Assembly (NCBI GenBank): GCA_043799545.1
Contig: JAZDNO010000025.1
Span: forward strand, 1-55,952
Direction: 5' to 3'
DNA length: 55,952 nt
From: Methanobacteriota archaeon
GTDB taxonomy: Archaea; Thermoplasmatota; Thermoplasmata; SG8-5; DAIRED01
In this document: piece after piece, positions 1-55,952 of the stretch
How the letters are laid out: the number at the start of each line of letters is the position of its first letter
Numbering within the stretch: position 1 is the stretch's first letter
Notes under the pieces: generated by a model
The model's database searches: none
What the model was told of the DNA's origin: nothing
What the model saw: the letters and a program-made list of their open reading frames with translations, nothing else
Made by a program: the position numbers and the translations under genes

Positions 1-3000
1 TTTGTCCGGCGCCATCAGGTTCGCGTCTATCATCGCGCTCGTCAGGTACGTCTGCCCGCCGTCGTACTGCTCGACGCTCTGGACAGTCGTGCCTGAGACA
101 TCACCCTTGAACATGGCGACCGTGTAGCCCGCATCGTCAGACGGGAAGCCAACGAGGTTCCAGCCAGCCTTCAGGGATATCGCGGTCGAGACGGGCTTGC
201 TGTACCCGGCTCCGCCCACGCATATCTGGCCGTCGCCAACCACCGTGACGTAGAGCCATACGCCCATCTTCGTGTCGACTGCCGTCAGGTCGTTCAAGGC
301 CGAGTTCCAGGTTGTGTAGTACTGCTTCCACGGGTCGGTCAACGAGTTCGGATTGTACCACATCGCGCGGGTCCACTGGACCAAGCCAAGGCCGCCGTTC
401 GCAAGGTCTGTCAAAGCGCCCGGCATGGTTGTCGGTCCGGAGATGTTCACTGATACGAGGTTCCATCCGACGTGGTCTGCGGTTATGTTCTGCCAGACCG
501 TGCTCGTCGGTGAGCTGAGGTATGGCTGGACGTTTGACTGCGTGTCCTTGTAGTCGAAGTGCGCGCTCACGGTGCCAGATGGCGTATATGTGATGGCCAC
601 GTTCAGGTAGTCGACGCTGGACCCGCCCCTGGCACCGCTGTTGTAGACTCCCCAGAGGATTACGCCTCCAGAGATGTAGTCGGCCCAATTGGAGGCGATT
701 GCCCTTGTCATCGTCTGTTCCACGTTGGCGGCGAAGGCTGTCGTTGCTCCTACGGCGTCCCAACTAGACGCGACGGCGTTCCAGGCATACATCGTGCCAG
801 TTCCGGCAACGGTGAACGAACCCTCGAAGGTCAGCGAAATGCCGGATATGACTGCCGGGTTGACCGCAGTCACGAACGAGCACTTCACGAAGGTCTCGTC
901 TCCCACCGGCGGGTTGGCACTCGGGCCCGCCCTGATATCGTTGGATGTCGACGCTGCGGTGTAGTATGCGTCCGTGAACTCTGTGGCACTGTTGGGCGTT
1001 GTCAGCTCAGAGCCTGCGTTGCTGTCGACCACGGTGAACCACACGTCGTGCGGCCCGCCTGCGGCCGTCGTGCCAGCTGTCGTCAGAGATTCGGCGTTCG
1101 GCACTGAGGTCACGTGAACCCATAGTTCGACGATGATCCCCTGGCCGTCTGGTATCGTGCCCGCGAGCGTGTCAGTCCAGGTGAACAGGTGCGGTGCGCT
1201 GGTGAAGTCGAAGACATCCTCCGTGTCGTATATCGTGGTGTCGAGCGTGGTCCCTCCCGAACCCTTGACGATTGCATAGAGCACTCCGTCGCCGAGGTTC
1301 TTCGAAGCCGAACCGTAAACGTTGAAGGTCCATGAACCGCCGATGTTCCTGCCGGTGTAGGTGCTCGTCGTCCTCCAAGTGCCGATTAGCGATTCCCCTG
1401 CAGCCGTTATCGAGGCCGTGGACTTCACGTTGGGCGTCAGCTCCACAGGCATCATGTTGAGATCGTAGCTGCCGGAGACTGTTTCGACCTGCATGAACCA
1501 ACGGTCGTCAATTGTGTTGTCCACGGAGAAGATGTAGTTGGACACGTCCTCTCCCATCAACGGGTAGCTGTCAGTCACCCTCACCCTAACGAGATAGTTG
1601 ACGCCGTCTGCAACGGATGCGGTGTTCCACGTGCAGGCTCCATCGTTGTTGTTGAGCGCGCTCTCGATTACTGTCCATGTCGAGCCGCCGTTGGCGCTGT
1701 ATTCGATTGTGCAGTCAAGCGTGTTGGCCGCATCTGTGTAGTCCGTGGCTGTCCATGTTATCACGTAGTTGCCGCTTATCACGGTCTCTGGCGTGTTGGG
1801 CGCGGTGACGAACACGCTTGGTCCGCCTTCGTTTATCTGGAAGGTGAACTGCTCGTATCCGCCCCAGTTACCCGCGGCGTCGCGAGCGTGGACGAACACT
1901 ATGTGCGAGCCCTGAGCGATGTTGGCCACGTATGTTCCGGTGACGTCCTCCAGCGGCGTGTTGAATCCTGTGTCCGCAGTGAAGTCTACCCCTGCATCGT
2001 TGGCGCCTGTCGCGTCAATGAAGTATTCGGCCTGCGCAATGTTGGAGTTGCCCTTCGAGCGGTCGTCGGCCTGCGCCTTGAAGGTGATTGTGTTGCCCTG
2101 GCCGCCCGGCAAGGGGTCCACCTTGATGCTGCCAGCCACTATGACGGGGCCTGTCTTGTCCCCGGCCACTCCGTTGTTCACAGTAAAGTTCGCATCAGAG
2201 GTGTCGAAGGCCTTCAGTGTGGTTCCCTGCGCCAGGATTTTTACCCTGTAGCTTTCGCCGTTGGGGTACACTGGGATGCCTGCTGCGGTTCTGGCTGTGT
2301 TCCACGGATAGGAGGTCGCCGTTCCGGCGAGGCCGGAGGCTTCAACGACATAGGATTGGCCCCCGTCCTTGCTTATCTGCACCTGCTGGCTGACGGCGTT
2401 GGCCACGGTCCAGGAAATGGTCTGTGTTCCCGCCCAGTTCTGGCCGCCGTTCGGGGTGGTCAAGCTGACATCCGGGTGGTCCTCGCCCATCAGCCACTGG
2501 ATGGTGCTGTCTGCAATCCACGCCCTGTCGACATCCATATCGGTGCCGAAGATGTGCCCGGCTGTTCCGAACGTGCCGTCGTCCTGTATCATGGCGTGTG
2601 CGAAGGCCTCGTATGCGAGCTTGTAGTCTGCGCCGGTGTATGCGATAGAGCCCGTGTTGCCGCCGGCCGCATTGATTGAATACGCCCAGCCAGACGGGTT
2701 TTCGGCTCCGGTTCCGCGCGTTATGTCGTCGGGCCAGAACCTTGCCGTTCCGTAGATGTCCTGCTCGAGGTCCTGGGGCGAACCGGTGAAAGCCGTGCTG
2801 ATGGCGTGGGTTGTCGCGACTATGTGGAATCCGCCTGTGGCCAGCTCGTTGCCAGTTGTGCCGGTGTTGTCCGCGGAGTCCCCGTTAAACGTCGCGTGCA
2901 TGTAGGTCTGGAACCAGGTTGGATCCGGCGGGCTTCCCGCATAATTGTACATATCCCAGCCGATGTCCTGTCCTGTAGCGTAGAACTTCTGAACCCCCGC

Positions 3001-6000
3001 CTGGTTTAGCCAGGATTGGATTAATGCCCTCTCGGTCAGGCCGAACTGCGGGTAGCCCTCTCCGACATCCCAGTAGACGACCTTTGCCGAGTTCATGGCG
3101 CCCAGCGTCGGCAAACCATACTTTATGGTTTCCCAGACCGTGAAGCTCCATCCGTAGTACCCGAGCGAGAGCCTCCAGTCGTCGACCTGCTGGTCGCTCG
3201 AGGCTATGTCGCTGTGCTCCTGGATGATGAGAACGTCCGGGTTGTCGATGGTCGTGAACATGTAGTGGTCCCCTCCGTTCGTGTCCCGGGTGGTGACTCC
3301 GCCGATGGAAACCGACTGCACGTCGAAGTAATAGTTCGTGAACCCGGTGAGGCCCGTTATCGGGACCTCATGGGTCAGGACCATGTCTGCATCGAGCGCC
3401 GAGGTGGAACCGAGAGCGCCCGTGAGACCGTAGAATACTTGGCTCGTCGCCGGGACATCCGTGTCCCACTGGACGATTCCAGCGGTGTTGGATATGTCCG
3501 TGACGCGGACGTTGGTTATCTTCGGGCTGCTCATCAGCGTGGTGACGTTTGCGTATGAGTTGTGCGCCGGGCTCGCATCCGCGTACCTGACGCTTATCGT
3601 CCCATCGTCCTCGATGCTGATTGCTCCGTTGCCGCTGACTGGCGTCAGCGCGTTGACGGCCATCGTGGTCGTCCACCTGCCGGTCGCCGCAAGGGCGAGC
3701 GCCTTGGTTTCGATGTCGCCCGTGCTGCTCGTGAGTGTCACGCTCGCGCTAGCGGCGTTCGTGTCCTGGACCTCGATGGTCATTGTGTCGCCAGGTTTGT
3801 AAACCATCTTGTCGGTCTTGACCCAGCCGTAGCCATCGTCGAAGTTGGCCGCGATGACGAGTGCGAACGGCTGCGGACCCTTTGGAACCGATTGCGCGTA
3901 GACACGGATTGTGTATACACCGGCTGTTGGCGCGGTTATAAGGGCGCACTCCACCGGGTTCAGGTGGTCGTATCCCGCTGGGTTCGTTGGGTCGGATTCC
4001 CTGCTGGTCGCTCCGTAGTTGTTGCCGTAGTATATTGAACCTGTCGGACCGACAACAGTAAGGTCAAGGTCGTTCACCAGGTGGCCGGACGTTGCTGTGG
4101 TGCCCGGGAAGTCGGTGTAGACCATGGTGATTTCCAATGGCGTTCCGGCTGCAACACTGACCTTGTATTCCCTCTCCTGGCCCTTGATGAGGCCGGCCTT
4201 GTTGTCGTCGGACCACACCTCGCGCGCGTCGCCGCTGAAGTAGAGCGTGTCGCTCGTGTCAACCATCCCCCAGCCCTGGTCCATGTTGGGATAGGCCATC
4301 GAGTGGCCGTTCAGGCTGTACGGATGCACGTTCGTATACGTTCCGGTCGTGGCGTCCTTCGCACCGTTTATGAGCGTCGCTTTGATGATGGCGTTGCTCG
4401 GCACGAAGCCGTTCCCGGCAACCTTTGTCCCTGTGATTGCCCACCCCTCTCTGTAGTACTGGGATATGAGCGCGCTGTCGCCCAGCGTGGCGGGCGAGGA
4501 CATGCTCGTTCCCTGCATGAGTTGGTAAGTTGTGTCAGCTACGCCATCCCTTGTGCTGTCGGCCAGCGCAGAATTCATCCCGCTCCAATCGGTGAGGCCG
4601 TCGCCTGTCGCGCTGATGTCGGGCTTCAGCCTGCCGTCGTTTGTCGCCCCGTAGCTGCTGAACACTGATGTCTGCTGCCAGTTGGCTCCCGCCCTGTGGG
4701 ATCCCACTGAGACGACGTTCTTGCCGGTTGCTGGCGGAGTCGTGGTGGTGTTGTATGCCGGACCTCCGAATAGCAGTGCCTCCCTGTCGTTACCATTGGA
4801 GAAGAATATCTGGAATTCCTTGTTCGTCCACATGTACCAGTCCGAGTTCAAGGAGTCCTCGGAGTATGTGCCTTCCGAGAAGGTTCTGGAATCGTCGTTC
4901 GTGTCGCCGTCGCTGTCGTACGTGCACGATACTCCCCAGCTGTTGCTGGCGAGGGATGCCCCGTCGCCCTTCTGGAGGGCGTACATGGTCTTGAGGTCCT
5001 GGGGGATTCCTCCCAGCGTCCTGTCGTTGGTGGTGCTTCCGTCGTCGGACATGCCGATGTCGCAGAACGAGACCTTCGCCTCGTAGGCCATGCCGTACCT
5101 GTCAGCTGCGACGCTCCCGACGTACGCACCGTTGCCGACCGCTATGCCCGTCACGTGCGAGCCGTGTCCCGAGCCAATGGAGGGGTTGCCTCCGATATAA
5201 TCGACCTTGTTGTCCCCGAGCTGGTGGTACCCCAATACCTTCCTGTGGGTCGGAGACGAACCGGTCCAGTCGGACGGCGTGTAGCCGGTCTGCCTGAAGT
5301 GGTCGTGGTCCGTGTTGAGGCCCGTGTCGGCCACTGCGACGACAACCCCTTCGCCGTGAAGGCCCGCGGTCCAGACCGGCGTGCTTCCGGAGACCTTGGT
5401 CTGCTCGGTCCATGCCGTGTCCGCGAGCATGACTTCGCTCGGGAAGTACGGCAGGACATATTGCACGTTGTTGACGTATGCGAGCGCCCGGATGCCGTCA
5501 TGCGACACCTCGGCGCGCACGCTGTTGCTGGACTCCGAGACTCCGAGAACCTTGCCGCCCGCCTTCTGTATCATGGCGGCCACGTTGTGCGGGTTCTCTC
5601 CGTCCTGGAGCATTATTGTAACCTGGACGTTGTCGCTGCCGAGTGCGAGCGACTTCGCCTGCTGGTAGAGGTTCTCCCAGTTGATGAAGTTGAGCGCGTC
5701 CCCACATATCATGCCGGACTTCAGCTCGGCTCCGTTGAGCAGGCTGCCCTGGATCTTGAACGCGGGCTGGTAGATTCCGACGTACTGCACGCTCGGCATG
5801 GCCTCGACGACCGCCTTTGTGTCGGCGCTCATCTTGACCATGTAGGCGTTTACCGGGACATATGCCCCGACCTTTCCACCGGCTGCCTTTATCTGGGCGA
5901 CCCACATCTCGTCAACCACGTCGTTGAACTGGACGAGGTAGTATCCCTTGACGCGCTGGTCGTAGGAGGCGATTTTCATCGTCTCCGGAACGCCTGTCAA

Positions 6001-6207
6001 ACCCATCCTCGAGTCGAACGCATTCTGCCCGAGCATTATCATCCGGTTGCCCTTGTAATAGGTGTTGGACGGCGCCCTGAGGGGCTCCGAGTTCGTTTCG
6101 GTCCGGGTTCCCCATGCGACGAATGCTCCCGCTGAAAGGACCATCGCCACAACAAGCGCTATTACAAGCCCCTGGCTCACAATCTTTTTCCTGTTTTCTT
6201 TGCCCAA
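1..6207 (-). CDS. Large secreted S8 (subtilisin, KP-43-like) serine peptidase with C-terminal Ig/FN3-like domains; 3' end lies beyond the window
   Basis: Not in the ORF track because there is no stop inside the window. The frame with codons ending at positions divisible by 3 was open wherever I translated it (1-60, ~3000, much of 1500-6207). TTG start at 6207 after GGAGG; signal peptide (LVIALVVAMVLSAGAFVAW). Motifs: VAVADTGL (Asp 5326-5328), GHGSHVTG (His 5164-5166), FSNGN (oxyanion), QGTSMSSP (Ser 4504-4506), NDLDL..GN...NPVE C-domain, WNLVGFP near the left edge. Confidence 0.9.
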   Translation of the reverse strand, partial: MGKENRKKIVSQGLVIALVVAMVLSAGAFVAWGTRTETNSEPLRAPSNTYYKGNRMIMLGQNAFDSRMGLTGVPETMKIASYDQRVKGYYLVQFNDVVDEMWVAQIKAAGGKVGAYVPVNAYMVKMSADTKAVVEAMPSVQYVGIYQPAFKIQGSLLNGAELKSGMICGDALNFINWENLYQQAKSLALGSDNVQVTIMLQDGENPHNVAAMIQKAGGKVLGVSESSNSVRAEVSHDGIRALAYVNNVQYVLPYFPSEVMLADTAWTEQTKVSGSTPVWTAGLHGEGVVVAVADTGLNTDHDHFRQTGYTPSDWTGSSPTHRKVLGYHQLGDNKVDYIGGNPSIGSGHGSHVTGIAVGNGAYVGSVAADRYGMAYEAKVSFCDIGMSDDGSTTNDRTLGGIPQDLKTMYALQKGDGASLASNSWGVSCTYDSDGDTNDDSRTFSEGTYSEDSLNSDWYMWTNKEFQIFFSNGNDREALLFGGPAYNTTTTPPATGKNVVSVGSHRAGANWQQTSVFSSYGATNDGRLKPDISATGDGLTDWSGMNSALADSTRDGVADTTYQLMQGTSMSSPATLGDSALISQYYREGWAITGTKVAGNGFVPSNAIIKATLINGAKDATTGTYTNVHPYSLNGHSMAYPNMDQGWGMVDTSDTLYFSGDAREVWSDDNKAGLIKGQEREYKVSVAAGTPLEITMVYTDFPGTTATSGHLVNDLDLTVVGPTGSIYYGNNYGATSRESDPTNPAGYDHLNPVECALITAPTAGVYTIRVYAQSVPKGPQPFALVIAANFDDGYGWVKTDKMVYKPGDTMTIEVQDTNAASASVTLTSSTGDIETKALALAATGRWTTTMAVNALTPVSGNGAISIEDDGTISVRYADASPAHNSYANVTTLMSSPKITNVRVTDISNTAGIVQWDTDVPATSQVFYGLTGALGSTSALDADMVLTHEVPITGLTGFTNYYFDVQSVSIGGVTTRDTNGGDHYMFTTIDNPDVLIIQEHSDIASSDQQVDDWRLSLGYYGWSFTVWETIKYGLPTLGAMNSAKVVYWDVGEGYPQFGLTERALIQSWLNQAGVQKFYATGQDIGWDMYNYAGSPPDPTWFQTYMHATFNGDSADNTGTTGNELATGGFHIVATTHAISTAFTGSPQDLEQDIYGTARFWPDDITRGTGAENPSGWAYSINAAGGNTGSIAYTGADYKLAYEAFAHAMIQDDGTFGTAGHIFGTDMDVDRAWIADSTIQWLMGEDHPDVSLTTPNGGQNWAGTQTISWTVANAVSQQVQISKDGGQSYVVEASGLAGTATSYPWNTARTAAGIPVYPNGESYRVKILAQGTTLKAFDTSDANFTVNNGVAGDKTGPVIVAGSIKVDPLPGGQGNTITFKAQADDRSKGNSNIAQAEYFIDATGANDAGVDFTADTGFNTPLEDVTGTYVANIAQGSHIVFVHARDAAGNWGGYEQFTFQINEGGPSVFVTAPNTPETVISGNYVITWTATDYTDAANTLDCTIEYSANGGSTWTVIESALNNNDGACTWNTASVADGVNYLVRVRVTDSYPLMGEDVSNYIFSVDNTIDDRWFMQVETVSGSYDLNMMPVELTPNVKSTASITAAGESLIGTWRTTSTYTGRNIGGSWTFNVYGSASKNLGDGVLYAIVKGSGGTTLDTTIYDTEDVFDFTSAPHLFTWTDTLAGTIPDGQGIIVELWVHVTSVPNAESLTTAGTTAAGGPHDVWFTVVDSNAGSELTTPNSATEFTDAYYTAASTSNDIRAGPSANPPVGDETFVKCSFVTAVNPAVISGISLTFEGSFTVAGTGTMYAWNAVASSWDAVGATTAFAANVEQTMTRAIASNWADYISGGVILWGVYNSGARGGSSVDYLNVAITYTPSGTVSAHFDYKDTQSNVQPYLSSPTSTVWQNITADHVGWNLVSVNISGPTTMPGALTDLANGGLGLVQWTRAMWYNPNSLTDPWKQYYTTWNSALNDLTAVDTKMGVWLYVTVVGDGQICVGGAGYSKPVSTAISLKAGWNLVGFPSDDAGYTVAMFKGDVSGTTVQSVEQYDGGQTYLTSAMIDANLMAPDK

Positions 6208-6478
6208 AGAATTTGCCTCCCATTCTATTGTAAAGCGTTTTAGCATGGGACACGAGGTCCCATACAATGCTATTCACTTATAAAGTCGCTCTTATTTATA
6301 TTTATCGGAGTAATTTACAACGCATCGGTCATTTTTCGATTTATATATCTCCAGGATTTCGCTTTGCGAATTGAGCGACGGGTCAAATTGATGGATAAAT
6401 TATCATAAGTGTTATATATGGTGTTTCGCCTTGCCCATAGTGCATGCCGCAGAAGGCGTGAATATTGGAGGCTTTGAA
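6208..6478. promoter_or_regulatory. Divergent promoter region between the two S8-family genes
   Basis: AT-rich with TATA-like boxes (ttataaag ~6279, tatttatattta ~6295, ttatatat ~6412) and the perfect palindrome TGGGAC-N5-GTCCCA at 6246-6262. Confidence 0.6.
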
Positions 6479-9400
6479 ATGGCCAGATTGTCCGTTGGGA
6501 TTATGAGCGCATGGATGGCTTTGCTCGTGGTGTTGTCGGGGATATCCGGAATAGCCACGACTTGGGGGGGCGGAGATGGCGCATTCGGTCCGCACGTCGA
6601 CACCGAGTGGCAGACCGGTCATTCTTCCATAGACGACGCTCTGGGCGAGCCAACTGGCGCGGCGGGGGAAACGTTCCAGAAAATGACGCGCGTGGTCGTT
6701 GTCACCACCGATGTTGGGGAACTCACCAGCTTCCTATCGAAATATAAATACGAAGGCTTGATTGGCTCGAAGACAAGCTCGAGGAAGGGCGTCGCCTTCC
6801 CGATACTCACTCTGCCGAAGGAGATTATCTCCGACCTTGAAAGCAAGCCTTATATACTCGGCGTCTACCCGTATTCCGAGGGCACCGAAACCGGCATCAA
6901 GTCAGCCGAGCGAGCGGACGCGGCGGGGGAGCCGACAGACGATTCGCTTAGCGCCGGCCAGATGGACGAAATCATGAGGTTCCTGGGCGCGCCTTATTAC
7001 CAGGGAGCGGAAGACGCGTGGGCACTGGGATATTCCGGAGACGGAGTCAACGTTGCAGTCGTGACTGGCGGGGTCGATTTCGGGCACGAGGACCTGATGG
7101 GCAGGTACGCAACCTCCGGCAGCGGCGATTACGCGGGCTGGCCGATAGCCTTCGACGGCTCGTCGCTCAGCGCATACATCGCAGACGGGCCGCAATCCGG
7201 AACGGAAACGCCCAACGGCGACAGCTGGTACGTCAACACAAGCTCCACGGACATGAGGATACTCCATACGGTCATCGTCGACGGCACGAACGATTTCTGG
7301 GTTGAGATGAACACGCACAAGACTGCGAACCAGACATACGACCTGAACGAGACGACCGAGGTCAGGGGGAGGGACCCCACGAACGATGTGAGCCCGAGTG
7401 AGTTCGACCTTGGCAGCTCTTATGTGGCCCAGGACGCGAACAAGTGGTTCCTCGGTTTCGATGTAACCAAGTCGTCCGAATTGGCACCTCGCGTGAAAAA
7501 CGTCCGTTACGGAATCTACATTGACACGGATGGCGGAGCCTCAACGTCGGGGGCGACGATCGACCCCATGGGTAACAAGGTGGAGACAAACAGCACGAAC
7601 AGGCCAGAGTACGCAATCTACATGACTCACTACGGCGAATACTGGGGGGTCAAGGGGACCATAGTCAGATGGGTGAAGGGCGCGGGCGGCGACTGGGGCA
7701 CGTACCAGACGAACGTGGACTGGGGCGTCGACGGGAACACTGGCAAGTGGAACAGAAACAACACGTTCAGGATAGACAGCACCGGAGTCACCATCGACTA
7801 CTGGGAGGTTCAGAGCGACCTCCAGGTGTGGAGCAAGAACGACACTGTCTTGAAGTCGTCGGTCAGGGTGTTCGGGTGGAACGGGACGGCGTGGAACTAC
7901 ACGTCGCTGCTGACTGACACAGTCAACAAGACCGGTTTCAAGGGTGAGTTCACCATGAAAAGCGGTTTCGTAGAGATGTCCATACCGAGGGCCTCGCTAC
8001 GGAACGCGAACACCTTGTCGATGGCCGTAATGTCTTTCGGGCTGAACGTATCCAGGCCGCAGGATTCGATACCCAAGGAATTTCCCAAAGTCTTCAACGC
8101 CACGCCGGACTGGGGCAAGGCCATCGTCACCCTTACGAACTACACGGTCGTGGGCGTCCCGCATTCCTACGTTACCGCGGGCATTCCCTCTGCCGGGGGC
8201 AAGATGCGCATAGGACTGCACCCCGACCAGAATCTCATAACATATCATTATGGAAGACCTGTCGCAGTGCTCCTGACGGACAGCCTAGTTGCGAACGTCT
8301 ACGATTCGGTTTACGTCGATTTGGACAACGATAAGAACTTCTCTGACGAGCGCCCGATGCAGAGGTACGGGGCGTACAACGCCGCCCTCATGATAGGTCC
8401 GCAGTGGGGCACGGTGCGCTACTCCAACAACACTTTACTGCACAACAACACCTGGTATGATATTAAAAACGTCGTGACCGAAGTGCTCTGGTCGAACGAG
8501 ACGCTTAAGCAGAGCGCGGTCGGCGGCGAAACGGTATTCTACGTTGGCAACGAGTCCGCGAACGCAGCGACCCTCGTCGTCAACAGGCCCGCGAGCCACG
8601 CCGTCAAATTTGACAACTCTTCAGTTTACACATGTGACGGAACGGAGACCGCACCATTCGACTTCCCGCTGGGAAACAGCGATATAGTCGAAGTCGGCAA
8701 CATCTCGATGGAGATACCGTCCACCGAACCGAACGCTGGCTGGTACAATCTGAACTACTCGCATTTCAGCATAAACAACGCCACGGGCGTGGCGACGTTC
8801 AAGGGGCACCCGAGTCTTGTAAACGACTGGAACAACCAGTCGTCTGGCCCGGTATACACGCACAACATACCGATAAACGGAACGGATACGGTGAATTTCT
8901 ACCTTCCATACTCGCCCGTCGTTTCCTGGTTGTTGCTGGAGGACGGGTCATCGACCCTCGCATGCTACGAGGAGACGGTGTTGGGAGGGTGGTTCCCCTT
9001 GGATTACAGCAACGGGGACTTCACGATAGACAACGCGACTGGCCTGGTATCGATATCCCCCTTCGACGATGGCGAACCCGGGGAGCTCGTACCCGCTGGA
9101 ATGGTGGTTTACATGAATTTCAGCTATTCTGTCGATCCGGTTTCGGGGACAGAGTTCTCTGCTGACTACAGGTATACGCAGCCAGTCAACCCCGCGTACA
9201 CATTCGACCCCATCACGCGCAAGCTGGAGCTCGCCGAAGGGCTTGTGGCGGGGGACACGTTGTCAGTCATGTATTCTTACAACGTGGTGAACCCGGCTGC
9301 TGCGTCGGACCGGTACGGTTTAATCTACTACAACGGACAAAACAGGACGGTGGAGCTCAGAGAATGGGCTGCGAGCAAGGACATCGACGCCGATGGCGGC

Positions 9401-12400
9401 AAAGGGGACGGCAAGGCCTTCCCGGACCTGTCTGGGGGCATGGCATACTTCATATCGAGGGCGTCGGAGGTGTCCAATGAGGCGCTGACGTTGCTTGAGA
9501 ACGGCACATATGCGATTCTTGGCCATACGAACATTGTAAACAACTCATGGACAGTTCGTGTCAACAGCTCGGTCTACGGCCTCGACAAGGTCAAGGTAAA
9601 CACCGAAACTGGCCGTATGGACTTCTCCCCGGCGCTCTGGCCGACGTCGACAGTCTTCGTGGATTACGATTACGACGGCCTGGCGATACCATATTCCCAG
9701 GCGTATTGCGAAAGGAACGGTGGAATAGACAACGTCATCCCAGCAAACGGCGACATGGTCGCCCTCACCGGGAGCTTCGACCTTGATTATTCCCAGGGCA
9801 CAGAGATTGCGACGGCCATAGTCGGTGGCGGCGTCAGCGTCGACGGCAACGGGGAGAGCCTTTTGAAGGGCATGGCCCCGAATGCACGGCTCATAAGCAT
9901 CAGGGCGGATCCGTTTTCCGCCTGGTATTTCGCGGTCGAGGGTTACGACGGGAACGTCACCACCATCAACGATCAGGCGCAGATCGTAGCGATAACGTCG
10001 GTGTACGGACTCAACGGCGACGGATTCGATATATACTCCCGGGCTGTGGACTACATCAGCACAGTCTACGCCGCAGGGCGCACTGTCTTCCTTGCGGGGA
10101 CGGGCGACGCCGGCCATGGGTACGGCACGATAAACTCGCCAGCATCCTCACCAGGGGTCATCTCCGTCGGGCAGGGAACGAACTTCGCGTACAGGAACTA
10201 CAAGCCCAAGGCGCCCGACTCGTTGGCGCGCGCCTACGCGGACGGCGGCCCGAACGCGAGGCAAGGCAACGTCCTGCCCAGCTCCGGCCGCGGGCCGAGC
10301 ATGCTCGGATACCCGGAACCGGATGTGATATCAACAGGAGCGTTCCTATTTGTCGGAACGCCCTTGAACGGAGACCAGGATGCCACGTCGCCGATGGACC
10401 TCCAGTGGGAGGGTGGCCAGTGGGCGTGGGACCTCGTGAGCGGTTCTTGGCTGGCCGGATCGACGGCCGTCGGCGCGACTGCGCTGGTCATGCAGGCTTA
10501 CAAGGAGGCTCACGGCACGTTCCCGACCATCTCGATGGTCCGCAGGATACTCGCTTCGTCTGCGGACAACCTCAACTACGACCCGCTGTCTCAGGGCGCG
10601 GGGATGGTCAACGCGCTGCGCGGGGTGAAGATGGCATCGGACAAAGACGGAATACTCATGGATACTACTTTCTGGACGCCCGGCGAATACCGCGGCACGA
10701 CATACGACGCTTTCGTGCACCTCATGAAACCAGGGCAGAACGCCACCAAGAATGTCAACCTGACGAACGTGAACCCAACACTGGCCTCGAACGTTAAAGT
10801 CTACGATGCGGTTTTCATGAAGTTCGACTCTTTGGACTTCGACATCAACATCACGAAGAACTACGACGACGACCGAGTGCCCGGATTGATCAACATCGAA
10901 CCGCTCGTCCCGAGAGGGACCGAGCTGCTGAGGGCCTCCGTGTTTTCCCACGCTTCCGCCTCGGGGATGAAGAGCTACATGGCCGAGTTCTTCGACTGGA
11001 CCGACACCAACGACAACGGCAAAATGGATTTCACAGGCGAGCAGAACAGGGTGACTTACAGCATCGGCACCAACGCGATGGAGATAAGGCTCCGCGACCC
11101 GCTGGGCGCCTACCATGACGGAATCGGCCTTCAGATAAAGGATTTCGGCGGGGACGGCACGGTCCTGAACGATTGGCATGTGCAACTGGCATTCTACACC
11201 CAGGTCGACTGGAGCTGGCTCAGCCTGCAGAGCACGCCATCATCCATCGATGCGGGCAAGTACGATATCTACGGCATGACTCTTGCGGTTCCGGCAGGAA
11301 CCCCGATGGGCTCGTACGAAGGCGCGGTGTACACGATCGAGCAGATGCCCACGGAAAACGATATCGCGGTCGGCGTGGGCACATACGTCAAAAGCGACAG
11401 TTTCTGGGATGTAAGCGAGGGCATACCGAACCCGGACGAACGCTACGGTACCTGGTTCACGCCCAGGTATGCGCGCGTCGACAACCTTACGGTGCGCGGG
11501 GGCGAAGTTTCGATAGTCGAGGGAAGCACAACGGTGTACTGGAACGGTTCCGCTCTCAACGAGGGAACGGACTATTCGATTGCCCCTGGTGGCGAGATTA
11601 TGTTCTTCTACGACATCCCGCTTGGAGCCCAGCCATTCTTCAATATCAGCTACCTGGTCCTGGAAATCGATCCGGCCACGGGCAATACGATTGAAAACCC
11701 CGCAACGTCCGCGAAATTGAACATGGGAAACCTGAAAAAGGGCAACTACACGGTCTACAAGAACGGGGCGGAATTCCAGGAGAACAATCCAGTCAGCGAG
11801 GTCGTGATGACCTCACTCGGAGGGGAGACCAAGGTCAACCTGGACTATGGAGGTGTGACCAGGCAGTCGGCGACCGTTTTCCTGAACGGAACTGCGATGC
11901 CGCAGGAAGGTGGGAGCGTTGTGGACGAGGCGGTAGTATCGCCTGCCTTAGGCGGGGAAACGTACGCGAACCTCTCCAGGGGCGCGCTCGTGCCGGGGTC
12001 GGCCACGATAGTCAAGAACGGCGACGTGCTGCCGCAGACCGATGAAATATCGATGTACGACAAGGAGCAGGTTGTTGGATTGAAGGCGACGGTGACCACG
12101 GTGACGGACGAGGCGCTGGCGCTGGGAGCGCCCAACATGGCCAAGAGCATATGGTACGAAAGCGGTTCATGGTATGGGCTGCTAAATATCAACTCATACT
12201 ATGCAGATAATTACAAGATTATCTCATACAACATGTACGCCAACGGAGTGTCTCTCACGGACGGAGTCAACGTCACGATGAACATCGCGAACGGGACGGG
12301 CGTGACGATTTACGGCCTGTTCAGGTTGAACCCCGTCGGCCTCGATCCGTTCAACGACACGTTCAAGGTAACATACAAATACTACGACATGACGCTGAAG

Positions 12401-15400
12401 GGCGGTTTCCTTGAGCACAGGAACATCGTGCCAGAGAGCTATTCGATATACCTCTCGGGCGCAGAGATGAAGACCGGGACGTTCCAGCTCAACCTGGATA
12501 CTGGCGCCCTAAACCTTAGCGATGCGCTCGGGCCCGAGGATTATATCGAGGCCGTTTACAAGTACATCACATACACCCTCGACGCGAAGACTGGAGTCCT
12601 CGAGCTGTCAGACGCGCTGGAAGCTGGCGATACGATTGATGTGAGCTACGAGTACCAGAACTACACGGTCGACCTCGTCCGGGGAATAATCTACTTCTCA
12701 ACCCCGCTCAAATATAATGTGAATGTTTCTGTGGACTACTCGTACGTGCAGTACACGGTGGACGCAATCGAGGGGATTATCAAATTCTCAAAGCCTCTGA
12801 TGCCTGGCGAATCCGTTTCTTGCGGGTATTGGCACTACCTTAACGTCCTTCCAATCCTCGTCAACATCGGCGTTGACGGACCCAACTTTAACATAGGCGG
12901 CGGAGGCGAGACCGGGCTGCTCTTCGGACCGAACGAGGTCACAAGCGGTTTCGGCTCCGGGGAGGGCGACCGGAGGTTCTACTACTTCGACGTTCTGGAG
13001 CAGGGCTACATGGAGACTACCAACCCCAACTACAAGCTCTTCACGGAGCTGAAGTGGGACAACAACCTCACGGACGTCAACGTCCAGGTGTTCGGCGGCC
13101 GGCAGAGCCTGCAGGAAATTCCTGGCATGGGCAGCGACACCTTCTCCAGCGCGCGGTACGGCCCGCACGGCATTTCCCGGGTTGGCACGAGCGACGAGAC
13201 CGCCGGGTTCTTCACGACCACCAACGGGCCGGGCGAAACCATCGCCCTGCCGTACTCCTCGGGCCTCAACGTGCTGGCATTAAACACGGTTGGGTTGAGC
13301 GGCGATGCCCCTACGGAGTTGTTCACCGGGACTGTCGGCACCATGTACATCGACCAGCCCGCCGTGTCGGTCGAGACGAACAAGCTCATCGGCGGCACGA
13401 GCCTTTACATGCATTCCAGCGTACCATGGGACGGTATCGGAGGTTTCGCCTCCGGTCCCTCCGCGCCCAAGGAATACAGGAACATGACTGTCACGCAGGA
13501 CGACCCGAACTGGGCTAACTACGTCAGCTTCGAGGAGCAGCTGTCCTCCGGGGGCACGACGGTCGCCGTGGAATTGAAGGACTGCCTGATATTCCAGGTC
13601 CATCTCATGGGGCAGGTCGATTTCGGTTACAAGGATGTGGTCGACCTTGACCTGGGGATATTCCTGGACGGTTCCAACGACCAGCCGAAGGATGGCAAAA
13701 CGCAGGTCGAGGAGTTCGTTGCCATGGACGCGGACGGGGATGCGGACGAAACTGTCAAACTCATCAAGCCCGTGGACGGAACGTACCTTATCAGGCCGTT
13801 CGGCTTCACCCTGAAGCTGGACCCGGCTCACTTCGACCTCGACATCACGATTGTCCAGGGCAAGGGCTTTGCGGTGAGCGGGGGCATGACCGATGTCATC
13901 CCAGCGTTCACGCCGACTGACATCGGACTTTCTTGGGTGCTGCCCGGCGACACGAAGGAAGGGAAGCTCCTGGGAGCCATGTACATGGGACCTGCGGACG
14001 CGCAGATGTGCCTCCTGGTTCCGATAGAGATAGAGTACGACGTGACCCCGCCGTCTGTGTCCGGCATAACCCCGGCCGACGGAACATACACCACCGACAG
14101 GACGCCATTGATATCAACTTCATTCATCGATCCAATCCTCGGGAAGATAGATCCAGATTCCATTGACCTGAAGATTGACGGGGAAAGCATGCGAGCCTCG
14201 GCGATCATCAACGCCAATTACGGAGCGATGTCGTCCGATGTTTCTACGCTGGGTTACTGGACGGCTACAATCAGCCTGACGCCCCAGGTGGATCTGCCTG
14301 ATGGCGGGCACAGCATACAGGTTTCGGTCTCGGACAAAGCCGGCAATGTCGAGACTGTGGACTGGGTTATCACCGTGGACACGCAGGCTCCAGAACTGCA
14401 AATAGCGAGCCCTCCCAGCGACATATACGTCAGCGACCTCGGCGGCGTAACAGTCAACGGTTCCGCAACGCCTGGAAGCGACATCTTGGCTTTCAACGGC
14501 GCGAACGAGGTTAAGACGAGCCTGGACGCGAACGGAGAGTTCGGATTCGCGGTCACGGACCTGGTCGACGGCGCGAATGAAATCAAGGTCAGGGCGACGG
14601 ATGCCGCTGGCAACATGGTTGAAGTTGTAAGGCGGATATACTTGGACACGACGACGCCCCGGATAATTTCAATAGCCAGCGAGAGTGGCTCCCTTACAAA
14701 CCGCCCCAGCACTAGGTTCACCGGGAAGGTGGACAAGGCCGGGCAGATGGCATTGAACGGAATCCCGATAGCGGTATTCCCCGACGGCACGTTCGAGCAC
14801 ATCGCGCTGCTGACAGAAGGAGTGAACGTCTTCGAGTTCCAGTTCACGGACCTCGCGGGAACTGTCGTCAAAGCCTGGAAGAACGTGACCAAGGACACCA
14901 TCGCTCCGGAGATATGGATAACCGAATCGCAGGCGCGATCGACCAACGGCACGTACGTGCTGGCCGGGACAACAGATGCAGATTCGTCGGTCGGGGTGAA
15001 CGGGAAGCCGGTCGTCCTCGACGCGGACGGTGGCTTCGTCAAGAACATCGATCTCAGCTACGGAATCAACACAATCGTTGTCACGAGCAAGGACACCGCG
15101 GGCAACATCGCAGAGAACCGTGTGATTGTGTATTACGACATCGGACCGGGTTTGGACTTGGGTGGAATGCTGTGCATCACGGTAATCGCGATGTGGTTCG
15201 TAGTCTGGTTGCTGGTCGGGATATGGGTGTACAAGGATGCCCGCAGCAGGGGAATGAGCGGAGCCTTATGGATGCTCATCGTGCTGTTCCTCGGGCTTCT
15301 CGGCATCATCTTGTACATGATAATACGGAAGAAACACCCGAAAATCCCGCAGGAGCCTCCGGTAACGCCGCCGGAAGCGGATGCGCAATCTCCAGAGGCT

Positions 15401-15715
15401 AGCCCGGAACCCGTCGAGCAGGAAGTTGCCGGACCGAGCGAGGGCGAGCTTCTGCCCATGCCGCCAGTAGTCGAAGAACCGGCGGTACCCGAGGCCCCGC
15501 TGGACGAACCGATGCCCGAAGCTCCAACCGCAGAGCCGGCTGCCCTGGAACCCGAGGCCCCCAAGCCCGCCGAACCCATCGCCGCGACCGAGCCCATCGA
15601 GGAAATGGACCCGCTGAAGGCAGAGCGCATCGCGAAGCTCGACAAGGCCCTGGCAGACGGTAAGATATCGAAGGAGCTGTACGAGAAGAACATGGCGCGC
15701 ATCAAGAGCCAGTAA
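6479..15715 (+). CDS. Giant (~3078 aa) membrane-anchored pyrolysin-like S8-fold protein, predicted catalytically inactive
   Basis: ORF track gives 6431..15715; ATG 6479 follows GGAGG and begins a signal peptide. S8 scaffold motifs are recognisable (G.GVNVAV..GVDFGHEDL, GTINSPASSPGVISVG, SSGRGP, PDV...G, QGAGMVNA) but the catalytic positions are substituted. C-terminal Ig-like repeats, hydrophobic helices, Pro/Glu-rich linker, SHOCT-like end. Many N-x-S/T sequons. Confidence 0.9.
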   Translation: MARLSVGIMSAWMALLVVLSGISGIATTWGGGDGAFGPHVDTEWQTGHSSIDDALGEPTGAAGETFQKMTRVVVVTTDVGELTSFLSKYKYEGLIGSKTSSRKGVAFPILTLPKEIISDLESKPYILGVYPYSEGTETGIKSAERADAAGEPTDDSLSAGQMDEIMRFLGAPYYQGAEDAWALGYSGDGVNVAVVTGGVDFGHEDLMGRYATSGSGDYAGWPIAFDGSSLSAYIADGPQSGTETPNGDSWYVNTSSTDMRILHTVIVDGTNDFWVEMNTHKTANQTYDLNETTEVRGRDPTNDVSPSEFDLGSSYVAQDANKWFLGFDVTKSSELAPRVKNVRYGIYIDTDGGASTSGATIDPMGNKVETNSTNRPEYAIYMTHYGEYWGVKGTIVRWVKGAGGDWGTYQTNVDWGVDGNTGKWNRNNTFRIDSTGVTIDYWEVQSDLQVWSKNDTVLKSSVRVFGWNGTAWNYTSLLTDTVNKTGFKGEFTMKSGFVEMSIPRASLRNANTLSMAVMSFGLNVSRPQDSIPKEFPKVFNATPDWGKAIVTLTNYTVVGVPHSYVTAGIPSAGGKMRIGLHPDQNLITYHYGRPVAVLLTDSLVANVYDSVYVDLDNDKNFSDERPMQRYGAYNAALMIGPQWGTVRYSNNTLLHNNTWYDIKNVVTEVLWSNETLKQSAVGGETVFYVGNESANAATLVVNRPASHAVKFDNSSVYTCDGTETAPFDFPLGNSDIVEVGNISMEIPSTEPNAGWYNLNYSHFSINNATGVATFKGHPSLVNDWNNQSSGPVYTHNIPINGTDTVNFYLPYSPVVSWLLLEDGSSTLACYEETVLGGWFPLDYSNGDFTIDNATGLVSISPFDDGEPGELVPAGMVVYMNFSYSVDPVSGTEFSADYRYTQPVNPAYTFDPITRKLELAEGLVAGDTLSVMYSYNVVNPAAASDRYGLIYYNGQNRTVELREWAASKDIDADGGKGDGKAFPDLSGGMAYFISRASEVSNEALTLLENGTYAILGHTNIVNNSWTVRVNSSVYGLDKVKVNTETGRMDFSPALWPTSTVFVDYDYDGLAIPYSQAYCERNGGIDNVIPANGDMVALTGSFDLDYSQGTEIATAIVGGGVSVDGNGESLLKGMAPNARLISIRADPFSAWYFAVEGYDGNVTTINDQAQIVAITSVYGLNGDGFDIYSRAVDYISTVYAAGRTVFLAGTGDAGHGYGTINSPASSPGVISVGQGTNFAYRNYKPKAPDSLARAYADGGPNARQGNVLPSSGRGPSMLGYPEPDVISTGAFLFVGTPLNGDQDATSPMDLQWEGGQWAWDLVSGSWLAGSTAVGATALVMQAYKEAHGTFPTISMVRRILASSADNLNYDPLSQGAGMVNALRGVKMASDKDGILMDTTFWTPGEYRGTTYDAFVHLMKPGQNATKNVNLTNVNPTLASNVKVYDAVFMKFDSLDFDINITKNYDDDRVPGLINIEPLVPRGTELLRASVFSHASASGMKSYMAEFFDWTDTNDNGKMDFTGEQNRVTYSIGTNAMEIRLRDPLGAYHDGIGLQIKDFGGDGTVLNDWHVQLAFYTQVDWSWLSLQSTPSSIDAGKYDIYGMTLAVPAGTPMGSYEGAVYTIEQMPTENDIAVGVGTYVKSDSFWDVSEGIPNPDERYGTWFTPRYARVDNLTVRGGEVSIVEGSTTVYWNGSALNEGTDYSIAPGGEIMFFYDIPLGAQPFFNISYLVLEIDPATGNTIENPATSAKLNMGNLKKGNYTVYKNGAEFQENNPVSEVVMTSLGGETKVNLDYGGVTRQSATVFLNGTAMPQEGGSVVDEAVVSPALGGETYANLSRGALVPGSATIVKNGDVLPQTDEISMYDKEQVVGLKATVTTVTDEALALGAPNMAKSIWYESGSWYGLLNINSYYADNYKIISYNMYANGVSLTDGVNVTMNIANGTGVTIYGLFRLNPVGLDPFNDTFKVTYKYYDMTLKGGFLEHRNIVPESYSIYLSGAEMKTGTFQLNLDTGALNLSDALGPEDYIEAVYKYITYTLDAKTGVLELSDALEAGDTIDVSYEYQNYTVDLVRGIIYFSTPLKYNVNVSVDYSYVQYTVDAIEGIIKFSKPLMPGESVSCGYWHYLNVLPILVNIGVDGPNFNIGGGGETGLLFGPNEVTSGFGSGEGDRRFYYFDVLEQGYMETTNPNYKLFTELKWDNNLTDVNVQVFGGRQSLQEIPGMGSDTFSSARYGPHGISRVGTSDETAGFFTTTNGPGETIALPYSSGLNVLALNTVGLSGDAPTELFTGTVGTMYIDQPAVSVETNKLIGGTSLYMHSSVPWDGIGGFASGPSAPKEYRNMTVTQDDPNWANYVSFEEQLSSGGTTVAVELKDCLIFQVHLMGQVDFGYKDVVDLDLGIFLDGSNDQPKDGKTQVEEFVAMDADGDADETVKLIKPVDGTYLIRPFGFTLKLDPAHFDLDITIVQGKGFAVSGGMTDVIPAFTPTDIGLSWVLPGDTKEGKLLGAMYMGPADAQMCLLVPIEIEYDVTPPSVSGITPADGTYTTDRTPLISTSFIDPILGKIDPDSIDLKIDGESMRASAIINANYGAMSSDVSTLGYWTATISLTPQVDLPDGGHSIQVSVSDKAGNVETVDWVITVDTQAPELQIASPPSDIYVSDLGGVTVNGSATPGSDILAFNGANEVKTSLDANGEFGFAVTDLVDGANEIKVRATDAAGNMVEVVRRIYLDTTTPRIISIASESGSLTNRPSTRFTGKVDKAGQMALNGIPIAVFPDGTFEHIALLTEGVNVFEFQFTDLAGTVVKAWKNVTKDTIAPEIWITESQARSTNGTYVLAGTTDADSSVGVNGKPVVLDADGGFVKNIDLSYGINTIVVTSKDTAGNIAENRVIVYYDIGPGLDLGGMLCITVIAMWFVVWLLVGIWVYKDARSRGMSGALWMLIVLFLGLLGIILYMIIRKKHPKIPQEPPVTPPEADAQSPEASPEPVEQEVAGPSEGELLPMPPVVEEPAVPEAPLDEPMPEAPTAEPAALEPEAPKPAEPIAATEPIEEMDPLKAERIAKLDKALADGKISKELYEKNMARIKSQ

Positions 15716-15725
15716 ATCTGCCATG

Positions 15726-15780
15726 GAGGTTCGCGAGCGAACCTCAAGAGGCTCGCGCACGAGACTCAAAAACCTTTTTA
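15726..15780. repeat. Hairpin plus degenerate copy of a short dispersed intergenic repeat; probable terminator between convergent genes
   Basis: Perfect 9-bp stem GAGGTTCGC-ga-GCGAACCTC (15726-15745), followed by cgagactcaaaaaccttttta, which resembles the elements at 20941 and 31987. Confidence 0.5.
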
Positions 15781-15816
15781 CCTTTCCATTTCAATTTTGC
15801 ATAGCGCCAAGCATGG

Positions 15817-17514
15817 TTATCCGGAAATCTCTTCGTCGTCCCCGCGCGCCCTGCGGTCCACTTCTTCCGTGAAGTCCATGGGATTCTTCGGAATGCCATT
15901 GACGAGGTCCAGCGGCGGGTCGTTGCAGAAAGACGGGTCGCATCTCTTCCTCGTGCCGTAGCCTACGAGGTCTGGAGGCAGACCCGCCATGCGCATGCAC
16001 GCCTTCGTCGCCTTCCTCCCGTGCTTCCACCTCGTTATCGACCAGTAACCGGCAAAGAGGAACGGATTCACCCACCATTTGTCCTCGCTGGCCCAGAAGT
16101 CGATGTTGTGCTTCCAGCATCGCGTGATGAACTCCCACTGTCGCTCGGACAGTCTCTCCAGGTCGACGCGCTTCGCGTCCGAGAGGACGGCTTCTTCGAT
16201 GGGGATGAATACGAGCGGCGTGAGGAAGCTCTTGGTGTCCATTAGGTCGTCGATGAGCTCCAGCGTCTGTATGAGGTCATCCTCGTTCTCGTCCGGCAGC
16301 CCCGTCATCAGCGTCGCAAGGGGCCACCAGTCGTGCTCGTTCATGTTGTTGAAACCCTGCACGACGAGCTCGCGCCACGAGTCAGCCTTGTAAGGCAGAG
16401 CCTTCCCGCGCATCGACTTGTTCATCAACCTGGCCGAGCCGGTCTCGACCCCGACCTCGACGGTGATGAACTTCTTCTTGTAGGATTTCTTGTAATGCGG
16501 CCCCCAGCGGGTTTTTGACATCATGACCGGCGTTATCTCCTCGAGGACGCTTTTGTCGTAGACGATTGGAGCCAACGCGGCGTGGGAAGCCTGTATATAT
16601 TTGACCCCTGGAACTTCTGCTACCGCGGTGAGCATATTCTTCAACCTGTGTTTGTCGGGCACGAACTTGCTCTTGCAGCCATATAGGAACAAATCTTCTG
16701 TCGCGAGGAACGCCATGTCCGCGCCCTGGCTGACGTTCAGCTTCACCTCAGCGACGATGGTCTCGATGGGGACGTAATGCCTCTTGCGCATCGTCGGCGT
16801 GCAGAACGCGCAGCCCCTTCCGCAGCCTCTGGTGATTTCGACCATGCCGTAGCACGACGCGCCCTGGATGAGCGGGATGGTGTCGTAATCCGGCAGCCCC
16901 CCGTGGACGTCTGTGGGCACGTTCTCGCCCGCAAGAACCTTCTTGACCAGCGCGACGAGCTCCTTCTCCGCCATGCCGTGGAAGAGCACGTCGATTCCCA
17001 GCGGCTCCCGCATCTTCGCCTCGTTGACCTGCCAAACGCCTGCGCCGCCCATGAGGACCGTGCCCTTGAAATCCTTGAAAACAGGATTGGCCATCATCCT
17101 GCGGAACTCCTCGGCGTTCAGGCCGTCGCCGCCGATGCCGATGAGCGAGTTGTAGGTCGTCGAGACGTAGGCCAGCGAGACCGGGTCCATCGACGAGATG
17201 CCGATGATTTTCGTGTTCGGGCCGACGACCCTGTCGAGGTGCTGCGGGTAGCAGACGATGACCTTGTCCTTCCCGAAGCTGTTCTTCAGGAGGGCCTCGA
17301 CCTTTCGCAGGCCGTAGAGCGCGAACTTGGCGCTACCGTCCGGATTGGCATTCATCCCGTCCTCGTAGTACTTCTTCTCCCAGGCGCGTGGAAAAAGGCC
17401 GTGCGGGAAGGTGCAGTAGAACGCCAGGAAAGGGTCGAGACCGTAGTCGGCCATCTCCGCCCTGGAAGCGGTCAGCACGATTTCGTACCCTCCGGCTGGC
17501 TTGGAGTCAGACAC
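15817..17514 (-). CDS. Radical SAM superfamily Fe-S oxidoreductase (archaeal type with long N-terminal domain)
   Basis: EITRGCGRGCAFC (CxxxCxxC), GVETGS motif, LMTGLPDE; 565 aa, GTG start. Confidence 0.85.
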   Translation of the reverse strand: MSDSKPAGGYEIVLTASRAEMADYGLDPFLAFYCTFPHGLFPRAWEKKYYEDGMNANPDGSAKFALYGLRKVEALLKNSFGKDKVIVCYPQHLDRVVGPNTKIIGISSMDPVSLAYVSTTYNSLIGIGGDGLNAEEFRRMMANPVFKDFKGTVLMGGAGVWQVNEAKMREPLGIDVLFHGMAEKELVALVKKVLAGENVPTDVHGGLPDYDTIPLIQGASCYGMVEITRGCGRGCAFCTPTMRKRHYVPIETIVAEVKLNVSQGADMAFLATEDLFLYGCKSKFVPDKHRLKNMLTAVAEVPGVKYIQASHAALAPIVYDKSVLEEITPVMMSKTRWGPHYKKSYKKKFITVEVGVETGSARLMNKSMRGKALPYKADSWRELVVQGFNNMNEHDWWPLATLMTGLPDENEDDLIQTLELIDDLMDTKSFLTPLVFIPIEEAVLSDAKRVDLERLSERQWEFITRCWKHNIDFWASEDKWWVNPFLFAGYWSITRWKHGRKATKACMRMAGLPPDLVGYGTRKRCDPSFCNDPPLDLVNGIPKNPMDFTEEVDRRARGDDEEISG

Positions 17515-17629
17515 GAACCGGGGGAAAGGGTCTGCTGATATAGAATTTTCGGATAAATATATACAAGTTCATTGGGGACACGGTCCACCATCGTAAAAAT
17601 AATATATGGATATCTCACTGCAACCCTAG

Positions 17630-20600
17630 GTGGCTTTAATGAAAAACAAAGAATTCAGGAAGAGTGGTGTTGGCCAAATAGAAAAATGCAGATATTATGC
17701 AGTCGCTTTAATCCTTATCTTATCAATAATACCAATGCTTGGTAATAACGTTAAAGGATATGAATCGCATTCGCCGATAAGGATAAATAGGAACTCCGAT
17801 TTCACTGAAGCAAATGGTGTTTCTAGTGGCAATGGAACTGAAGCTAACCCCTACATAATAGAGAATTGGGACATTAATGGAACAGGATATGGGTGTTGCA
17901 TCTATATTGGAAATACCACAAGCTATTTCAATATTGTAGATTGCTACTTACATCATACGACTGGTGTAGGTAGTAGCTTTTACTGGAACTCGGGAATTGT
18001 CTTTTACAATGCTAGAAATGGCTACATCGAAAATGTTACTTCGTATCACAATAATGGCCATGGTTTTTATCTTGATAGAAGTGATTATAATATATTCGAA
18101 CATTGTAACGCTTCCGAGAATGGGCGAGCGGGATTTAGTATGTGGTATTGGTCGGACCATAATTTTATATGGAATTCAAGTGCGATTGATAATTCCTGTG
18201 GTACCACAACATATGATGGGGGATTTTCATTCGTTGTGTGTAATAACAATGAAATAGATAACTGTAACTCAGATGAAAATTATAATGGAATTAAGATATA
18301 TGAAGCATATAGAATCACAATCTCAAATTCAACGATAGCTGAAAACACATATGGCGCATATATAAATTTGCCAGCATCGCATAATATTTCCGTGAGAAAT
18401 TCATCCTTTGAGCATAACACATATGGGTATTATGCCTATAATAGCAGATATTGCTCACTTTCTGGCTGCAATATCTCAAATTCAACATCATATGGAATCT
18501 ATTTGTATCTTAGTCGATATTTTAACATAGATAATACTACACTTTGGAATCACCAAAGCAACTACCTTTCAATTTATGCTAATGTAAAGGATGATGCAAA
18601 TCATACGATTTCATCATCAAATAAAATAAATGGTAAAGATGTATATTACATTTTTAACCTTGTGAATTTATCCTATGCCAATAAAATAGCAGGGCATTTT
18701 ACACTCGCGTATTGTGGCAATATCTCGTTGACTAACATTACTGTCAGTAGGGGTGATTCTCTGAATTTATGGTATACAAGTAACTCATCACTTGACAATT
18801 GCACATCTGAGAATAATACCTTCGGTATACGACTTACCAAAGTCTCGAATACATTTATTGAACAATGTTCGATTATGAATAACAGTTTTAATGGTATTCA
18901 TGCGGAATCAACTGATAATTGCACCGTACGGTCATGCACAATAAAAAATCATAAAGTCGCACCATATGGTTTGGGAATACGATTTGTAGGTGGTAAAAAT
19001 AACCAAATTGAAAATAATAATGTGTCGTTTAACAGGGTTGGAATACACGGTGGCTATCCGTCATTTCAAAATAATTGCATACAAAATAATAATGTTTGGA
19101 ATAACTCAATTTATGGAATCAACACAGAACATGGTGATTCAAACAATGTTATAAAAGAAAATATGGTCGCGCATTCCCCTGGGGGTGGTATCGTTCTTGA
19201 ATATATAAACACGGCTCCACCTCTTAATGACTCAGTTTTAAACAACACGATTATTGGTACAAATGGAAATAATAAAGGATATGTCGGAATTAAAATATCT
19301 AACGCTCGTGACGGCGGTACTCAACCAACACCAATGTCAAACAAGATAAATATATCCTCTAATTCAATAATTGATTGTTCATATGGCATAATGTTAGCTT
19401 ACTCAAAAAATAATAGTATAAAAGAAAATACAATAAAGAACTGTACCAATAGCTTGTACGTTATTTACCAATCAGCAAATAATGCAATATACCATAATAA
19501 TCTTTACAACTCTGCGTATGACAGTTCTGGCTTTAATTCATGGGACAACGGTTATCCATCCGGCGGGAACTACTGGAGCGACTACAACGGAACCGACGAA
19601 TACTGCGGCCCCGGACAGAACCTAATCGGATGGGACAACATCGGCGATACACTCTATGACGACATCGACGGATCCGCCAACGCTTTTGATGGATATCCAC
19701 TGATGAGGCCTTGGCCATGCGAAACGAGGTCAAACAGGGACGTAATTCGAATCAAATCAAACGACGATTTCGACGATGACCATGGCGTCAGTGAGGGCAA
19801 CGGTTCGTCTTCAAATCCCTACGTCATCGAGAATTTTATAATAAACGGTACGGGATATGGGTATTGCATATATATCGGGAATACGACGGACTACTTCGTC
19901 ATCAGGGATTGTTATCTCCACAATGCTAGTGGCGGCTATTACTATAATGCTGGAGCAGTGCTTTACAACGTGTCAAACGGCATGATAGATAACTCAACTT
20001 TTGCCTACAGTTACAATGGAATCTACATTTACGGCGATTCAGACGAAAATACTATACAGAACAACACCGCTATACTTAACGAATATTCTGGGATAATGCT
20101 GGTAGACGGATGCGGCAACAACGTAATTATTTATAATACCGCCACTTCTAACAGCTTTGTTGGGATTCATCTCTACGACGATTGCGATTTCAACACGGTT
20201 AGCTACAACAACGCATCATCGAACCTGTACGAAGGGATAATCCTTTCTTACTCTGATCATAACTTTGTCGAGGGGAACGTAGTTACCTTAAACAGCGAAG
20301 TTGGGATAGTATTGGACGAATCCGATTGGAACTCGATATCCGAAAACAACGCTTCCTCAAACGTATATCCTGGATTGTGGCTTACCGCAGCAGACAACAA
20401 CACGATAGATGGCAATGAGATTTGGTCAAACGGAGACTCGGCGATATATCTTGAACAATTTAACAACAATAACGTGATACTCAGTAACACGATTGGAACG
20501 AATGACTGTGGTGTATATATTGACCCTGAGGATAATGACCACAACTCGATATACCACAACGATTTCCTGGACAATACCGTCCAGGCATACGACGATGGGG

Positions 20601-20761
20601 ACGACAACGACTGGGATCAGGGAAATGTCACGGGTGGAAATTACTGGAGCGATCATAACTGCTCGGGAAATCCAAGCGATGGCAGCGAACCATATACAAT
20701 CGTAGGGAGTGCATATAGCGAAGATGAATATCCATTTGAAATAAAAGACGGATGGAATTGA
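17630..20761 (+). CDS. Secreted right-handed beta-helix (NosD/CASH-like) protein with two tandem modules
   Basis: Signal peptide; Asn-rich 'xxNxIxxNxxxxN..GI' coils; two copies of (H/R)xxIRI.xNxDF...GV..GNG...NPY.IEN..INGTGYG.CIYIGNTT.YF.I.DCYLH; two W(D)xG..xGNYWSD closing motifs. Confidence 0.85.
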   Translation: MALMKNKEFRKSGVGQIEKCRYYAVALILILSIIPMLGNNVKGYESHSPIRINRNSDFTEANGVSSGNGTEANPYIIENWDINGTGYGCCIYIGNTTSYFNIVDCYLHHTTGVGSSFYWNSGIVFYNARNGYIENVTSYHNNGHGFYLDRSDYNIFEHCNASENGRAGFSMWYWSDHNFIWNSSAIDNSCGTTTYDGGFSFVVCNNNEIDNCNSDENYNGIKIYEAYRITISNSTIAENTYGAYINLPASHNISVRNSSFEHNTYGYYAYNSRYCSLSGCNISNSTSYGIYLYLSRYFNIDNTTLWNHQSNYLSIYANVKDDANHTISSSNKINGKDVYYIFNLVNLSYANKIAGHFTLAYCGNISLTNITVSRGDSLNLWYTSNSSLDNCTSENNTFGIRLTKVSNTFIEQCSIMNNSFNGIHAESTDNCTVRSCTIKNHKVAPYGLGIRFVGGKNNQIENNNVSFNRVGIHGGYPSFQNNCIQNNNVWNNSIYGINTEHGDSNNVIKENMVAHSPGGGIVLEYINTAPPLNDSVLNNTIIGTNGNNKGYVGIKISNARDGGTQPTPMSNKINISSNSIIDCSYGIMLAYSKNNSIKENTIKNCTNSLYVIYQSANNAIYHNNLYNSAYDSSGFNSWDNGYPSGGNYWSDYNGTDEYCGPGQNLIGWDNIGDTLYDDIDGSANAFDGYPLMRPWPCETRSNRDVIRIKSNDDFDDDHGVSEGNGSSSNPYVIENFIINGTGYGYCIYIGNTTDYFVIRDCYLHNASGGYYYNAGAVLYNVSNGMIDNSTFAYSYNGIYIYGDSDENTIQNNTAILNEYSGIMLVDGCGNNVIIYNTATSNSFVGIHLYDDCDFNTVSYNNASSNLYEGIILSYSDHNFVEGNVVTLNSEVGIVLDESDWNSISENNASSNVYPGLWLTAADNNTIDGNEIWSNGDSAIYLEQFNNNNVILSNTIGTNDCGVYIDPEDNDHNSIYHNDFLDNTVQAYDDGDDNDWDQGNVTGGNYWSDHNCSGNPSDGSEPYTIVGSAYSEDEYPFEIKDGWN

Positions 20762-20910
20762 ATAAAACTCGTTTCATTCGTGAGTGCTTCGTGAATATCA
20801 GCAACAAAGGAAGTTTTTCCGGTTTCTCCACCACTCCTTTAGCAGTCCTTAAAACTTCGTCGTCCTTTAGGTCGAGCCAATATGGGAGATCCCGGTCTTT
20901 TAAACCCAAG

Positions 20911-20963
20911 GGCATTCTTTGGGAGGACTTTTCCAAAGAGGCGAGACACAAAGAAAGCGTTTA
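20911..20963. repeat. Copy of short dispersed palindromic repeat abutting the lhr stop codon
   Basis: gcgagacacaaagaaagcgttta (20941-20963) matches 31987-32009 at 21/23 nt; an upstream ttctttgg can pair with ccaaag. Confidence 0.6.
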
Positions 20964-23711
20964 ATCCCAGAACCTCTTGGTCTTTGCGAAAAGTACCTCA
21001 GCCTCAAGGATTTGCGCCAGCAAGTCCTCGTCCGTCGCCCGGTACCTCTGCAGTATCCTCGCCGCCGCATCCGGGCCAATCCCACGCCCGCAGAGCACCA
21101 GCGCGGCCCTCCTGCCGTGCTCCCGCACGAGGTCGGCGCTCTTGGCGATGCGCTTCACCTCCCTGCGCTCCTCGGCGGTCAAAGACGCCTTCGAGAACAA
21201 CCTGGACTTCTCGGCCTCCCTCGAACCGAGGCACGCCACCTGCACGGCCCCGCAGTACATGCACCTGAGCTTTTCGGGAAGCCGTCCGGCGCGCGACCGC
21301 CAAGACTTCTTGCAGTTCAGACAGAGGATGCTCACATCCTCCTCCTCCAGGCGCTTGCGGAGCGCGTCCAGTATCGCCTTGCTCGGCCTGGATGGAGCCA
21401 CCATCTCCCCCGACTCCTCGATTCCCAGGATGCCGAGCGGCGAGAGCCTACCTTCCAAGATTTTTATCTCGCCTCCGTTGATTCTGCGCAAAATCCCCGT
21501 CGCCCGGGGCAAATCCATCTCGTCCCAGACCGAGCGCTCCAGTGCCTCCTCCACGAGCGGGGAACCGTCGTACGCCTCGACCAGCGAATCCAGGTTCATC
21601 GTCCGGTAGTCTGCGTCCCGGCTGACGACCCCGAATTTTTTCGCTGCCTGGACGAAGCGCCATTTGAACGTGAGCGAGCGGCGCACGGCGAGCCTCACGA
21701 GAGGGCCCAGCGCATCCGGCTGAGTGTCCTTTAGGATTGCCAGCGCCCCCTTCGCGTCCGCCTTCCAGGGGAATTCCAGCACGATGCGGTACGGGTCCAC
21801 GCGCATCCCCACGCTCTCGCCCGACCGGGCGGCCATCAGGCTTGCCAGGAGGCGCCCGAGCGTCTCGTTCACCTTGGTCCCGAAGCAGGCGTTGACGACC
21901 ATCAGCCCGCCGTCCACCTCGACGACGACGGTAGAGTCGTCGGCGAGCGCCAGCTTCTTCGAGTCCTGCTCTGCCAGCTTGCTGGATATCGCATTTGCGC
22001 AATCCGAATCGGCGGGATAATTGCCGTAGTCGCGCTTTCTCCGAAGGGCTCCGACCTCCTGCGCGACGCCGTATGGCACTGGTATCTCCTCGCCCACCCA
22101 GCTCGGCACGACGCCCACCTGCGTGACGGGCTCGACGAGTATCTGGTCTCCCTCGATGTCCACGATGCGCCAGGGGTTTCCCTTCACTATGAACGGCATC
22201 CGGTGGTCCGAGAAGCTCGCCACGAACGCCTCGTCCAGCTGGCCCACGTGCTTCCGCGTCGTGATGTCGATTATGCGGTACGTCTTCTCGTCCGGAATCA
22301 TGGAGATGTTCTCGAAGTAGTGCTCGATGGTCCTCGCGGATTTTCGAATCATCCCGTCGCGGAGCGCGATGGTCCTGACATCGGCGAGGAACTGCGTGAC
22401 GCGGTCGAAGGCCACTCTTTCAAGGCTTCGAAAAACCCATGTCCGCCTCACAGCCGCGTAGAGCGCATCCGGATCGCCAGTGGCGTGCGTCATCGCGTGC
22501 GCCACAATCTGATTCGCAAGGACCGTCATCGGATTGCTGCGGATTGGCACCTCCTCGATTTCCCCGGCCAGCGCCCGCCTTGCTATGACCGCCGCCTCCG
22601 CTGCGTCGTCTACGCCCTGAGCGACCACGAGCCCCTCAGAGGTGCGCCCGACCCCATGGCCGGCCCTGCCGACTCGCTGGACGAGCCTTGCGACCTCGCG
22701 CGGGCTGCCGAACTGGATGGCGTAATCCGTGGAACCGACGTCGATTCCCAGTTCCAGCGACGACGTGCAAATCAGGGCCTTCAGCCGCTCGGACTTGAAG
22801 TCCTCCTCCATGTCGACCCGCACGTGCCTGGAAAGCGAGCCGTGGTGGACGCCGATTTTAAACCCCTCGTCCCAGACATGGTACCGCGAAGCAAGATACT
22901 CGGCCGTGTCCCTGGTGTTCACGAAGAACAAGGTGCTGCGGTGGCCCTCAACCTTCGTCCTGCAAACCCTCATTGCTGCGGCCATCTCCGGCTCGGTCCG
23001 GATTTTGTCCGCCAGGGCGCGGTCCTCTTTGCCAGCCTTCGGATAGACGACAGAAATCTCAAGCCCTTTGGGCATCTTCGCCCTGACCACCACGACCTTC
23101 CTGCCTGGTCCTCCGAGGAAGCTAGCCACATCCCCGGGCGAACCGACGGTCGCGGAAAGGCCGATGCGCTGAAACTCCCCCGCGACGTCCGCCAGTCTCT
23201 CCAGCCCCACCGAGAGTTGTGCCCCCCTTTCATCCCCAGCCAGCTCGTGTATCTCGTCCACGACGACCGTCTTCACGTTCGCCAGCGCCTCGCGGAGCTT
23301 CTTCCCCGTGAACATTATCTGCAGCGTCTCGGGAGTCGTAATCATTATCTGGGGCGGTTTTCTGGCCTGCTTCAGCCTCTCGCCCTGCGGGGTGTCGCCG
23401 TGCCTCACGCCCACGCTCAGGCCAAGAGCCTGGCCGAAGAACTCCATCCTGCGCAGCATGTCGCGGTTGAGCGCCCGCAGCGGCGTGATGTAGAGGATGT
23501 TCATCCCTGGGGCGGGGTCCATAACCAGCCTGTCGAGAAGCGGCAGCATCGCGGCCTCGGTCTTGCCGATGCCTGTGGGCGCAACCAACAGGACGCTTTT
23601 CCCAGCAGTCACGGCAGGAATCATGGCGCTCTGGGCGGCGGTAGGCCTGTCGATGCCCAGCTTTGCCAGCGCGGCCCGGACGTCCGGGTGGAGGCAGTCG
23701 AATGCGCTCAT
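20961..23711 (-). CDS. lhr: Lhr-type ATP-dependent DEAD/DEAH helicase
   Basis: APTGIGKT (motif I), YITPLRALNRD, VDEIHE (II), GLSAT (III), HHGSLS, CTSSLELGID, QRVGRAGH (VI); C-terminal CxxC...CxxC zinc finger; 916 aa. Confidence 0.92.
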   Translation of the reverse strand: MSAFDCLHPDVRAALAKLGIDRPTAAQSAMIPAVTAGKSVLLVAPTGIGKTEAAMLPLLDRLVMDPAPGMNILYITPLRALNRDMLRRMEFFGQALGLSVGVRHGDTPQGERLKQARKPPQIMITTPETLQIMFTGKKLREALANVKTVVVDEIHELAGDERGAQLSVGLERLADVAGEFQRIGLSATVGSPGDVASFLGGPGRKVVVVRAKMPKGLEISVVYPKAGKEDRALADKIRTEPEMAAAMRVCRTKVEGHRSTLFFVNTRDTAEYLASRYHVWDEGFKIGVHHGSLSRHVRVDMEEDFKSERLKALICTSSLELGIDVGSTDYAIQFGSPREVARLVQRVGRAGHGVGRTSEGLVVAQGVDDAAEAAVIARRALAGEIEEVPIRSNPMTVLANQIVAHAMTHATGDPDALYAAVRRTWVFRSLERVAFDRVTQFLADVRTIALRDGMIRKSARTIEHYFENISMIPDEKTYRIIDITTRKHVGQLDEAFVASFSDHRMPFIVKGNPWRIVDIEGDQILVEPVTQVGVVPSWVGEEIPVPYGVAQEVGALRRKRDYGNYPADSDCANAISSKLAEQDSKKLALADDSTVVVEVDGGLMVVNACFGTKVNETLGRLLASLMAARSGESVGMRVDPYRIVLEFPWKADAKGALAILKDTQPDALGPLVRLAVRRSLTFKWRFVQAAKKFGVVSRDADYRTMNLDSLVEAYDGSPLVEEALERSVWDEMDLPRATGILRRINGGEIKILEGRLSPLGILGIEESGEMVAPSRPSKAILDALRKRLEEEDVSILCLNCKKSWRSRAGRLPEKLRCMYCGAVQVACLGSREAEKSRLFSKASLTAEERREVKRIAKSADLVREHGRRAALVLCGRGIGPDAAARILQRYRATDEDLLAQILEAEVLFAKTKRFWD

Positions 23712-23782
23712 CCCACCTTCATAGATAATTCTGATATAAAAAGCGCCCCAAGGGTTATATGAAAGTATTGCGATAATCGGCT

Positions 23783-24613
23783 GTGAAGCTCGAAATGGAC
23801 CCTTGCCAGATATTCGCCGGAGAGAGGACCCCCATAGCCCTGCGCGTCCGCATGGACCACATGGGAGAGCGCGGCTGCGCCTTCACCGCTGAGAAGCTGG
23901 CCGGGCAGATTCTCGTCGGGCAGAGGCCGGACCACTCCTGGGGCACGACATCCGAGACCGTCCGCGCCCTTTACGACCTGAGCGTACTGAAACCCGGCGG
24001 CAACCTGATAACGCGCTCCGGCGTGGGCTGGCTCCTGGAGGAGCACCTCCCGCCCATGGCGCAAGCCAGCACCGACGGTTCGCCGTACGACAACCTCTTC
24101 TTCAAGGTCGAAAAATACGAATCGAAACGTTTGAACGAATTGTCCGGCACCCCCTTCACGAAAGGCTGCTCGGGTTTCATCAAGACCGGCGCCGCGCTCT
24201 ATCTGGCCTCGGCGAACAGGATGCACGCGCACGAGCGCGTCGCGGCAGCGCTGGAATCGCTGGACAAGGTAATCGCCATCAGAAACGGGAGGTGGTGCCG
24301 TCCGTCCTGCTCGAATAACATCCTCCAGGGCTATGCGATGCATCCAGAGGCGAAGGACGGCCCCGCGATGCGCTCAGCCATCGCTGCGCTGGCAAAGCTG
24401 CAAAAATCGTCTGGGATTTGGACCGGAGCCCCGTTCTACCCCACGCTGTACGCGATGAGCAATTGCGAATCCAAGCAAGCGGCGAGGCAGGTGGAAATCG
24501 CTCTGGCGAAGTGCGCACGCACACAAAAACGGGACGGTTCGTGGGGCGGAAAAAACAAGCTGCACGACACATACATGGTCATCGAGGCGCTGAAGCGGAG
24601 CGGGGAAATCTGA
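23783..24613 (+). CDS. Hypothetical protein with prenyltransferase/squalene-cyclase QW-type repeats
   Basis: Three QxxxGxW-like motifs (QRPDHSW, QKSSGIW, QKRDGSW); helical; GTG start; divergent from lhr. Confidence 0.65.
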   Translation: MKLEMDPCQIFAGERTPIALRVRMDHMGERGCAFTAEKLAGQILVGQRPDHSWGTTSETVRALYDLSVLKPGGNLITRSGVGWLLEEHLPPMAQASTDGSPYDNLFFKVEKYESKRLNELSGTPFTKGCSGFIKTGAALYLASANRMHAHERVAAALESLDKVIAIRNGRWCRPSCSNNILQGYAMHPEAKDGPAMRSAIAALAKLQKSSGIWTGAPFYPTLYAMSNCESKQAARQVEIALAKCARTQKRDGSWGGKNKLHDTYMVIEALKRSGEI

Positions 24614-24617
24614 AGAC

Positions 24618-25094
24618 TCACTCTTCGCGGACTCTCTTTTCCAGGGCCCTCAGGTAGCCCAACAGGGCGTCGGACCTGTCCTGGTCCTCGACCAGGAGGT
24701 CGTAAAGCGAGGAATCGTCCGTGAGCAGCCTGCGCGGTTTCGCTATGAGCGTACCGGCCTTGCTCGCCCAGACGCCGTGCTCCTCTCTGAGGTGCGAGTA
24801 GCGGCTCGAAGCCGGGTCGATCCCGTTTTTCTTAAGCGCCAGTATCCTGTGGTCTATCTCCCTTTCCCTCGCCAAAGAAGCGTCCTTCCTTGACCGGAGC
24901 GCCCCGAACATAGTCCCCTCGTCAAGCTTGGCGCGCTTCTTCCCTCGCCCCGAGCAGTCCGGGCACTTACCAGTCCCGTCGCAGGCGTCGCACGGCAGCC
25001 TCACTTTTCCCCACAGGCCAGTGTCGACCTTGCCCTTGCCCCTGCACTCGGGGCACTTTCCTATGGCGAAACAGGTCTGGCATCGCTGCAACAT
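24618..25094 (-). CDS. DnaJ-type zinc-finger protein without a J domain
   Basis: CQTCFAIG, CPECRGKG, CDACDGTG, CPDCSGRG, followed by a charged helical C-terminus; 158 aa. Confidence 0.7.
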   Translation of the reverse strand: MLQRCQTCFAIGKCPECRGKGKVDTGLWGKVRLPCDACDGTGKCPDCSGRGKKRAKLDEGTMFGALRSRKDASLAREREIDHRILALKKNGIDPASSRYSHLREEHGVWASKAGTLIAKPRRLLTDDSSLYDLLVEDQDRSDALLGYLRALEKRVREE

Positions 25095-25203
25095 TTAGCT
25101 CACTCGGGTTATGGAATACGAAGGTGGCAAATAAGGATATTGCTGGTTGCGGGGTATGTTTATGGGGCGGCGGTTTCTTTGAATCTACCAAAAACAAATT
25201 CAT

Positions 25204-25335
25204 TGGCTCAAGAATCTGACGATAATTGAGCTTGAGCCAGATACGGACTAACTCCCAGTTGGCATAGTAAATTCATACCGTTAGTCCTATCCGGTCCCTC
25301 TTAGTAAATAAATAAATTCATGCGAGGGACCGGAT
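25204..25335. other. Three tandem stem-loops downstream of (and overlapping) tRNA-Leu
   Basis: Inverted repeats tggctcaag/cttgagcca (25204-12/25231-39), ggactaac/gttagtcc (25245-52/25280-87) and atccggtccctc/gagggaccggat (25289-300/25324-35). Confidence 0.7.
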
Positions 25336-25404
25336 TTGAACCGGTGAACCACTAAGGAATGGATCTTGAGTCCATCGCTTTTGACCATGCTAAGCGACCC
25401 TCGC
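25321..25404 (-). tRNA. tRNA-Leu (anticodon CAA)
   Basis: Reverse complement GCGAGGGTCGCTTAGCATGGTCAAAAGCGATGGACTCAAGATCCATTCCTTAGTGGTTCACCGGTTCAAATCCGGTCCCTCGCA: GCGAGGG/CCCTCGC acceptor stem, anticodon loop CTCAAGA, long variable arm, GGTTCAAATCC T-arm, no encoded CCA. Confidence 0.95.
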
Positions 25405-25504
25405 ATTTCGGGATTCGCCGGGGTTAATCCTGCGGGTTGGATATGAACCTTCTGCTCGGGGAAAAGGATTATTACGGGCGCGGCGTTCCACTCGCGGTGG
25501 TAAT

Positions 25505-25936
25505 CTGAAGGCCGTTGTCAAATGGACGGGGGGCTTGTCCTTCGTCGGGCGCGGGGACAGCAAGCACATGGTTCCGATGGACGCCAGCGAAACCTATGGG
25601 GGGGCCGACGGCGGAGCCAGGCCCACCGAGCTCCTGCTGATGTCCCTGGGGGGCTGCACTGGCATGGACGTGGTTTCGATACTCCAGAAGAAGAAGGCGA
25701 AAATTGACGACTTCTGGCTCGAGCTTTCCGCAGATAAGACGGATGTCCACCCCAAGATGCTGAAGGATATCAAGGTAAAGTTCGTCATTGTCGGCCGGAA
25801 TATTCAGAAGAAGGAGGTCAAGCGCGCTATCGAACTCTCTACTGAAAAATACTGCACCGTCGGGGCAATGCTCAAGGCCAGCGCGACAATAGAATACGAT
25901 TTCGAGATACGTGAGACGGGCGCGGGCGAACAATAA
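25505..25936 (+). CDS. osmC: OsmC/YhfA-family protein
   Basis: RPTELLLMSLGGCTGMDV and AIELSTEKYCTV (two conserved Cys). The ORF track starts at TTG 25535, but family-like sequence (KAVVKWTGG) extends to CTG 25505. Confidence 0.85.
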   Translation: MKAVVKWTGGLSFVGRGDSKHMVPMDASETYGGADGGARPTELLLMSLGGCTGMDVVSILQKKKAKIDDFWLELSADKTDVHPKMLKDIKVKFVIVGRNIQKKEVKRAIELSTEKYCTVGAMLKASATIEYDFEIRETGAGEQ

Positions 25937-25968
25937 TTATATATCCAACATATACATTGCAGGTGCCG

Positions 25969-26088
25969 ATGGGATGCGCTTCCTGCGCCGACGACGATTG
26001 CCGGATATTCAGAGGTAGAATCAGGTGTTGCGAGGTCTGCGAGCGCTCTGCGATGGCTCCTCAGATGGCCTCCCTGACGCTCCCCTGA
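25969..26088 (+). CDS. Candidate 39-aa Cys-rich microprotein MGCASCADDDCRIFRGRIRCCEVCERSAMAPQMASLTLP
   Basis: AGGTG SD-like motif just upstream of ATG 25969, TATA-like aattatata at ~25934-25942, six Cys (CxxC-x4-C-x8-CCxxC), followed by hairpins. Confidence 0.55.
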   Translation: MGCASCADDDCRIFRGRIRCCEVCERSAMAPQMASLTLP

Positions 26089-26094
26089 ACCCAC

Positions 26095-26160
26095 GGTTCA
26101 CTCTTGAACCATGCCCTTAGCCCAGCTTCATAGCTGGCAGTTCTTAGAAAAATAAAAAGT
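26095..26160. terminator. Probable bidirectional terminator region between convergent micro-ORFs
   Basis: Hairpins ggttca/tgaacc (26095-26110) and ccagct/agctgg (26122-26137), plus an A-rich tract at 26146-26160 that is poly-T on the minus strand. Confidence 0.5.
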
Positions 26161-26184
26161 GGGGGAAGAAATCCTGAAATGGCA

Positions 26185-26322
26185 TCAGCGCTTTGCCGGC
26201 GTTCCGACGAGCTTGGTGATGTCGTCCTGCATCTTGAGTATCTGCGTTTCCATCCTGGCAAGCCTGCAGTTGATGCAATTGCATCCATCTTCGTAATCCT
26301 GAACTTCGTTTTTCTTTGGCAT
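26185..26322 (-). CDS. Candidate 45-aa microprotein MPKKNEVQDYEDGCNCINCRLARMETQILKMQDDITKLVGTPAKR
   Basis: ATG 1 nt after the upstream TAA, GGAG upstream, CxCxxC followed by a heptad (coiled-coil) pattern. Confidence 0.55.
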   Translation of the reverse strand: MPKKNEVQDYEDGCNCINCRLARMETQILKMQDDITKLVGTPAKR

Positions 26323-26323
26323 G

Positions 26324-26491
26324 TTACAACTCTCCGTACTTCCCCTTCTTCCATCTCATGGTCGCGCTGCAGTCTATTCTCTTGTTGAGCGATTTGTTCC
26401 TGCCACTTATGATGTCGTTGACAAGAGTGACCCTGTTATGCACGTCTATGGCTCCGTTGAACCGCGTTCTTTTTAGAAGTATGGCCGTCAT
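26324..26491 (-). CDS. Candidate 55-aa basic microprotein MTAILLKRTRFNGAIDVHNRVTLVNDIISGRNKSLNKRIDCSATMRWKKGKYGEL, loosely AbrB/SpoVT-like
   Basis: Strong GAGGTG SD overlapping the upstream stop; IDxxNRVTL resembles the AbrB 'VD..GRITIP' motif (weak match). Confidence 0.5.
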   Translation of the reverse strand: MTAILLKRTRFNGAIDVHNRVTLVNDIISGRNKSLNKRIDCSATMRWKKGKYGEL

Positions 26492-26492
26492 C

Positions 26493-26639
26493 TCACACCT
26501 CGTACCTTTCTTCGAGGATCTTTAAAGCCTGGACAAGGCAAGCCTTGAAATCTTCGCAGTGCTCTGGTTTTACTGTGCTGTTTTGAGAGGGTGAGTTGAT
26601 ATGCCGCGAATTTATCCGGTTGTCGTCCTTGATGAGCAT
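26493..26639 (-). CDS. Candidate 48-aa microprotein MLIKDDNRINSRHINSPSQNSTVKPEHCEDFKACLVQALKILEERYEV
   Basis: First of three coupled ORFs; amphipathic C-terminal helix; part of track ORF 26493..26687. Confidence 0.4.
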   Translation of the reverse strand: MLIKDDNRINSRHINSPSQNSTVKPEHCEDFKACLVQALKILEERYEV

Positions 26640-26641
26640 AT

Positions 26642-26693
26642 ATACCACGCACGTATACGAAACACATACATTTCGCATACACAACATAGATAC
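26642..26693. repeat. Helically phased ATAC (GTAT) repeats upstream of the microprotein operon
   Basis: ATAC begins at 26642, 26655, 26666, 26677 and 26690 (spacings 13, 11, 11, 13). Confidence 0.45.
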
Positions 26694-26753
26694 GCTTCTT
26701 AGTATATCAAATTATTGCCTAAGCGTATTAAAAAGGTTTTGCAGCTCTATGGG

Positions 26754-29609
26754 TTATAGTTTCCTGCGCTTCCTGAAGGCTCCGAAGAGTATGGCCGCAG
26801 TCCCGATGGCTGCCAGGCTCGCAAACGCTCCGATTCCAGGGAGACCGAGGAAACCGTTGTCGGGCTTCACCCCTCCGTATCGGGTCACCGCAACGTTGGC
26901 TGTCCCCGAGTCCGGCTGGTAGGAAATTTTGGTAACTGATGCCACGATTCTGAACGTCGTGTCCACAGTCACATTCGCTGTCCGCAGCGTGACCTCGAAA
27001 GCCCCGCTGGTATCCGTCGTGCCTATGCCGTCCACTATCCATCCGCCAGCACCAGCTGGCTCCACGGTTACGACGACGTCGGCTCCAGAAACCGCCAGCC
27101 CAGTCGCTTCATCAGTCACGAGAACGGACACAATGGTCTCGTTGCCGGACTTCATGCTGCTAACTGCAGGAGTTACTTCTATGGTAAACAGATTGGACAC
27201 CGTGTGGACAGTGATTGTTGTATTGGTGTATCCCGCGACGTAACCGCTTATCGCCGCCATCGTGGATATTGAGGCTGAGATTGTGCTGGTTATCGTTGGT
27301 GCCGTGTATGTTGCAGAGTACGTCCCATCGCCGTTGTCCGTCATTGTGCTTAATGTGCCAGAATCCACCGAGATGATTATGGTTGCACCGGGTATCGGAT
27401 TGGATTCCGAATCCGTGACAGTTATATCGATGGGGAGCGTGCCAGCGGACTCAACGTATCCTGGATAGGCAGATGCAGATACTACAAGCGATTTCAGAGT
27501 TCCACCATCGTAAAGATTGTTCTTCAAACTGGTCATGGACCAGTAGTTATACAGCCCACCGAGCATTGAAACCCAGCCGACGTAGCGCTCCTTGCTGTAG
27601 GCGTTGAGTACCATGTAACTCAGGATTGGGGCGTACGGAACCTGTTCGGAGAGGAAACCCTGCGCCTCCTTGGAATGGTTTGCCAGCATTCCCTGGTCGA
27701 GTGTCAGCGACATCTTGTCCATCGCATCGTCGACCCCTCTGTAATCGAAAGTCATCGTCAATTTGTCCGTCGTCGAGTTGAAGTTCGCCACGACAGACAA
27801 TTTTCCAGTTTTATAGTTTAGATTTTCATAAGTCTTGTAAGTGTATGTCGCGTTGATGACGTCGCCCACGACCATGGCGGCTGCGGTTAGTATCGTGACG
27901 TTGCCGGTGGTGGGGTTGAGCGTGTAATGGGTGCCATCTGTCATCTCGGCGTCATTTTTATATATTTTATATGTTAGGATGGACGTGTTTCCCAGGCTCG
28001 CAATGCTCTGCGTACCGTTGTAGACCATAATTGTCTGGTTTACAGCCTTGCCCCAGACGACTCCGTTTTTGTAGACGGAAACCGCCACGTTCGGGTCCAG
28101 ATTTGTTCGCGATATCGTTCCGATGTTCGTCTCGGAATCCACCTCGATCGTCCCGTTGATTTGGGTTGTGGTCCCATTGAAGTTCATGTAATTCGTGCCC
28201 GTGGCGATGTTTGTGGAGTAGAACATGGTCTTCAAAAACATCGGGGAAATCTCTCCTCGCTTCTCGACGCCCAGATAGATATCGAAATCATCCGACGCGA
28301 TGATTGCGTCCATTCCCGCCATGGGTTTGTTGTCGAGTGTCAGGTTGAGGCCTATCGCTTCGATGGAGGTCTCCAAAATCTGGTCGCCGATGGTTCCCAG
28401 CGTCAAACTCTCATCTATCGTTGGCAACAGAAGCCTCAGGGAGAACGAACCGCCTTTGGTGAACGTTTTGGTGGTTTTGTTCCATACGCTTCCGGCTTTA
28501 TCCCTCCACCCATCGCCGTTCAGGTCGAAATAGCCCGCCAGGTCCAGGATGGCATTTGCCTCGGTCAGGTCGAAATCAAGCTTCGATATGGATGCGTTAT
28601 ACCACGGCGTGTTCCTCGAGCTCATTATGGAGTTAGTCGATTTGGCACTGCCAGACACATCCAGATTTGAGATGGAAGCCTTGTCTATGCAATAGGCTAT
28701 TGCCTTCCTAAGCGGCAACTCGTGAAGGAGGCTCGTGTCCTTGCAGTTGAATCCAAGATATAGGAACTCTGTTCCGAACGAGCGAGCAACGGTCGTGTTG
28801 TTGTATGTCAGGAGGTTCGTGTTCTGCCCGCTGAAGTTGATATTCTGGCTCGCCTGGGTGACGTCGAGGTTCCAGCCAAGGAAGTTAACAGTGTTGTTCA
28901 AAAGAGCCTTAGCCGCAGTCTCGAAATCCGTGTAATACGTGTATGTGATGCTGTCGAGGTACGGGCGGCCAACGAAGTGGTCGTCGAAGGCATTTATCGT
29001 GAGCGAAACGTTGCCAACACTCGAACCGTACATATAAGGCCCGCATCCCATAGGCGCGCTCGTGTTGGTGAATCCGTCAGGGACGAGCTTTAGGAGCAGC
29101 CCGTCGACGAGGAACGTGCCGTTTGGCTGGTCCAGTGTGAATGTAACGGTCTTCGCGCTGGCGTCCTTTGTCACGTTGACGATGCAATCAGGGGCGTAGC
29201 CCGCGATATTGTACGTGTACACAACGTCATCCAATGTGACTTCTTCTCCGTCGTGCCACAGGACGTTTTCCTTCAGGGCGACCGTGACGTTGACTCCGTC
29301 CACGGTCCAAGAGCTGGCCACCCAAGGCTCCAGAGCCAGAGTTGCGGGGTCGCGCCTTGCCAGCGAATCGTATACGAGGTCGATTATCTTCAAGGTCTCG
29401 CTGTCGGTGCTCGCCAATGGGTTCAGTGCTCCGGGCTCAGATTGCAGGGCAATCTTGAAACCGCCGCCGTACATGCCGCCTATCGGTGCCGCCTTCGCCT
29501 CGGGCACGACGGCCATGAACGGGGCCAGCATGCCCAAGAATAGGGCTGCCACGATTGTCACCACAAAGACGGTCTTTCTCAAACGGACGTCTATCATCTT
29601 GGTCGCCAT
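26754..29609 (-). CDS. Family-5 (peptide/nickel) ABC solute-binding protein with inserted nested module, Ig-like domains and a PGF-CTERM-like anchor
   Basis: EPGALNPL, VYDSLA, PWVASSW, LKENVLWHDGEEVTLDDVVYT, LRKAIAYCIDK; DNGDGTYSATYTAP Ig-like domain; C-terminal LPGIG + TM + RKRRKL. Likely start ATG 29609 (ORF track: 29651). Confidence 0.88.
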   Translation of the reverse strand: MATKMIDVRLRKTVFVVTIVAALFLGMLAPFMAVVPEAKAAPIGGMYGGGFKIALQSEPGALNPLASTDSETLKIIDLVYDSLARRDPATLALEPWVASSWTVDGVNVTVALKENVLWHDGEEVTLDDVVYTYNIAGYAPDCIVNVTKDASAKTVTFTLDQPNGTFLVDGLLLKLVPDGFTNTSAPMGCGPYMYGSSVGNVSLTINAFDDHFVGRPYLDSITYTYYTDFETAAKALLNNTVNFLGWNLDVTQASQNINFSGQNTNLLTYNNTTVARSFGTEFLYLGFNCKDTSLLHELPLRKAIAYCIDKASISNLDVSGSAKSTNSIMSSRNTPWYNASISKLDFDLTEANAILDLAGYFDLNGDGWRDKAGSVWNKTTKTFTKGGSFSLRLLLPTIDESLTLGTIGDQILETSIEAIGLNLTLDNKPMAGMDAIIASDDFDIYLGVEKRGEISPMFLKTMFYSTNIATGTNYMNFNGTTTQINGTIEVDSETNIGTISRTNLDPNVAVSVYKNGVVWGKAVNQTIMVYNGTQSIASLGNTSILTYKIYKNDAEMTDGTHYTLNPTTGNVTILTAAAMVVGDVINATYTYKTYENLNYKTGKLSVVANFNSTTDKLTMTFDYRGVDDAMDKMSLTLDQGMLANHSKEAQGFLSEQVPYAPILSYMVLNAYSKERYVGWVSMLGGLYNYWSMTSLKNNLYDGGTLKSLVVSASAYPGYVESAGTLPIDITVTDSESNPIPGATIIISVDSGTLSTMTDNGDGTYSATYTAPTITSTISASISTMAAISGYVAGYTNTTITVHTVSNLFTIEVTPAVSSMKSGNETIVSVLVTDEATGLAVSGADVVVTVEPAGAGGWIVDGIGTTDTSGAFEVTLRTANVTVDTTFRIVASVTKISYQPDSGTANVAVTRYGGVKPDNGFLGLPGIGAFASLAAIGTAAILFGAFRKRRKL

Positions 29610-29776
29610 CCTATATACCCCCCGAAGCGCCATGAGCATCACGACCCACATCGCTAGCGAACGTGCGCTAAGGTAGATGGGCTCAGGAAATGCCCCCTCT
29701 ATATATATACGTTTCGCACCCTACTATGAAAGACCAGCCGAGACCGCGCGTTGATAGCAAATGCTTTTAAGCGAAA

Positions 29777-30754
29777 TTGGGATGTGCCATTGATAAAATG
29801 GTCACCCTGAGAGGGATTGTGGACAGCATCCTGAGCAAATATGGATACGAGCCGCTCGTGCGCGATGGAATTATGGAAGCTGAGCTGAACGGAAAGAGAA
29901 TCAACGTGGCATTCCTAGAATCGAATTCATCGTATGACGAAATCATAAATAAGCTTTCAACGCGCGAGGGAGCGCTGATATTGGCTTCGCTCGTTGATAT
30001 GGACGAGAAGCAGAGGGCGGAGGCGGAAGGTCGAGGCATCGCTGTTTGGGACAGGCGTTCCATCGAGGACGAAATCGGCGCGGCCGTCGTCACTCACTTG
30101 GAGGCTGAGAAAGGCGGACTGTTCGAGATGCTGGCAGTCCGTGATGGGAAGGTCGTCCACGGCGGAGGCTCGCTGCCTCTCATGGTCGAGGACGATGACG
30201 CAACGGAGAAGATACTCAAACCCAGCATAACGATTGAGCACGTCAAGGAGATATCCGAGAAGACGACAGGCGGGTACAAGTTCGAGCTCGAGCTGGTGCC
30301 TTACTATTTCTACGAATACTTCTGCATAATGAAGATATCCGGGATAGAAAGTCCGGACAAGAGGACTGGAAATATCGGTGTCAACGCGCTGACGGGCCTA
30401 GCGCAGCCTTGGGAGCCTCTCCCAGAGGTCGTTTCGGACATCGACGAGCCCCACGTCCGGCTCGAACCGAAGGTCCCGCAGGCGGATGCGGACGGGTCCG
30501 CGATGAAGAAGGTCGTTGAGATGCACACGGAGGAGGTCGAGCGCGTTGTCGAGAAGGGCCATGCCAGGATATACGACAAGATTGTCGTTAAACCCGAGTC
30601 GGGCGACGTGACACTGACTCCGAAGGGGTTGCTGTACGTGCCGATGTGGTGCGTCGAGGGCCTGCACGGCGTGATGGTCCTCAATGCGGTCACGGCAAAG
30701 GTGGTCAGCGAGGAATACTACAGCAAGCAGGACGAGCCCCCGAGGAGCCCTTGA
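29777..30754 (+). CDS. Conserved hypothetical protein with a degenerate Mrr/restriction-endonuclease-like N-terminal domain
   Basis: Mrr-like tail (ILAS...AEAEGRGIAVWDRRSIEDEI) but no clear (D/E)xK motif; C-terminal domain ends LYVPMWCVEG. Confidence 0.55.
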   Translation: MGCAIDKMVTLRGIVDSILSKYGYEPLVRDGIMEAELNGKRINVAFLESNSSYDEIINKLSTREGALILASLVDMDEKQRAEAEGRGIAVWDRRSIEDEIGAAVVTHLEAEKGGLFEMLAVRDGKVVHGGGSLPLMVEDDDATEKILKPSITIEHVKEISEKTTGGYKFELELVPYYFYEYFCIMKISGIESPDKRTGNIGVNALTGLAQPWEPLPEVVSDIDEPHVRLEPKVPQADADGSAMKKVVEMHTEEVERVVEKGHARIYDKIVVKPESGDVTLTPKGLLYVPMWCVEGLHGVMVLNAVTAKVVSEEYYSKQDEPPRSP

Positions 30755-30758
30755 GTCA

Positions 30759-31232
30759 TTAGGGGTTCAACGGAAGGTCGGGGAACAGCATGTGGATTTT
30801 CCTGCGCATCGCCTTGTAATGGGTTCCATCCCAGAAAATTTTCCGGCAATCCGGGCACATCCAGAATTCGGAAGCCCTGGCCGCCGCGCCAGGAGGGACC
30901 GACCCTATGGCCACGGCCTCGTCTCTGGCGATTCCATCCAGCAAAGCGTTGCACACCAGGCACCTGGACAGGGGGCTCGAATCCCGGCCCGGGTACGTGC
31001 CTACGACGAGCAGGAGCTGGTCATCGAGGTCCTTGGGCGCAACAAGCAATCCAAATTTTCCCGCCCGCCGCGCGAGCTCAGCGTCGCGGGTCAGGACTAC
31101 GCGCGACTCTCTAGCGGATAATGACAGAAGCTCGTCGTCGGGCGCATGAGCAAGGAATGCCGCGTCGTAGCCCAGCGCCCTCAGCCACTTCGCCAGGGTG
31201 CCGAGCATCGTGTCGACGGCGAACCGCGTCAT
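30759..31232 (-). CDS. Mut7-C RNase domain protein (PIN-like plus Zn ribbon)
   Basis: FAVDTMLGTLAKWLRALGYD, VLTRD, RCLVCN, CPDCRKIFWDGTH. Confidence 0.9.
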   Translation of the reverse strand: MTRFAVDTMLGTLAKWLRALGYDAAFLAHAPDDELLSLSARESRVVLTRDAELARRAGKFGLLVAPKDLDDQLLLVVGTYPGRDSSPLSRCLVCNALLDGIARDEAVAIGSVPPGAAARASEFWMCPDCRKIFWDGTHYKAMRRKIHMLFPDLPLNP

Positions 31233-31861
31233 CCGCGCTCGTACTCCAGCAAAGCCCCGCCGGCCATCGGCGTCGCTTTCATCAGCCTTAGTTTAATGAC
31301 GCCGGAGATGTCGCGCACACCATCGCCGTTTGCCAGCGATGGGCCATGGCCCCCTATGACGATGTTGCCCACGAAGACCTTCACCTCGTCGGCGAGCTCC
31401 GTTCGGAGGAATTCCCAGATGACAGTGCCGCCGCCCTCGACCATCAGCCTTTTGACCTTCATGTTCGCGAGGGCGTGTAGCGCGCCGTCCAAGTCAACGA
31501 GGTCCTTCCCCATCCTCAGGACGTCCGCGCCTTTCCAGGTTTTCGTGCAATGCTCGTTTGTGAAGATAATCGTCTTCGCCCTGCCGTCCAGAACCTGCGC
31601 GCCGTCAGGCGTCCTGCCGTTGGAGTCCAGGACCACGCGCATCGGATTCTTCGCCCCCGCGGCGTACTCGCTCTTCACAACGAGCGACGGGTCGTCCGAG
31701 ATGATCGTCCCGATGCCCACGAGTATCGCGTCCGAGGATGCCCTCAAGCGGTGGACCCTGGCGAGGTCCTCCTTGCTGGATATCGCGGTCTGCCTCCCGT
31801 CGGGGAGTGCAATTTTGCCATCGATTGAGGTGGCGCAGTTGATGATGACGTGCGGTCGCAT
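31229..31861 (-). CDS. ribD: 2,5-diamino-6-ribosylamino-4(3H)-pyrimidinone 5'-phosphate reductase (RibD C-terminal, archaeal)
   Basis: ATSIDGKIA, VHRLRASSDAILVGIGTIISDDPSL, RVVLDS, LMVEGGG. Confidence 0.9.
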   Translation of the reverse strand: MRPHVIINCATSIDGKIALPDGRQTAISSKEDLARVHRLRASSDAILVGIGTIISDDPSLVVKSEYAAGAKNPMRVVLDSNGRTPDGAQVLDGRAKTIIFTNEHCTKTWKGADVLRMGKDLVDLDGALHALANMKVKRLMVEGGGTVIWEFLRTELADEVKVFVGNIVIGGHGPSLANGDGVRDISGVIKLRLMKATPMAGGALLEYERG

Positions 31862-32039
31862 GAAGCCGGAGATGCTCTTACTTCGTGAAATCCTTTTGCA
31901 TCAAGCGACAAAATCGGCCGAGCGAGCAGGATGAACCCGAGTTTCTTTGCTCCAAATGCTTTCTTTGTGAGGGTTCACCCAGCGCAGCGAGGCTCAAAGA
32001 AAGCGTTTAGGCGCAGTTGATGATAACGTGCGGTCGCAT
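31832..32039. repeat. 30-nt direct repeat of the ribD 5' end flanking a hairpin element
   Basis: 31832-31861 vs 32010-32039 match at 29/30 nt; internal stem gctttctttg (31958-67)/caaagaaagc (31995-32004). Confidence 0.85.
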
Positions 32040-32140
32040 CGAAATCACCATAACTTACTCGGAGAAATAGATTTGGTGTTCCCTGTTTTGATAATAGATG
32101 GAGATTATTTTATGTACGTGTACGTCGATGGGGTGGTACA

Positions 32141-32929
32141 ATGACAGAGGACATCACGATTTACGAACTGAAGAAGGTCGACTTGAAGGGCGCGACCGTC
32201 ATCGACGGTTTTCCCAGCGTCGGCCTGGTCAGTTCAATTGCCGCGAACTACCTGATAAACGTCCTTGGTATGGAGCTGATAGGGATAATGGACTCAATGT
32301 ACTTCCCGACGGTGTCGCTCGTGCGCGAGGGGATACCGCAGAACCCCGTGCGGATTTACGCAAGCGGCCGGAACGGAGACGAGAAGAGTTCGGAAATGGT
32401 CGTTGTTTTCATTTCGGAATTCCAGCCTCCGCCGAACCTCGTCAAGCCCATCGCGCACGCCATGCTCGATTGGGCCGAGGACCAGCGCTGCAAGATGCTC
32501 ATTTCCCCCGAGGGTGTGGTAATAGACCGAGATGACGTGCCCGCGGAGGAAGACCCGGCAAAAGGCGTCGAGGTCTACGGGGTCGCGAGCACGGTCTGGA
32601 TGCGCGAGCTCCTGGCGAGCAACAAGGTGGAGGAGTTCAGGGAGGGCGTCATCACGGGGGTGGCGGGAGTTCTCCTGAACGAGGGCCACAGGAGGGACTT
32701 CAACGTCTCGACGCTGCTGGCGGAAGCTCATCCCGACTACCCGGACGCGAGGGCCGCTGCCAAGATCGTGGAGGTCATAGACAGGATACTCCAGCACACG
32801 CCGCTCGACGCAAAGCCGCTGTACGAAGAAGCCGAGAGGATAGAATCCCAGTTGAAGCTCATTCACAAGCAGACGGAAATCACGAAGGTCAAGGGCGCGC
32901 CACAGACAGTGCCCAACATGTACGGTTAA
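32141..32929 (+). CDS. PAC2-family proteasome assembly chaperone
   Basis: IDGFPSVGLVSSIAANYL, ISEFQPP, ITGVAGVLL, PDARAAAKIVE. Confidence 0.9.
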   Translation: MTEDITIYELKKVDLKGATVIDGFPSVGLVSSIAANYLINVLGMELIGIMDSMYFPTVSLVREGIPQNPVRIYASGRNGDEKSSEMVVVFISEFQPPPNLVKPIAHAMLDWAEDQRCKMLISPEGVVIDRDDVPAEEDPAKGVEVYGVASTVWMRELLASNKVEEFREGVITGVAGVLLNEGHRRDFNVSTLLAEAHPDYPDARAAAKIVEVIDRILQHTPLDAKPLYEEAERIESQLKLIHKQTEITKVKGAPQTVPNMYG

Positions 32930-32963
32930 AATTTATTTCTGGACCGTTGTTGGTTCGTTGTTC

Positions 32964-34655
32964 TCAACCGCCCGATGGTATCACGATGAGGACGCGCTGC
33001 CCCTCCAGGCCTGCGGAGTAGACGAGGTTCCTATCTTCCACAATGCGATCGAAATTCGTTCCCAGTATGGATACCCTTCCGGACAGGTAGGTCTGAGCGC
33101 CCCTGGCTTTCCATTCGTCCTCCAGCAGCAGCGGCGCATCGCCGTATCCCTTGCCGTCGCGCAGATGGTACGGAAGCAGCTGGTCAGAACGTATCTCGAA
33201 ATACGGGTCCGCGATGTCGGCGTTCCACTGGTCCGTTGAAATGCGTGCGACTCCGGCCTCCTGCGCCCATTCGATTGCGCCGTACTGTTGCGGCTTGGTC
33301 TCGCTTGAAATATCAAAGACGCGCTCCCAGTCGTAGGCGAGGGGAGTTGTCGAAGCCACGAGGATGACGAATACCGACCCGAAGGCGATGGCAGCGCCCC
33401 ATCCCCGCCTCGAGACTTTGCCGAACCGCTTCAGCGACTTCGCCACCAGGAACGCCAGACCGATTCCGGCGCACACGGCGACGAACGGGTCTATGTAATC
33501 CAGCAGCCTGTAGGCGATGAAGAATGAGGCCGGGTCGTAGGACTTCGACAATGCGAAGACCATGAGGAAAAGCGGTGTGATGGCCATGGCCGAGAGGGTG
33601 ATTTTCGAATTGTTCCTGGAGTAGCGGATCAGGTTGAAGCCAGCGATGGCGAGCAAATACACGGGAATCAGCGGGGCTATGCCTATCAAGAGCTCCCTGC
33701 TCGTGAAATGGGTTCCTGGGAAAAGCTGCATCCTCGAGTTCGCCCAGAGCGCACCGTAGCCTATCAGCAGCGCCAGGGATTTCTCGTCGAAAAGCAGGGC
33801 GACCGAAGGCTTGCCTGGCTTGGAATCGAAGAAGAACCAGGGCTTGGACATGGCGGGCAGCGCGAGGACGATGGCCACCACGACACCGAGCGAAACCGCG
33901 GAAGCGAGGAGCGCGACGTCGTTGAGGTTGTTCGCCTCCGAGAAGAACTCCATGTCCACGCTGATATAATAAAGATAGGCGAATGCCGCCGGGGCCGCGA
34001 CCGTTGTGGCTTCCCTGCCCGTCCATTCCCAGCCGAGCCTGTCCTCACGCCACCTCGATACAGCTTCCGCGCAGGCCGCCGTGAAAACGAACGTGTAAAC
34101 GACGAGCGTGGTCAAGTGATGCGTCATCGGCAGGAGCAACATGACCAGGACTAGCATGAGGCGCTTCCGCGGGTCCGCCCTCCCCTCGAACAGCAGGAAC
34201 GCCAGGAGCATCAGGACGATTCCGAGCCCCTCCTTCCACGCGGCGACCGTGGCATACACGAAAAACCCCTGCAGCGACAGGAAGGCCGCGCAGCCCAAAC
34301 CAGCCAGGTCGCTCCCCGTGAGCCGCTTCGCAAGCGCGTAGCCGAGCAGGATGCAGACGCTGCCCAGAAGCGCTGTCACGAGCTGGATGGATTCCATCGG
34401 CGGAATCCCGGAAACCAGGGAGAACTCGGCCAGCACATATGAAAACACAGGCATTTTCGAATTGTACCCCTCAAGGAAGCTTGCGTTTTCGCCGGGTTCC
34501 CAATATCCGAATTCCGCGACCCTCTCAGCGCCCTTCACCAACGGATACCCGTCCACGTTGTAGGGATATGGGGATGACGCAAATGGGACGAGCCTCGCGG
34601 CCAGCCCGGCGGCGACGATTGCGACAAGCAGCAGGGCGACCCAGCGCTTGTTCAT
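32964..34655 (-). CDS. Multi-pass membrane protein, GT-C-fold (PMT/STT3-like) glycosyltransferase candidate, 563 aa
   Basis: True start is ATG 34655, overlapping the upstream TGA; the track ORF to 35549 adds a shadow extension. First loop YNVDGY, many TM helices, small C-terminal soluble domain. Confidence 0.65.
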   Translation of the reverse strand: MNKRWVALLLVAIVAAGLAARLVPFASSPYPYNVDGYPLVKGAERVAEFGYWEPGENASFLEGYNSKMPVFSYVLAEFSLVSGIPPMESIQLVTALLGSVCILLGYALAKRLTGSDLAGLGCAAFLSLQGFFVYATVAAWKEGLGIVLMLLAFLLFEGRADPRKRLMLVLVMLLLPMTHHLTTLVVYTFVFTAACAEAVSRWREDRLGWEWTGREATTVAAPAAFAYLYYISVDMEFFSEANNLNDVALLASAVSLGVVVAIVLALPAMSKPWFFFDSKPGKPSVALLFDEKSLALLIGYGALWANSRMQLFPGTHFTSRELLIGIAPLIPVYLLAIAGFNLIRYSRNNSKITLSAMAITPLFLMVFALSKSYDPASFFIAYRLLDYIDPFVAVCAGIGLAFLVAKSLKRFGKVSRRGWGAAIAFGSVFVILVASTTPLAYDWERVFDISSETKPQQYGAIEWAQEAGVARISTDQWNADIADPYFEIRSDQLLPYHLRDGKGYGDAPLLLEDEWKARGAQTYLSGRVSILGTNFDRIVEDRNLVYSAGLEGQRVLIVIPSGG

Positions 34656-35881
34656 GCCCCCTCCAGCACCCCTTCGAGGGAAATCCCCTCTCCGCCCATC
34701 TTTTCCTCGCCGGATTCCCTCATGGAGATGTCTGGCTTTGCCGAGGCGTGGGTGTAGGCCGACACCGCCCCGGCCGCGAGCGCTATCGCCAGCGTTGAGG
34801 CGAACATGGCCAGCGCCAAGCCAGTCGTCAGTATGGGCTCTACTGCGCGCCCGAACATCACCACCGCCCCGGCGTCCTGAGCCAGCATGGCCGCGCCCAT
34901 GCCGCCCGCGACGCCCAGCGCGCAAGCCGCCACGGCCACTGGCGCCACCTCCCCGAGCGCCATCAGCATGATGCGCAACCTGGAGGCGCCGATTGCTCCG
35001 AGAACTCCGATGTCCCTCCTCCTGTTGGAGAAACCCCTGGCCATGACCGCCGTCGTACCGATGAACGTCAAGGCGCATTCGAGAATTATGAATCCGACTA
35101 TGACGACCTGAACGTTTTCCGTTCCTTCCTGAACGAACATGGAGACATAGCTTCCATTCGAGGCTTTGAACGATGGGCTGTCGAGGTAGCGCAGGGCCAG
35201 CTGCTGCTCGGGGGTTATGGTGACGTTGGTGTTGATGGGTGTGGATACCGAGCCTCCGCCTTCGGTGACTATTATCGGGTTGCCCGTCTCCTCTAGATGC
35301 TCCGTGACTGCGGTGATGTTGCTCACCCTCAGGCGCATCGCGTGCACGTCGCCGTCCGCGAGGCCGCACAATGAGCGCGCTACCCACAACGGAACAAGCA
35401 TATCGTTCGTGCCGTTCGCGGAAGAGTAAATCCCCGTCACGTTCAGCTCCGTGACGCTGGGCCATATTGAGCCCGTGAGCACCAGCCTGTCGCCCACCCT
35501 CGCATCGAGCCTTCCAGCGAGCCCCTCGCCCAGGACGGCGAACCGCCAAGTGTCGTTGACCGCTCCTAGATTCAAACTCGCCCCTTCGAGCTTGAGGAAC
35601 TCCTCCAGAACCACGCCCCTGACGAAAACTGGCTCATTGCCAATCACGCAGAACGAATACACCTCGGGGCTGCACGCTGTGACTCCCGGGATGCCCCAAA
35701 GACCCGCCGCGACGTCCTCCTTTATCGGGTCCGCGGAGCTCGCCTGGGATAAGGTCATCACCTTCTGGCCGAACGCCTCCTCCGGCAAGTTCCCGATGCC
35801 CAGGAGCATCGGTATGGACAGAGAGAACAGGAGCGAGCAGATTGCTACCCCGGCAAAGCAAGCCTTCCGGTCGAGAATCAT
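34652..35881 (-). CDS. FtsX/MacB-type ABC transporter permease
   Basis: N-terminal TM, periplasmic-type domain (LGEGLAGRL...GDRL), RRRDIGVLGAIGAS; ATGA overlap with the upstream gene gives start 35881. Confidence 0.8.
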   Translation of the reverse strand: MILDRKACFAGVAICSLLFSLSIPMLLGIGNLPEEAFGQKVMTLSQASSADPIKEDVAAGLWGIPGVTACSPEVYSFCVIGNEPVFVRGVVLEEFLKLEGASLNLGAVNDTWRFAVLGEGLAGRLDARVGDRLVLTGSIWPSVTELNVTGIYSSANGTNDMLVPLWVARSLCGLADGDVHAMRLRVSNITAVTEHLEETGNPIIVTEGGGSVSTPINTNVTITPEQQLALRYLDSPSFKASNGSYVSMFVQEGTENVQVVIVGFIILECALTFIGTTAVMARGFSNRRRDIGVLGAIGASRLRIMLMALGEVAPVAVAACALGVAGGMGAAMLAQDAGAVVMFGRAVEPILTTGLALAMFASTLAIALAAGAVSAYTHASAKPDISMRESGEEKMGGEGISLEGVLEGA

Positions 35882-36978
35882 TCCGCGCCGCCCCCCATCG
35901 ATTCCCGCGCCGCCGAAACTGACGGTATCAAAGCTCCTGCAAGGCCGGCTAGCAGGACGATGACCAACGGGACGAGCATGGAAAACGCGTCGGCCCTCGG
36001 AACAATCAGCGTCGTAAGGCCGCGCATCGAGGCGAGCGATATCAGGAGGTTGGCGGCGAGGTATCCGCAGGCGACGCCGACGGCGGCTCCGCAGAGTGCG
36101 AGGTATGACCCCCTTCCCACGAATATGGCCGCAATGGTGCCGGGACCTGCGCCGACCTTCTTGAGCAGCCTGATGTCGGGCTTTCGGACGCCCACTTCGA
36201 TGGACAATGTGCTGTAAACCAGCAGCGCCACGATGACCGACGTTATCGCGATGAGGCCCCACAGCGCCCCCTCGATTTGGTAGATACCCTTCTCGAAGAA
36301 GCTGATGACGGCCATTGAGTTTTGGGATGTCAGGCCCCTCGATTCCAGCACCGCTCGCGCATGCTCGTCTCCCTCGTTAAGTACGACGAAGGAGCAGTTG
36401 TCTGCTGATGCCTTGTCTAAGATTAGTATGTCTGTAAGTTCTATCAGTATCCAGTCGGACGGTAACATGGTCGTCGACGGATATATCGCATCCACGGAGA
36501 CCTGAACGGATCCAGAAATACCGTCCAATTGCAGGACAGACCCTACGAAAAGCTCCATGCCCAGTTCAGAGAACCTGTCGGAGAAGCTCTTGCCGATAAA
36601 CGCATGCCCCTGCGGCAGATTCGCGTTGGTCATTCCGAGGATGTTTGTCGGGTCGTCCAGGCTTCCCGAGTACGTCCGCATCAATCCGGCGACGCCTTCC
36701 ATGCCTATTTCGACCTCGGCAAGGGTCACCTTGGCGCACTCGAATCCTTCTCGGTCTATCGCCGACGAGTCAATCCTGCTGTCAATTAGCCTATCCCCTT
36801 TGTATATAATAATGGGTCCCTGCTGGAACGAGTTGGATATGCCTCTGGTCGTTTCGTGCAGTCCGCCGACCAGGGATATCGTTCCGGTCAGGTACATCGC
36901 GCAAAGAGCCAATCCGACGATGGTCCAGGTCGCCCGCCGACTCCTCCTCGCCAACATCCTGAACCATAGGTTTCCCAT
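35878..36978 (-). CDS. FtsX/MacB-type ABC transporter permease
   Basis: N-terminal TM, VRKPDIRLLKKVGAG, three C-terminal TM helices. Confidence 0.8.
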   Translation of the reverse strand: MGNLWFRMLARRSRRATWTIVGLALCAMYLTGTISLVGGLHETTRGISNSFQQGPIIIYKGDRLIDSRIDSSAIDREGFECAKVTLAEVEIGMEGVAGLMRTYSGSLDDPTNILGMTNANLPQGHAFIGKSFSDRFSELGMELFVGSVLQLDGISGSVQVSVDAIYPSTTMLPSDWILIELTDILILDKASADNCSFVVLNEGDEHARAVLESRGLTSQNSMAVISFFEKGIYQIEGALWGLIAITSVIVALLVYSTLSIEVGVRKPDIRLLKKVGAGPGTIAAIFVGRGSYLALCGAAVGVACGYLAANLLISLASMRGLTTLIVPRADAFSMLVPLVIVLLAGLAGALIPSVSAARESMGGGAE

Positions 36979-37043
36979 TTTGCGGACCCTCTCCCGAACT
37001 CACAACCTTTTTATCGACGAACCAGATTACCACTTGATATCAA

Positions 37044-37742
37044 ATGGAGGATAAATCCCTATCGGTGGGCAAGAGCGATTCGCCATCTGTCAGAGTCGAG
37101 GGCGTTTGGAAGACGTATGATGGTGCGCATTACATCCTACGAGACGTCAGCCTCTCGGTTCCGGCTGGGGAGTTCGTGCTCATAACCGGGCGCTCAGGCA
37201 GCGGCAAGACGACGCTCCTCAACTTACTGGGCTGCATGGATGTTCCGAGCAAGGGGCGCATATGCCTCAACGGATACGACACGGGCAAGCTTACTCAGAG
37301 GGAGCTTGCGAGGGCGCGGCTGCGCAAGATTGGGATGGTCTTCCAGACGCACAACCTCATCAGCGACCTGACTGTGCTGGAGAACGTCATGCTGCCGCTC
37401 AAGATTGCCGGCGGCAAGGACGCGAGGGAGAGGGCCTGCGCACTGCTCAGAACGTTCGACCTCGACATCTACATGGACCGCTTCCCTTCGGAGATAAGCG
37501 GCGGGGAGCGCCAGAGAGTCGCCGTGGCGAGGGCGCTGGCGAACACCCCCATGATTCTGCTGGCGGACGAACCGACCGCGTCGCTCGACTTGGACAACTG
37601 CACGACTGTGATAGAGGCGTTCAAGAAAGCCAACAGGGAATTCGGCACGACCGTGGTGATAGCCTCGCACGACCCTGTCATGGAAGACCATGTGGAGTCG
37701 ATATACAGCCTGAAGAAAGGGGATTTGAAGGAGGAGCGCTGA
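37044..37742 (+). CDS. LolD/MacB-type ABC transporter ATP-binding protein
   Basis: GRSGSGKT, ISGGERQRVAVARALA, LADEPT, ASHD. Confidence 0.92.
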   Translation: MEDKSLSVGKSDSPSVRVEGVWKTYDGAHYILRDVSLSVPAGEFVLITGRSGSGKTTLLNLLGCMDVPSKGRICLNGYDTGKLTQRELARARLRKIGMVFQTHNLISDLTVLENVMLPLKIAGGKDARERACALLRTFDLDIYMDRFPSEISGGERQRVAVARALANTPMILLADEPTASLDLDNCTTVIEAFKKANREFGTTVVIASHDPVMEDHVESIYSLKKGDLKEER

Positions 37743-38695
37743 TGCCCACGGATTGGGACGATTTCGTCGATGGGGCGAAGTACCCCAACGACCTTCCGCT
37801 TGTAATCGCCAGCGCTATTATTTCAGCCGTTGGGATATTCCTCCTGGAAGAAGGCGACCCGCTAAGGGCGCTTTTAGGCATTCCAATCCTTTTCTTCCTT
37901 CCGGGATACGCCTTGACTGCCGCGCTGTGGCCGGCAAAGCACGAGGTCTTTCACGAGCCGGTGGCGGGCAAGCCAAAATTCCTCGAGGGCGGGTTGGCCA
38001 CGACGGAGCGGTTGGTGCTCAGCGTCACGTTGAGCATCGTGATGGTCGTAATAATCGGGCTGGCTCTGAACTACCTTTCAAGCATCACATTGCTGCCGAT
38101 AATGGTCACGCTTACCGGGTTCACCGTTGCCTGCTGCGCGGTCGCCTGGAATCTGAGGAAGTCGCTTCCTCGGGAAAAGCGCTTCATCGTTTCGATGCGC
38201 ATGGGGCCCGGGCCCGCCGGTTCCAGCTATCCGGGGGCGGAGAAGGCGATAACCGTGGTTCTGGCAGCGTGCATTGTCTTTTCCATGGGCGGAGTTTTTT
38301 GGCTGCTGGCAAATCCCGCTGAGGCCGGCCCATACACCGAGTTCTATATGCTCGATGAAGACGGAATGCTGGATAATCTGCCGAAGAACCTGACGGTCGG
38401 AGAGATCGGCACACTCGTCGTCAGCGTGGCGAACCACGAGCACGACGTGGTCGATTACACGGTCACAGCCAGTTCTGGAAATGGCACTACACTGGTGTAT
38501 ACCGAGGTCCCGTCCATACGCATCACGGACTCAGGGAGATGGGCGACCAATGCCACAGTGCGAAACGGAGACGTGTTCGAGCAGGAGTACACAATCCAAT
38601 TTTCTGCTCCAGGCCGGTATCGGGTCGTGTGGCGGCTCGAGGCCGGCGGGCAGGAAACCGATTACGAATTGCATTTGTGGGTGAACGTGGCGTAA
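37742..38695 (+). CDS. DUF1616-family membrane protein, 317 aa
   Basis: ATG overlaps the upstream TGA; LFFLPGYALTAALWP, ERLVLSVTLSI, YTEFYML, VANHE, ELHLWVNV. Confidence 0.8.
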   Translation: MPTDWDDFVDGAKYPNDLPLVIASAIISAVGIFLLEEGDPLRALLGIPILFFLPGYALTAALWPAKHEVFHEPVAGKPKFLEGGLATTERLVLSVTLSIVMVVIIGLALNYLSSITLLPIMVTLTGFTVACCAVAWNLRKSLPREKRFIVSMRMGPGPAGSSYPGAEKAITVVLAACIVFSMGGVFWLLANPAEAGPYTEFYMLDEDGMLDNLPKNLTVGEIGTLVVSVANHEHDVVDYTVTASSGNGTTLVYTEVPSIRITDSGRWATNATVRNGDVFEQEYTIQFSAPGRYRVVWRLEAGGQETDYELHLWVNVA

Positions 38696-38812
38696 GAATA
38701 ACTGTAAAAACCATTCTCTGACCCGCGGCCCAAGGCAAACAGACACCGCCGTTCAAAACACCATATATTTATATATAAAATGCACTCTGCTCGGAAATCA
38801 GGCAGTGAGCAC

Positions 38813-41348
<2,536 letters not shown>

Positions 41349-41420
41349 TTATTTCAGGGGCAATATTCGAGGCGCATTGGAACGTACCAAATCTTTTATA
41401 AGGGGGACCTTATTGCGAAC

Positions 41421-42596
41421 TTGATGGACGTCGTTGTGGCATTTGGGACGAAACCCTGCACAATAAAAATGGCTCCCCTGGTAAAGGAGCTAGAAAAGCG
41501 GGGGCATGAGGTCACGATTCTTTACACGGGCCAGCACTGGAGCCCGAACATGTATTCGGAGCTCTTCGACGACCTCGAGCTGAGGCACCCGGATTACGAC
41601 CTAAAGTGCGGCGAAGATTCGAGAAGCCTGCCGCAGCTCACATCGCTGATAATTTCCCGCTCCGAAAAAGTGCTGAAGAAGGTGAAGCCCGACATCGTCC
41701 TGACGCACGGCGACACGACGACCTCCCTCGCGGTCTCGCAGACGGCATACATGAGCCTGTTTCCCGTGGGGCACATCGAGGCGGGACTACGCACCTTTTC
41801 CAGGGAGCCTTTCCCAGAGCAGCTGAACACCAGGGTCACAGATGCATCTTCCGACTACTTTTTCGCGCCGACGGAGATGAACGCGCGGTTCCTGCTCAAC
41901 GAGGGTTTCCCGAAGGATAGGATCGTGGTCGTCGGCAACACGGTCGTGGATGTTGCGAAATGGGCGGCGAAGAGGAAGCCCGACATACTGAAGAAATACG
42001 GCCTGGAGAAACCGCTGGTGTACCTCTCCGTTCACAGGAGGGAGACGACGATGGACAGGAAGCGGTTCTCGGGTCCGTTCGATGCCGCCAGGGAGTTCGA
42101 CGATGTGAACTTCTTCGTCTCGATGCGCCCGGGGACGAAGAAGGCGCTCGTCAATTTCGGCATGCTGAATCAGCTTAAAAAGACAAGCCACATCGCCACC
42201 AGCGACTCGCTGTCGTCGTACGTTGAGACGATTTCTATGATAAACCAGTGCGAAGCCATCCTGACTGATTCCGGCTCGATGCAGGAGGAAGCCGCCGCGC
42301 TGCACATACCGTGCCTCACGTTGAGATACGTGACTGACAGGCCGGAAACCGTGGACTCCGGGGCGAACTTGTTGGTCGGGCTGAAAAAAGGCGAGGTGCT
42401 GGACGGCCTGAGGCGCGTTTTGCGCGACGGGGCGCTAGCGAAAAAGATGCGCTCGGCGAAATCTCCATATGGCGACGGGGACTCCTCAATGAGGATAGTT
42501 CGATTCCTCGAAAAGGCTCACGAGGGCGGCAATTTGATACGGTTCGAGAAGGCGGTGCGCTCTAGCAATAAATCGCGTTCGACCACTCGGATTTAG
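41421..42596 (+). CDS. wecB: UDP-GlcNAc 2-epimerase (non-hydrolysing)-like, divergent motif
   Basis: HGDTTT, HIEAGLRT, GNTVVD, HRRE, TDSGSMQEEA, RPE, YGDG; N-terminal motif reads GTKPC instead of GTRPE. Confidence 0.8.
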   Translation: MMDVVVAFGTKPCTIKMAPLVKELEKRGHEVTILYTGQHWSPNMYSELFDDLELRHPDYDLKCGEDSRSLPQLTSLIISRSEKVLKKVKPDIVLTHGDTTTSLAVSQTAYMSLFPVGHIEAGLRTFSREPFPEQLNTRVTDASSDYFFAPTEMNARFLLNEGFPKDRIVVVGNTVVDVAKWAAKRKPDILKKYGLEKPLVYLSVHRRETTMDRKRFSGPFDAAREFDDVNFFVSMRPGTKKALVNFGMLNQLKKTSHIATSDSLSSYVETISMINQCEAILTDSGSMQEEAAALHIPCLTLRYVTDRPETVDSGANLLVGLKKGEVLDGLRRVLRDGALAKKMRSAKSPYGDGDSSMRIVRFLEKAHEGGNLIRFEKAVRSSNKSRSTTRI

Positions 42597-42657
42597 AGAT
42601 GGTGGGTGCTTAAGAAATAGCAAATGATATATAGTGGAAGACCTTAATTGTTTTTAG

Positions 42658-43503
42658 ATGACCGAGATAGTCACAAAATACGTGCCAGACAACTCGCTGA
42701 AGAAAGGATATTTTGGTGTTTTCAGGGAGATGGCAGAAGAGGTCAGGGTGGCGAAATGGCTGACCTGGCAGCTGTTCATCAGGGATTTCAAGGGATTTTA
42801 CAAGCAGTCAGTCATCGGGGTGCTGTGGATGCTCATCGTCCCCCTCACGACGCTCGCGACGTTCGTTCTCCTGAACAACGCAGGCCTGTTCATCGTAGGA
42901 GAGATGGCGGTGCCCTACGCCGTCTTCGCCCTGCTGGGCATAGCATCGTGGCAGCTGTTCGCCAGCGGCATCCAGTCCACGACCAACTCTCTGACCTCCG
43001 CAGGGGCCATGATAACGAAGATTAAGTTCCCGAGGGAGGCGCTGGTCGTCTCTGCGATGGGGCAGGCGCTGGTCGCGTTTCTCATCCAGGTCGTGCTGGT
43101 CGTGATTCTGATGGTCTATTACGGGGTTGTTCCGGCATGGACAGTCGTGCTGTTCCCCGTCACGATGATACCGATAGTCCTCATCACGCTGGGGCTGGGT
43201 TTCATCCTGTCTGTTGTAAACGGCGTGGCCAGGGACATCGGGCGCAGCATAGGCATTATCACGACCTTCATGATGTTCATCACGCCGATATTATATCTGA
43301 CGCCGACGACTGGCATCCTTGGCATAATCACGAAATACAACCCACTCTTCTATTTGACAACTCTGCCACGGGATCTGGTGCTCACGGGCGAGGTGCTTCA
43401 TCCCCTGGGGTACACCGTCTCGGTGCTGATTTCGGTTGCGACCTTCTTCTCATGCTGGGTGGTGTTCCATTTGACGGAAACGCGCGTCGCGGAGAGGATA
43501 TAA
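42658..43503 (+). CDS. wzm: ABC-2 polysaccharide/polyol-phosphate export permease
   Basis: RDFKGFYKQSVIGVLWML, KFPRE, RDIG, FITPILY, NPL. Confidence 0.9.
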   Translation: MTEIVTKYVPDNSLKKGYFGVFREMAEEVRVAKWLTWQLFIRDFKGFYKQSVIGVLWMLIVPLTTLATFVLLNNAGLFIVGEMAVPYAVFALLGIASWQLFASGIQSTTNSLTSAGAMITKIKFPREALVVSAMGQALVAFLIQVVLVVILMVYYGVVPAWTVVLFPVTMIPIVLITLGLGFILSVVNGVARDIGRSIGIITTFMMFITPILYLTPTTGILGIITKYNPLFYLTTLPRDLVLTGEVLHPLGYTVSVLISVATFFSCWVVFHLTETRVAERI

Positions 43504-43504
43504 A

Positions 43505-44764
43505 ATGAGCGATGATTCCGCGATACTGGTAGAGAAAATCTCCAAGAAGTTCGCCAGGACGCTGAACCAGGCGATGTTCCACGGTATTTCGGACATAGCG
43601 CGCAACACGGTGGGCATGAGCTCGCACTCCGAGAGGCTCCGCAAGGACGAGTTCTGGGCAGTCGACGACGTCTCGTTCGAGGTGAAGAAGGGGGAGGTTC
43701 TCGGGCTGATTGGTCCGAACGGCTCGGGCAAGAGCACGTTGTTGAAGATGCTGAATGGCATCTACTGGCCCGACAAGGGTGAGATTACGATACGGGGGCG
43801 GGTCGGGGCGCTCATCGAGGTTGGAGCCGGATTCCACCCGATGCTCACTGGGCGGGAGAATGTGTATATCAATGCGGCAATTCTCGGGATGACCAAAAAA
43901 GAGGTCGATGCAAAGTTTGACGATATCGTCAAGTTCGCCGATATCGGGGACTTCCTGGACACACCGGTGAAGAACTACTCGAGCGGGATGTACGTCCGCC
44001 TGGGCTTCGCCGTCGCCGTCCACTGCGAACCGGACGTCCTGCTCGTGGACGAGGTCTTGGCCGTCGGCGACCTGGCTTTCGCGCTGAAGTGCCACAGGAA
44101 GATGAGCGAGTTCAGGCAAAATGGCGGGACCGTGGTGCTGGTCACCCACAGCACCCAGGCGATAAGGAACATGTGCAACAAGGTACTCTGGATAGAGGGG
44201 GGCCGGGTCGTCGAATTCGGCGACGTGCACAGGATATGCGACGCATATGAGAAGAAGGTGGTCCAGAACGACGTCAGCCGCCAGGATGGTGAGGCCGGGA
44301 AGAAGCTCGTTTATGACGGCAAGATTTCGATAGAGGCGGTTGAATTCATCGATGGCAGCGGCAATGCTCGAAGCGATTTCGACGTGGGGACTCCTCTGAG
44401 AATGCGGATACACTTCAACTGCAGGCGACCGGTGGTCAAGCCCGTATTCGTCGTAAGCATCTACAATGCGGAGGACCTGGTCATCGCGTCGAATTACTCC
44501 AGTTTCGATGGCTGCAACATTGATGAGATAACCGGGCGCGGGTACATGGACTACAATATCGATTGCGTTCCGTTCAAGCCTTCGAGGTACCTTTGCTCCA
44601 TCACGCTCTCGGAGCGCGAGGTGTCCAACTCACTTATCTGGCACGAGAAGTGCCATACGTTTACCGTGTCGGCTGGCTCGACGAACTACGGAATTATCAA
44701 CCCCTTCCCGAAGTGGTCGCTGTTCAGAGATGGAAAGGACGGCCAGGAGGCAACGCGGCGATGA
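43505..44764 (+). CDS. wzt: Polysaccharide export ABC ATPase with C-terminal Wzt_C carbohydrate-binding domain
   Basis: GPNGSGKS, YSSGM, LLVDEVLAVGD, VTH; ~170-aa C-terminal beta-sandwich extension. Confidence 0.92.
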   Translation: MSDDSAILVEKISKKFARTLNQAMFHGISDIARNTVGMSSHSERLRKDEFWAVDDVSFEVKKGEVLGLIGPNGSGKSTLLKMLNGIYWPDKGEITIRGRVGALIEVGAGFHPMLTGRENVYINAAILGMTKKEVDAKFDDIVKFADIGDFLDTPVKNYSSGMYVRLGFAVAVHCEPDVLLVDEVLAVGDLAFALKCHRKMSEFRQNGGTVVLVTHSTQAIRNMCNKVLWIEGGRVVEFGDVHRICDAYEKKVVQNDVSRQDGEAGKKLVYDGKISIEAVEFIDGSGNARSDFDVGTPLRMRIHFNCRRPVVKPVFVVSIYNAEDLVIASNYSSFDGCNIDEITGRGYMDYNIDCVPFKPSRYLCSITLSEREVSNSLIWHEKCHTFTVSAGSTNYGIINPFPKWSLFRDGKDGQEATRR

Positions 44765-45459
44765 AATTGAATCTCGGTTGCGGGCACGAGTACATGGAGG
44801 GGTGGGTCAACGTGGATGCCCCGAAGGACGAGCTGTGCTACGACGACCTGAAGGCCGACCTGCACGCAAGGATAGAGGACCTGGCATACCCGGATGGCGC
44901 GATCGAGGAAATCAACCTCAAGGCGGTCTTCGAGCATTTCCCGAGGCACGTGGCGATAATGCAGCTCCGCAAGTTTTACAAGTGGCTGAGCCACGACGGG
45001 GGCAAACTGACGATACTCGTCCCGGACTTCTGGGGAACGGTGGAGATGATGAGGAAGTCCGGCAGCCCGCAGGAGCGCCAGTTCTGGTACCGCCACCTGT
45101 TCGGGCCCCAGGACACAATCCAGTACGGGACGCACTACGACTCGTTCGACTTGGAGAAGCTCGACCAGATTTTCTCAATCGTGGGCTTCGCCAAAGGCGA
45201 GCACACAATCATCAAGCGCTGGCCCAGCATCATCTACACAGGAATAAAAACTGGTCCCGTGAAAACCGACTCCGACGCCGAGCGGGACATAATTGCATAT
45301 CTGGCAAATTACGAGACGAGGGACGAGGCGGGCATCGCGTTCGCGGCCTGGATGCGGAGCATCGGGCTGGAGGCGAAGAAGCCGCAGACGCCAGTCTTCG
45401 CCACGCACGAGATGCGCGGGACGGAATCCGTCTTCGACCGTTTTAAGCGGAGGCGCTGA
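44761..45459 (+). CDS. SAM-dependent methyltransferase-like protein
   Basis: MKLNLGCG, FEHF, LVPDF; ATG overlaps the wzt stop. Confidence 0.75.
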   Translation: MKLNLGCGHEYMEGWVNVDAPKDELCYDDLKADLHARIEDLAYPDGAIEEINLKAVFEHFPRHVAIMQLRKFYKWLSHDGGKLTILVPDFWGTVEMMRKSGSPQERQFWYRHLFGPQDTIQYGTHYDSFDLEKLDQIFSIVGFAKGEHTIIKRWPSIIYTGIKTGPVKTDSDAERDIIAYLANYETRDEAGIAFAAWMRSIGLEAKKPQTPVFATHEMRGTESVFDRFKRRR

Positions 45460-45460
45460 C

Positions 45461-46171
45461 TTGACGAACGCTGGTACGAGGAACCAGCTGGACCGCGAGC
45501 TGTGGCTGGAGAAGACGCTCAAGGGCCTGCCCCAAGGGTTGCGAATCCTGGACGCAGGAGCGGGCGAACAGAAGTACAAGCAGTTCTGCGGGCATCTGAA
45601 ATATGTCTCGCAGGACTTCGCACAGTACGATGGAAAGGGTGACGGTTCCGGGCTCCAGACCGGCAAGTGGGACCATGGCAACCTGGACATCGTCTGCGAC
45701 ATCGCTTCGATACCCGAGGCGGACGGGTCGTTCGACGCAATCATGTGCGTCGAGGTCCTCGAGCACCTTCCGGACCCGTTGCTGGCGCTGAAGGAATTCT
45801 CCCGATTGCTGCGAAAGGGGGGGTGGCTGATACTGACGGCGCCGTTCTGCAGCCTCACTCACTTCGCTCCTTACCATTTCTCGACTGGCTTCAACAGGTA
45901 CTATTACGAGCACCACCTGGCCAGGCTCGGGTTCGACATCACGGAGATTGGCGCGAACGGTAACTACTTCGAGTACTTGGCGCAGGAGCTGCATAGAACG
46001 CCTAGCCTGATGACGAAGTACGCCGGCGGAGCTGCGCAGACGAGGATGGAGCGATGGGCGATGCGGAAGGTCGTCGAGATGGTCGGGCGCGCCTCCGAAT
46101 GCGACTCGGGGTCGCAAGAGGTGCTGTGCTACGGCTACCACGTGCTGGCGGTAAAGCGAGGTAGCGAATGA
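45461..46171 (+). CDS. SAM-dependent methyltransferase (type 11)
   Basis: TTG start after GGAGG; ILDAGAG, FDAIMCVEVLEHLPDP, LILTAPF. Confidence 0.85.
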   Translation: MTNAGTRNQLDRELWLEKTLKGLPQGLRILDAGAGEQKYKQFCGHLKYVSQDFAQYDGKGDGSGLQTGKWDHGNLDIVCDIASIPEADGSFDAIMCVEVLEHLPDPLLALKEFSRLLRKGGWLILTAPFCSLTHFAPYHFSTGFNRYYYEHHLARLGFDITEIGANGNYFEYLAQELHRTPSLMTKYAGGAAQTRMERWAMRKVVEMVGRASECDSGSQEVLCYGYHVLAVKRGSE

Positions 46172-47025
46172 TAATCGCCAGGCTGCGCGGCGGGCTGGGA
46201 AACCAGATGTTCCAGTACGCGCTCGGCAGGCATTTGGCATTAAAGAACGGCGCGCCCCTACTTCTGGACCTCACCGAGCTGGAGAGCACGAAGCTGCGTA
46301 AGTACGAGCTGGGGTTTTTCAATATCGCCGCCAAGACAATCTCCGACTACCAAATCGGCCATTTCGCCAGGTGGGGGCGGAACCTCAGACTAGGACTTGA
46401 CAGTAAGAGATGGGCGGAGACGAAGGAGCAGAGCAAGTTTTTCGACCCGAGGGTCCTCGAGCTGCGCGGGGACGTGTATCTGGACGGATATTGGCAGTCC
46501 GAGAAATATTTCAATGGCATCAGGGACACCATCCGGGAGGATTTCACGTTCAAGACCGAGCCAGACCCATCAAACGAAAAGATGCTGGAGCAAATCAGGC
46601 GCTCGAATTCCGTGTGCCTGCACGTGCGCAGAGGCGATTACGTGGCCGACCAGATAACGAACCGGTTCCACGGCACGTGCGGGTTGGATTATTACCGCGA
46701 GGCAGCGAACTCGATTAAAGCCCGAGTGCCGGACGCGCAATTTTTCGTGTTCTCCGACGACCTGGATTGGGCGTCGGCCAACATGAACCTCGACGGGCGC
46801 TCGACCATCGTCGGCGTGAACGGCACCGACAAGGGGGTCGATGACATGAGGCTGATGTCCAACTGCAAGCATTTCATAATCGCCAACAGCTCGTTCAGCT
46901 GGTGGGGGGCGTGGCTGTCGAAGAATCCTGGCAAGATAGTGTGCGCCCCGAAAAGGTGGTTCCGGGAAGCCGACGAGGGCGACATAATCCCCGAGTCATG
47001 GGTCCGGATAGAGGGCGATGCCTGA
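46168..47025 (+). CDS. Alpha-1,2-fucosyltransferase (GT11)
   Basis: GGLGNQMFQYA, GYWQSEKYF, HVRRGDY, FSDD, NSSFSWWGAWL. Confidence 0.92.
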   Translation: MIIARLRGGLGNQMFQYALGRHLALKNGAPLLLDLTELESTKLRKYELGFFNIAAKTISDYQIGHFARWGRNLRLGLDSKRWAETKEQSKFFDPRVLELRGDVYLDGYWQSEKYFNGIRDTIREDFTFKTEPDPSNEKMLEQIRRSNSVCLHVRRGDYVADQITNRFHGTCGLDYYREAANSIKARVPDAQFFVFSDDLDWASANMNLDGRSTIVGVNGTDKGVDDMRLMSNCKHFIIANSSFSWWGAWLSKNPGKIVCAPKRWFREADEGDIIPESWVRIEGDA

Positions 47026-48053
47026 TGGACGGCTGCAAGAATCAGGCAGTGGAGGACAAAGCTTCCAAGCCCGTAACAATTCTGAATCCAACCATGCAGA
47101 ACGCCGCCCCAAAAGTCAGCGTGGTCATGCCGGTGTACAACGGCGAACGGTATTTGCGGCAAGCCACGGACAGCATACTGGCGCAGACGTTCGGCGACTT
47201 CGAATTCATCATCGTCAGCGAGCACGGGACCAACGCGGAGAGCCTCGCAATCATCCAGAGCTACTCAGATCCGAGGATACGGCACATACATAACACGGAG
47301 AGGCTGGGCTTGGTGGAATCTCTCAACCTCGGGATACGCGAGGCGAAGGGGGAGCTCATCGCGCGTATGGACGCGGACGACGTGAGCCTGCCGGAGCGGT
47401 TCATGAGGCAGGTAGATTTCTTGCGCGGCAATGCGGACGTGGCGGTACTCGGCACTGCGGTCGAACTTGTCGATGCGGCAGGAGACAAGCTCTTGAACCT
47501 GGAGTTTCCAACGTCCGCCACATGGGCCAAATGGCAGATGTTCTTCAGATGCTCGCTGCCGCACCCGGCTGTGATGGCAAGGCGCAATGTTTTGGAGGAG
47601 CACGAGGGTTATCGTCATTCAGGTGTTGAAGACTACGATTTGTGGCTGCGCGTCGTCAGGGCCCACAACATCTGCAACCTGCCGGAAGTGCTTTTGAAAT
47701 TAAGAAAGCATGACGACAACCGCTCATTGGCGACTTCGTATGAGGACGCTCTGAAGCGGGCGCATGAGGAAGTTGCGGCTTACTTGGGCAAAGAGGTCGA
47801 TCTAACGGCGTTGCGAGCCCTGCGCGAGCCGGAGACGGCCAAGGATGCCGTTTCCCTCAAAGAGGCAGCGAAGCTGTTGTCCGAGCTGCATAGAACATTT
47901 CGGACCCGCGAAGGCGCATCGGAAGCGGACTGGAAGAACGTGGCCGTCGACATGAAATCGCGATTGGATTCCATCATCAGGGCATGCAAGCGGAAATCCA
48001 AAGGAAAGGCTTTCCAGATATGTTTGTCCACTCTGGCATTGAGGTTCAAATGA
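47025..48053 (+). CDS. Glycosyltransferase family 2
   Basis: VSVVMPVYNGE, ARMDADD, EDYDLWLR; start could be the later ATG before QNAAPK. Confidence 0.88.
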   Translation: MDGCKNQAVEDKASKPVTILNPTMQNAAPKVSVVMPVYNGERYLRQATDSILAQTFGDFEFIIVSEHGTNAESLAIIQSYSDPRIRHIHNTERLGLVESLNLGIREAKGELIARMDADDVSLPERFMRQVDFLRGNADVAVLGTAVELVDAAGDKLLNLEFPTSATWAKWQMFFRCSLPHPAVMARRNVLEEHEGYRHSGVEDYDLWLRVVRAHNICNLPEVLLKLRKHDDNRSLATSYEDALKRAHEEVAAYLGKEVDLTALRALREPETAKDAVSLKEAAKLLSELHRTFRTREGASEADWKNVAVDMKSRLDSIIRACKRKSKGKAFQICLSTLALRFK

Positions 48054-48144
48054 CTAGCAGACAAAGTCTTTTAACCAACAAAGGCTTGGCTTGCTTTGAA
48101 ATGGCGTTAGGCGCCTGTGCGTCGGATGTTTGAGGTGGGACTTA

Positions 48145-49374
48145 ATGGGCGATGGTGAAGCGGGCTTGAAAGGACGGGACCCCATCATCTTGTTCGTGGC
48201 GATGTCCAACAGCATCCATACGACCCGATACATAAATCAGCTGGCAGAAACGGGATGGGACCTTCACCTTTTCCCCAGCATCGAGGTGGGGCGGGTCCAC
48301 CCGGAACTGCAAAACACAACCGTCCACTACTCCGAGGGGGAGAGGATGGACCTCCGCTTTGCGCGTATGCGGAAGGTCCCGGTTTTTGGCCGCCAACTCG
48401 CCGGCATGATGATTTCCATAATGAAGAGAATTAATCCGCCATCGCCTCGCCACGTGCAATTGAGGAACCTAATCGACGAATTGAAACCGGACATCATCCA
48501 CACGATGGAGACGCAGGCCGCGGGTTATCTCGCGTCGGAGGCAAGAAAATTAAAAGGAAGCCCTTTTCCAAAGTGGATTCATACTATCTGGGGGAGCGAC
48601 CTCTCCTGCTTTGGGGAACAAAGAGCTCACAGGGAAAAAATCAGCGAGGTGCTCTCTTCATGCGATTACTTCACCTGCGAATGCGAGAGGGATGTGGCCA
48701 TCGCGAGGGATATGGGGTTCAGGGGCGAAGTCCTCGCGGTATCGTCAGTTTATGGCGGGCTGGATTTTGATTTGTGCTCGAGCCTGAGGCAGCCGGGGCC
48801 AACGTCGCTCCGGAAGTCAATCATGCTGAAGGGATACCAGGGATGGGCCGGCAGGGCTCTGGTGGGGGTCGAAGCCATCGAGCGCTGCGCTGACGTGCTC
48901 GGGGACTACGAGGTCGTCGTCTACGTGGCCGCACCGGAGGTCGCTGCCGCGGCGGAGAGTTTCAGCAAGAGGAAGGGGATTCCGGTGAGGATTGTCCCGT
49001 TGGGCTCTCCGCATACGGAAATCCTTCGTGGTCACGGAATGGCAAGGATTTCAATCGGCCTCAGCATGACGGACGGACTTCCTTCGTCAATCATGGAGGC
49101 AATGGCGATGGGGTCGTTCCCCATACAATCGAACACGGCCTGTGCGGACAGATGCATATCTCACGGCAAGACAGGCATGCTCGTCCCGCCGGAGGATTGC
49201 GGGGCCGTGGAAGAGGCGATACGGTTCGCCCTGTCCAACGACAAGCTCTTGGACGATGCCGCCGAGATTAACCTCAAGTTGGTTGAGGCGCGCATGGACA
49301 TGCGCATGTTGAGGGACCTGGCCATAGGGACGTATCAAAGGATTTATATTGGGCACGGTGTATCCAATGGATGA
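48145..49374 (+). CDS. Glycosyltransferase family 4
   Basis: IWGSDL, DGLPSSIMEAMAMGSFPIQS; GAGGTG SD upstream of ATG 48145. Confidence 0.85.
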   Translation: MGDGEAGLKGRDPIILFVAMSNSIHTTRYINQLAETGWDLHLFPSIEVGRVHPELQNTTVHYSEGERMDLRFARMRKVPVFGRQLAGMMISIMKRINPPSPRHVQLRNLIDELKPDIIHTMETQAAGYLASEARKLKGSPFPKWIHTIWGSDLSCFGEQRAHREKISEVLSSCDYFTCECERDVAIARDMGFRGEVLAVSSVYGGLDFDLCSSLRQPGPTSLRKSIMLKGYQGWAGRALVGVEAIERCADVLGDYEVVVYVAAPEVAAAAESFSKRKGIPVRIVPLGSPHTEILRGHGMARISIGLSMTDGLPSSIMEAMAMGSFPIQSNTACADRCISHGKTGMLVPPEDCGAVEEAIRFALSNDKLLDDAAEINLKLVEARMDMRMLRDLAIGTYQRIYIGHGVSNG

Positions 49375-50275
49375 CATGATAGTATTGGTCTTGGGCGCCT
49401 ACGGGATGCTCGGGCACAAGATGTTCAACCAGCTGGACGATGGCTTGAAAACATACGGGACCTGCCGGGCTGCGCGGAAGAATCCCGGTCTGTCGTCGCT
49501 GATGCCCATGGATAGGCTTGTGGCAGGGGTAGACGCCTCATCAATTCAAACCGTGGAGAACGCCATAAAAAAATTTCAACCAGATGCGGTCGTGAACTGC
49601 GTCGGGATAATAAAACAACTTAAGGAGGCCAAGGACCCGATCCCGAGCATCGAAATCAATTCGCTTTTCCCGCACAGGCTGGCCAAAATATGCAGGGACA
49701 ACCGCGTCCGTCTCATCCATTTCAGCACGGATTGCGTTTTCTCAGGGAAAAAAGGGTTCTATGTACCGGAGGATTTGCCCGACGCTGAGGATGTCTATGG
49801 CCGAAGCAAGCTTCTCGGCGAGGTCTCCGGGGAGGGCTGCCTCACAATCAGGAGTTCTATCATCGGACGGGAATTATTCACGAGAAACGGGCTTCTCGAA
49901 TGGTTCATCGGCAATTCCGGGGGCCGTGTGGCCGGTTACAAGAAGGCGATATACAGCGGTTTCACGACCAACGAGATGGTCAGGATAGTAAACCGCCTCC
50001 TGGTCAAGCATCCGGATGTTTCAGGGGTTTGGCACGTCGCTTCCGAGCCTATCTCAAAATACGACCTACTGAGGATGATTAACCACAAGATGGACTTGAA
50101 CATCGAGGTCATGCCGGACGAGAGCGTCGTCTGCGACAGGAGTTTGGACGGAATGTCTTTTAATGGGAGGACCGGATACGTTCCCCCGTCATGGAGCGCG
50201 ATGATTGACGAGATTTCGAGCGAGGACGCGACAAACTACAGATTATTGAAAGAGAAGGACGTGAAACGATGTTGA
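49367..50275 (+). CDS. RmlD-like NDP-4-keto-6-deoxysugar reductase (SDR)
   Basis: LGAYGMLG, VNCVGIIKQ, STDCVFSG, YGRSK. Confidence 0.85.
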   Translation: MDDMIVLVLGAYGMLGHKMFNQLDDGLKTYGTCRAARKNPGLSSLMPMDRLVAGVDASSIQTVENAIKKFQPDAVVNCVGIIKQLKEAKDPIPSIEINSLFPHRLAKICRDNRVRLIHFSTDCVFSGKKGFYVPEDLPDAEDVYGRSKLLGEVSGEGCLTIRSSIIGRELFTRNGLLEWFIGNSGGRVAGYKKAIYSGFTTNEMVRIVNRLLVKHPDVSGVWHVASEPISKYDLLRMINHKMDLNIEVMPDESVVCDRSLDGMSFNGRTGYVPPSWSAMIDEISSEDATNYRLLKEKDVKRC

Positions 50276-51330
50276 TAGACGGGAAAAAAGTGTTGGTCAC
50301 AGGCGGAACCGGGTCATTGGGCAAGGTCCTTGTGAAGAGGCTGCTGTCGGGTGAAATAGGATCGCCGGAGCGAATCGTTGTATTCTCCCGGGATGAGGCG
50401 AAGCAGCATTTCATGCGGCTCAGTTATTTGAACCGGAAAACGGCCACTGACGACATCATATACCAGAATTTCCAGGAGAAGCTGACCTTCAGAATCGGCG
50501 ACATCCGCGATTTTCACAGCGTAGGCGGAGTCCTGAGGGATGCGGACATCGTCATCAACGCCGCCGCGTTAAAGCAGGTGCCTTCGTGCGAGTATTATCC
50601 GTACGAAGCCGTTCAAACGAACATAGGCGGACCGGAGAATATCATCCGGGCCATCAGGGAGCACAACCTGGACGTCGAAACGGTCATAGGCATTTCTACC
50701 GATAAGGCATGCAAACCCGTCAATGTCATGGGTATGACCAAGGCAATCCAGGAGCGCGTTTTCATCAAGGCGAATATTGACTCTCCAGATACTAGATTTG
50801 TCTGCGTCAGGTACGGGAACGTGCTCGCATCTCGCGGGTCGGTCATTCCATTCTTCCACGAACAGATTGAGAACGGGGGGCCGGTCACCATAACCTCCGC
50901 GGGCATGACCAGGTTCCTGCAGAGTCTCGACCAGGCGGTGGACACTGTATTCACGGCATTAAAGGAAGCAAAACCAGGTGAGACGTACGTTCCGAGGGTT
51001 CCCGCCGTAAGGGTGATGGACATTGTCGACGCCCTCATAGGAAACCGCCGCATAAAAAAGGTAATCACGGGCGTGAGGCCAGGCGAGAAAGTGCACGAGA
51101 TACTGATAACCGAGGAAGAGATATACAGGACGTTTGACAGGAAAAAGTACTACGCCATAGGCCCGATATTGCCTGAACTGGCGTCTAAACAAATCATCAA
51201 GCCCGTGTTAAAGGACGAATACAGCTCCAAGGACGACCTCCTGAGCCCGAAAAAGGTGTACGAGCTTTTGAAGAAGAACCGGCTCCTATTGGGCGATGTC
51301 ATCGAGGAAGAAGGGGATGTATTGCGATGA
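50269..51330 (+). CDS. fnlA: UDP-GlcNAc 4,6-dehydratase/epimerase (FnlA/CapE/WbjB type)
   Basis: GGTGSLG, FSRDEAKQ, AAALKQVPSCEYYP, STDKA, YGNVLASRGSVIP, RPGEKVHE. Confidence 0.85.
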   Translation: MLIDGKKVLVTGGTGSLGKVLVKRLLSGEIGSPERIVVFSRDEAKQHFMRLSYLNRKTATDDIIYQNFQEKLTFRIGDIRDFHSVGGVLRDADIVINAAALKQVPSCEYYPYEAVQTNIGGPENIIRAIREHNLDVETVIGISTDKACKPVNVMGMTKAIQERVFIKANIDSPDTRFVCVRYGNVLASRGSVIPFFHEQIENGGPVTITSAGMTRFLQSLDQAVDTVFTALKEAKPGETYVPRVPAVRVMDIVDALIGNRRIKKVITGVRPGEKVHEILITEEEIYRTFDRKKYYAIGPILPELASKQIIKPVLKDEYSSKDDLLSPKKVYELLKKNRLLLGDVIEEEGDVLR

Positions 51331-52397
51331 AGGTACTGACGGTCCTGGGCACCAGGCCGGAAATCATCCGATTGAGCCGGGTGATTGAGAAGCTAGACAA
51401 AAGCGCAGACCACGTGATCGTGCACACCGGCCAGAACTACGACAAGAACCTCGATGAGATATTCTTCAGGCAGCTGGGCGTCAGGAAGCCGGACCACTAC
51501 CTCGGGGCCAGGGGCAGCTTCGCGGAGCAGGTGGGAACCATCTTGAATGGCACTGAGGCGGCCATAGCTTCGGAAAAGCCTGACAAGATGCTGGTTCTCG
51601 GCGACACGAACAGCGCGCTCTCTGCGCTTGTCGCGAAGCGCCGAGGAGTTCCCGTCTACCACATGGAGGCCGGGAACAGGTGCTACGACGACCGCGTGCC
51701 CGAGGAAGTCAACAGGCGAGTCATAGACCACAGCAGCGACGTGCTCATGCCTTACACCGAAAGGAGCCGCGCGAACCTGGTGCGGGAAGGCATCCCGGGC
51801 GAGAGGATTTTCGTCACCGGGAACCCGATAAAGGAAGTCCTCGACCACTACGAGCCACAGATACGCGCCAGCAAAGTGATGCAGAGGCTCGGCGTAAAAC
51901 CCGGGAAATACTTCCTCGCAACCCTTCACAGGGCGGAGAACGTCGATGTCGCGGAGCGGCTGGACAACTTCGTCAAGGCCTTCAACGCCCTAGCCGCGGA
52001 ATACAAAGTTCCGATAATCTGGAGCGTCCACCCGCACACCCGGGCGAGGCTGCTCAAGCGCAAGCTGGACAAACGCATCACGGCGACTGAGCCCATGGGC
52101 TTATTCGACTTCGTGAAGTTGGAGAAGGGCGCGATGTGCGTCCTCACGGATTCTGGCACGGTCCAGGAGGAGTGCTGTATATTCAAGGTGCCGAACGTCA
52201 CTCTGCGAGACGTCACTGAGCGGCCCGAGACAATCGAGGTTGGGAGCAACATGCTCAGCGGGGCTGAGCCTAAGCGCATAGGGAAATGCGTCGAGTCTGC
52301 ATTGGGGCACCCCTGCGATTGGCAGCCACCGAGGGAATACCTTGTGAACGATGTCAGCAGCACCGTCGTGAATATAGTGCATGGTTACACACGGTGA
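51327..52397 (+). CDS. fnlC: UDP-2-acetamido-2,6-dideoxy-L-hexose 2-epimerase (FnlC/CapG/WbjD type)
   Basis: GTRPEIIRLS, HTGQNYD, LGDTNS, HMEAGNRCYDDRVPEEVNR, HRAENVD, DSGTVQEE. Confidence 0.85.
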   Translation: MKVLTVLGTRPEIIRLSRVIEKLDKSADHVIVHTGQNYDKNLDEIFFRQLGVRKPDHYLGARGSFAEQVGTILNGTEAAIASEKPDKMLVLGDTNSALSALVAKRRGVPVYHMEAGNRCYDDRVPEEVNRRVIDHSSDVLMPYTERSRANLVREGIPGERIFVTGNPIKEVLDHYEPQIRASKVMQRLGVKPGKYFLATLHRAENVDVAERLDNFVKAFNALAAEYKVPIIWSVHPHTRARLLKRKLDKRITATEPMGLFDFVKLEKGAMCVLTDSGTVQEECCIFKVPNVTLRDVTERPETIEVGSNMLSGAEPKRIGKCVESALGHPCDWQPPREYLVNDVSSTVVNIVHGYTR

Positions 52398-53367
52398 TTG
52401 GCCATTGGTCGGGAACCCCTTAGTTTCCATCGTTATCCCCGTATACAACGGCTCTGACTATCTGAAATGGGCGATAGATAGCGCCCTCGGCCAGACCTAC
52501 AAGAACATTGAGGTTGTCGTCGTCGACGACGGCTCGAACGACGGCGGAAAAACCGACGCCATATGCAAGTCGTACGGGGATAAAATCGTCCACCGGCGGA
52601 AGCCCAACGGGGGCGTCGCCTCGGCCCTCAACGATGGGATAAGGTCGTCGAAAGGTAAATATATATCGTGGCTCAGCCACGACGACATGTACACCCCCGA
52701 CAAGCTGGAAAAACAAATCCAATTCTTGTCTGAATATCGCAAGCTGAACGGCAGGGAATGCATCCCGTACAGCAACTACGTCTCGATAAACGTGGTCGAG
52801 AACACGAGGATTCCAGTCGCCACGCCCGCGGTTCCGCCCGAGGAATTCTTCGAGGCGCTCGTGGTGGCTGAGCACTTCAGCATCCACGGCTGCACCACTC
52901 TTATTCCGAAGCAAGCGTTCGACAAGGTGGGGCTCTTCGACGAGAGGTTGAAGACGACGCAGGATTACGACATGTGGTTCAAGTTGAACACAGAATACGA
53001 CTTCGTGCAGACTGGAGATTTTTTCGTCGAGTCGAGGGACCATCCGCTGCAGGGAACCAAGACCATGAAATCAATACACTCCCGGGAGAAGGACGAGATG
53101 CTCATTTCCGCGTTGAACTATCATTTTAAAAATGAAGCGTCGGAAAAATATGCCATCAAGCGCTACGGCTATGTCGCCCTGTCCTTTAAGAAACGCGGAT
53201 TAACTGGCGCGTACGAATATTCGATGAAGATGCGCGCCAGCAGGAAGGGCGGATTGACCGGCCGGGACGTCCTCTACATAATCTACTCCCTGATTTACTT
53301 CCACAGCATGCTGCGCTCCGGCATTTGCGACCGATTGGACAGGGTGATGTCGGTCATCGTTGGCTGA
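52381..53367 (+). CDS. Glycosyltransferase family 2
   Basis: VSIVIPVYNG, VVDDGS, NGGVASALN, WLSHDD, QDYDMWF. Confidence 0.88.
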   Translation: MVTHGDWPLVGNPLVSIVIPVYNGSDYLKWAIDSALGQTYKNIEVVVVDDGSNDGGKTDAICKSYGDKIVHRRKPNGGVASALNDGIRSSKGKYISWLSHDDMYTPDKLEKQIQFLSEYRKLNGRECIPYSNYVSINVVENTRIPVATPAVPPEEFFEALVVAEHFSIHGCTTLIPKQAFDKVGLFDERLKTTQDYDMWFKLNTEYDFVQTGDFFVESRDHPLQGTKTMKSIHSREKDEMLISALNYHFKNEASEKYAIKRYGYVALSFKKRGLTGAYEYSMKMRASRKGGLTGRDVLYIIYSLIYFHSMLRSGICDRLDRVMSVIVG

Positions 53368-53389
53368 CGCTCTCGACCACGCCAGGATG

Positions 53390-54538
53390 TTATTTTATCA
53401 GCGACTGATAAACCTCTATCTCCCGCTGGATTGTCTCGTTCCAATCGAATTTCTTGGCCCTGTTCCGCAGAGCCTCCCGGTCCCAGGTGCGGTTCAGCGC
53501 TTCCACAACCGCCTTGGCAAACCGTTCCTCGAACCCCTCGCCATCAGGGACGATTATCCCTCCTTCCCCAACCGCTTCCGGAATCCCGCCGCGGTCGCTC
53601 CCGACGACAGGCACGCCGCACGCCTGCGCCTCCACGACCACGCAGCCCCAGCCCTCGTTCCTGCTTGGCAATACCAAGACATCCATGGCGTTCATGTAGG
53701 ATGTCACCTCTGCTGGCGCGACGGCGCCTGTGAATTTCGCTTTCAACCCGAAGGCGCTCATCAGCTTGGCAATCGGCGCTCTCAGCCCGCCGTCCCCGAC
53801 AATCAGGAACTCCATGCCATCTCTCTTCGCGCTGATATCCCTAAATATTTCTGGCAGCGCGTCCGCGCGTTTCACCTCTATTAAATTGCCGACGAAACCT
53901 GTGACATCTCCAGACAAGCCAAGCCGCTTTTTACTTTCCTGGCGGTCTAGAATCGTGAAATTGCCGGAGTCCACCCCGACAGGTATGACGGCAGCGTTCT
54001 CTCCGACGTATCCGAGGCCTTTTGCGGCCTCAAGCAGGTAGTTGCTTGTGAAAATTGCTTTATCAGCGCGGGAAATGGCTGACACAGTCATGGCCTTCAC
54101 CACCGGGTCCAGCCGGGGGCATGTGTGTATGTCGGACCCGTAGCAGGAGACGACCAGCGGGAGCCCGGTCCTATCGCTCAGGATCGTCCCGATATACCCT
54201 TCCGGATGCGGGACGTGGCAATGGATGATGTCGTATTTCGAGAAGTCCACAGTGTCCAATATCTGTTCTGCGATATCCTGGCAAAAACGTTTTTGGAACC
54301 CCATGGGGTCAATCCTTCGTTTCAGGGATTCCGGGAATCCGAAGCGATGGATGAATCCAGTCCACTTGATCCCATCCTTTGTGATGTCCTCAGGCAGGCC
54401 CTCAGCGTCGTCCACCCCCAAAATCCTTTGAAGGAGTGCGTAGCTGGCGCTGTATTTCTTCCCAAGAAAATGCACATCGCACTGATGGCCCCGGCTCCTT
54501 AGATGGAGGATCCTGCGGTTGATGAATACCTCCTTCAT
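53390..54538 (-). CDS. Glycosyltransferase family 4 (true N-terminus probably extends to ~54586)
   Basis: YGSDI, FVGNL...K, LPSRNEGWGCVVVEAQACGVPVVGS. Confidence 0.88.
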   Translation of the reverse strand: MKEVFINRRILHLRSRGHQCDVHFLGKKYSASYALLQRILGVDDAEGLPEDITKDGIKWTGFIHRFGFPESLKRRIDPMGFQKRFCQDIAEQILDTVDFSKYDIIHCHVPHPEGYIGTILSDRTGLPLVVSCYGSDIHTCPRLDPVVKAMTVSAISRADKAIFTSNYLLEAAKGLGYVGENAAVIPVGVDSGNFTILDRQESKKRLGLSGDVTGFVGNLIEVKRADALPEIFRDISAKRDGMEFLIVGDGGLRAPIAKLMSAFGLKAKFTGAVAPAEVTSYMNAMDVLVLPSRNEGWGCVVVEAQACGVPVVGSDRGGIPEAVGEGGIIVPDGEGFEERFAKAVVEALNRTWDREALRNRAKKFDWNETIQREIEVYQSLIK

Positions 54539-54581
54539 CGGGTTGGACGGGGACGGGTGCTCCTGGGAGAGGTAAAAAATC

Positions 54582-55727
54582 CTAAGCGCGCGACAACCCC
54601 CTTTTGATTTTGCTCAGGGCGGAGATGGTTTTTTCGATCAACACTATGTCAGGGCGCATCGAGTAATTCGGGTAATCCAGGATGCATTTCTTTGGCGCAT
54701 TCATTATCGCCTCGAACTCACCTTCGGTGATATCCAGTTTGTTCACCGCGTATTTGATGTCATCCTTGATCTGCACCTCATCATACGGGCTCTTTTCCAA
54801 TTCCAGCAAGGCGCCTCCCCGCGCCATCTGCCCCGCCGCAATCAGGCTGGACAGGTGCGCGCGCCGCTTGTCGTACCCGAATTTCTTGGGCAGGATGTAC
54901 GATTGATAGAATTTCGTGTAGGTGGATTCGTGGTGCTTCGCCCCGTAATCGTGCCATCCGAGCTTATCCATGATGAACGACTTCGCCGCGGTCTTGTCGT
55001 ATTCTATGTAATCCAGCGTGCTGACCACCTTTATCCTGGCGATTTTTTCAAACGCGTTGAACGTGTAATAGCTCATGTGCGGGTACGTCGTCAGCTGCTT
55101 TGTCCCGAACCTCTTCTGAACGCCCTGTATGTATCTCCAGTCGAAATGGCCGTTCGACCAGGCCTTCGGCATGATGGATTCCGAAGCGTAGTTGTAGCCT
55201 GCCAATATATATTTCAAACCTTCTTTTCTGGCTTGATGGAACATCAGCGAGTAGATGGCATGGTCCGAGGGAATCTCCGAGTCGGGGGTGGACGCCTTGA
55301 GAAACGAAAGCTGGAGGTCTCGGAATTCTCCCCAATCTATCACGTGGGTGAACAAATCTATCCCGAGCTTCTTGCAGACATGCTCTATGTTCTGGGTCGC
55401 AATCTCTGAGTTCCATCCGTTGTCCAGGTGAACCGCGAGAGGATTCAACCCCCATTCCTTCATCAGGTACGCGACGTAGGTGCTGTCAACCCCGCCGCTG
55501 ACGCCGATGATGCAATCGTATTTCGCCGGCCCTCGCGATTTTTTTATCTTCTCAACCAACTCAGTCAATAGTTTGCGCTTCGCCTCCTTCGATAGGGAGT
55601 AGGGCGGCTTGCTCAGCTTTCCGATTGCCGAGGTGCAGTGGTTGCATATCCCCTCCGCATCAAACCTGATGGTCGGGTCGGAAGTGTCCATCACGCATCG
55701 CTTGCATATTTGATAATTCGACGCCAT
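54582..55727 (-). CDS. N-acetyl sugar amidotransferase (WbuX/WbpG-like PP-loop ATPase)
   Basis: CKRC..DT...CNHC, GVSGGVDS, HLDNGW, KHHES, DKRRAHLS. Confidence 0.88.
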   Translation of the reverse strand: MASNYQICKRCVMDTSDPTIRFDAEGICNHCTSAIGKLSKPPYSLSKEAKRKLLTELVEKIKKSRGPAKYDCIIGVSGGVDSTYVAYLMKEWGLNPLAVHLDNGWNSEIATQNIEHVCKKLGIDLFTHVIDWGEFRDLQLSFLKASTPDSEIPSDHAIYSLMFHQARKEGLKYILAGYNYASESIMPKAWSNGHFDWRYIQGVQKRFGTKQLTTYPHMSYYTFNAFEKIARIKVVSTLDYIEYDKTAAKSFIMDKLGWHDYGAKHHESTYTKFYQSYILPKKFGYDKRRAHLSSLIAAGQMARGGALLELEKSPYDEVQIKDDIKYAVNKLDITEGEFEAIMNAPKKCILDYPNYSMRPDIVLIEKTISALSKIKRGLSRA

Positions 55728-55775
55728 TTTCTGTTTGTATGCTTGGCCGATATTTATAGCTGTCGAATTCCGACT

Positions 55776-55952
55776 TCATCCGACGTGCCTGGCCAGGTCC
55801 GCGCCCTTGGTCAGCAGCCCGTCTGAGCCCCGGTCGCTTATCTTCGCGGCGGGCACGCCGGCGCTCATTATCCCGGGAGTCGTGAACGATTTCGTGACGA
55901 CCGCGGTCGCGCCGATGGCTATGTCGTTCGCGATTTCTATCGTGCCGAAAAA
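55776..55952 (-). CDS. C-terminal fragment of a hexapeptide-repeat (serine O-acetyltransferase-like) acyltransferase; 5' end beyond the window
   Basis: FGTIEIANDIAIGATAVVTKSF...AGVPAAKIS, TGA at 55776-55778. Confidence 0.75.
   Translation of the reverse strand, partial: FFGTIEIANDIAIGATAVVTKSFTTPGIMSAGVPAAKISDRGSDGLLTKGADLARHVG

Follow-up and report, generated by a model that had tools for sequence, protein, structure and literature searches.

A giant predicted pseudo-subtilase of Thermoplasmata encoded head-to-head with an intact secreted subtilase

Introduction

A few systems are known in which a pseudo-protease works alongside an active homologue, for example the Csp proteins of clostridia. 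In these the pseudoproteases CspC and CspA are needed for activation of the protease CspB, and restoring the triad in the pseudoproteases did not return activity (PMC7200643). The Csp proteins are soluble, approximately 550 amino acids long, lack inserts and belong to the bacterial spore, and their mutated S8 domains are kept under selection and genetically tied to an adjacent active S8 (PMC7200643, PMC12880746). In the archaeon Staphylothermus marinus the subtilisin-family protease STABLE is bound to the stalk of tetrabrachion, an anchored surface glycoprotein that keeps the enzyme in place there (PMC5744192). The TPP II/pyrolysin-type enzymes, and also Tk-SP, KP-43 and C5a peptidase, are active subtilases with long C-terminal beta-domains, and TPP II has an insertion between its Asp and His motifs.

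We found no description in the literature of a pseudo-subtilase from archaea or Thermoplasmata, or of a pseudo-protease/active pair that is archaeal, sits on a cell surface or reaches the scale reported here. Here we describe P0001, a predicted surface pseudo-subtilase of 3,078 amino acids, and the divergent active subtilase encoded beside it, both found in a window of 55,952 nucleotides, by which we mean the whole stretch of DNA that was analysed.

Catalytic positions of P0001

The P0001 gene (6479–15715, plus strand, stop codon included; orthologues P0002–P0018) opens with an ATG at 6479 and closes with a TAA at 15713–15715, giving 3,078 uninterrupted codons, and the preliminary description of this locus was correct in treating the 9.2-kb frame as intact. 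A GGAGG lies 7 nt 5' of the ATG, and this GGAGG-N7-ATG arrangement is conserved with locus L008. At the Asp position the codon is ACT (7064–7066), giving Thr196 within VAVVTGGVDFGH; at the His position it is CAG (9794–9796), giving Gln1106 within DYSQGTEIA; at the oxyanion-Asn position GAC (10106–10108) gives Asp1210 within AGTGDAG, and at the Ser position TGG (10448–10450) gives Trp1324 within SGSWLAGS. The Asp-His-Ser triad is absent, with Thr196, Gln1106 and Trp1324 standing in its columns. A codon check agreed exactly with the preliminary description.

Four lines of alignment show that these residues occupy the catalytic columns. A phmmer search aligned GVNVAVVTGGVDFGHEDL of P0001 to GVKVAIIDTGVEYKHPDL of Vpr (E 7e-7) and also to furin, and GSWLAG was aligned with GTSLAA/GTSMAA. 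In the family alignment A3 the Q, D and W of P0001 occupy the H, N and S columns of intact relatives, and an A3 profile search against the PDB put the same columns on H/N/S in the KP-43/SubHal alignments, the Asp1210 column being Asn both in the intact relatives and in KP-43. PF00082 matched aa 1107–1375 at 42.6 bits (cut-off 21.8; profile positions 57–286), which covers only the His-to-Ser half of the S8 domain. It is sub-range scans that detect S8, whereas whole-protein Pfam and NCBIfam scans miss it, so the earlier statement that the S8 motifs are well preserved holds in a relative sense only. The accompanying statement that every catalytic residue is replaced agrees with the Pfam, phmmer, A3 and PDB-profile columns and is correct for P0001, whose S8 domain has lost all four.

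Predicted fold and domain organization

For fold comparison an AF2 model of aa 185–1384 was used. The model superposes on Tk-SP (3afg/9ues) with Z 28 and an rmsd of 2.5 Å over 262 residues, drawn from both S8 halves, and Foldseek matched it to Tk-subtilisin with an E value of 2e-8. Comparison with the Csp folds gave Z 27.2 for CspB, 24.7 for CspA and 22.9 for CspC, against Z 28 for other subtilases, while TPP II (3lxu) gave Z 23.3 with the model and E 1.8e-11 by profile. P0001 is therefore modelled as keeping the subtilisin alpha/beta fold, rebuilt from two split halves, and the S8 scaffold of the preliminary description is borne out by the prediction. Its label "pyrolysin-like" applies loosely, in that the insert sits at the TPP II position, but the closest solved relatives by profile against the PDB are KP-43/SubHal, Tk-SP, TPP II and C5a peptidase.

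The protein begins with a hydrophobic segment (aa 1–30; 6479–6568), marked by a Kyte-Doolittle peak, that is probably a signal peptide. The region that follows (aa 40–185; 6596–7033) may be prodomain-like: the ESM Atlas places it nearest to the CspB_prodomain and Inhibitor_I9 clusters, with scores of 0.92–0.94 that are a lead only, and neither Pfam nor BLAST supported a prodomain here. BLAST found no similarity between this region and the prodomain region of the partner. The N-terminal S8 piece with the Asp motif (7031–7264), placed by the Vpr/furin alignment and the Tk-SP superposition, is separated from the C-terminal piece holding Gln1106, Asp1210 and Trp1324 (9686–10663; PF00082, A3 and PDB-profile alignments, conservation against P0002) by a nested insert of approximately 800 aa (7265–9685), defined by spacing and by a beta-rich model with low-confidence stretches. 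The Asp-to-His spacing is 910 aa in P0001 and at least 184 aa in all relatives of its family. The first module of the insert (aa 262–561; 7262–8161) is predicted to be a CBM-like beta-sandwich, resembling CBM74, CBM9 and the C-terminal part of glucodextranase by VIA-align (7uwu, Z 16.0; 1ulv residues 705–1020, Z 12.2; 1i82, Z 9.4), with a weak ESM Atlas lead to Glucodextran_C (0.84). Pfam scans of the insert sub-regions aa 262–565 and 565–1080 gave nothing usable.

Beyond the S8 domain lie approximately 930 aa of beta-sandwich domains (PapD/MSP/Ig-like, including short repeats; 10664–13456), which AF2 model 2 renders as all-beta at pLDDT 76 with generic Ig-like matches of Z 10–12. Next comes a jelly-roll domain (aa 2327–2461; 13457–13861) like the C-terminal one of Tk-SP and KP-43, matching 3afg residues 420–518 with Z 11.5 and rmsd 2.1 Å over 98 residues and 1wmd with Z 10.1; a PPC match was weak (E 0.54). 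Pfam identifies an Ig-like array of Big_13 and three Glucodextran_B domains (aa 2521–2884; 14039–15130), at 98.2 bits for PF09136 and 48.8 bits for PF19077 (cut-off 27 for each). Two hydrophobic helices marked by Kyte-Doolittle peaks (aa 2890–2953; 15146–15337) resemble a PLDc_N hairpin, with PF13396 at 18.5 bits, under its 23.3 cut-off, and the orthologues have one transmembrane helix at this place. The tail (15338–15712), Pro/Glu/Ala-rich by composition, ends in ..KL..AL..GKISKELYEKN.., a conserved motif that also occurs in 11 orthologues as well as P0025, P0030 and P0040; Pfam found no SHOCT match in the last 49 residues at E values up to 10.

P0001 contains 50 N-x-S/T sequons, compared with 26.5 ± 4.3 expected, and 27 of the 50 fall in the insert between Asp and His, so that a surface location and N-glycosylation are likely. 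A giant all-beta ectodomain with Ig-like arrays and Glucodextran_B domains, with most of its sequons in the CBM-like insert, would also suit an autonomous envelope glycoprotein with a structural or adhesive role, either S-layer-like or binding glycans as an adhesin. In that case the dead S8 domain would serve only as a rigid building block, and its gene would stand beside an active S8 gene because surface proteins are regulated together, with no joint mechanism involved.

Conservation of the noncatalytic state

The nearest orthologue of P0001, P0002, comes from another metagenome and has the identical T/Q/D/W. The clade starred in the family tree comprises about 16–19 Thermoplasmata orthologues, the label being that carried in the source names of the homologues; T/Q/D are common to it, while its Ser position varies between W, A and F. 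It is enclosed by a 56-row clade (support 98) without any member that has both His and Ser intact. Among dead family members the His column holds Gln, Lys or Arg. Between P0001 and P0002 the C-terminal S8 half is 81% identical, the highest value of any region, with pN 0.13 and pS 0.63; dN/dS is approximately 0.11, a rough figure since dS is saturated (1.3–1.8).

By these comparisons the dead S8 domain is old and under purifying selection. The preliminary description had argued for a retained, repurposed noncatalytic scaffold and against a decaying gene, and had named fixation among orthologues and purifying selection as the points to check. Both came out in its favour, with T/Q/D fixed in the starred clade and dN/dS near 0.1, rough as that ratio is. 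We rejected recent decay of this allele, and likewise an error of sequencing or assembly: the 9.2-kb frame is intact, an independent metagenome yields the same four residues, and the dead states are fixed clade-wide with pN far below pS. Across the family the losses form a series, from Ser alone, to Ser and His, to all four catalytic residues.

The residues that replace the catalytic ones are themselves conserved at three of the four positions, and together with the strong constraint on the S8 core this could be taken to mean that P0001 still hydrolyses something through noncanonical residues, whether Thr196, Asp1210 or residues that the insert contributes. We regard this as very improbable. 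Within the clade the nucleophile position is filled by Trp, Ala or Phe and thus retains no reactive residue; His has given way to Gln, Lys or Arg, and a compensating conserved Ser/His pair is excluded at the level of alignment A3, where none is apparent. The failure of triad restoration in the Csp pseudoproteases (PMC7200643) also indicates that such scaffolds drift away from catalysis. The same conservation, both of the S8 core as the most conserved region and of the replacing Thr, Gln and Asp, is left unexplained if P0001 is an autonomous envelope glycoprotein.

The divergent active subtilase

The partner gene (1–6246, minus strand, continuing beyond the window end) encodes a secreted giant S8 protein in which Asp316, His370, Asn and Ser590 are intact, as seen from its motifs, its orthologues and a PF00082 match at E 9e-31. 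It starts at ATG 6246 or TTG 6207, and its orthologues at the equivalent position are 46–62% identical. The divergent intergenic region (6268–6478) holds two AT-rich TATA-like blocks, conserved in an alignment with L008, that are putative promoter elements. Complete partners have an N-terminal hydrophobic segment only (14/14), and a C-terminal module for which no Pfam family was found is common to 13 of the 14. The dead proteins mostly end in a transmembrane segment, an acidic tail and the conserved end motif, but in the dead proteins P0009 and P0016 the transmembrane segment is replaced by the partner-type module. Because these two end in the same module, it may serve for surface attachment in general, and the partner would then need no dead protein as its anchor.

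The pairing extends well beyond this locus. At 24 loci the large-insert S8 is dead in every case (24/24) and its divergent S8 neighbour has intact D/H/N/S in every case (24/24). Eight of the nine orthologous loci of the P0001 clade are among these pairs, and a second pair lies on contig C14 of P0001's own genome. In this order all large-insert S8 proteins examined are dead, and almost all of them stand beside a live S8. Three large-insert relatives are intact, and these lack an S8 neighbour; three dead loci (L013, L040 and L041) have no detectable partner. The loci, drawn from related genomes, are not independent, and the contrast of dead and paired with intact and unpaired perhaps amounts to two or three evolutionary events, with three intact controls only.

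Distance matrices of the dead and live families correlate with a Mantel r of 0.87, reached by 0 of 5,000 permutations; since adjacent genes share a duplication history, this value shows stable linkage rather than contact. The two families co-diversify, and the almost constant head-to-head placing of dead genes with an intact secreted subtilisin in this archaeal order points to an undescribed dead-plus-live pair. Of the roles listed in the preliminary description, that of a partner to the neighbouring active S8 is strongly supported by comparison, through the 24 pairs, the co-diversification and the three unpaired intact relatives; inhibitor, adhesin and receptor are possible variants. Several large-insert S8 surface genes occur per genome and partnerless dead members exist, both of which fit an autonomous envelope glycoprotein; that reading leaves the coupling of dead and divergent live genes at 24 of 24 loci and the three unpaired intact relatives unexplained, and we consider it rather unlikely.

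Discussion

We put the probability that P0001 is an anchored, noncatalytic partner of the secreted live protease, to which it would bind physically, at roughly 55%. The two genes form a conserved module, one member being a probably heavily N-glycosylated, membrane-anchored, putative surface protein of Thermoplasmata with a catalytically dead, constrained subtilase domain, and the other a divergent secreted subtilase with its own prodomain, a conserved C-terminal module and no membrane anchor. The two are presumably co-expressed, and their products may interact physically or functionally. At the cell surface the dead protein may dock, position or regulate the live enzyme or hand substrates to it, with the conserved Thr/Gln/Asp pseudo-active site and the CBM-like insert as candidate surfaces for binding.

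The nearest analogues of such a pair would be CspC/CspA–CspB and tetrabrachion–STABLE. P0001 shares with the clostridial proteins a mutated S8 domain under selection with genetic ties to an adjacent active S8 and perhaps, going by the ESM Atlas lead, prodomain-like N-terminal features. It differs from them in being archaeal, membrane-anchored and 3,078 aa long with approximately 800 aa inserted into its S8 domain, and its live partner belongs to a different S8 subfamily. The likeness is one of analogy and not orthology, because the resemblance of P0001 to Csp does not exceed its resemblance to other subtilases. With tetrabrachion the likeness is that of an anchored archaeal surface glycoprotein holding a subtilisin-family protease; tetrabrachion, however, is a coiled-coil stalk and not a subtilase homologue, no relation to P0001 in sequence or fold was found, and its binding of STABLE has been shown whereas binding between P0001 and its partner is inferred. 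The TPP II/pyrolysin-type enzymes resemble P0001 in the position of the insert and in their long C-terminal beta-domains, with the jelly roll in Tk-SP and KP-43, but they are active, and the insert of P0001 is approximately four times longer and contains a CBM-like domain.

More tentatively, the pairs could make up an order-wide, multi-copy system in which an anchored pseudo-subtilase with a conserved Thr/Gln/Asp pseudo-active site and a lectin-like insert binds a cognate secreted subtilase and positions, activates or restrains it, the modules having duplicated and co-evolved as units to give several specificities per cell. If true, this would be a two-component apparatus for extracellular proteolysis or sensing of a kind not described in archaea. 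If the pair described here acts as a complex, archaea without a wall or with an S-layer would have a new means of tethering extracellular proteolysis or keeping it under control. The graded series of catalytic loss should be useful for the study of pseudoenzyme evolution. A survey has scored S8 homologues with signal peptides as "extracellular peptidases" by MEROPS BLAST and SignalP (PMC12220078). In these lineages about one giant S8 gene in two is noncatalytic, so that counts of this kind overstate the capacity for protein degradation.

Reading frame and catalytic positions

The gene for P0001, the 3,078-aa S8-fold protein, lies at 6479-15715 (+), and the frame read from the window runs for 3,078 codons without interruption from an ATG at 6479, with GGAGG 7 nt on its 5' side. 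The N-terminus is hydrophobic and signal-peptide-like. The preliminary description placed a substitution at each of the four S8 active-site positions, and its codons were correct when the window sequence was re-read: the Asp position is Thr196 (ACT, 7064-7066, +), the His position Gln1106 (CAG, 9794-9796, +), the oxyanion Asn position Asp1210 (GAC, 10106-10108, +) and the Ser position Trp1324 (TGG, 10448-10450, +).

Sequence comparison places these four residues in the catalytic columns of S8 subtilases. PF00082 matches aa 1107-1375 with 42.6 bits (cut-off 21.8) over profile positions 57-286, while Vpr (E 7e-7) and furin align with the Asp-motif segment, Thr lying opposite the catalytic Asp of both. 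GSWLAG of P0001 aligns opposite GTSLAA/GTSMAA of a lanthipeptide protease and TPP II. Both a 32-sequence alignment of the large-insert S8 family and the match of its profile to KP-43/SubHal (E 1e-20) put Gln, Asp and Trp of P0001 at the positions of His, Asn and Ser in intact proteins. A Pfam scan of the whole protein does not detect the S8 domain because the domain is divergent and split.

Conservation of the inactive state

Every homologue of P0001 is a giant protein encoded in a Thermoplasmata metagenome-assembled genome. The Asp-to-His spacing is at least 184 aa in all relatives measured, and His, Asn and Ser are intact in approximately 92 of 180. In a tree of the S8 core 16 sequences form one fully supported clade, the two basal members of which carry D/G-K-S-A at the four positions and the others T-Q-D followed by W, A or F. 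The substituted residues are thus conserved in their own right, with the former nucleophile position variable. A 161-sequence tree nests this clade within a 56-member clade (support 98), no member of which keeps His and Ser together; in one half the His is lost too, and in the other Asp and His remain, with Asp, His or Glu in place of Ser and often Asp in place of Asn. Residual, non-canonical catalysis by P0001, with Thr, Gln, Asp and Trp at these positions, is unlikely.

In a large sister lineage a "DHDD" state, in which the catalytic Asp and His are kept and both Ser and the oxyanion Asn are Asp, is conserved in at least 14 cluster representatives; carriers include P0031, P0036, P0039, P0062, P0064, P0078, P0079, P0093 and P0096. 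This state could reflect metal binding or some other chemistry instead of plain inactivation.

The family is present in 18 of 22 genomes of the window's GTDB order, and the window's genome contains two large-insert S8 genes and no more, both of them catalytically dead. Compared with its nearest orthologue, P0002, P0001 has an overall pN of 0.24 and pS of 0.66. The best conserved region is the C-terminal half of the dead S8 domain (81% identity, pN 0.13), where dN/dS is about 0.11, a rough ratio given that dS is saturated. The earlier view that this is not a decaying gene therefore stands, since the substitutions are clade-wide and the S8 C-terminal half is the most conserved part. Decay or artefact as the origin of the dead site is excluded.

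Fold and domain layout

The His motif (aa 1106) lies 910 residues beyond the Asp motif (aa 196). When aa 185-1384 were modelled with AlphaFold2 from the 32-sequence alignment (pLDDT 72.6), both S8 pieces united in one subtilisin fold. This model matches Tk-SP (Z 28, rmsd 2.5 A over 262 residues), CspB (Z 27), CspA, CspC and TPP II (Z 23-25) and, by Foldseek, Tk-subtilisin (E 2e-8). Over its first 300 residues (aa 262-561) the insert is carbohydrate-binding-module-like in model comparison, resembling the Sas6 CBM74 region (Z 16), glucodextranase residues 705-1020 (Z 12.2) and CBM9 (Z 9.4). P0001 contains 50 N-x-S/T sequons, compared with 26.5 +/- 4.3 in shuffled sequences; 27 lie in the insert and 2 in the S8 core. 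Language-model features of aa 40-185 are nearest to CspB-prodomain and I9 clusters, which is a lead only.

The model of aa 1385-2520 is all-beta (pLDDT 76) with generic Ig/PapD-like domains, and includes a jelly roll (aa 2327-2461) resembling the C-terminal domains of Tk-SP (Z 11.5) and KP-43 (Z 10.1). Pfam places Big_13 and three Glucodextran_B domains C-terminal to this region, followed by two hydrophobic helices (PLDc_N-like, below the Pfam cut-off), a Pro/Glu-rich tail and a short conserved terminal motif. Within the same model, aa 1989-2104 (window 12440-12790) form a regular run of short three-strand units of about 30 aa each, falling on the YxY/TLD..TG..GD repeats that the preliminary description called nested; DUF2460 matches weakly here.

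Pairing with an active S8 protease

The partner gene, at 1-6246 (-) and divergently transcribed from P0001, encodes an S8 protein of more than 2,080 aa with a canonical prodomain-like N-terminus and an intact active site (Asp316, His370, Asn, Ser590). Its Asp-to-His spacing of 54 aa puts it in a different S8 subfamily from P0001. Among the 9 loci of P0001's own orthologue clade, the T/Q/D clade, 8 have an orthologue of this partner (46-62% identity) at the matching divergent position; the one without is L013. Sister dead lineages are paired likewise, at P0023, at P0036 with one gene between, and on contig C14 of the window's genome. In contrast, an S8 neighbour is absent beside the only three intact controls examined, the large-insert relatives P0019, P0029 and P0024. 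Twenty further loci from the same order all have dead large-insert genes, and a divergent S8 is present in 15 of the 17 informative for pairing, the exceptions being L040 and L041.

Across the 24 pairs collected, the large-insert gene lacks His and Ser together in 24/24 and the partner has D/H/N/S intact in 24/24; a single 860-position N-terminal profile matches all partners. The presence of two to four pairs per genome indicates that the module has been duplicated and diversified as a unit. Alignment with locus L008 shows two TATA-like blocks and the ribosome-binding site conserved in the intergenic region of the window's pair. The distance matrices of the dead and partner families correlate over the 24 phylogenetically non-independent pairs (Mantel r 0.87, 0 of 5,000 permutations as high). 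The main alternative to joint action of the two proteins is that the dead one stands alone in a structural or adhesive role and shares no more than its regulation with the protease.

Several further features were seen around these genes. The second pair of the window's genome (C14:1-14886) comprises C14b, which reads D-E-N-D across the four positions, and the intact C14a. Over its C-terminal ~750 aa, C14a shares 54% identity with the window's partner and 66% with a third S8, located on contig C4, and over its N-terminal ~750-850 aa (prodomain-S8 region) only 27-29%; these values suggest exchange of C-terminal regions among S8 paralogues. Between the dead and live genes of two genomes from a single genus lies an ORF of 733-738 aa without an S8 match (L037:5949-8162, -; L038:6035-8233, +), oriented like the dead gene. 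On another Thermoplasmata contig an RHS-repeat/SCP1201-like polymorphic-toxin gene and an Imm1 immunity gene (L033:1-6188) adjoin the intact P0029. The window itself also encodes a 1,043-aa NosD/right-handed beta-helix protein (17630-20761, +) at 36% GC, with 55-60% in its flanks.

Membrane attachment

The C-terminus of most dead proteins consists of a single transmembrane helix, an acidic tail and the conserved terminal motif. P0001 has the two-helix PLDc_N-like hairpin (15146-15337) where every orthologue compared has just one such helix, a difference that may place its acidic tail and terminal motif on the opposite side of the membrane. In all 14 complete partners the N-terminal segment is the only hydrophobic one, and 13 of them end in a conserved ~50-100-aa module (..VEGF..PY..G.AYWV.V..W.V.W), found at L011:3193-3400 (-) and at partner ORF ends in L030, L031, L036-L039, L044, L046, L048, L050, L051 and L053. 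A Pfam search with this module returned no family. It replaces the transmembrane helix in the dead proteins P0009 and P0016, so it may be a general attachment device, and may represent an archaeal domain for surface attachment or sorting that has yet to be described.

Implications

The S8 fold of P0001 is catalytically dead but under strong constraint. The protein that bears it resembles an anchored surface glycoprotein, and its gene is in stable linkage with that of a live, secreted S8. We infer that the two act together, in which case the dead protein would be an anchored subunit for docking, regulation or substrate presentation to the live protease. Two precedents fit this joint action: activation of CspB needs the pseudoproteases CspC and CspA (PMC7200643, PMC12880746), and the tetrabrachion stalk binds the subtilisin-family STABLE protease (PMC5744192). 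Pairing of pseudo-subtilases with active ones is a known kind of system; the literature searched described no archaeal version that is giant, membrane-anchored and insert-bearing and that forms an order-wide module in multiple copies. The dead S8 genes also matter for counts of "extracellular S8 peptidases" made from Thermoplasmatota metagenomes (PMC12220078).

Follow-up and report, generated by a model that had tools for sequence, protein, structure and literature searches.

A predicted self-nested array of DUF2460-type units in an archaeal surface protein

Introduction

In Gram-positive pilus tip adhesins of the RrgA type, domains sit within one another, the outer ones making a stalk that presents the binding domain nested inside; these adhesins use CnaB and vWA folds with one or two levels of nesting, and are not repeated copies of one unit. 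The Si3 insertion of the cyanobacterial RNA polymerase beta' subunit consists of nested sandwich-barrel hybrid motif (SBHM) domains that form a long appendage which begins and ends at its base (PMC10895346), and its nesting reaches up to six levels (PMC13114784). In the P-domain of calnexin and calreticulin, two motifs follow each other in the order 11112222, and each motif 1 pairs head-to-tail with a motif 2 in a long arm that projects from the body and folds back on itself (PMC9913998).

Here we describe a surface protein encoded in a 55,952-nucleotide stretch of DNA (the window, by which we mean the whole stretch analysed) from a Methanobacteriota archaeon, in which residues ~1755-2136 form, with a probability we put at roughly 0.8, a recursively nested array of ~70-residue, seven-stranded beta-sandwich units of the DUF2460 type, together making a hairpin arm. 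The arm resembles Si3 in that one small beta domain is inserted into its own copies and domains are built from distant parts of the chain; in our model the outer domains are predicted to consist of two distant segments each, with host and insert belonging to the same family, which are the marks of a Si3-like architecture. Si3 differs in its SBHM family, its cytoplasmic location and its irregular order, whereas the arm follows regular words of the form N^n C^n and its module recurs in many host proteins. A check for SBHM homology returned weak Foldseek rows only (8emb_D, E 0.017; 9dvs_F, E 0.006; TM about 0.1). With the calnexin P-domain the arm shares equal runs of two motifs that pair in a hairpin, as judged in the arm from balanced words and model pairing, but the calnexin motifs, which are joined to a lectin domain, are proline-rich, 14-17 residues long and form small sheets with no sequence or fold relation to the arm, whose motifs are beta segments of 42 and 30 residues that make up the halves of a ~70-residue globular domain. 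No calreticulin-family match appeared in a Pfam search of the window protein, and pilin-domain matches to the structure models of the window protein and of a second array (P0012) were generic only (Z about 5). Literature searches on DUF2460, and on domain insertion of the nested or recursive kind outside Si3, yielded nothing on this architecture; the arm is thus predicted, from modelling, to extend a known but uncommon mode of building to a domain family for which we found no such description.

Half-domains in the host protein

The core of the protein is like that of subtilases (S8), and it also carries Ig-like domains, a C-terminal membrane span and an acidic, proline-rich tail; Pfam gave Peptidase_S8 at 40.5 bits (cut-off 21.8), Big_13 and three copies of Glucodextran_B. 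P0004 is its orthologue at 56% identity, and the alignment shows three N-halves, a core, three C-halves and the tip domain kept in all host orthologues, down to 30-39% identity. The features of the array, with D1 to D5 denoting its layers from the outermost inwards, are as follows.

6431..15715, + strand: host gene, coding for a 3094-aa surface protein (ORF list and translation).
11468..11665, + strand: U0, a contiguous complete unit (aa ~1680-1745) directly before the nested array; unit-profile match 11507-11605, AF2 pLDDT <50.
11693..11782, + strand: N1, N-half of the putative outermost layer D1 (aa ~1755-1784); N HMM 9.8 bits, pLDDT 52-81.
11783..11908, + strand: N2, predicted N-half of D2 (aa 1785-1826); N HMM 18.4 bits, VIA-align ranges starting at model residue 117/118.
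11909..12037, + strand: N3, predicted N-half of D3 (aa 1827-1869); N HMM 9.6 bits, VIA-align ranges starting at model residue 158/159.
12038..12088, + strand: predicted first strand(s) of D4 (aa 1870-1886), with the tip domain lying between them and the remainder of the layer; VIA-align ranges 202..374-377.
12089..12397, + strand: D5, the ~100-aa tip domain and predicted innermost layer (aa 1887-1989); VIA-align ranges 218..319/320, pLDDT mostly 73-93 by block.
12398..12568, + strand: rest of D4 (aa 1990-2046); unit-profile match 12383-12571 (E 2.7e-20), N HMM 14.2 bits, C HMM 5.6 bits.
12569..12661, + strand: C1, C-half predicted to close D3 (aa 2047-2077); C HMM 15.9 bits, VIA-align ranges ending at model residues 405-410.
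12662..12751, + strand: C2, C-half predicted to close D2 (aa 2078-2107); C HMM 19.6 bits, VIA-align ranges ending at 435-437, Pfam DUF2460 match.
12752..12838, + strand: C3, C-half that would close D1 (aa 2108-2136); C HMM 7.5 bits, pLDDT 52-63.

An earlier reading made from the sequence only had quoted a series of N-half and C-half motifs between 11717 and 12840, and translation confirmed them as present and in frame inside the open reading frame 6431-15715 (+). Across aa 1755-2136 the order is three N-halves, the core and three C-halves; in a regex scan the N-halves fell at aa 1763, 1804 and 1848 and the C-halves at 2048, 2078 and 2108, with a contiguous N+C unit between them at 1994/2018. 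Half-domain HMMs built from 108 N and 118 C segments, all from proteins outside the window and other than the orthologues, matched at aa 1755-1781, 1790-1823, 1840-1865 and 1994-2012 for N (9.6-18.4 bits), and at aa 2019-2045, 2048-2075, 2078-2105 and 2108-2128 for C (5.6-19.6 bits), while none of 200 shuffles of the window protein scored at least 5 bits (maxima 3.4 and 2.8 bits). Of the two complete units proposed at the centre, the second was thus hit by both half-domain HMMs; the first (SYNMYANG...YKYY, aa ~1887-1989) was hit by neither and appears in the AF2 model as a larger domain of about 100 aa. A similar split unit suggested around 8520-9280 finds support in an orthologue alignment only, and not from the half-domain HMMs.

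When a 72-position profile of the whole unit was searched against the genome, N2 fitted positions 4-39 only, and C1 and C2 fitted 42-71 only. Since each half fits only its own part of the unit profile, the "halves" are objectively halves of one domain, and at the level of profile comparison the halves of the window array are shown to be real and homologous to that domain.

By the same kind of comparison, one N-half plus one C-half is one known domain, corresponding to positions 92-175 of Pfam DUF2460. The contiguous units of P0012 scored 127 bits against DUF2460 over profile positions 94-175, residues 1700-2150 of the window protein (P0002) scored 33.8 bits (PF09343, cut-off 30.4) at positions 125-176 only, and the same protein in full scored 32.1 bits. 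These positions make up the outer subdomain of the distal tail protein found in gene transfer agents (GTAs) and phages (PDB 6tba, 8gtc), and the unit profile itself matches residues 97-177 of the RcGTA distal tail protein (6tba/6teb/6teh, E 1.8e-6) and the Dit protein of phage R4C (8gtc_G, E 4.7e-4). The distal tail proteins of GTAs and related siphophages thus hold a subdomain (~97-177) homologous to the arm unit in sequence and fold; in the solved tail proteins it is single and contiguous and accompanied by the N-terminal ring-forming part, which is absent from the arm. No hit matched below about position 90 of the DUF2460 profile, where that ring-forming part lies (positions 1-90). The host as a distal tail protein was considered and rejected, as it is a 3094-aa cellular surface protein that shares only a subdomain with them. 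Annotation pipelines that call only "DUF2460" C-halves misread such arrays.

Arrays in other proteins

It had been proposed that a search with HMMs of both halves would uncover further N-run, core, C-run proteins, and such a search did find balanced arrays in independent proteins. Ten further arrays have equal N and C counts, eight on HMM calls and two completed by eye, and their hosts include solute-binding proteins, a tail sheath, other surface proteins and a paralogue. With N-halves written as opening and C-halves as closing brackets, HMM calls gave N3+N C+C3 in the window protein, P0004 and P0005, ((())) in P0011, P0027 and P0029, (((()))) in P0012, and the branched ((())(((())))) in P0014; P0024 is also ((())), with an insert of ~300 aa inside its second C-half. 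Reading of the sequence completed a balanced array in P0010, and a paralogue from the same genome (contig 14) reads N N unit C C where a single unit stands in the window protein, its inner unit having been recognised by eye. For P0006 and P0007 the HMM calls lack one outer N-half, which was either missed or lies farther upstream, and the alignment shows the same N3-core-C3 layout. At the centre of the arrays the N-half runs directly into the C-half, and the pair cannot be told apart from a stand-alone unit. An instance of the module lies in an unrelated protein elsewhere in the window.

27741..28145, - strand: N-half, complete unit and C-half, or (()), in the family-5 solute-binding protein P0016 (translation).

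P0016 matches SBP_bac_5 at 142 bits and its inner unit matches the unit profile at 27831-28046 (E 6.2e-20); the outer N-half scores no better than E 0.16, and the outer C-half was recognised by eye alone.

Some counts depart from balance. The apparent imbalance of P0051 proved on inspection to be one N-half split into two HMM hits. P0030, P0050, P0036, P0053 and P0062 carry one N-half in excess, 120-340 aa upstream of a complete unit, and no C-half was called to go with it (inspection covered P0030 and P0050). In P0041, P0048 and P0054 the HMM calls give more C-halves than N-halves, most simply explained by divergent N-halves that escape detection. An exhaustive representative search found 12 relatives of the window arm and a word-index search two, and a query with the N-run added only three archaellins, which have two tandem units each and no nesting.

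Structure models and pairing

AF2 models were made of aa 1670-2145 of the window protein (8-row alignment) and of residues 186-480 of P0012, an N4C4 array (15-row alignment, P0029 left out). Pairing was worked out from structural matches (VIA-align), using the residues at which each match starts and ends, how many residues it aligns and its rmsd; most of the Z-scores (5-9) fall within the band where VIA-align warns of a merely common arrangement. In the window model the mean pLDDT of 10-residue blocks is 73-94 over model residues 111-440. N3 and C1 together match a single compact domain, 8hqo_R, over the range 159..407 (Z 8.6, rmsd 1.8 A, 67 aligned), of which N3 gives 42 aa and C1 30 aa; N2 and C2 match single compact solved domains over 117/118..435-437 (Z 4.5-5.8, 62-68 aligned). 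For D4 the ranges run over 202..374-377 with 62-73 residues aligned, although its contiguous part, 321-377, holds only 57 residues; one of these matches is the phage R4C protein 8gtc_G (202..377, Z 8.1, rmsd 2.3 A, 73 aligned). The discontinuous ranges 159..407, 117..436 and 202..377 thus each align ~65 residues at an rmsd of 1.8-2.6 A. D5 (218..319/320, 77-83 aligned, Z 4.5-5.6) matches pilin or CnaB-like and phage baseplate domains.

The pairings within D2, D3 and D4/D5 are accordingly predicted from the model, and two of those foreseen in the sequence-only reading, N3-C1 and N2-C2, are borne out there. The third, N1-C3, is weakly modelled, at a pLDDT of about 50-65: the only range spanning N1 to C3 is 93..452, at an rmsd of 6.4 A, and we infer the pairing for D1 from balance and topology. 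A two-chain prediction of N1 (aa 1744-1786) against C3 (aa 2106-2140), with 7-row alignments for each, gave a score of 0.02 and a mark of 0.32, and counts neither way. The two complete units do not stand side by side in the model, where the second takes its first strand(s) from before the first (202..377). The first strand(s) of D4 precede D5, and therefore the ~100-aa first unit would be nested inside the second, which makes five layers.

The model of the unrelated P0012 array (pLDDT 88.7, pTM 0.67) is also nested, with ranges of 90/91..230-232 (Z 6.0-7.9, 69-74 aligned) and 1-3..295 (Z 5.1-5.7, 78-80 aligned); 8gtc_G fits it at 131..201 (Z 9.8, rmsd 1.8 A, 71 aligned, 34% identity) and 6tba_2A at Z 5.4. 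DSSP assigns four strands to each N-half and three to each C-half, with junctions of 1-2 residues, and the same families of solved domains fit inner and outer layers in both the window and P0012 models. Foldseek against the PDB gave nothing at E <= 0.001 for the window model, and an ESM Atlas shape search with the N4C4 model gave no full-length look-alike, only partial matches to phage structural proteins (TM <=0.35).

Alternatively, N-halves and C-halves might be separate short-repeat families that fold with their neighbours as tandem beta-hairpin modules or a solenoid, the nesting being an AlphaFold artefact. The alignments are shallow (8 and 15 rows), and AF2 may therefore complete a familiar fold rather than read co-variation; moreover the pairing is read from match ranges rather than contacts, N1 and C3 are of low confidence, and the Z-scores are middling. 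Pairwise N-N and C-C identity matrices favoured nested over parallel pairing in three of five arrays (P0012, P0011 and the P0014 sub-array); P0027 and P0029 showed no such preference. We nevertheless consider separate repeats quite improbable, given that N and C counts balance across unrelated hosts in the multi-copy arrays examined, that the innermost N and C are joined as in stand-alone units, that each half fits only its own part of one domain profile, and that two independent models concur. Independent tandem folding of adjacent halves, the outcome that the sequence-only reading had set against its own proposal, is not seen in the AF2 model.

A domain swap, with the N-run of one chain pairing with the C-run of another to give dimers or filaments, strikes us as very improbable. 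A symmetric swap also needs equal numbers of N and C, and the monomer alone was modelled; yet the 1-2 residue junctions favour zipping in cis, branched words such as that of P0014 are natural for cis nesting, and the innermost N and C, joined without a linker as in a normal unit, force a hairpin turn.

Discussion

In the nested arrangement that we favour, each unit would be opened at its central beta4/beta5 hairpin and host the next unit there, giving the layer order D1 (N1..C3) > D2 (N2..C2) > D3 (N3..C1) > D4 > D5. The chain would run outward through the four-strand N-halves to D4 and the tip of ~100 residues, D5, and back through the three-strand C-halves. With linkers of 1-2 residues, and the last strand of each half apparently continuous with the first strand of the next, the chain is predicted to make a fairly stiff hairpin arm that starts and ends at the base, and each layer would add roughly 3 nm to its length. 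The sequence-only reading had envisaged a stalk, a rod of nested domains with outgoing and returning chains. The nesting and the out-and-back course are retained and the rod geometry remains conjectural, while a stalk beneath the protein is not: both chain ends lie at the base, and therefore the arm would be a side arm presenting the ~100-aa tip domain. We speculate that it serves as a glycan-carrying spacer that keeps the tip domain off the protein body, that it folds from the inside out while the C-halves leave the translocon, and that such arrays may grow when a copy of the unit inserts into the central hairpin of another.

The array might instead be nested and yet serve as a decoration that flexes or bends, carrying glycans or acting as a shield, rather than a rigid rod with a functional tip. 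Conservation is even along the arm (mean pairwise identity 0.34-0.48 per segment) with the tip not above the rest, P0011, P0012, P0027 and P0029 are without an extra tip domain, and the arm region carries 12 N-x-S/T sequons within 476 aa. The 1-2 residue junctions with long strands at each, the pTM of 0.67 for the four-layer P0012 array, and the retention of the N3-core-C3 layout and tip in all orthologues lead us to regard such a decoration as unlikely, if a serious competitor to the rigid arm.

Surface proteins are usually lengthened by tandem repeats; here nesting seems to serve. Nesting keeps both chain ends at the base and allows an arm to be set into a loop in any host, as in the subtilase-like protein, the solute-binding proteins and the tail sheath. 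More tentatively, and with somewhat less than even confidence, we suggest that the units form a self-nesting family that builds rigid, glycan-coated arms, adjustable in whole-domain steps, branchable (P0014) and folding tip-first, in unrelated extracellular proteins, namely pseudo-subtilases, solute-binding proteins, archaeal-type surface proteins and a phage tail-sheath-domain protein. If so, self-nesting would be a general and evolvable means of setting reach at a cell or virion surface. As the arrays are balanced-parenthesis words of two half-motifs, they give a straightforward rule, at the sequence level, by which such arms can be found in genomes without annotation. An outer layer can close only once the layers inside it have folded, so the arrays could be a natural test case for the folding of discontinuous domains during secretion, and for the design of protein arms of set length.

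A smaller observation concerns the S8 core of the host, in which weak BLASTP alignments to the neighbouring intact subtilase did not recover the triad at the catalytic Asp and Ser positions. In these alignments the host's AVVTGG stands against AVADTG, with Thr under Asp, and its GSWLAG against GTSMSS, with Trp under Ser.

Half motifs of one known domain

The nested array lies within a single long ORF (window 6431-15715, plus strand) encoding a surface protein of 3094 residues, in which it occupies residues 1763-2136 (residue number = (nt-6431)/3+1). Translation and a motif scan confirmed that the motifs picked out by a sequence-only reading at 11717-12840, namely three N-halves, two complete units and three C-halves, are present and in frame. 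HMMs of the two halves were trained on 108 (N) and 118 (C) segments, with the window protein and its orthologues left out to avoid circularity. They returned the following matches in the window protein, as compared to a maximum of 3.4 bits among 200 shuffles of it:

N-half HMM: residues 1755-1781, 1790-1823, 1840-1865 and 1994-2012 (9.6-18.4 bits)
C-half HMM: residues 2019-2045, 2048-2075, 2078-2105 and 2108-2128 (5.6-19.6 bits)

Contiguous N+C units in related proteins correspond to positions ~92-175 of the Pfam DUF2460 profile (127 bits in the relative P0012), a model that in the window protein is reached by C-halves only. In sequence searches A5, a whole-unit profile of 72 positions, found the distal tail proteins of the Rhodobacter gene transfer agent (6tba/6teb/6teh, residues 97-177, E 1.8e-6) and of phage R4C (8gtc_G, E 4.7e-4); against the source genome, the second N-half of the array (N2) covered positions 4-39 only, and the first two C-halves (C1 and C2) positions 42-71 only. 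The proposal that an N-half plus a C-half make one domain is thus borne out by DUF2460, by A5 and by these partial-profile matches, and by sequence the two are halves of a known domain, the outer subdomain of the distal tail protein.

Predicted nesting

An AF2 model of residues 1670-2145 was built from an alignment of eight orthologues (30-55% identity). Its mean pLDDT was 76; for model residues 111-440 the block means ranged from 73 to 94, most of them exceeding 85, and confidence was low for the preceding complete unit (U0) and the last ~35 residues. Pairings were deduced from the first and last residues reported by a structural aligner rather than from contacts: where a compact solved domain of ~65-100 residues aligns at low rmsd to a model range that spans hundreds of residues, the model domain must be discontinuous. 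In model numbering (add 1669 for the protein residue) the ranges were:

159..407, on 8hqo_R (Z 8.6, rmsd 1.8 A, 67 aligned): N3 (42 residues) with the first C-half (30 residues)
117/118..435-437, on eight entries (Z 4.5-5.8, 62-68 aligned): N2 with the middle C-half
202..374-377, on 8gtc_G (Z 8.1, 73 aligned): layer D4 with its early strand(s)
218..319/320, on pilin-like and baseplate domains (Z 4.5-5.6, 77-83 aligned): tip domain

The model thereby bears out, as predictions, the proposed pairings of N3 with the first C-half and of N2 with the middle one. The proposed pairing of N1 with the last C-half is favoured by the balance of counts, but the model is weak here (pLDDT ~50-65), and the sole spanning range, 93..452, has an rmsd of 6.4 A. 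As for the two complete units that had been read as lying side by side, both exist, but the first (218-320, ~100 residues) is predicted to sit inside the second: the contiguous stretch 321-377 has only 57 residues, versus the 73 aligned to 8gtc_G, and is too short, so the second would take its first strand(s) from 201-217 with the first inserted within it. The model therefore supports five layers from outermost to innermost, D1 (N1..C3), D2 (N2..C2), D3 (N3..C1), D4 and D5, of which D1 is the weak point. Of the four layer pairings, three have support for nesting from prediction and all four from the balance rule.

An independent array points to the same arrangement. P0012 belongs to another protein family, with beta-propeller repeats, and has four N-halves followed directly by four C-halves. 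In a model of its residues 186-480 (pLDDT 88.7, pTM 0.67) the aligner ranges widen outward stepwise, as in the window array:

131..201, on 8gtc_G (Z 9.8, rmsd 1.8 A, 34% identity): contiguous innermost unit
90/91..230-232 (Z 6.0-7.9, 69-74 aligned): next layer
1-3..295 (Z 5.1-5.7, 78-80 aligned): outermost layer

By DSSP, each N-half in this model has four strands and each C-half three. Two residues separate strand four of an N-half from the 10-11-residue strand that opens the next N-half, and a single residue separates the long final strand of a C-half from the strand that opens the following C-half. In the model this is the strand order predicted by insertion at the beta4/beta5 hairpin, and from the same pattern the junctions appear stiff.

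Balanced arrays in related proteins

The (N)n-core-(C)n search proposed from the sequence was run on 62 related proteins annotated with the half-HMMs. Most have single or tandem complete units, and the multi-copy arrays were balanced: every array with consecutive N-halves had a matching set of C-halves (mostly from HMM calls, a few completed by sequence reading). With "(" for an N-half and ")" for a C-half, the layouts in these relatives and in the source genome were:

Window protein and orthologues P0004 and P0005: N N N, ~110-residue gap, N C C C C (HMM)
Orthologues P0006 and P0007: same layout in alignment, although the HMM misses one outer N-half or places it at a distance
Orthologue P0010: layout confirmed by sequence reading
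P0011, P0027 (phage tail-sheath domain protein) and P0029 (solute-binding protein): ((()))
P0012: (((())))
P0014 (solute-binding protein), residues 205-677: ((())(((())))), balanced and branched
P0024: N3 C3, with a ~300-residue insert within the second C-half
Paralogue on contig 14 of the source genome (L002 6577-14886, plus strand, 2770 residues): array at ~8497-9147, N N unit C C, inner unit invisible to the HMMs, partly read by eye
Family-5 solute-binding protein (window 26754-29651, minus strand; SBP_bac_5, 142 bits): module at 27741-28145, seemingly (()), only the inner unit HMM-significant, the rest read by eye

The contig 14 array lies just upstream of a subtilase-like core; the corresponding site of the window protein holds a single plain unit (residues 1026-1081), so nesting depth at this site differs between paralogues. 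Precomputed annotation places Pfam PF27067, a family that might already cover runs of N-halves, on P0012, P0014, P0018, P0041, P0048 and P0054. In P0014, one outer unit seems to host two nested arms side by side, of depth 2 and depth 4. P0014, P0024 and P0029 are likewise solute-binding proteins with nested arrays, at sites other than that in the window's solute-binding protein. The archaellins P0063, P0064 and P0065 (PF01917, 313-340 residues) have two tandem complete units, which follow the N-terminal helix and precede the C-terminal body.

A split unit had also been suggested around an earlier insertion at ~8520-9280. The orthologue alignment fits this: the site is occupied by a single contiguous unit in P0006 and P0007, and by an inner unit flanked by an N-like segment and a closing C-half in P0004 and P0005, and the window protein has a still longer sequence between the flanks, but its own halves there have diverged too far for the HMMs to recognise.

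Nested domains are known elsewhere. In cyanobacterial RNA polymerase, for instance, the Si3 insertion nests like domains: several of its SBHM domains are assembled from parts of the chain that lie far apart (PMC10895346), and as many as six levels of nesting have been counted (PMC13114784). The classic hairpin arm with equal runs of motifs, 11112222, is that of the calnexin P-domain (PMC9913998). In contrast to both, the arrays described here use the outer subdomain of the distal tail protein, are regular (N^n C^n) and also branched, occur in an extracellular, mostly archaeal and viral setting, and employ a module that recurs in unrelated hosts. Our literature search found no description of such nested arrays in the distal-tail-type domain family.

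Host protein and arm

The source genome (2.06 Mb, 94% complete) is archaeal; its SSU rRNA scores highest with the archaeal Rfam model (1499 bits). The core of the window protein is subtilase-like (Peptidase_S8, 40.5 bits, Pfam); Ig-like domains lie close to the C-terminus, and a membrane span and an acidic/Pro-rich tail are visible in the sequence. When compared with the intact subtilase next door (window 1-6267, minus strand), weak alignments (E 0.005 and 0.17) place a Thr at residue ~210 under the catalytic Asp and a Trp at ~1340 under the catalytic Ser, and from its sequence the window protein looks like a pseudo-protease, catalytically dead at two triad positions. Those orthologues inspected have the same sort of replacements.

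The array had been envisaged as a probable stalk; since both chain ends lie at the base, we infer a side arm, inserted after U0 and before the next conserved domain, rather than a stalk under the protein. Given its conserved layout, the 1-2-residue junctions and the pTM, we suggest that this arm would be stiff, extending roughly 3 nm per layer and carrying the ~100-residue tip domain; its rod geometry, orientation and function are likewise inferred. During export the N-halves would emerge first, and folding should start at the tip and move outward through the layers as successive C-halves emerge. Alternatively, the arm might be a spacer or decoration, a live alternative given that conservation along it is even (0.34-0.48), with the tip not singled out, and that several relatives are without the extra tip domain.

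Residues 1670-2145 (window 11438-12865), 476 in all, contain 12 N-x-S/T sequons, several of which fall at positions that recur from motif to motif (NYT ahead of the opening strand of the C-half, NGT at the turn of the N-half). The arm is thus likely to be glycosylated, and the sequence points to a second role for the unit in carrying N-glycans.
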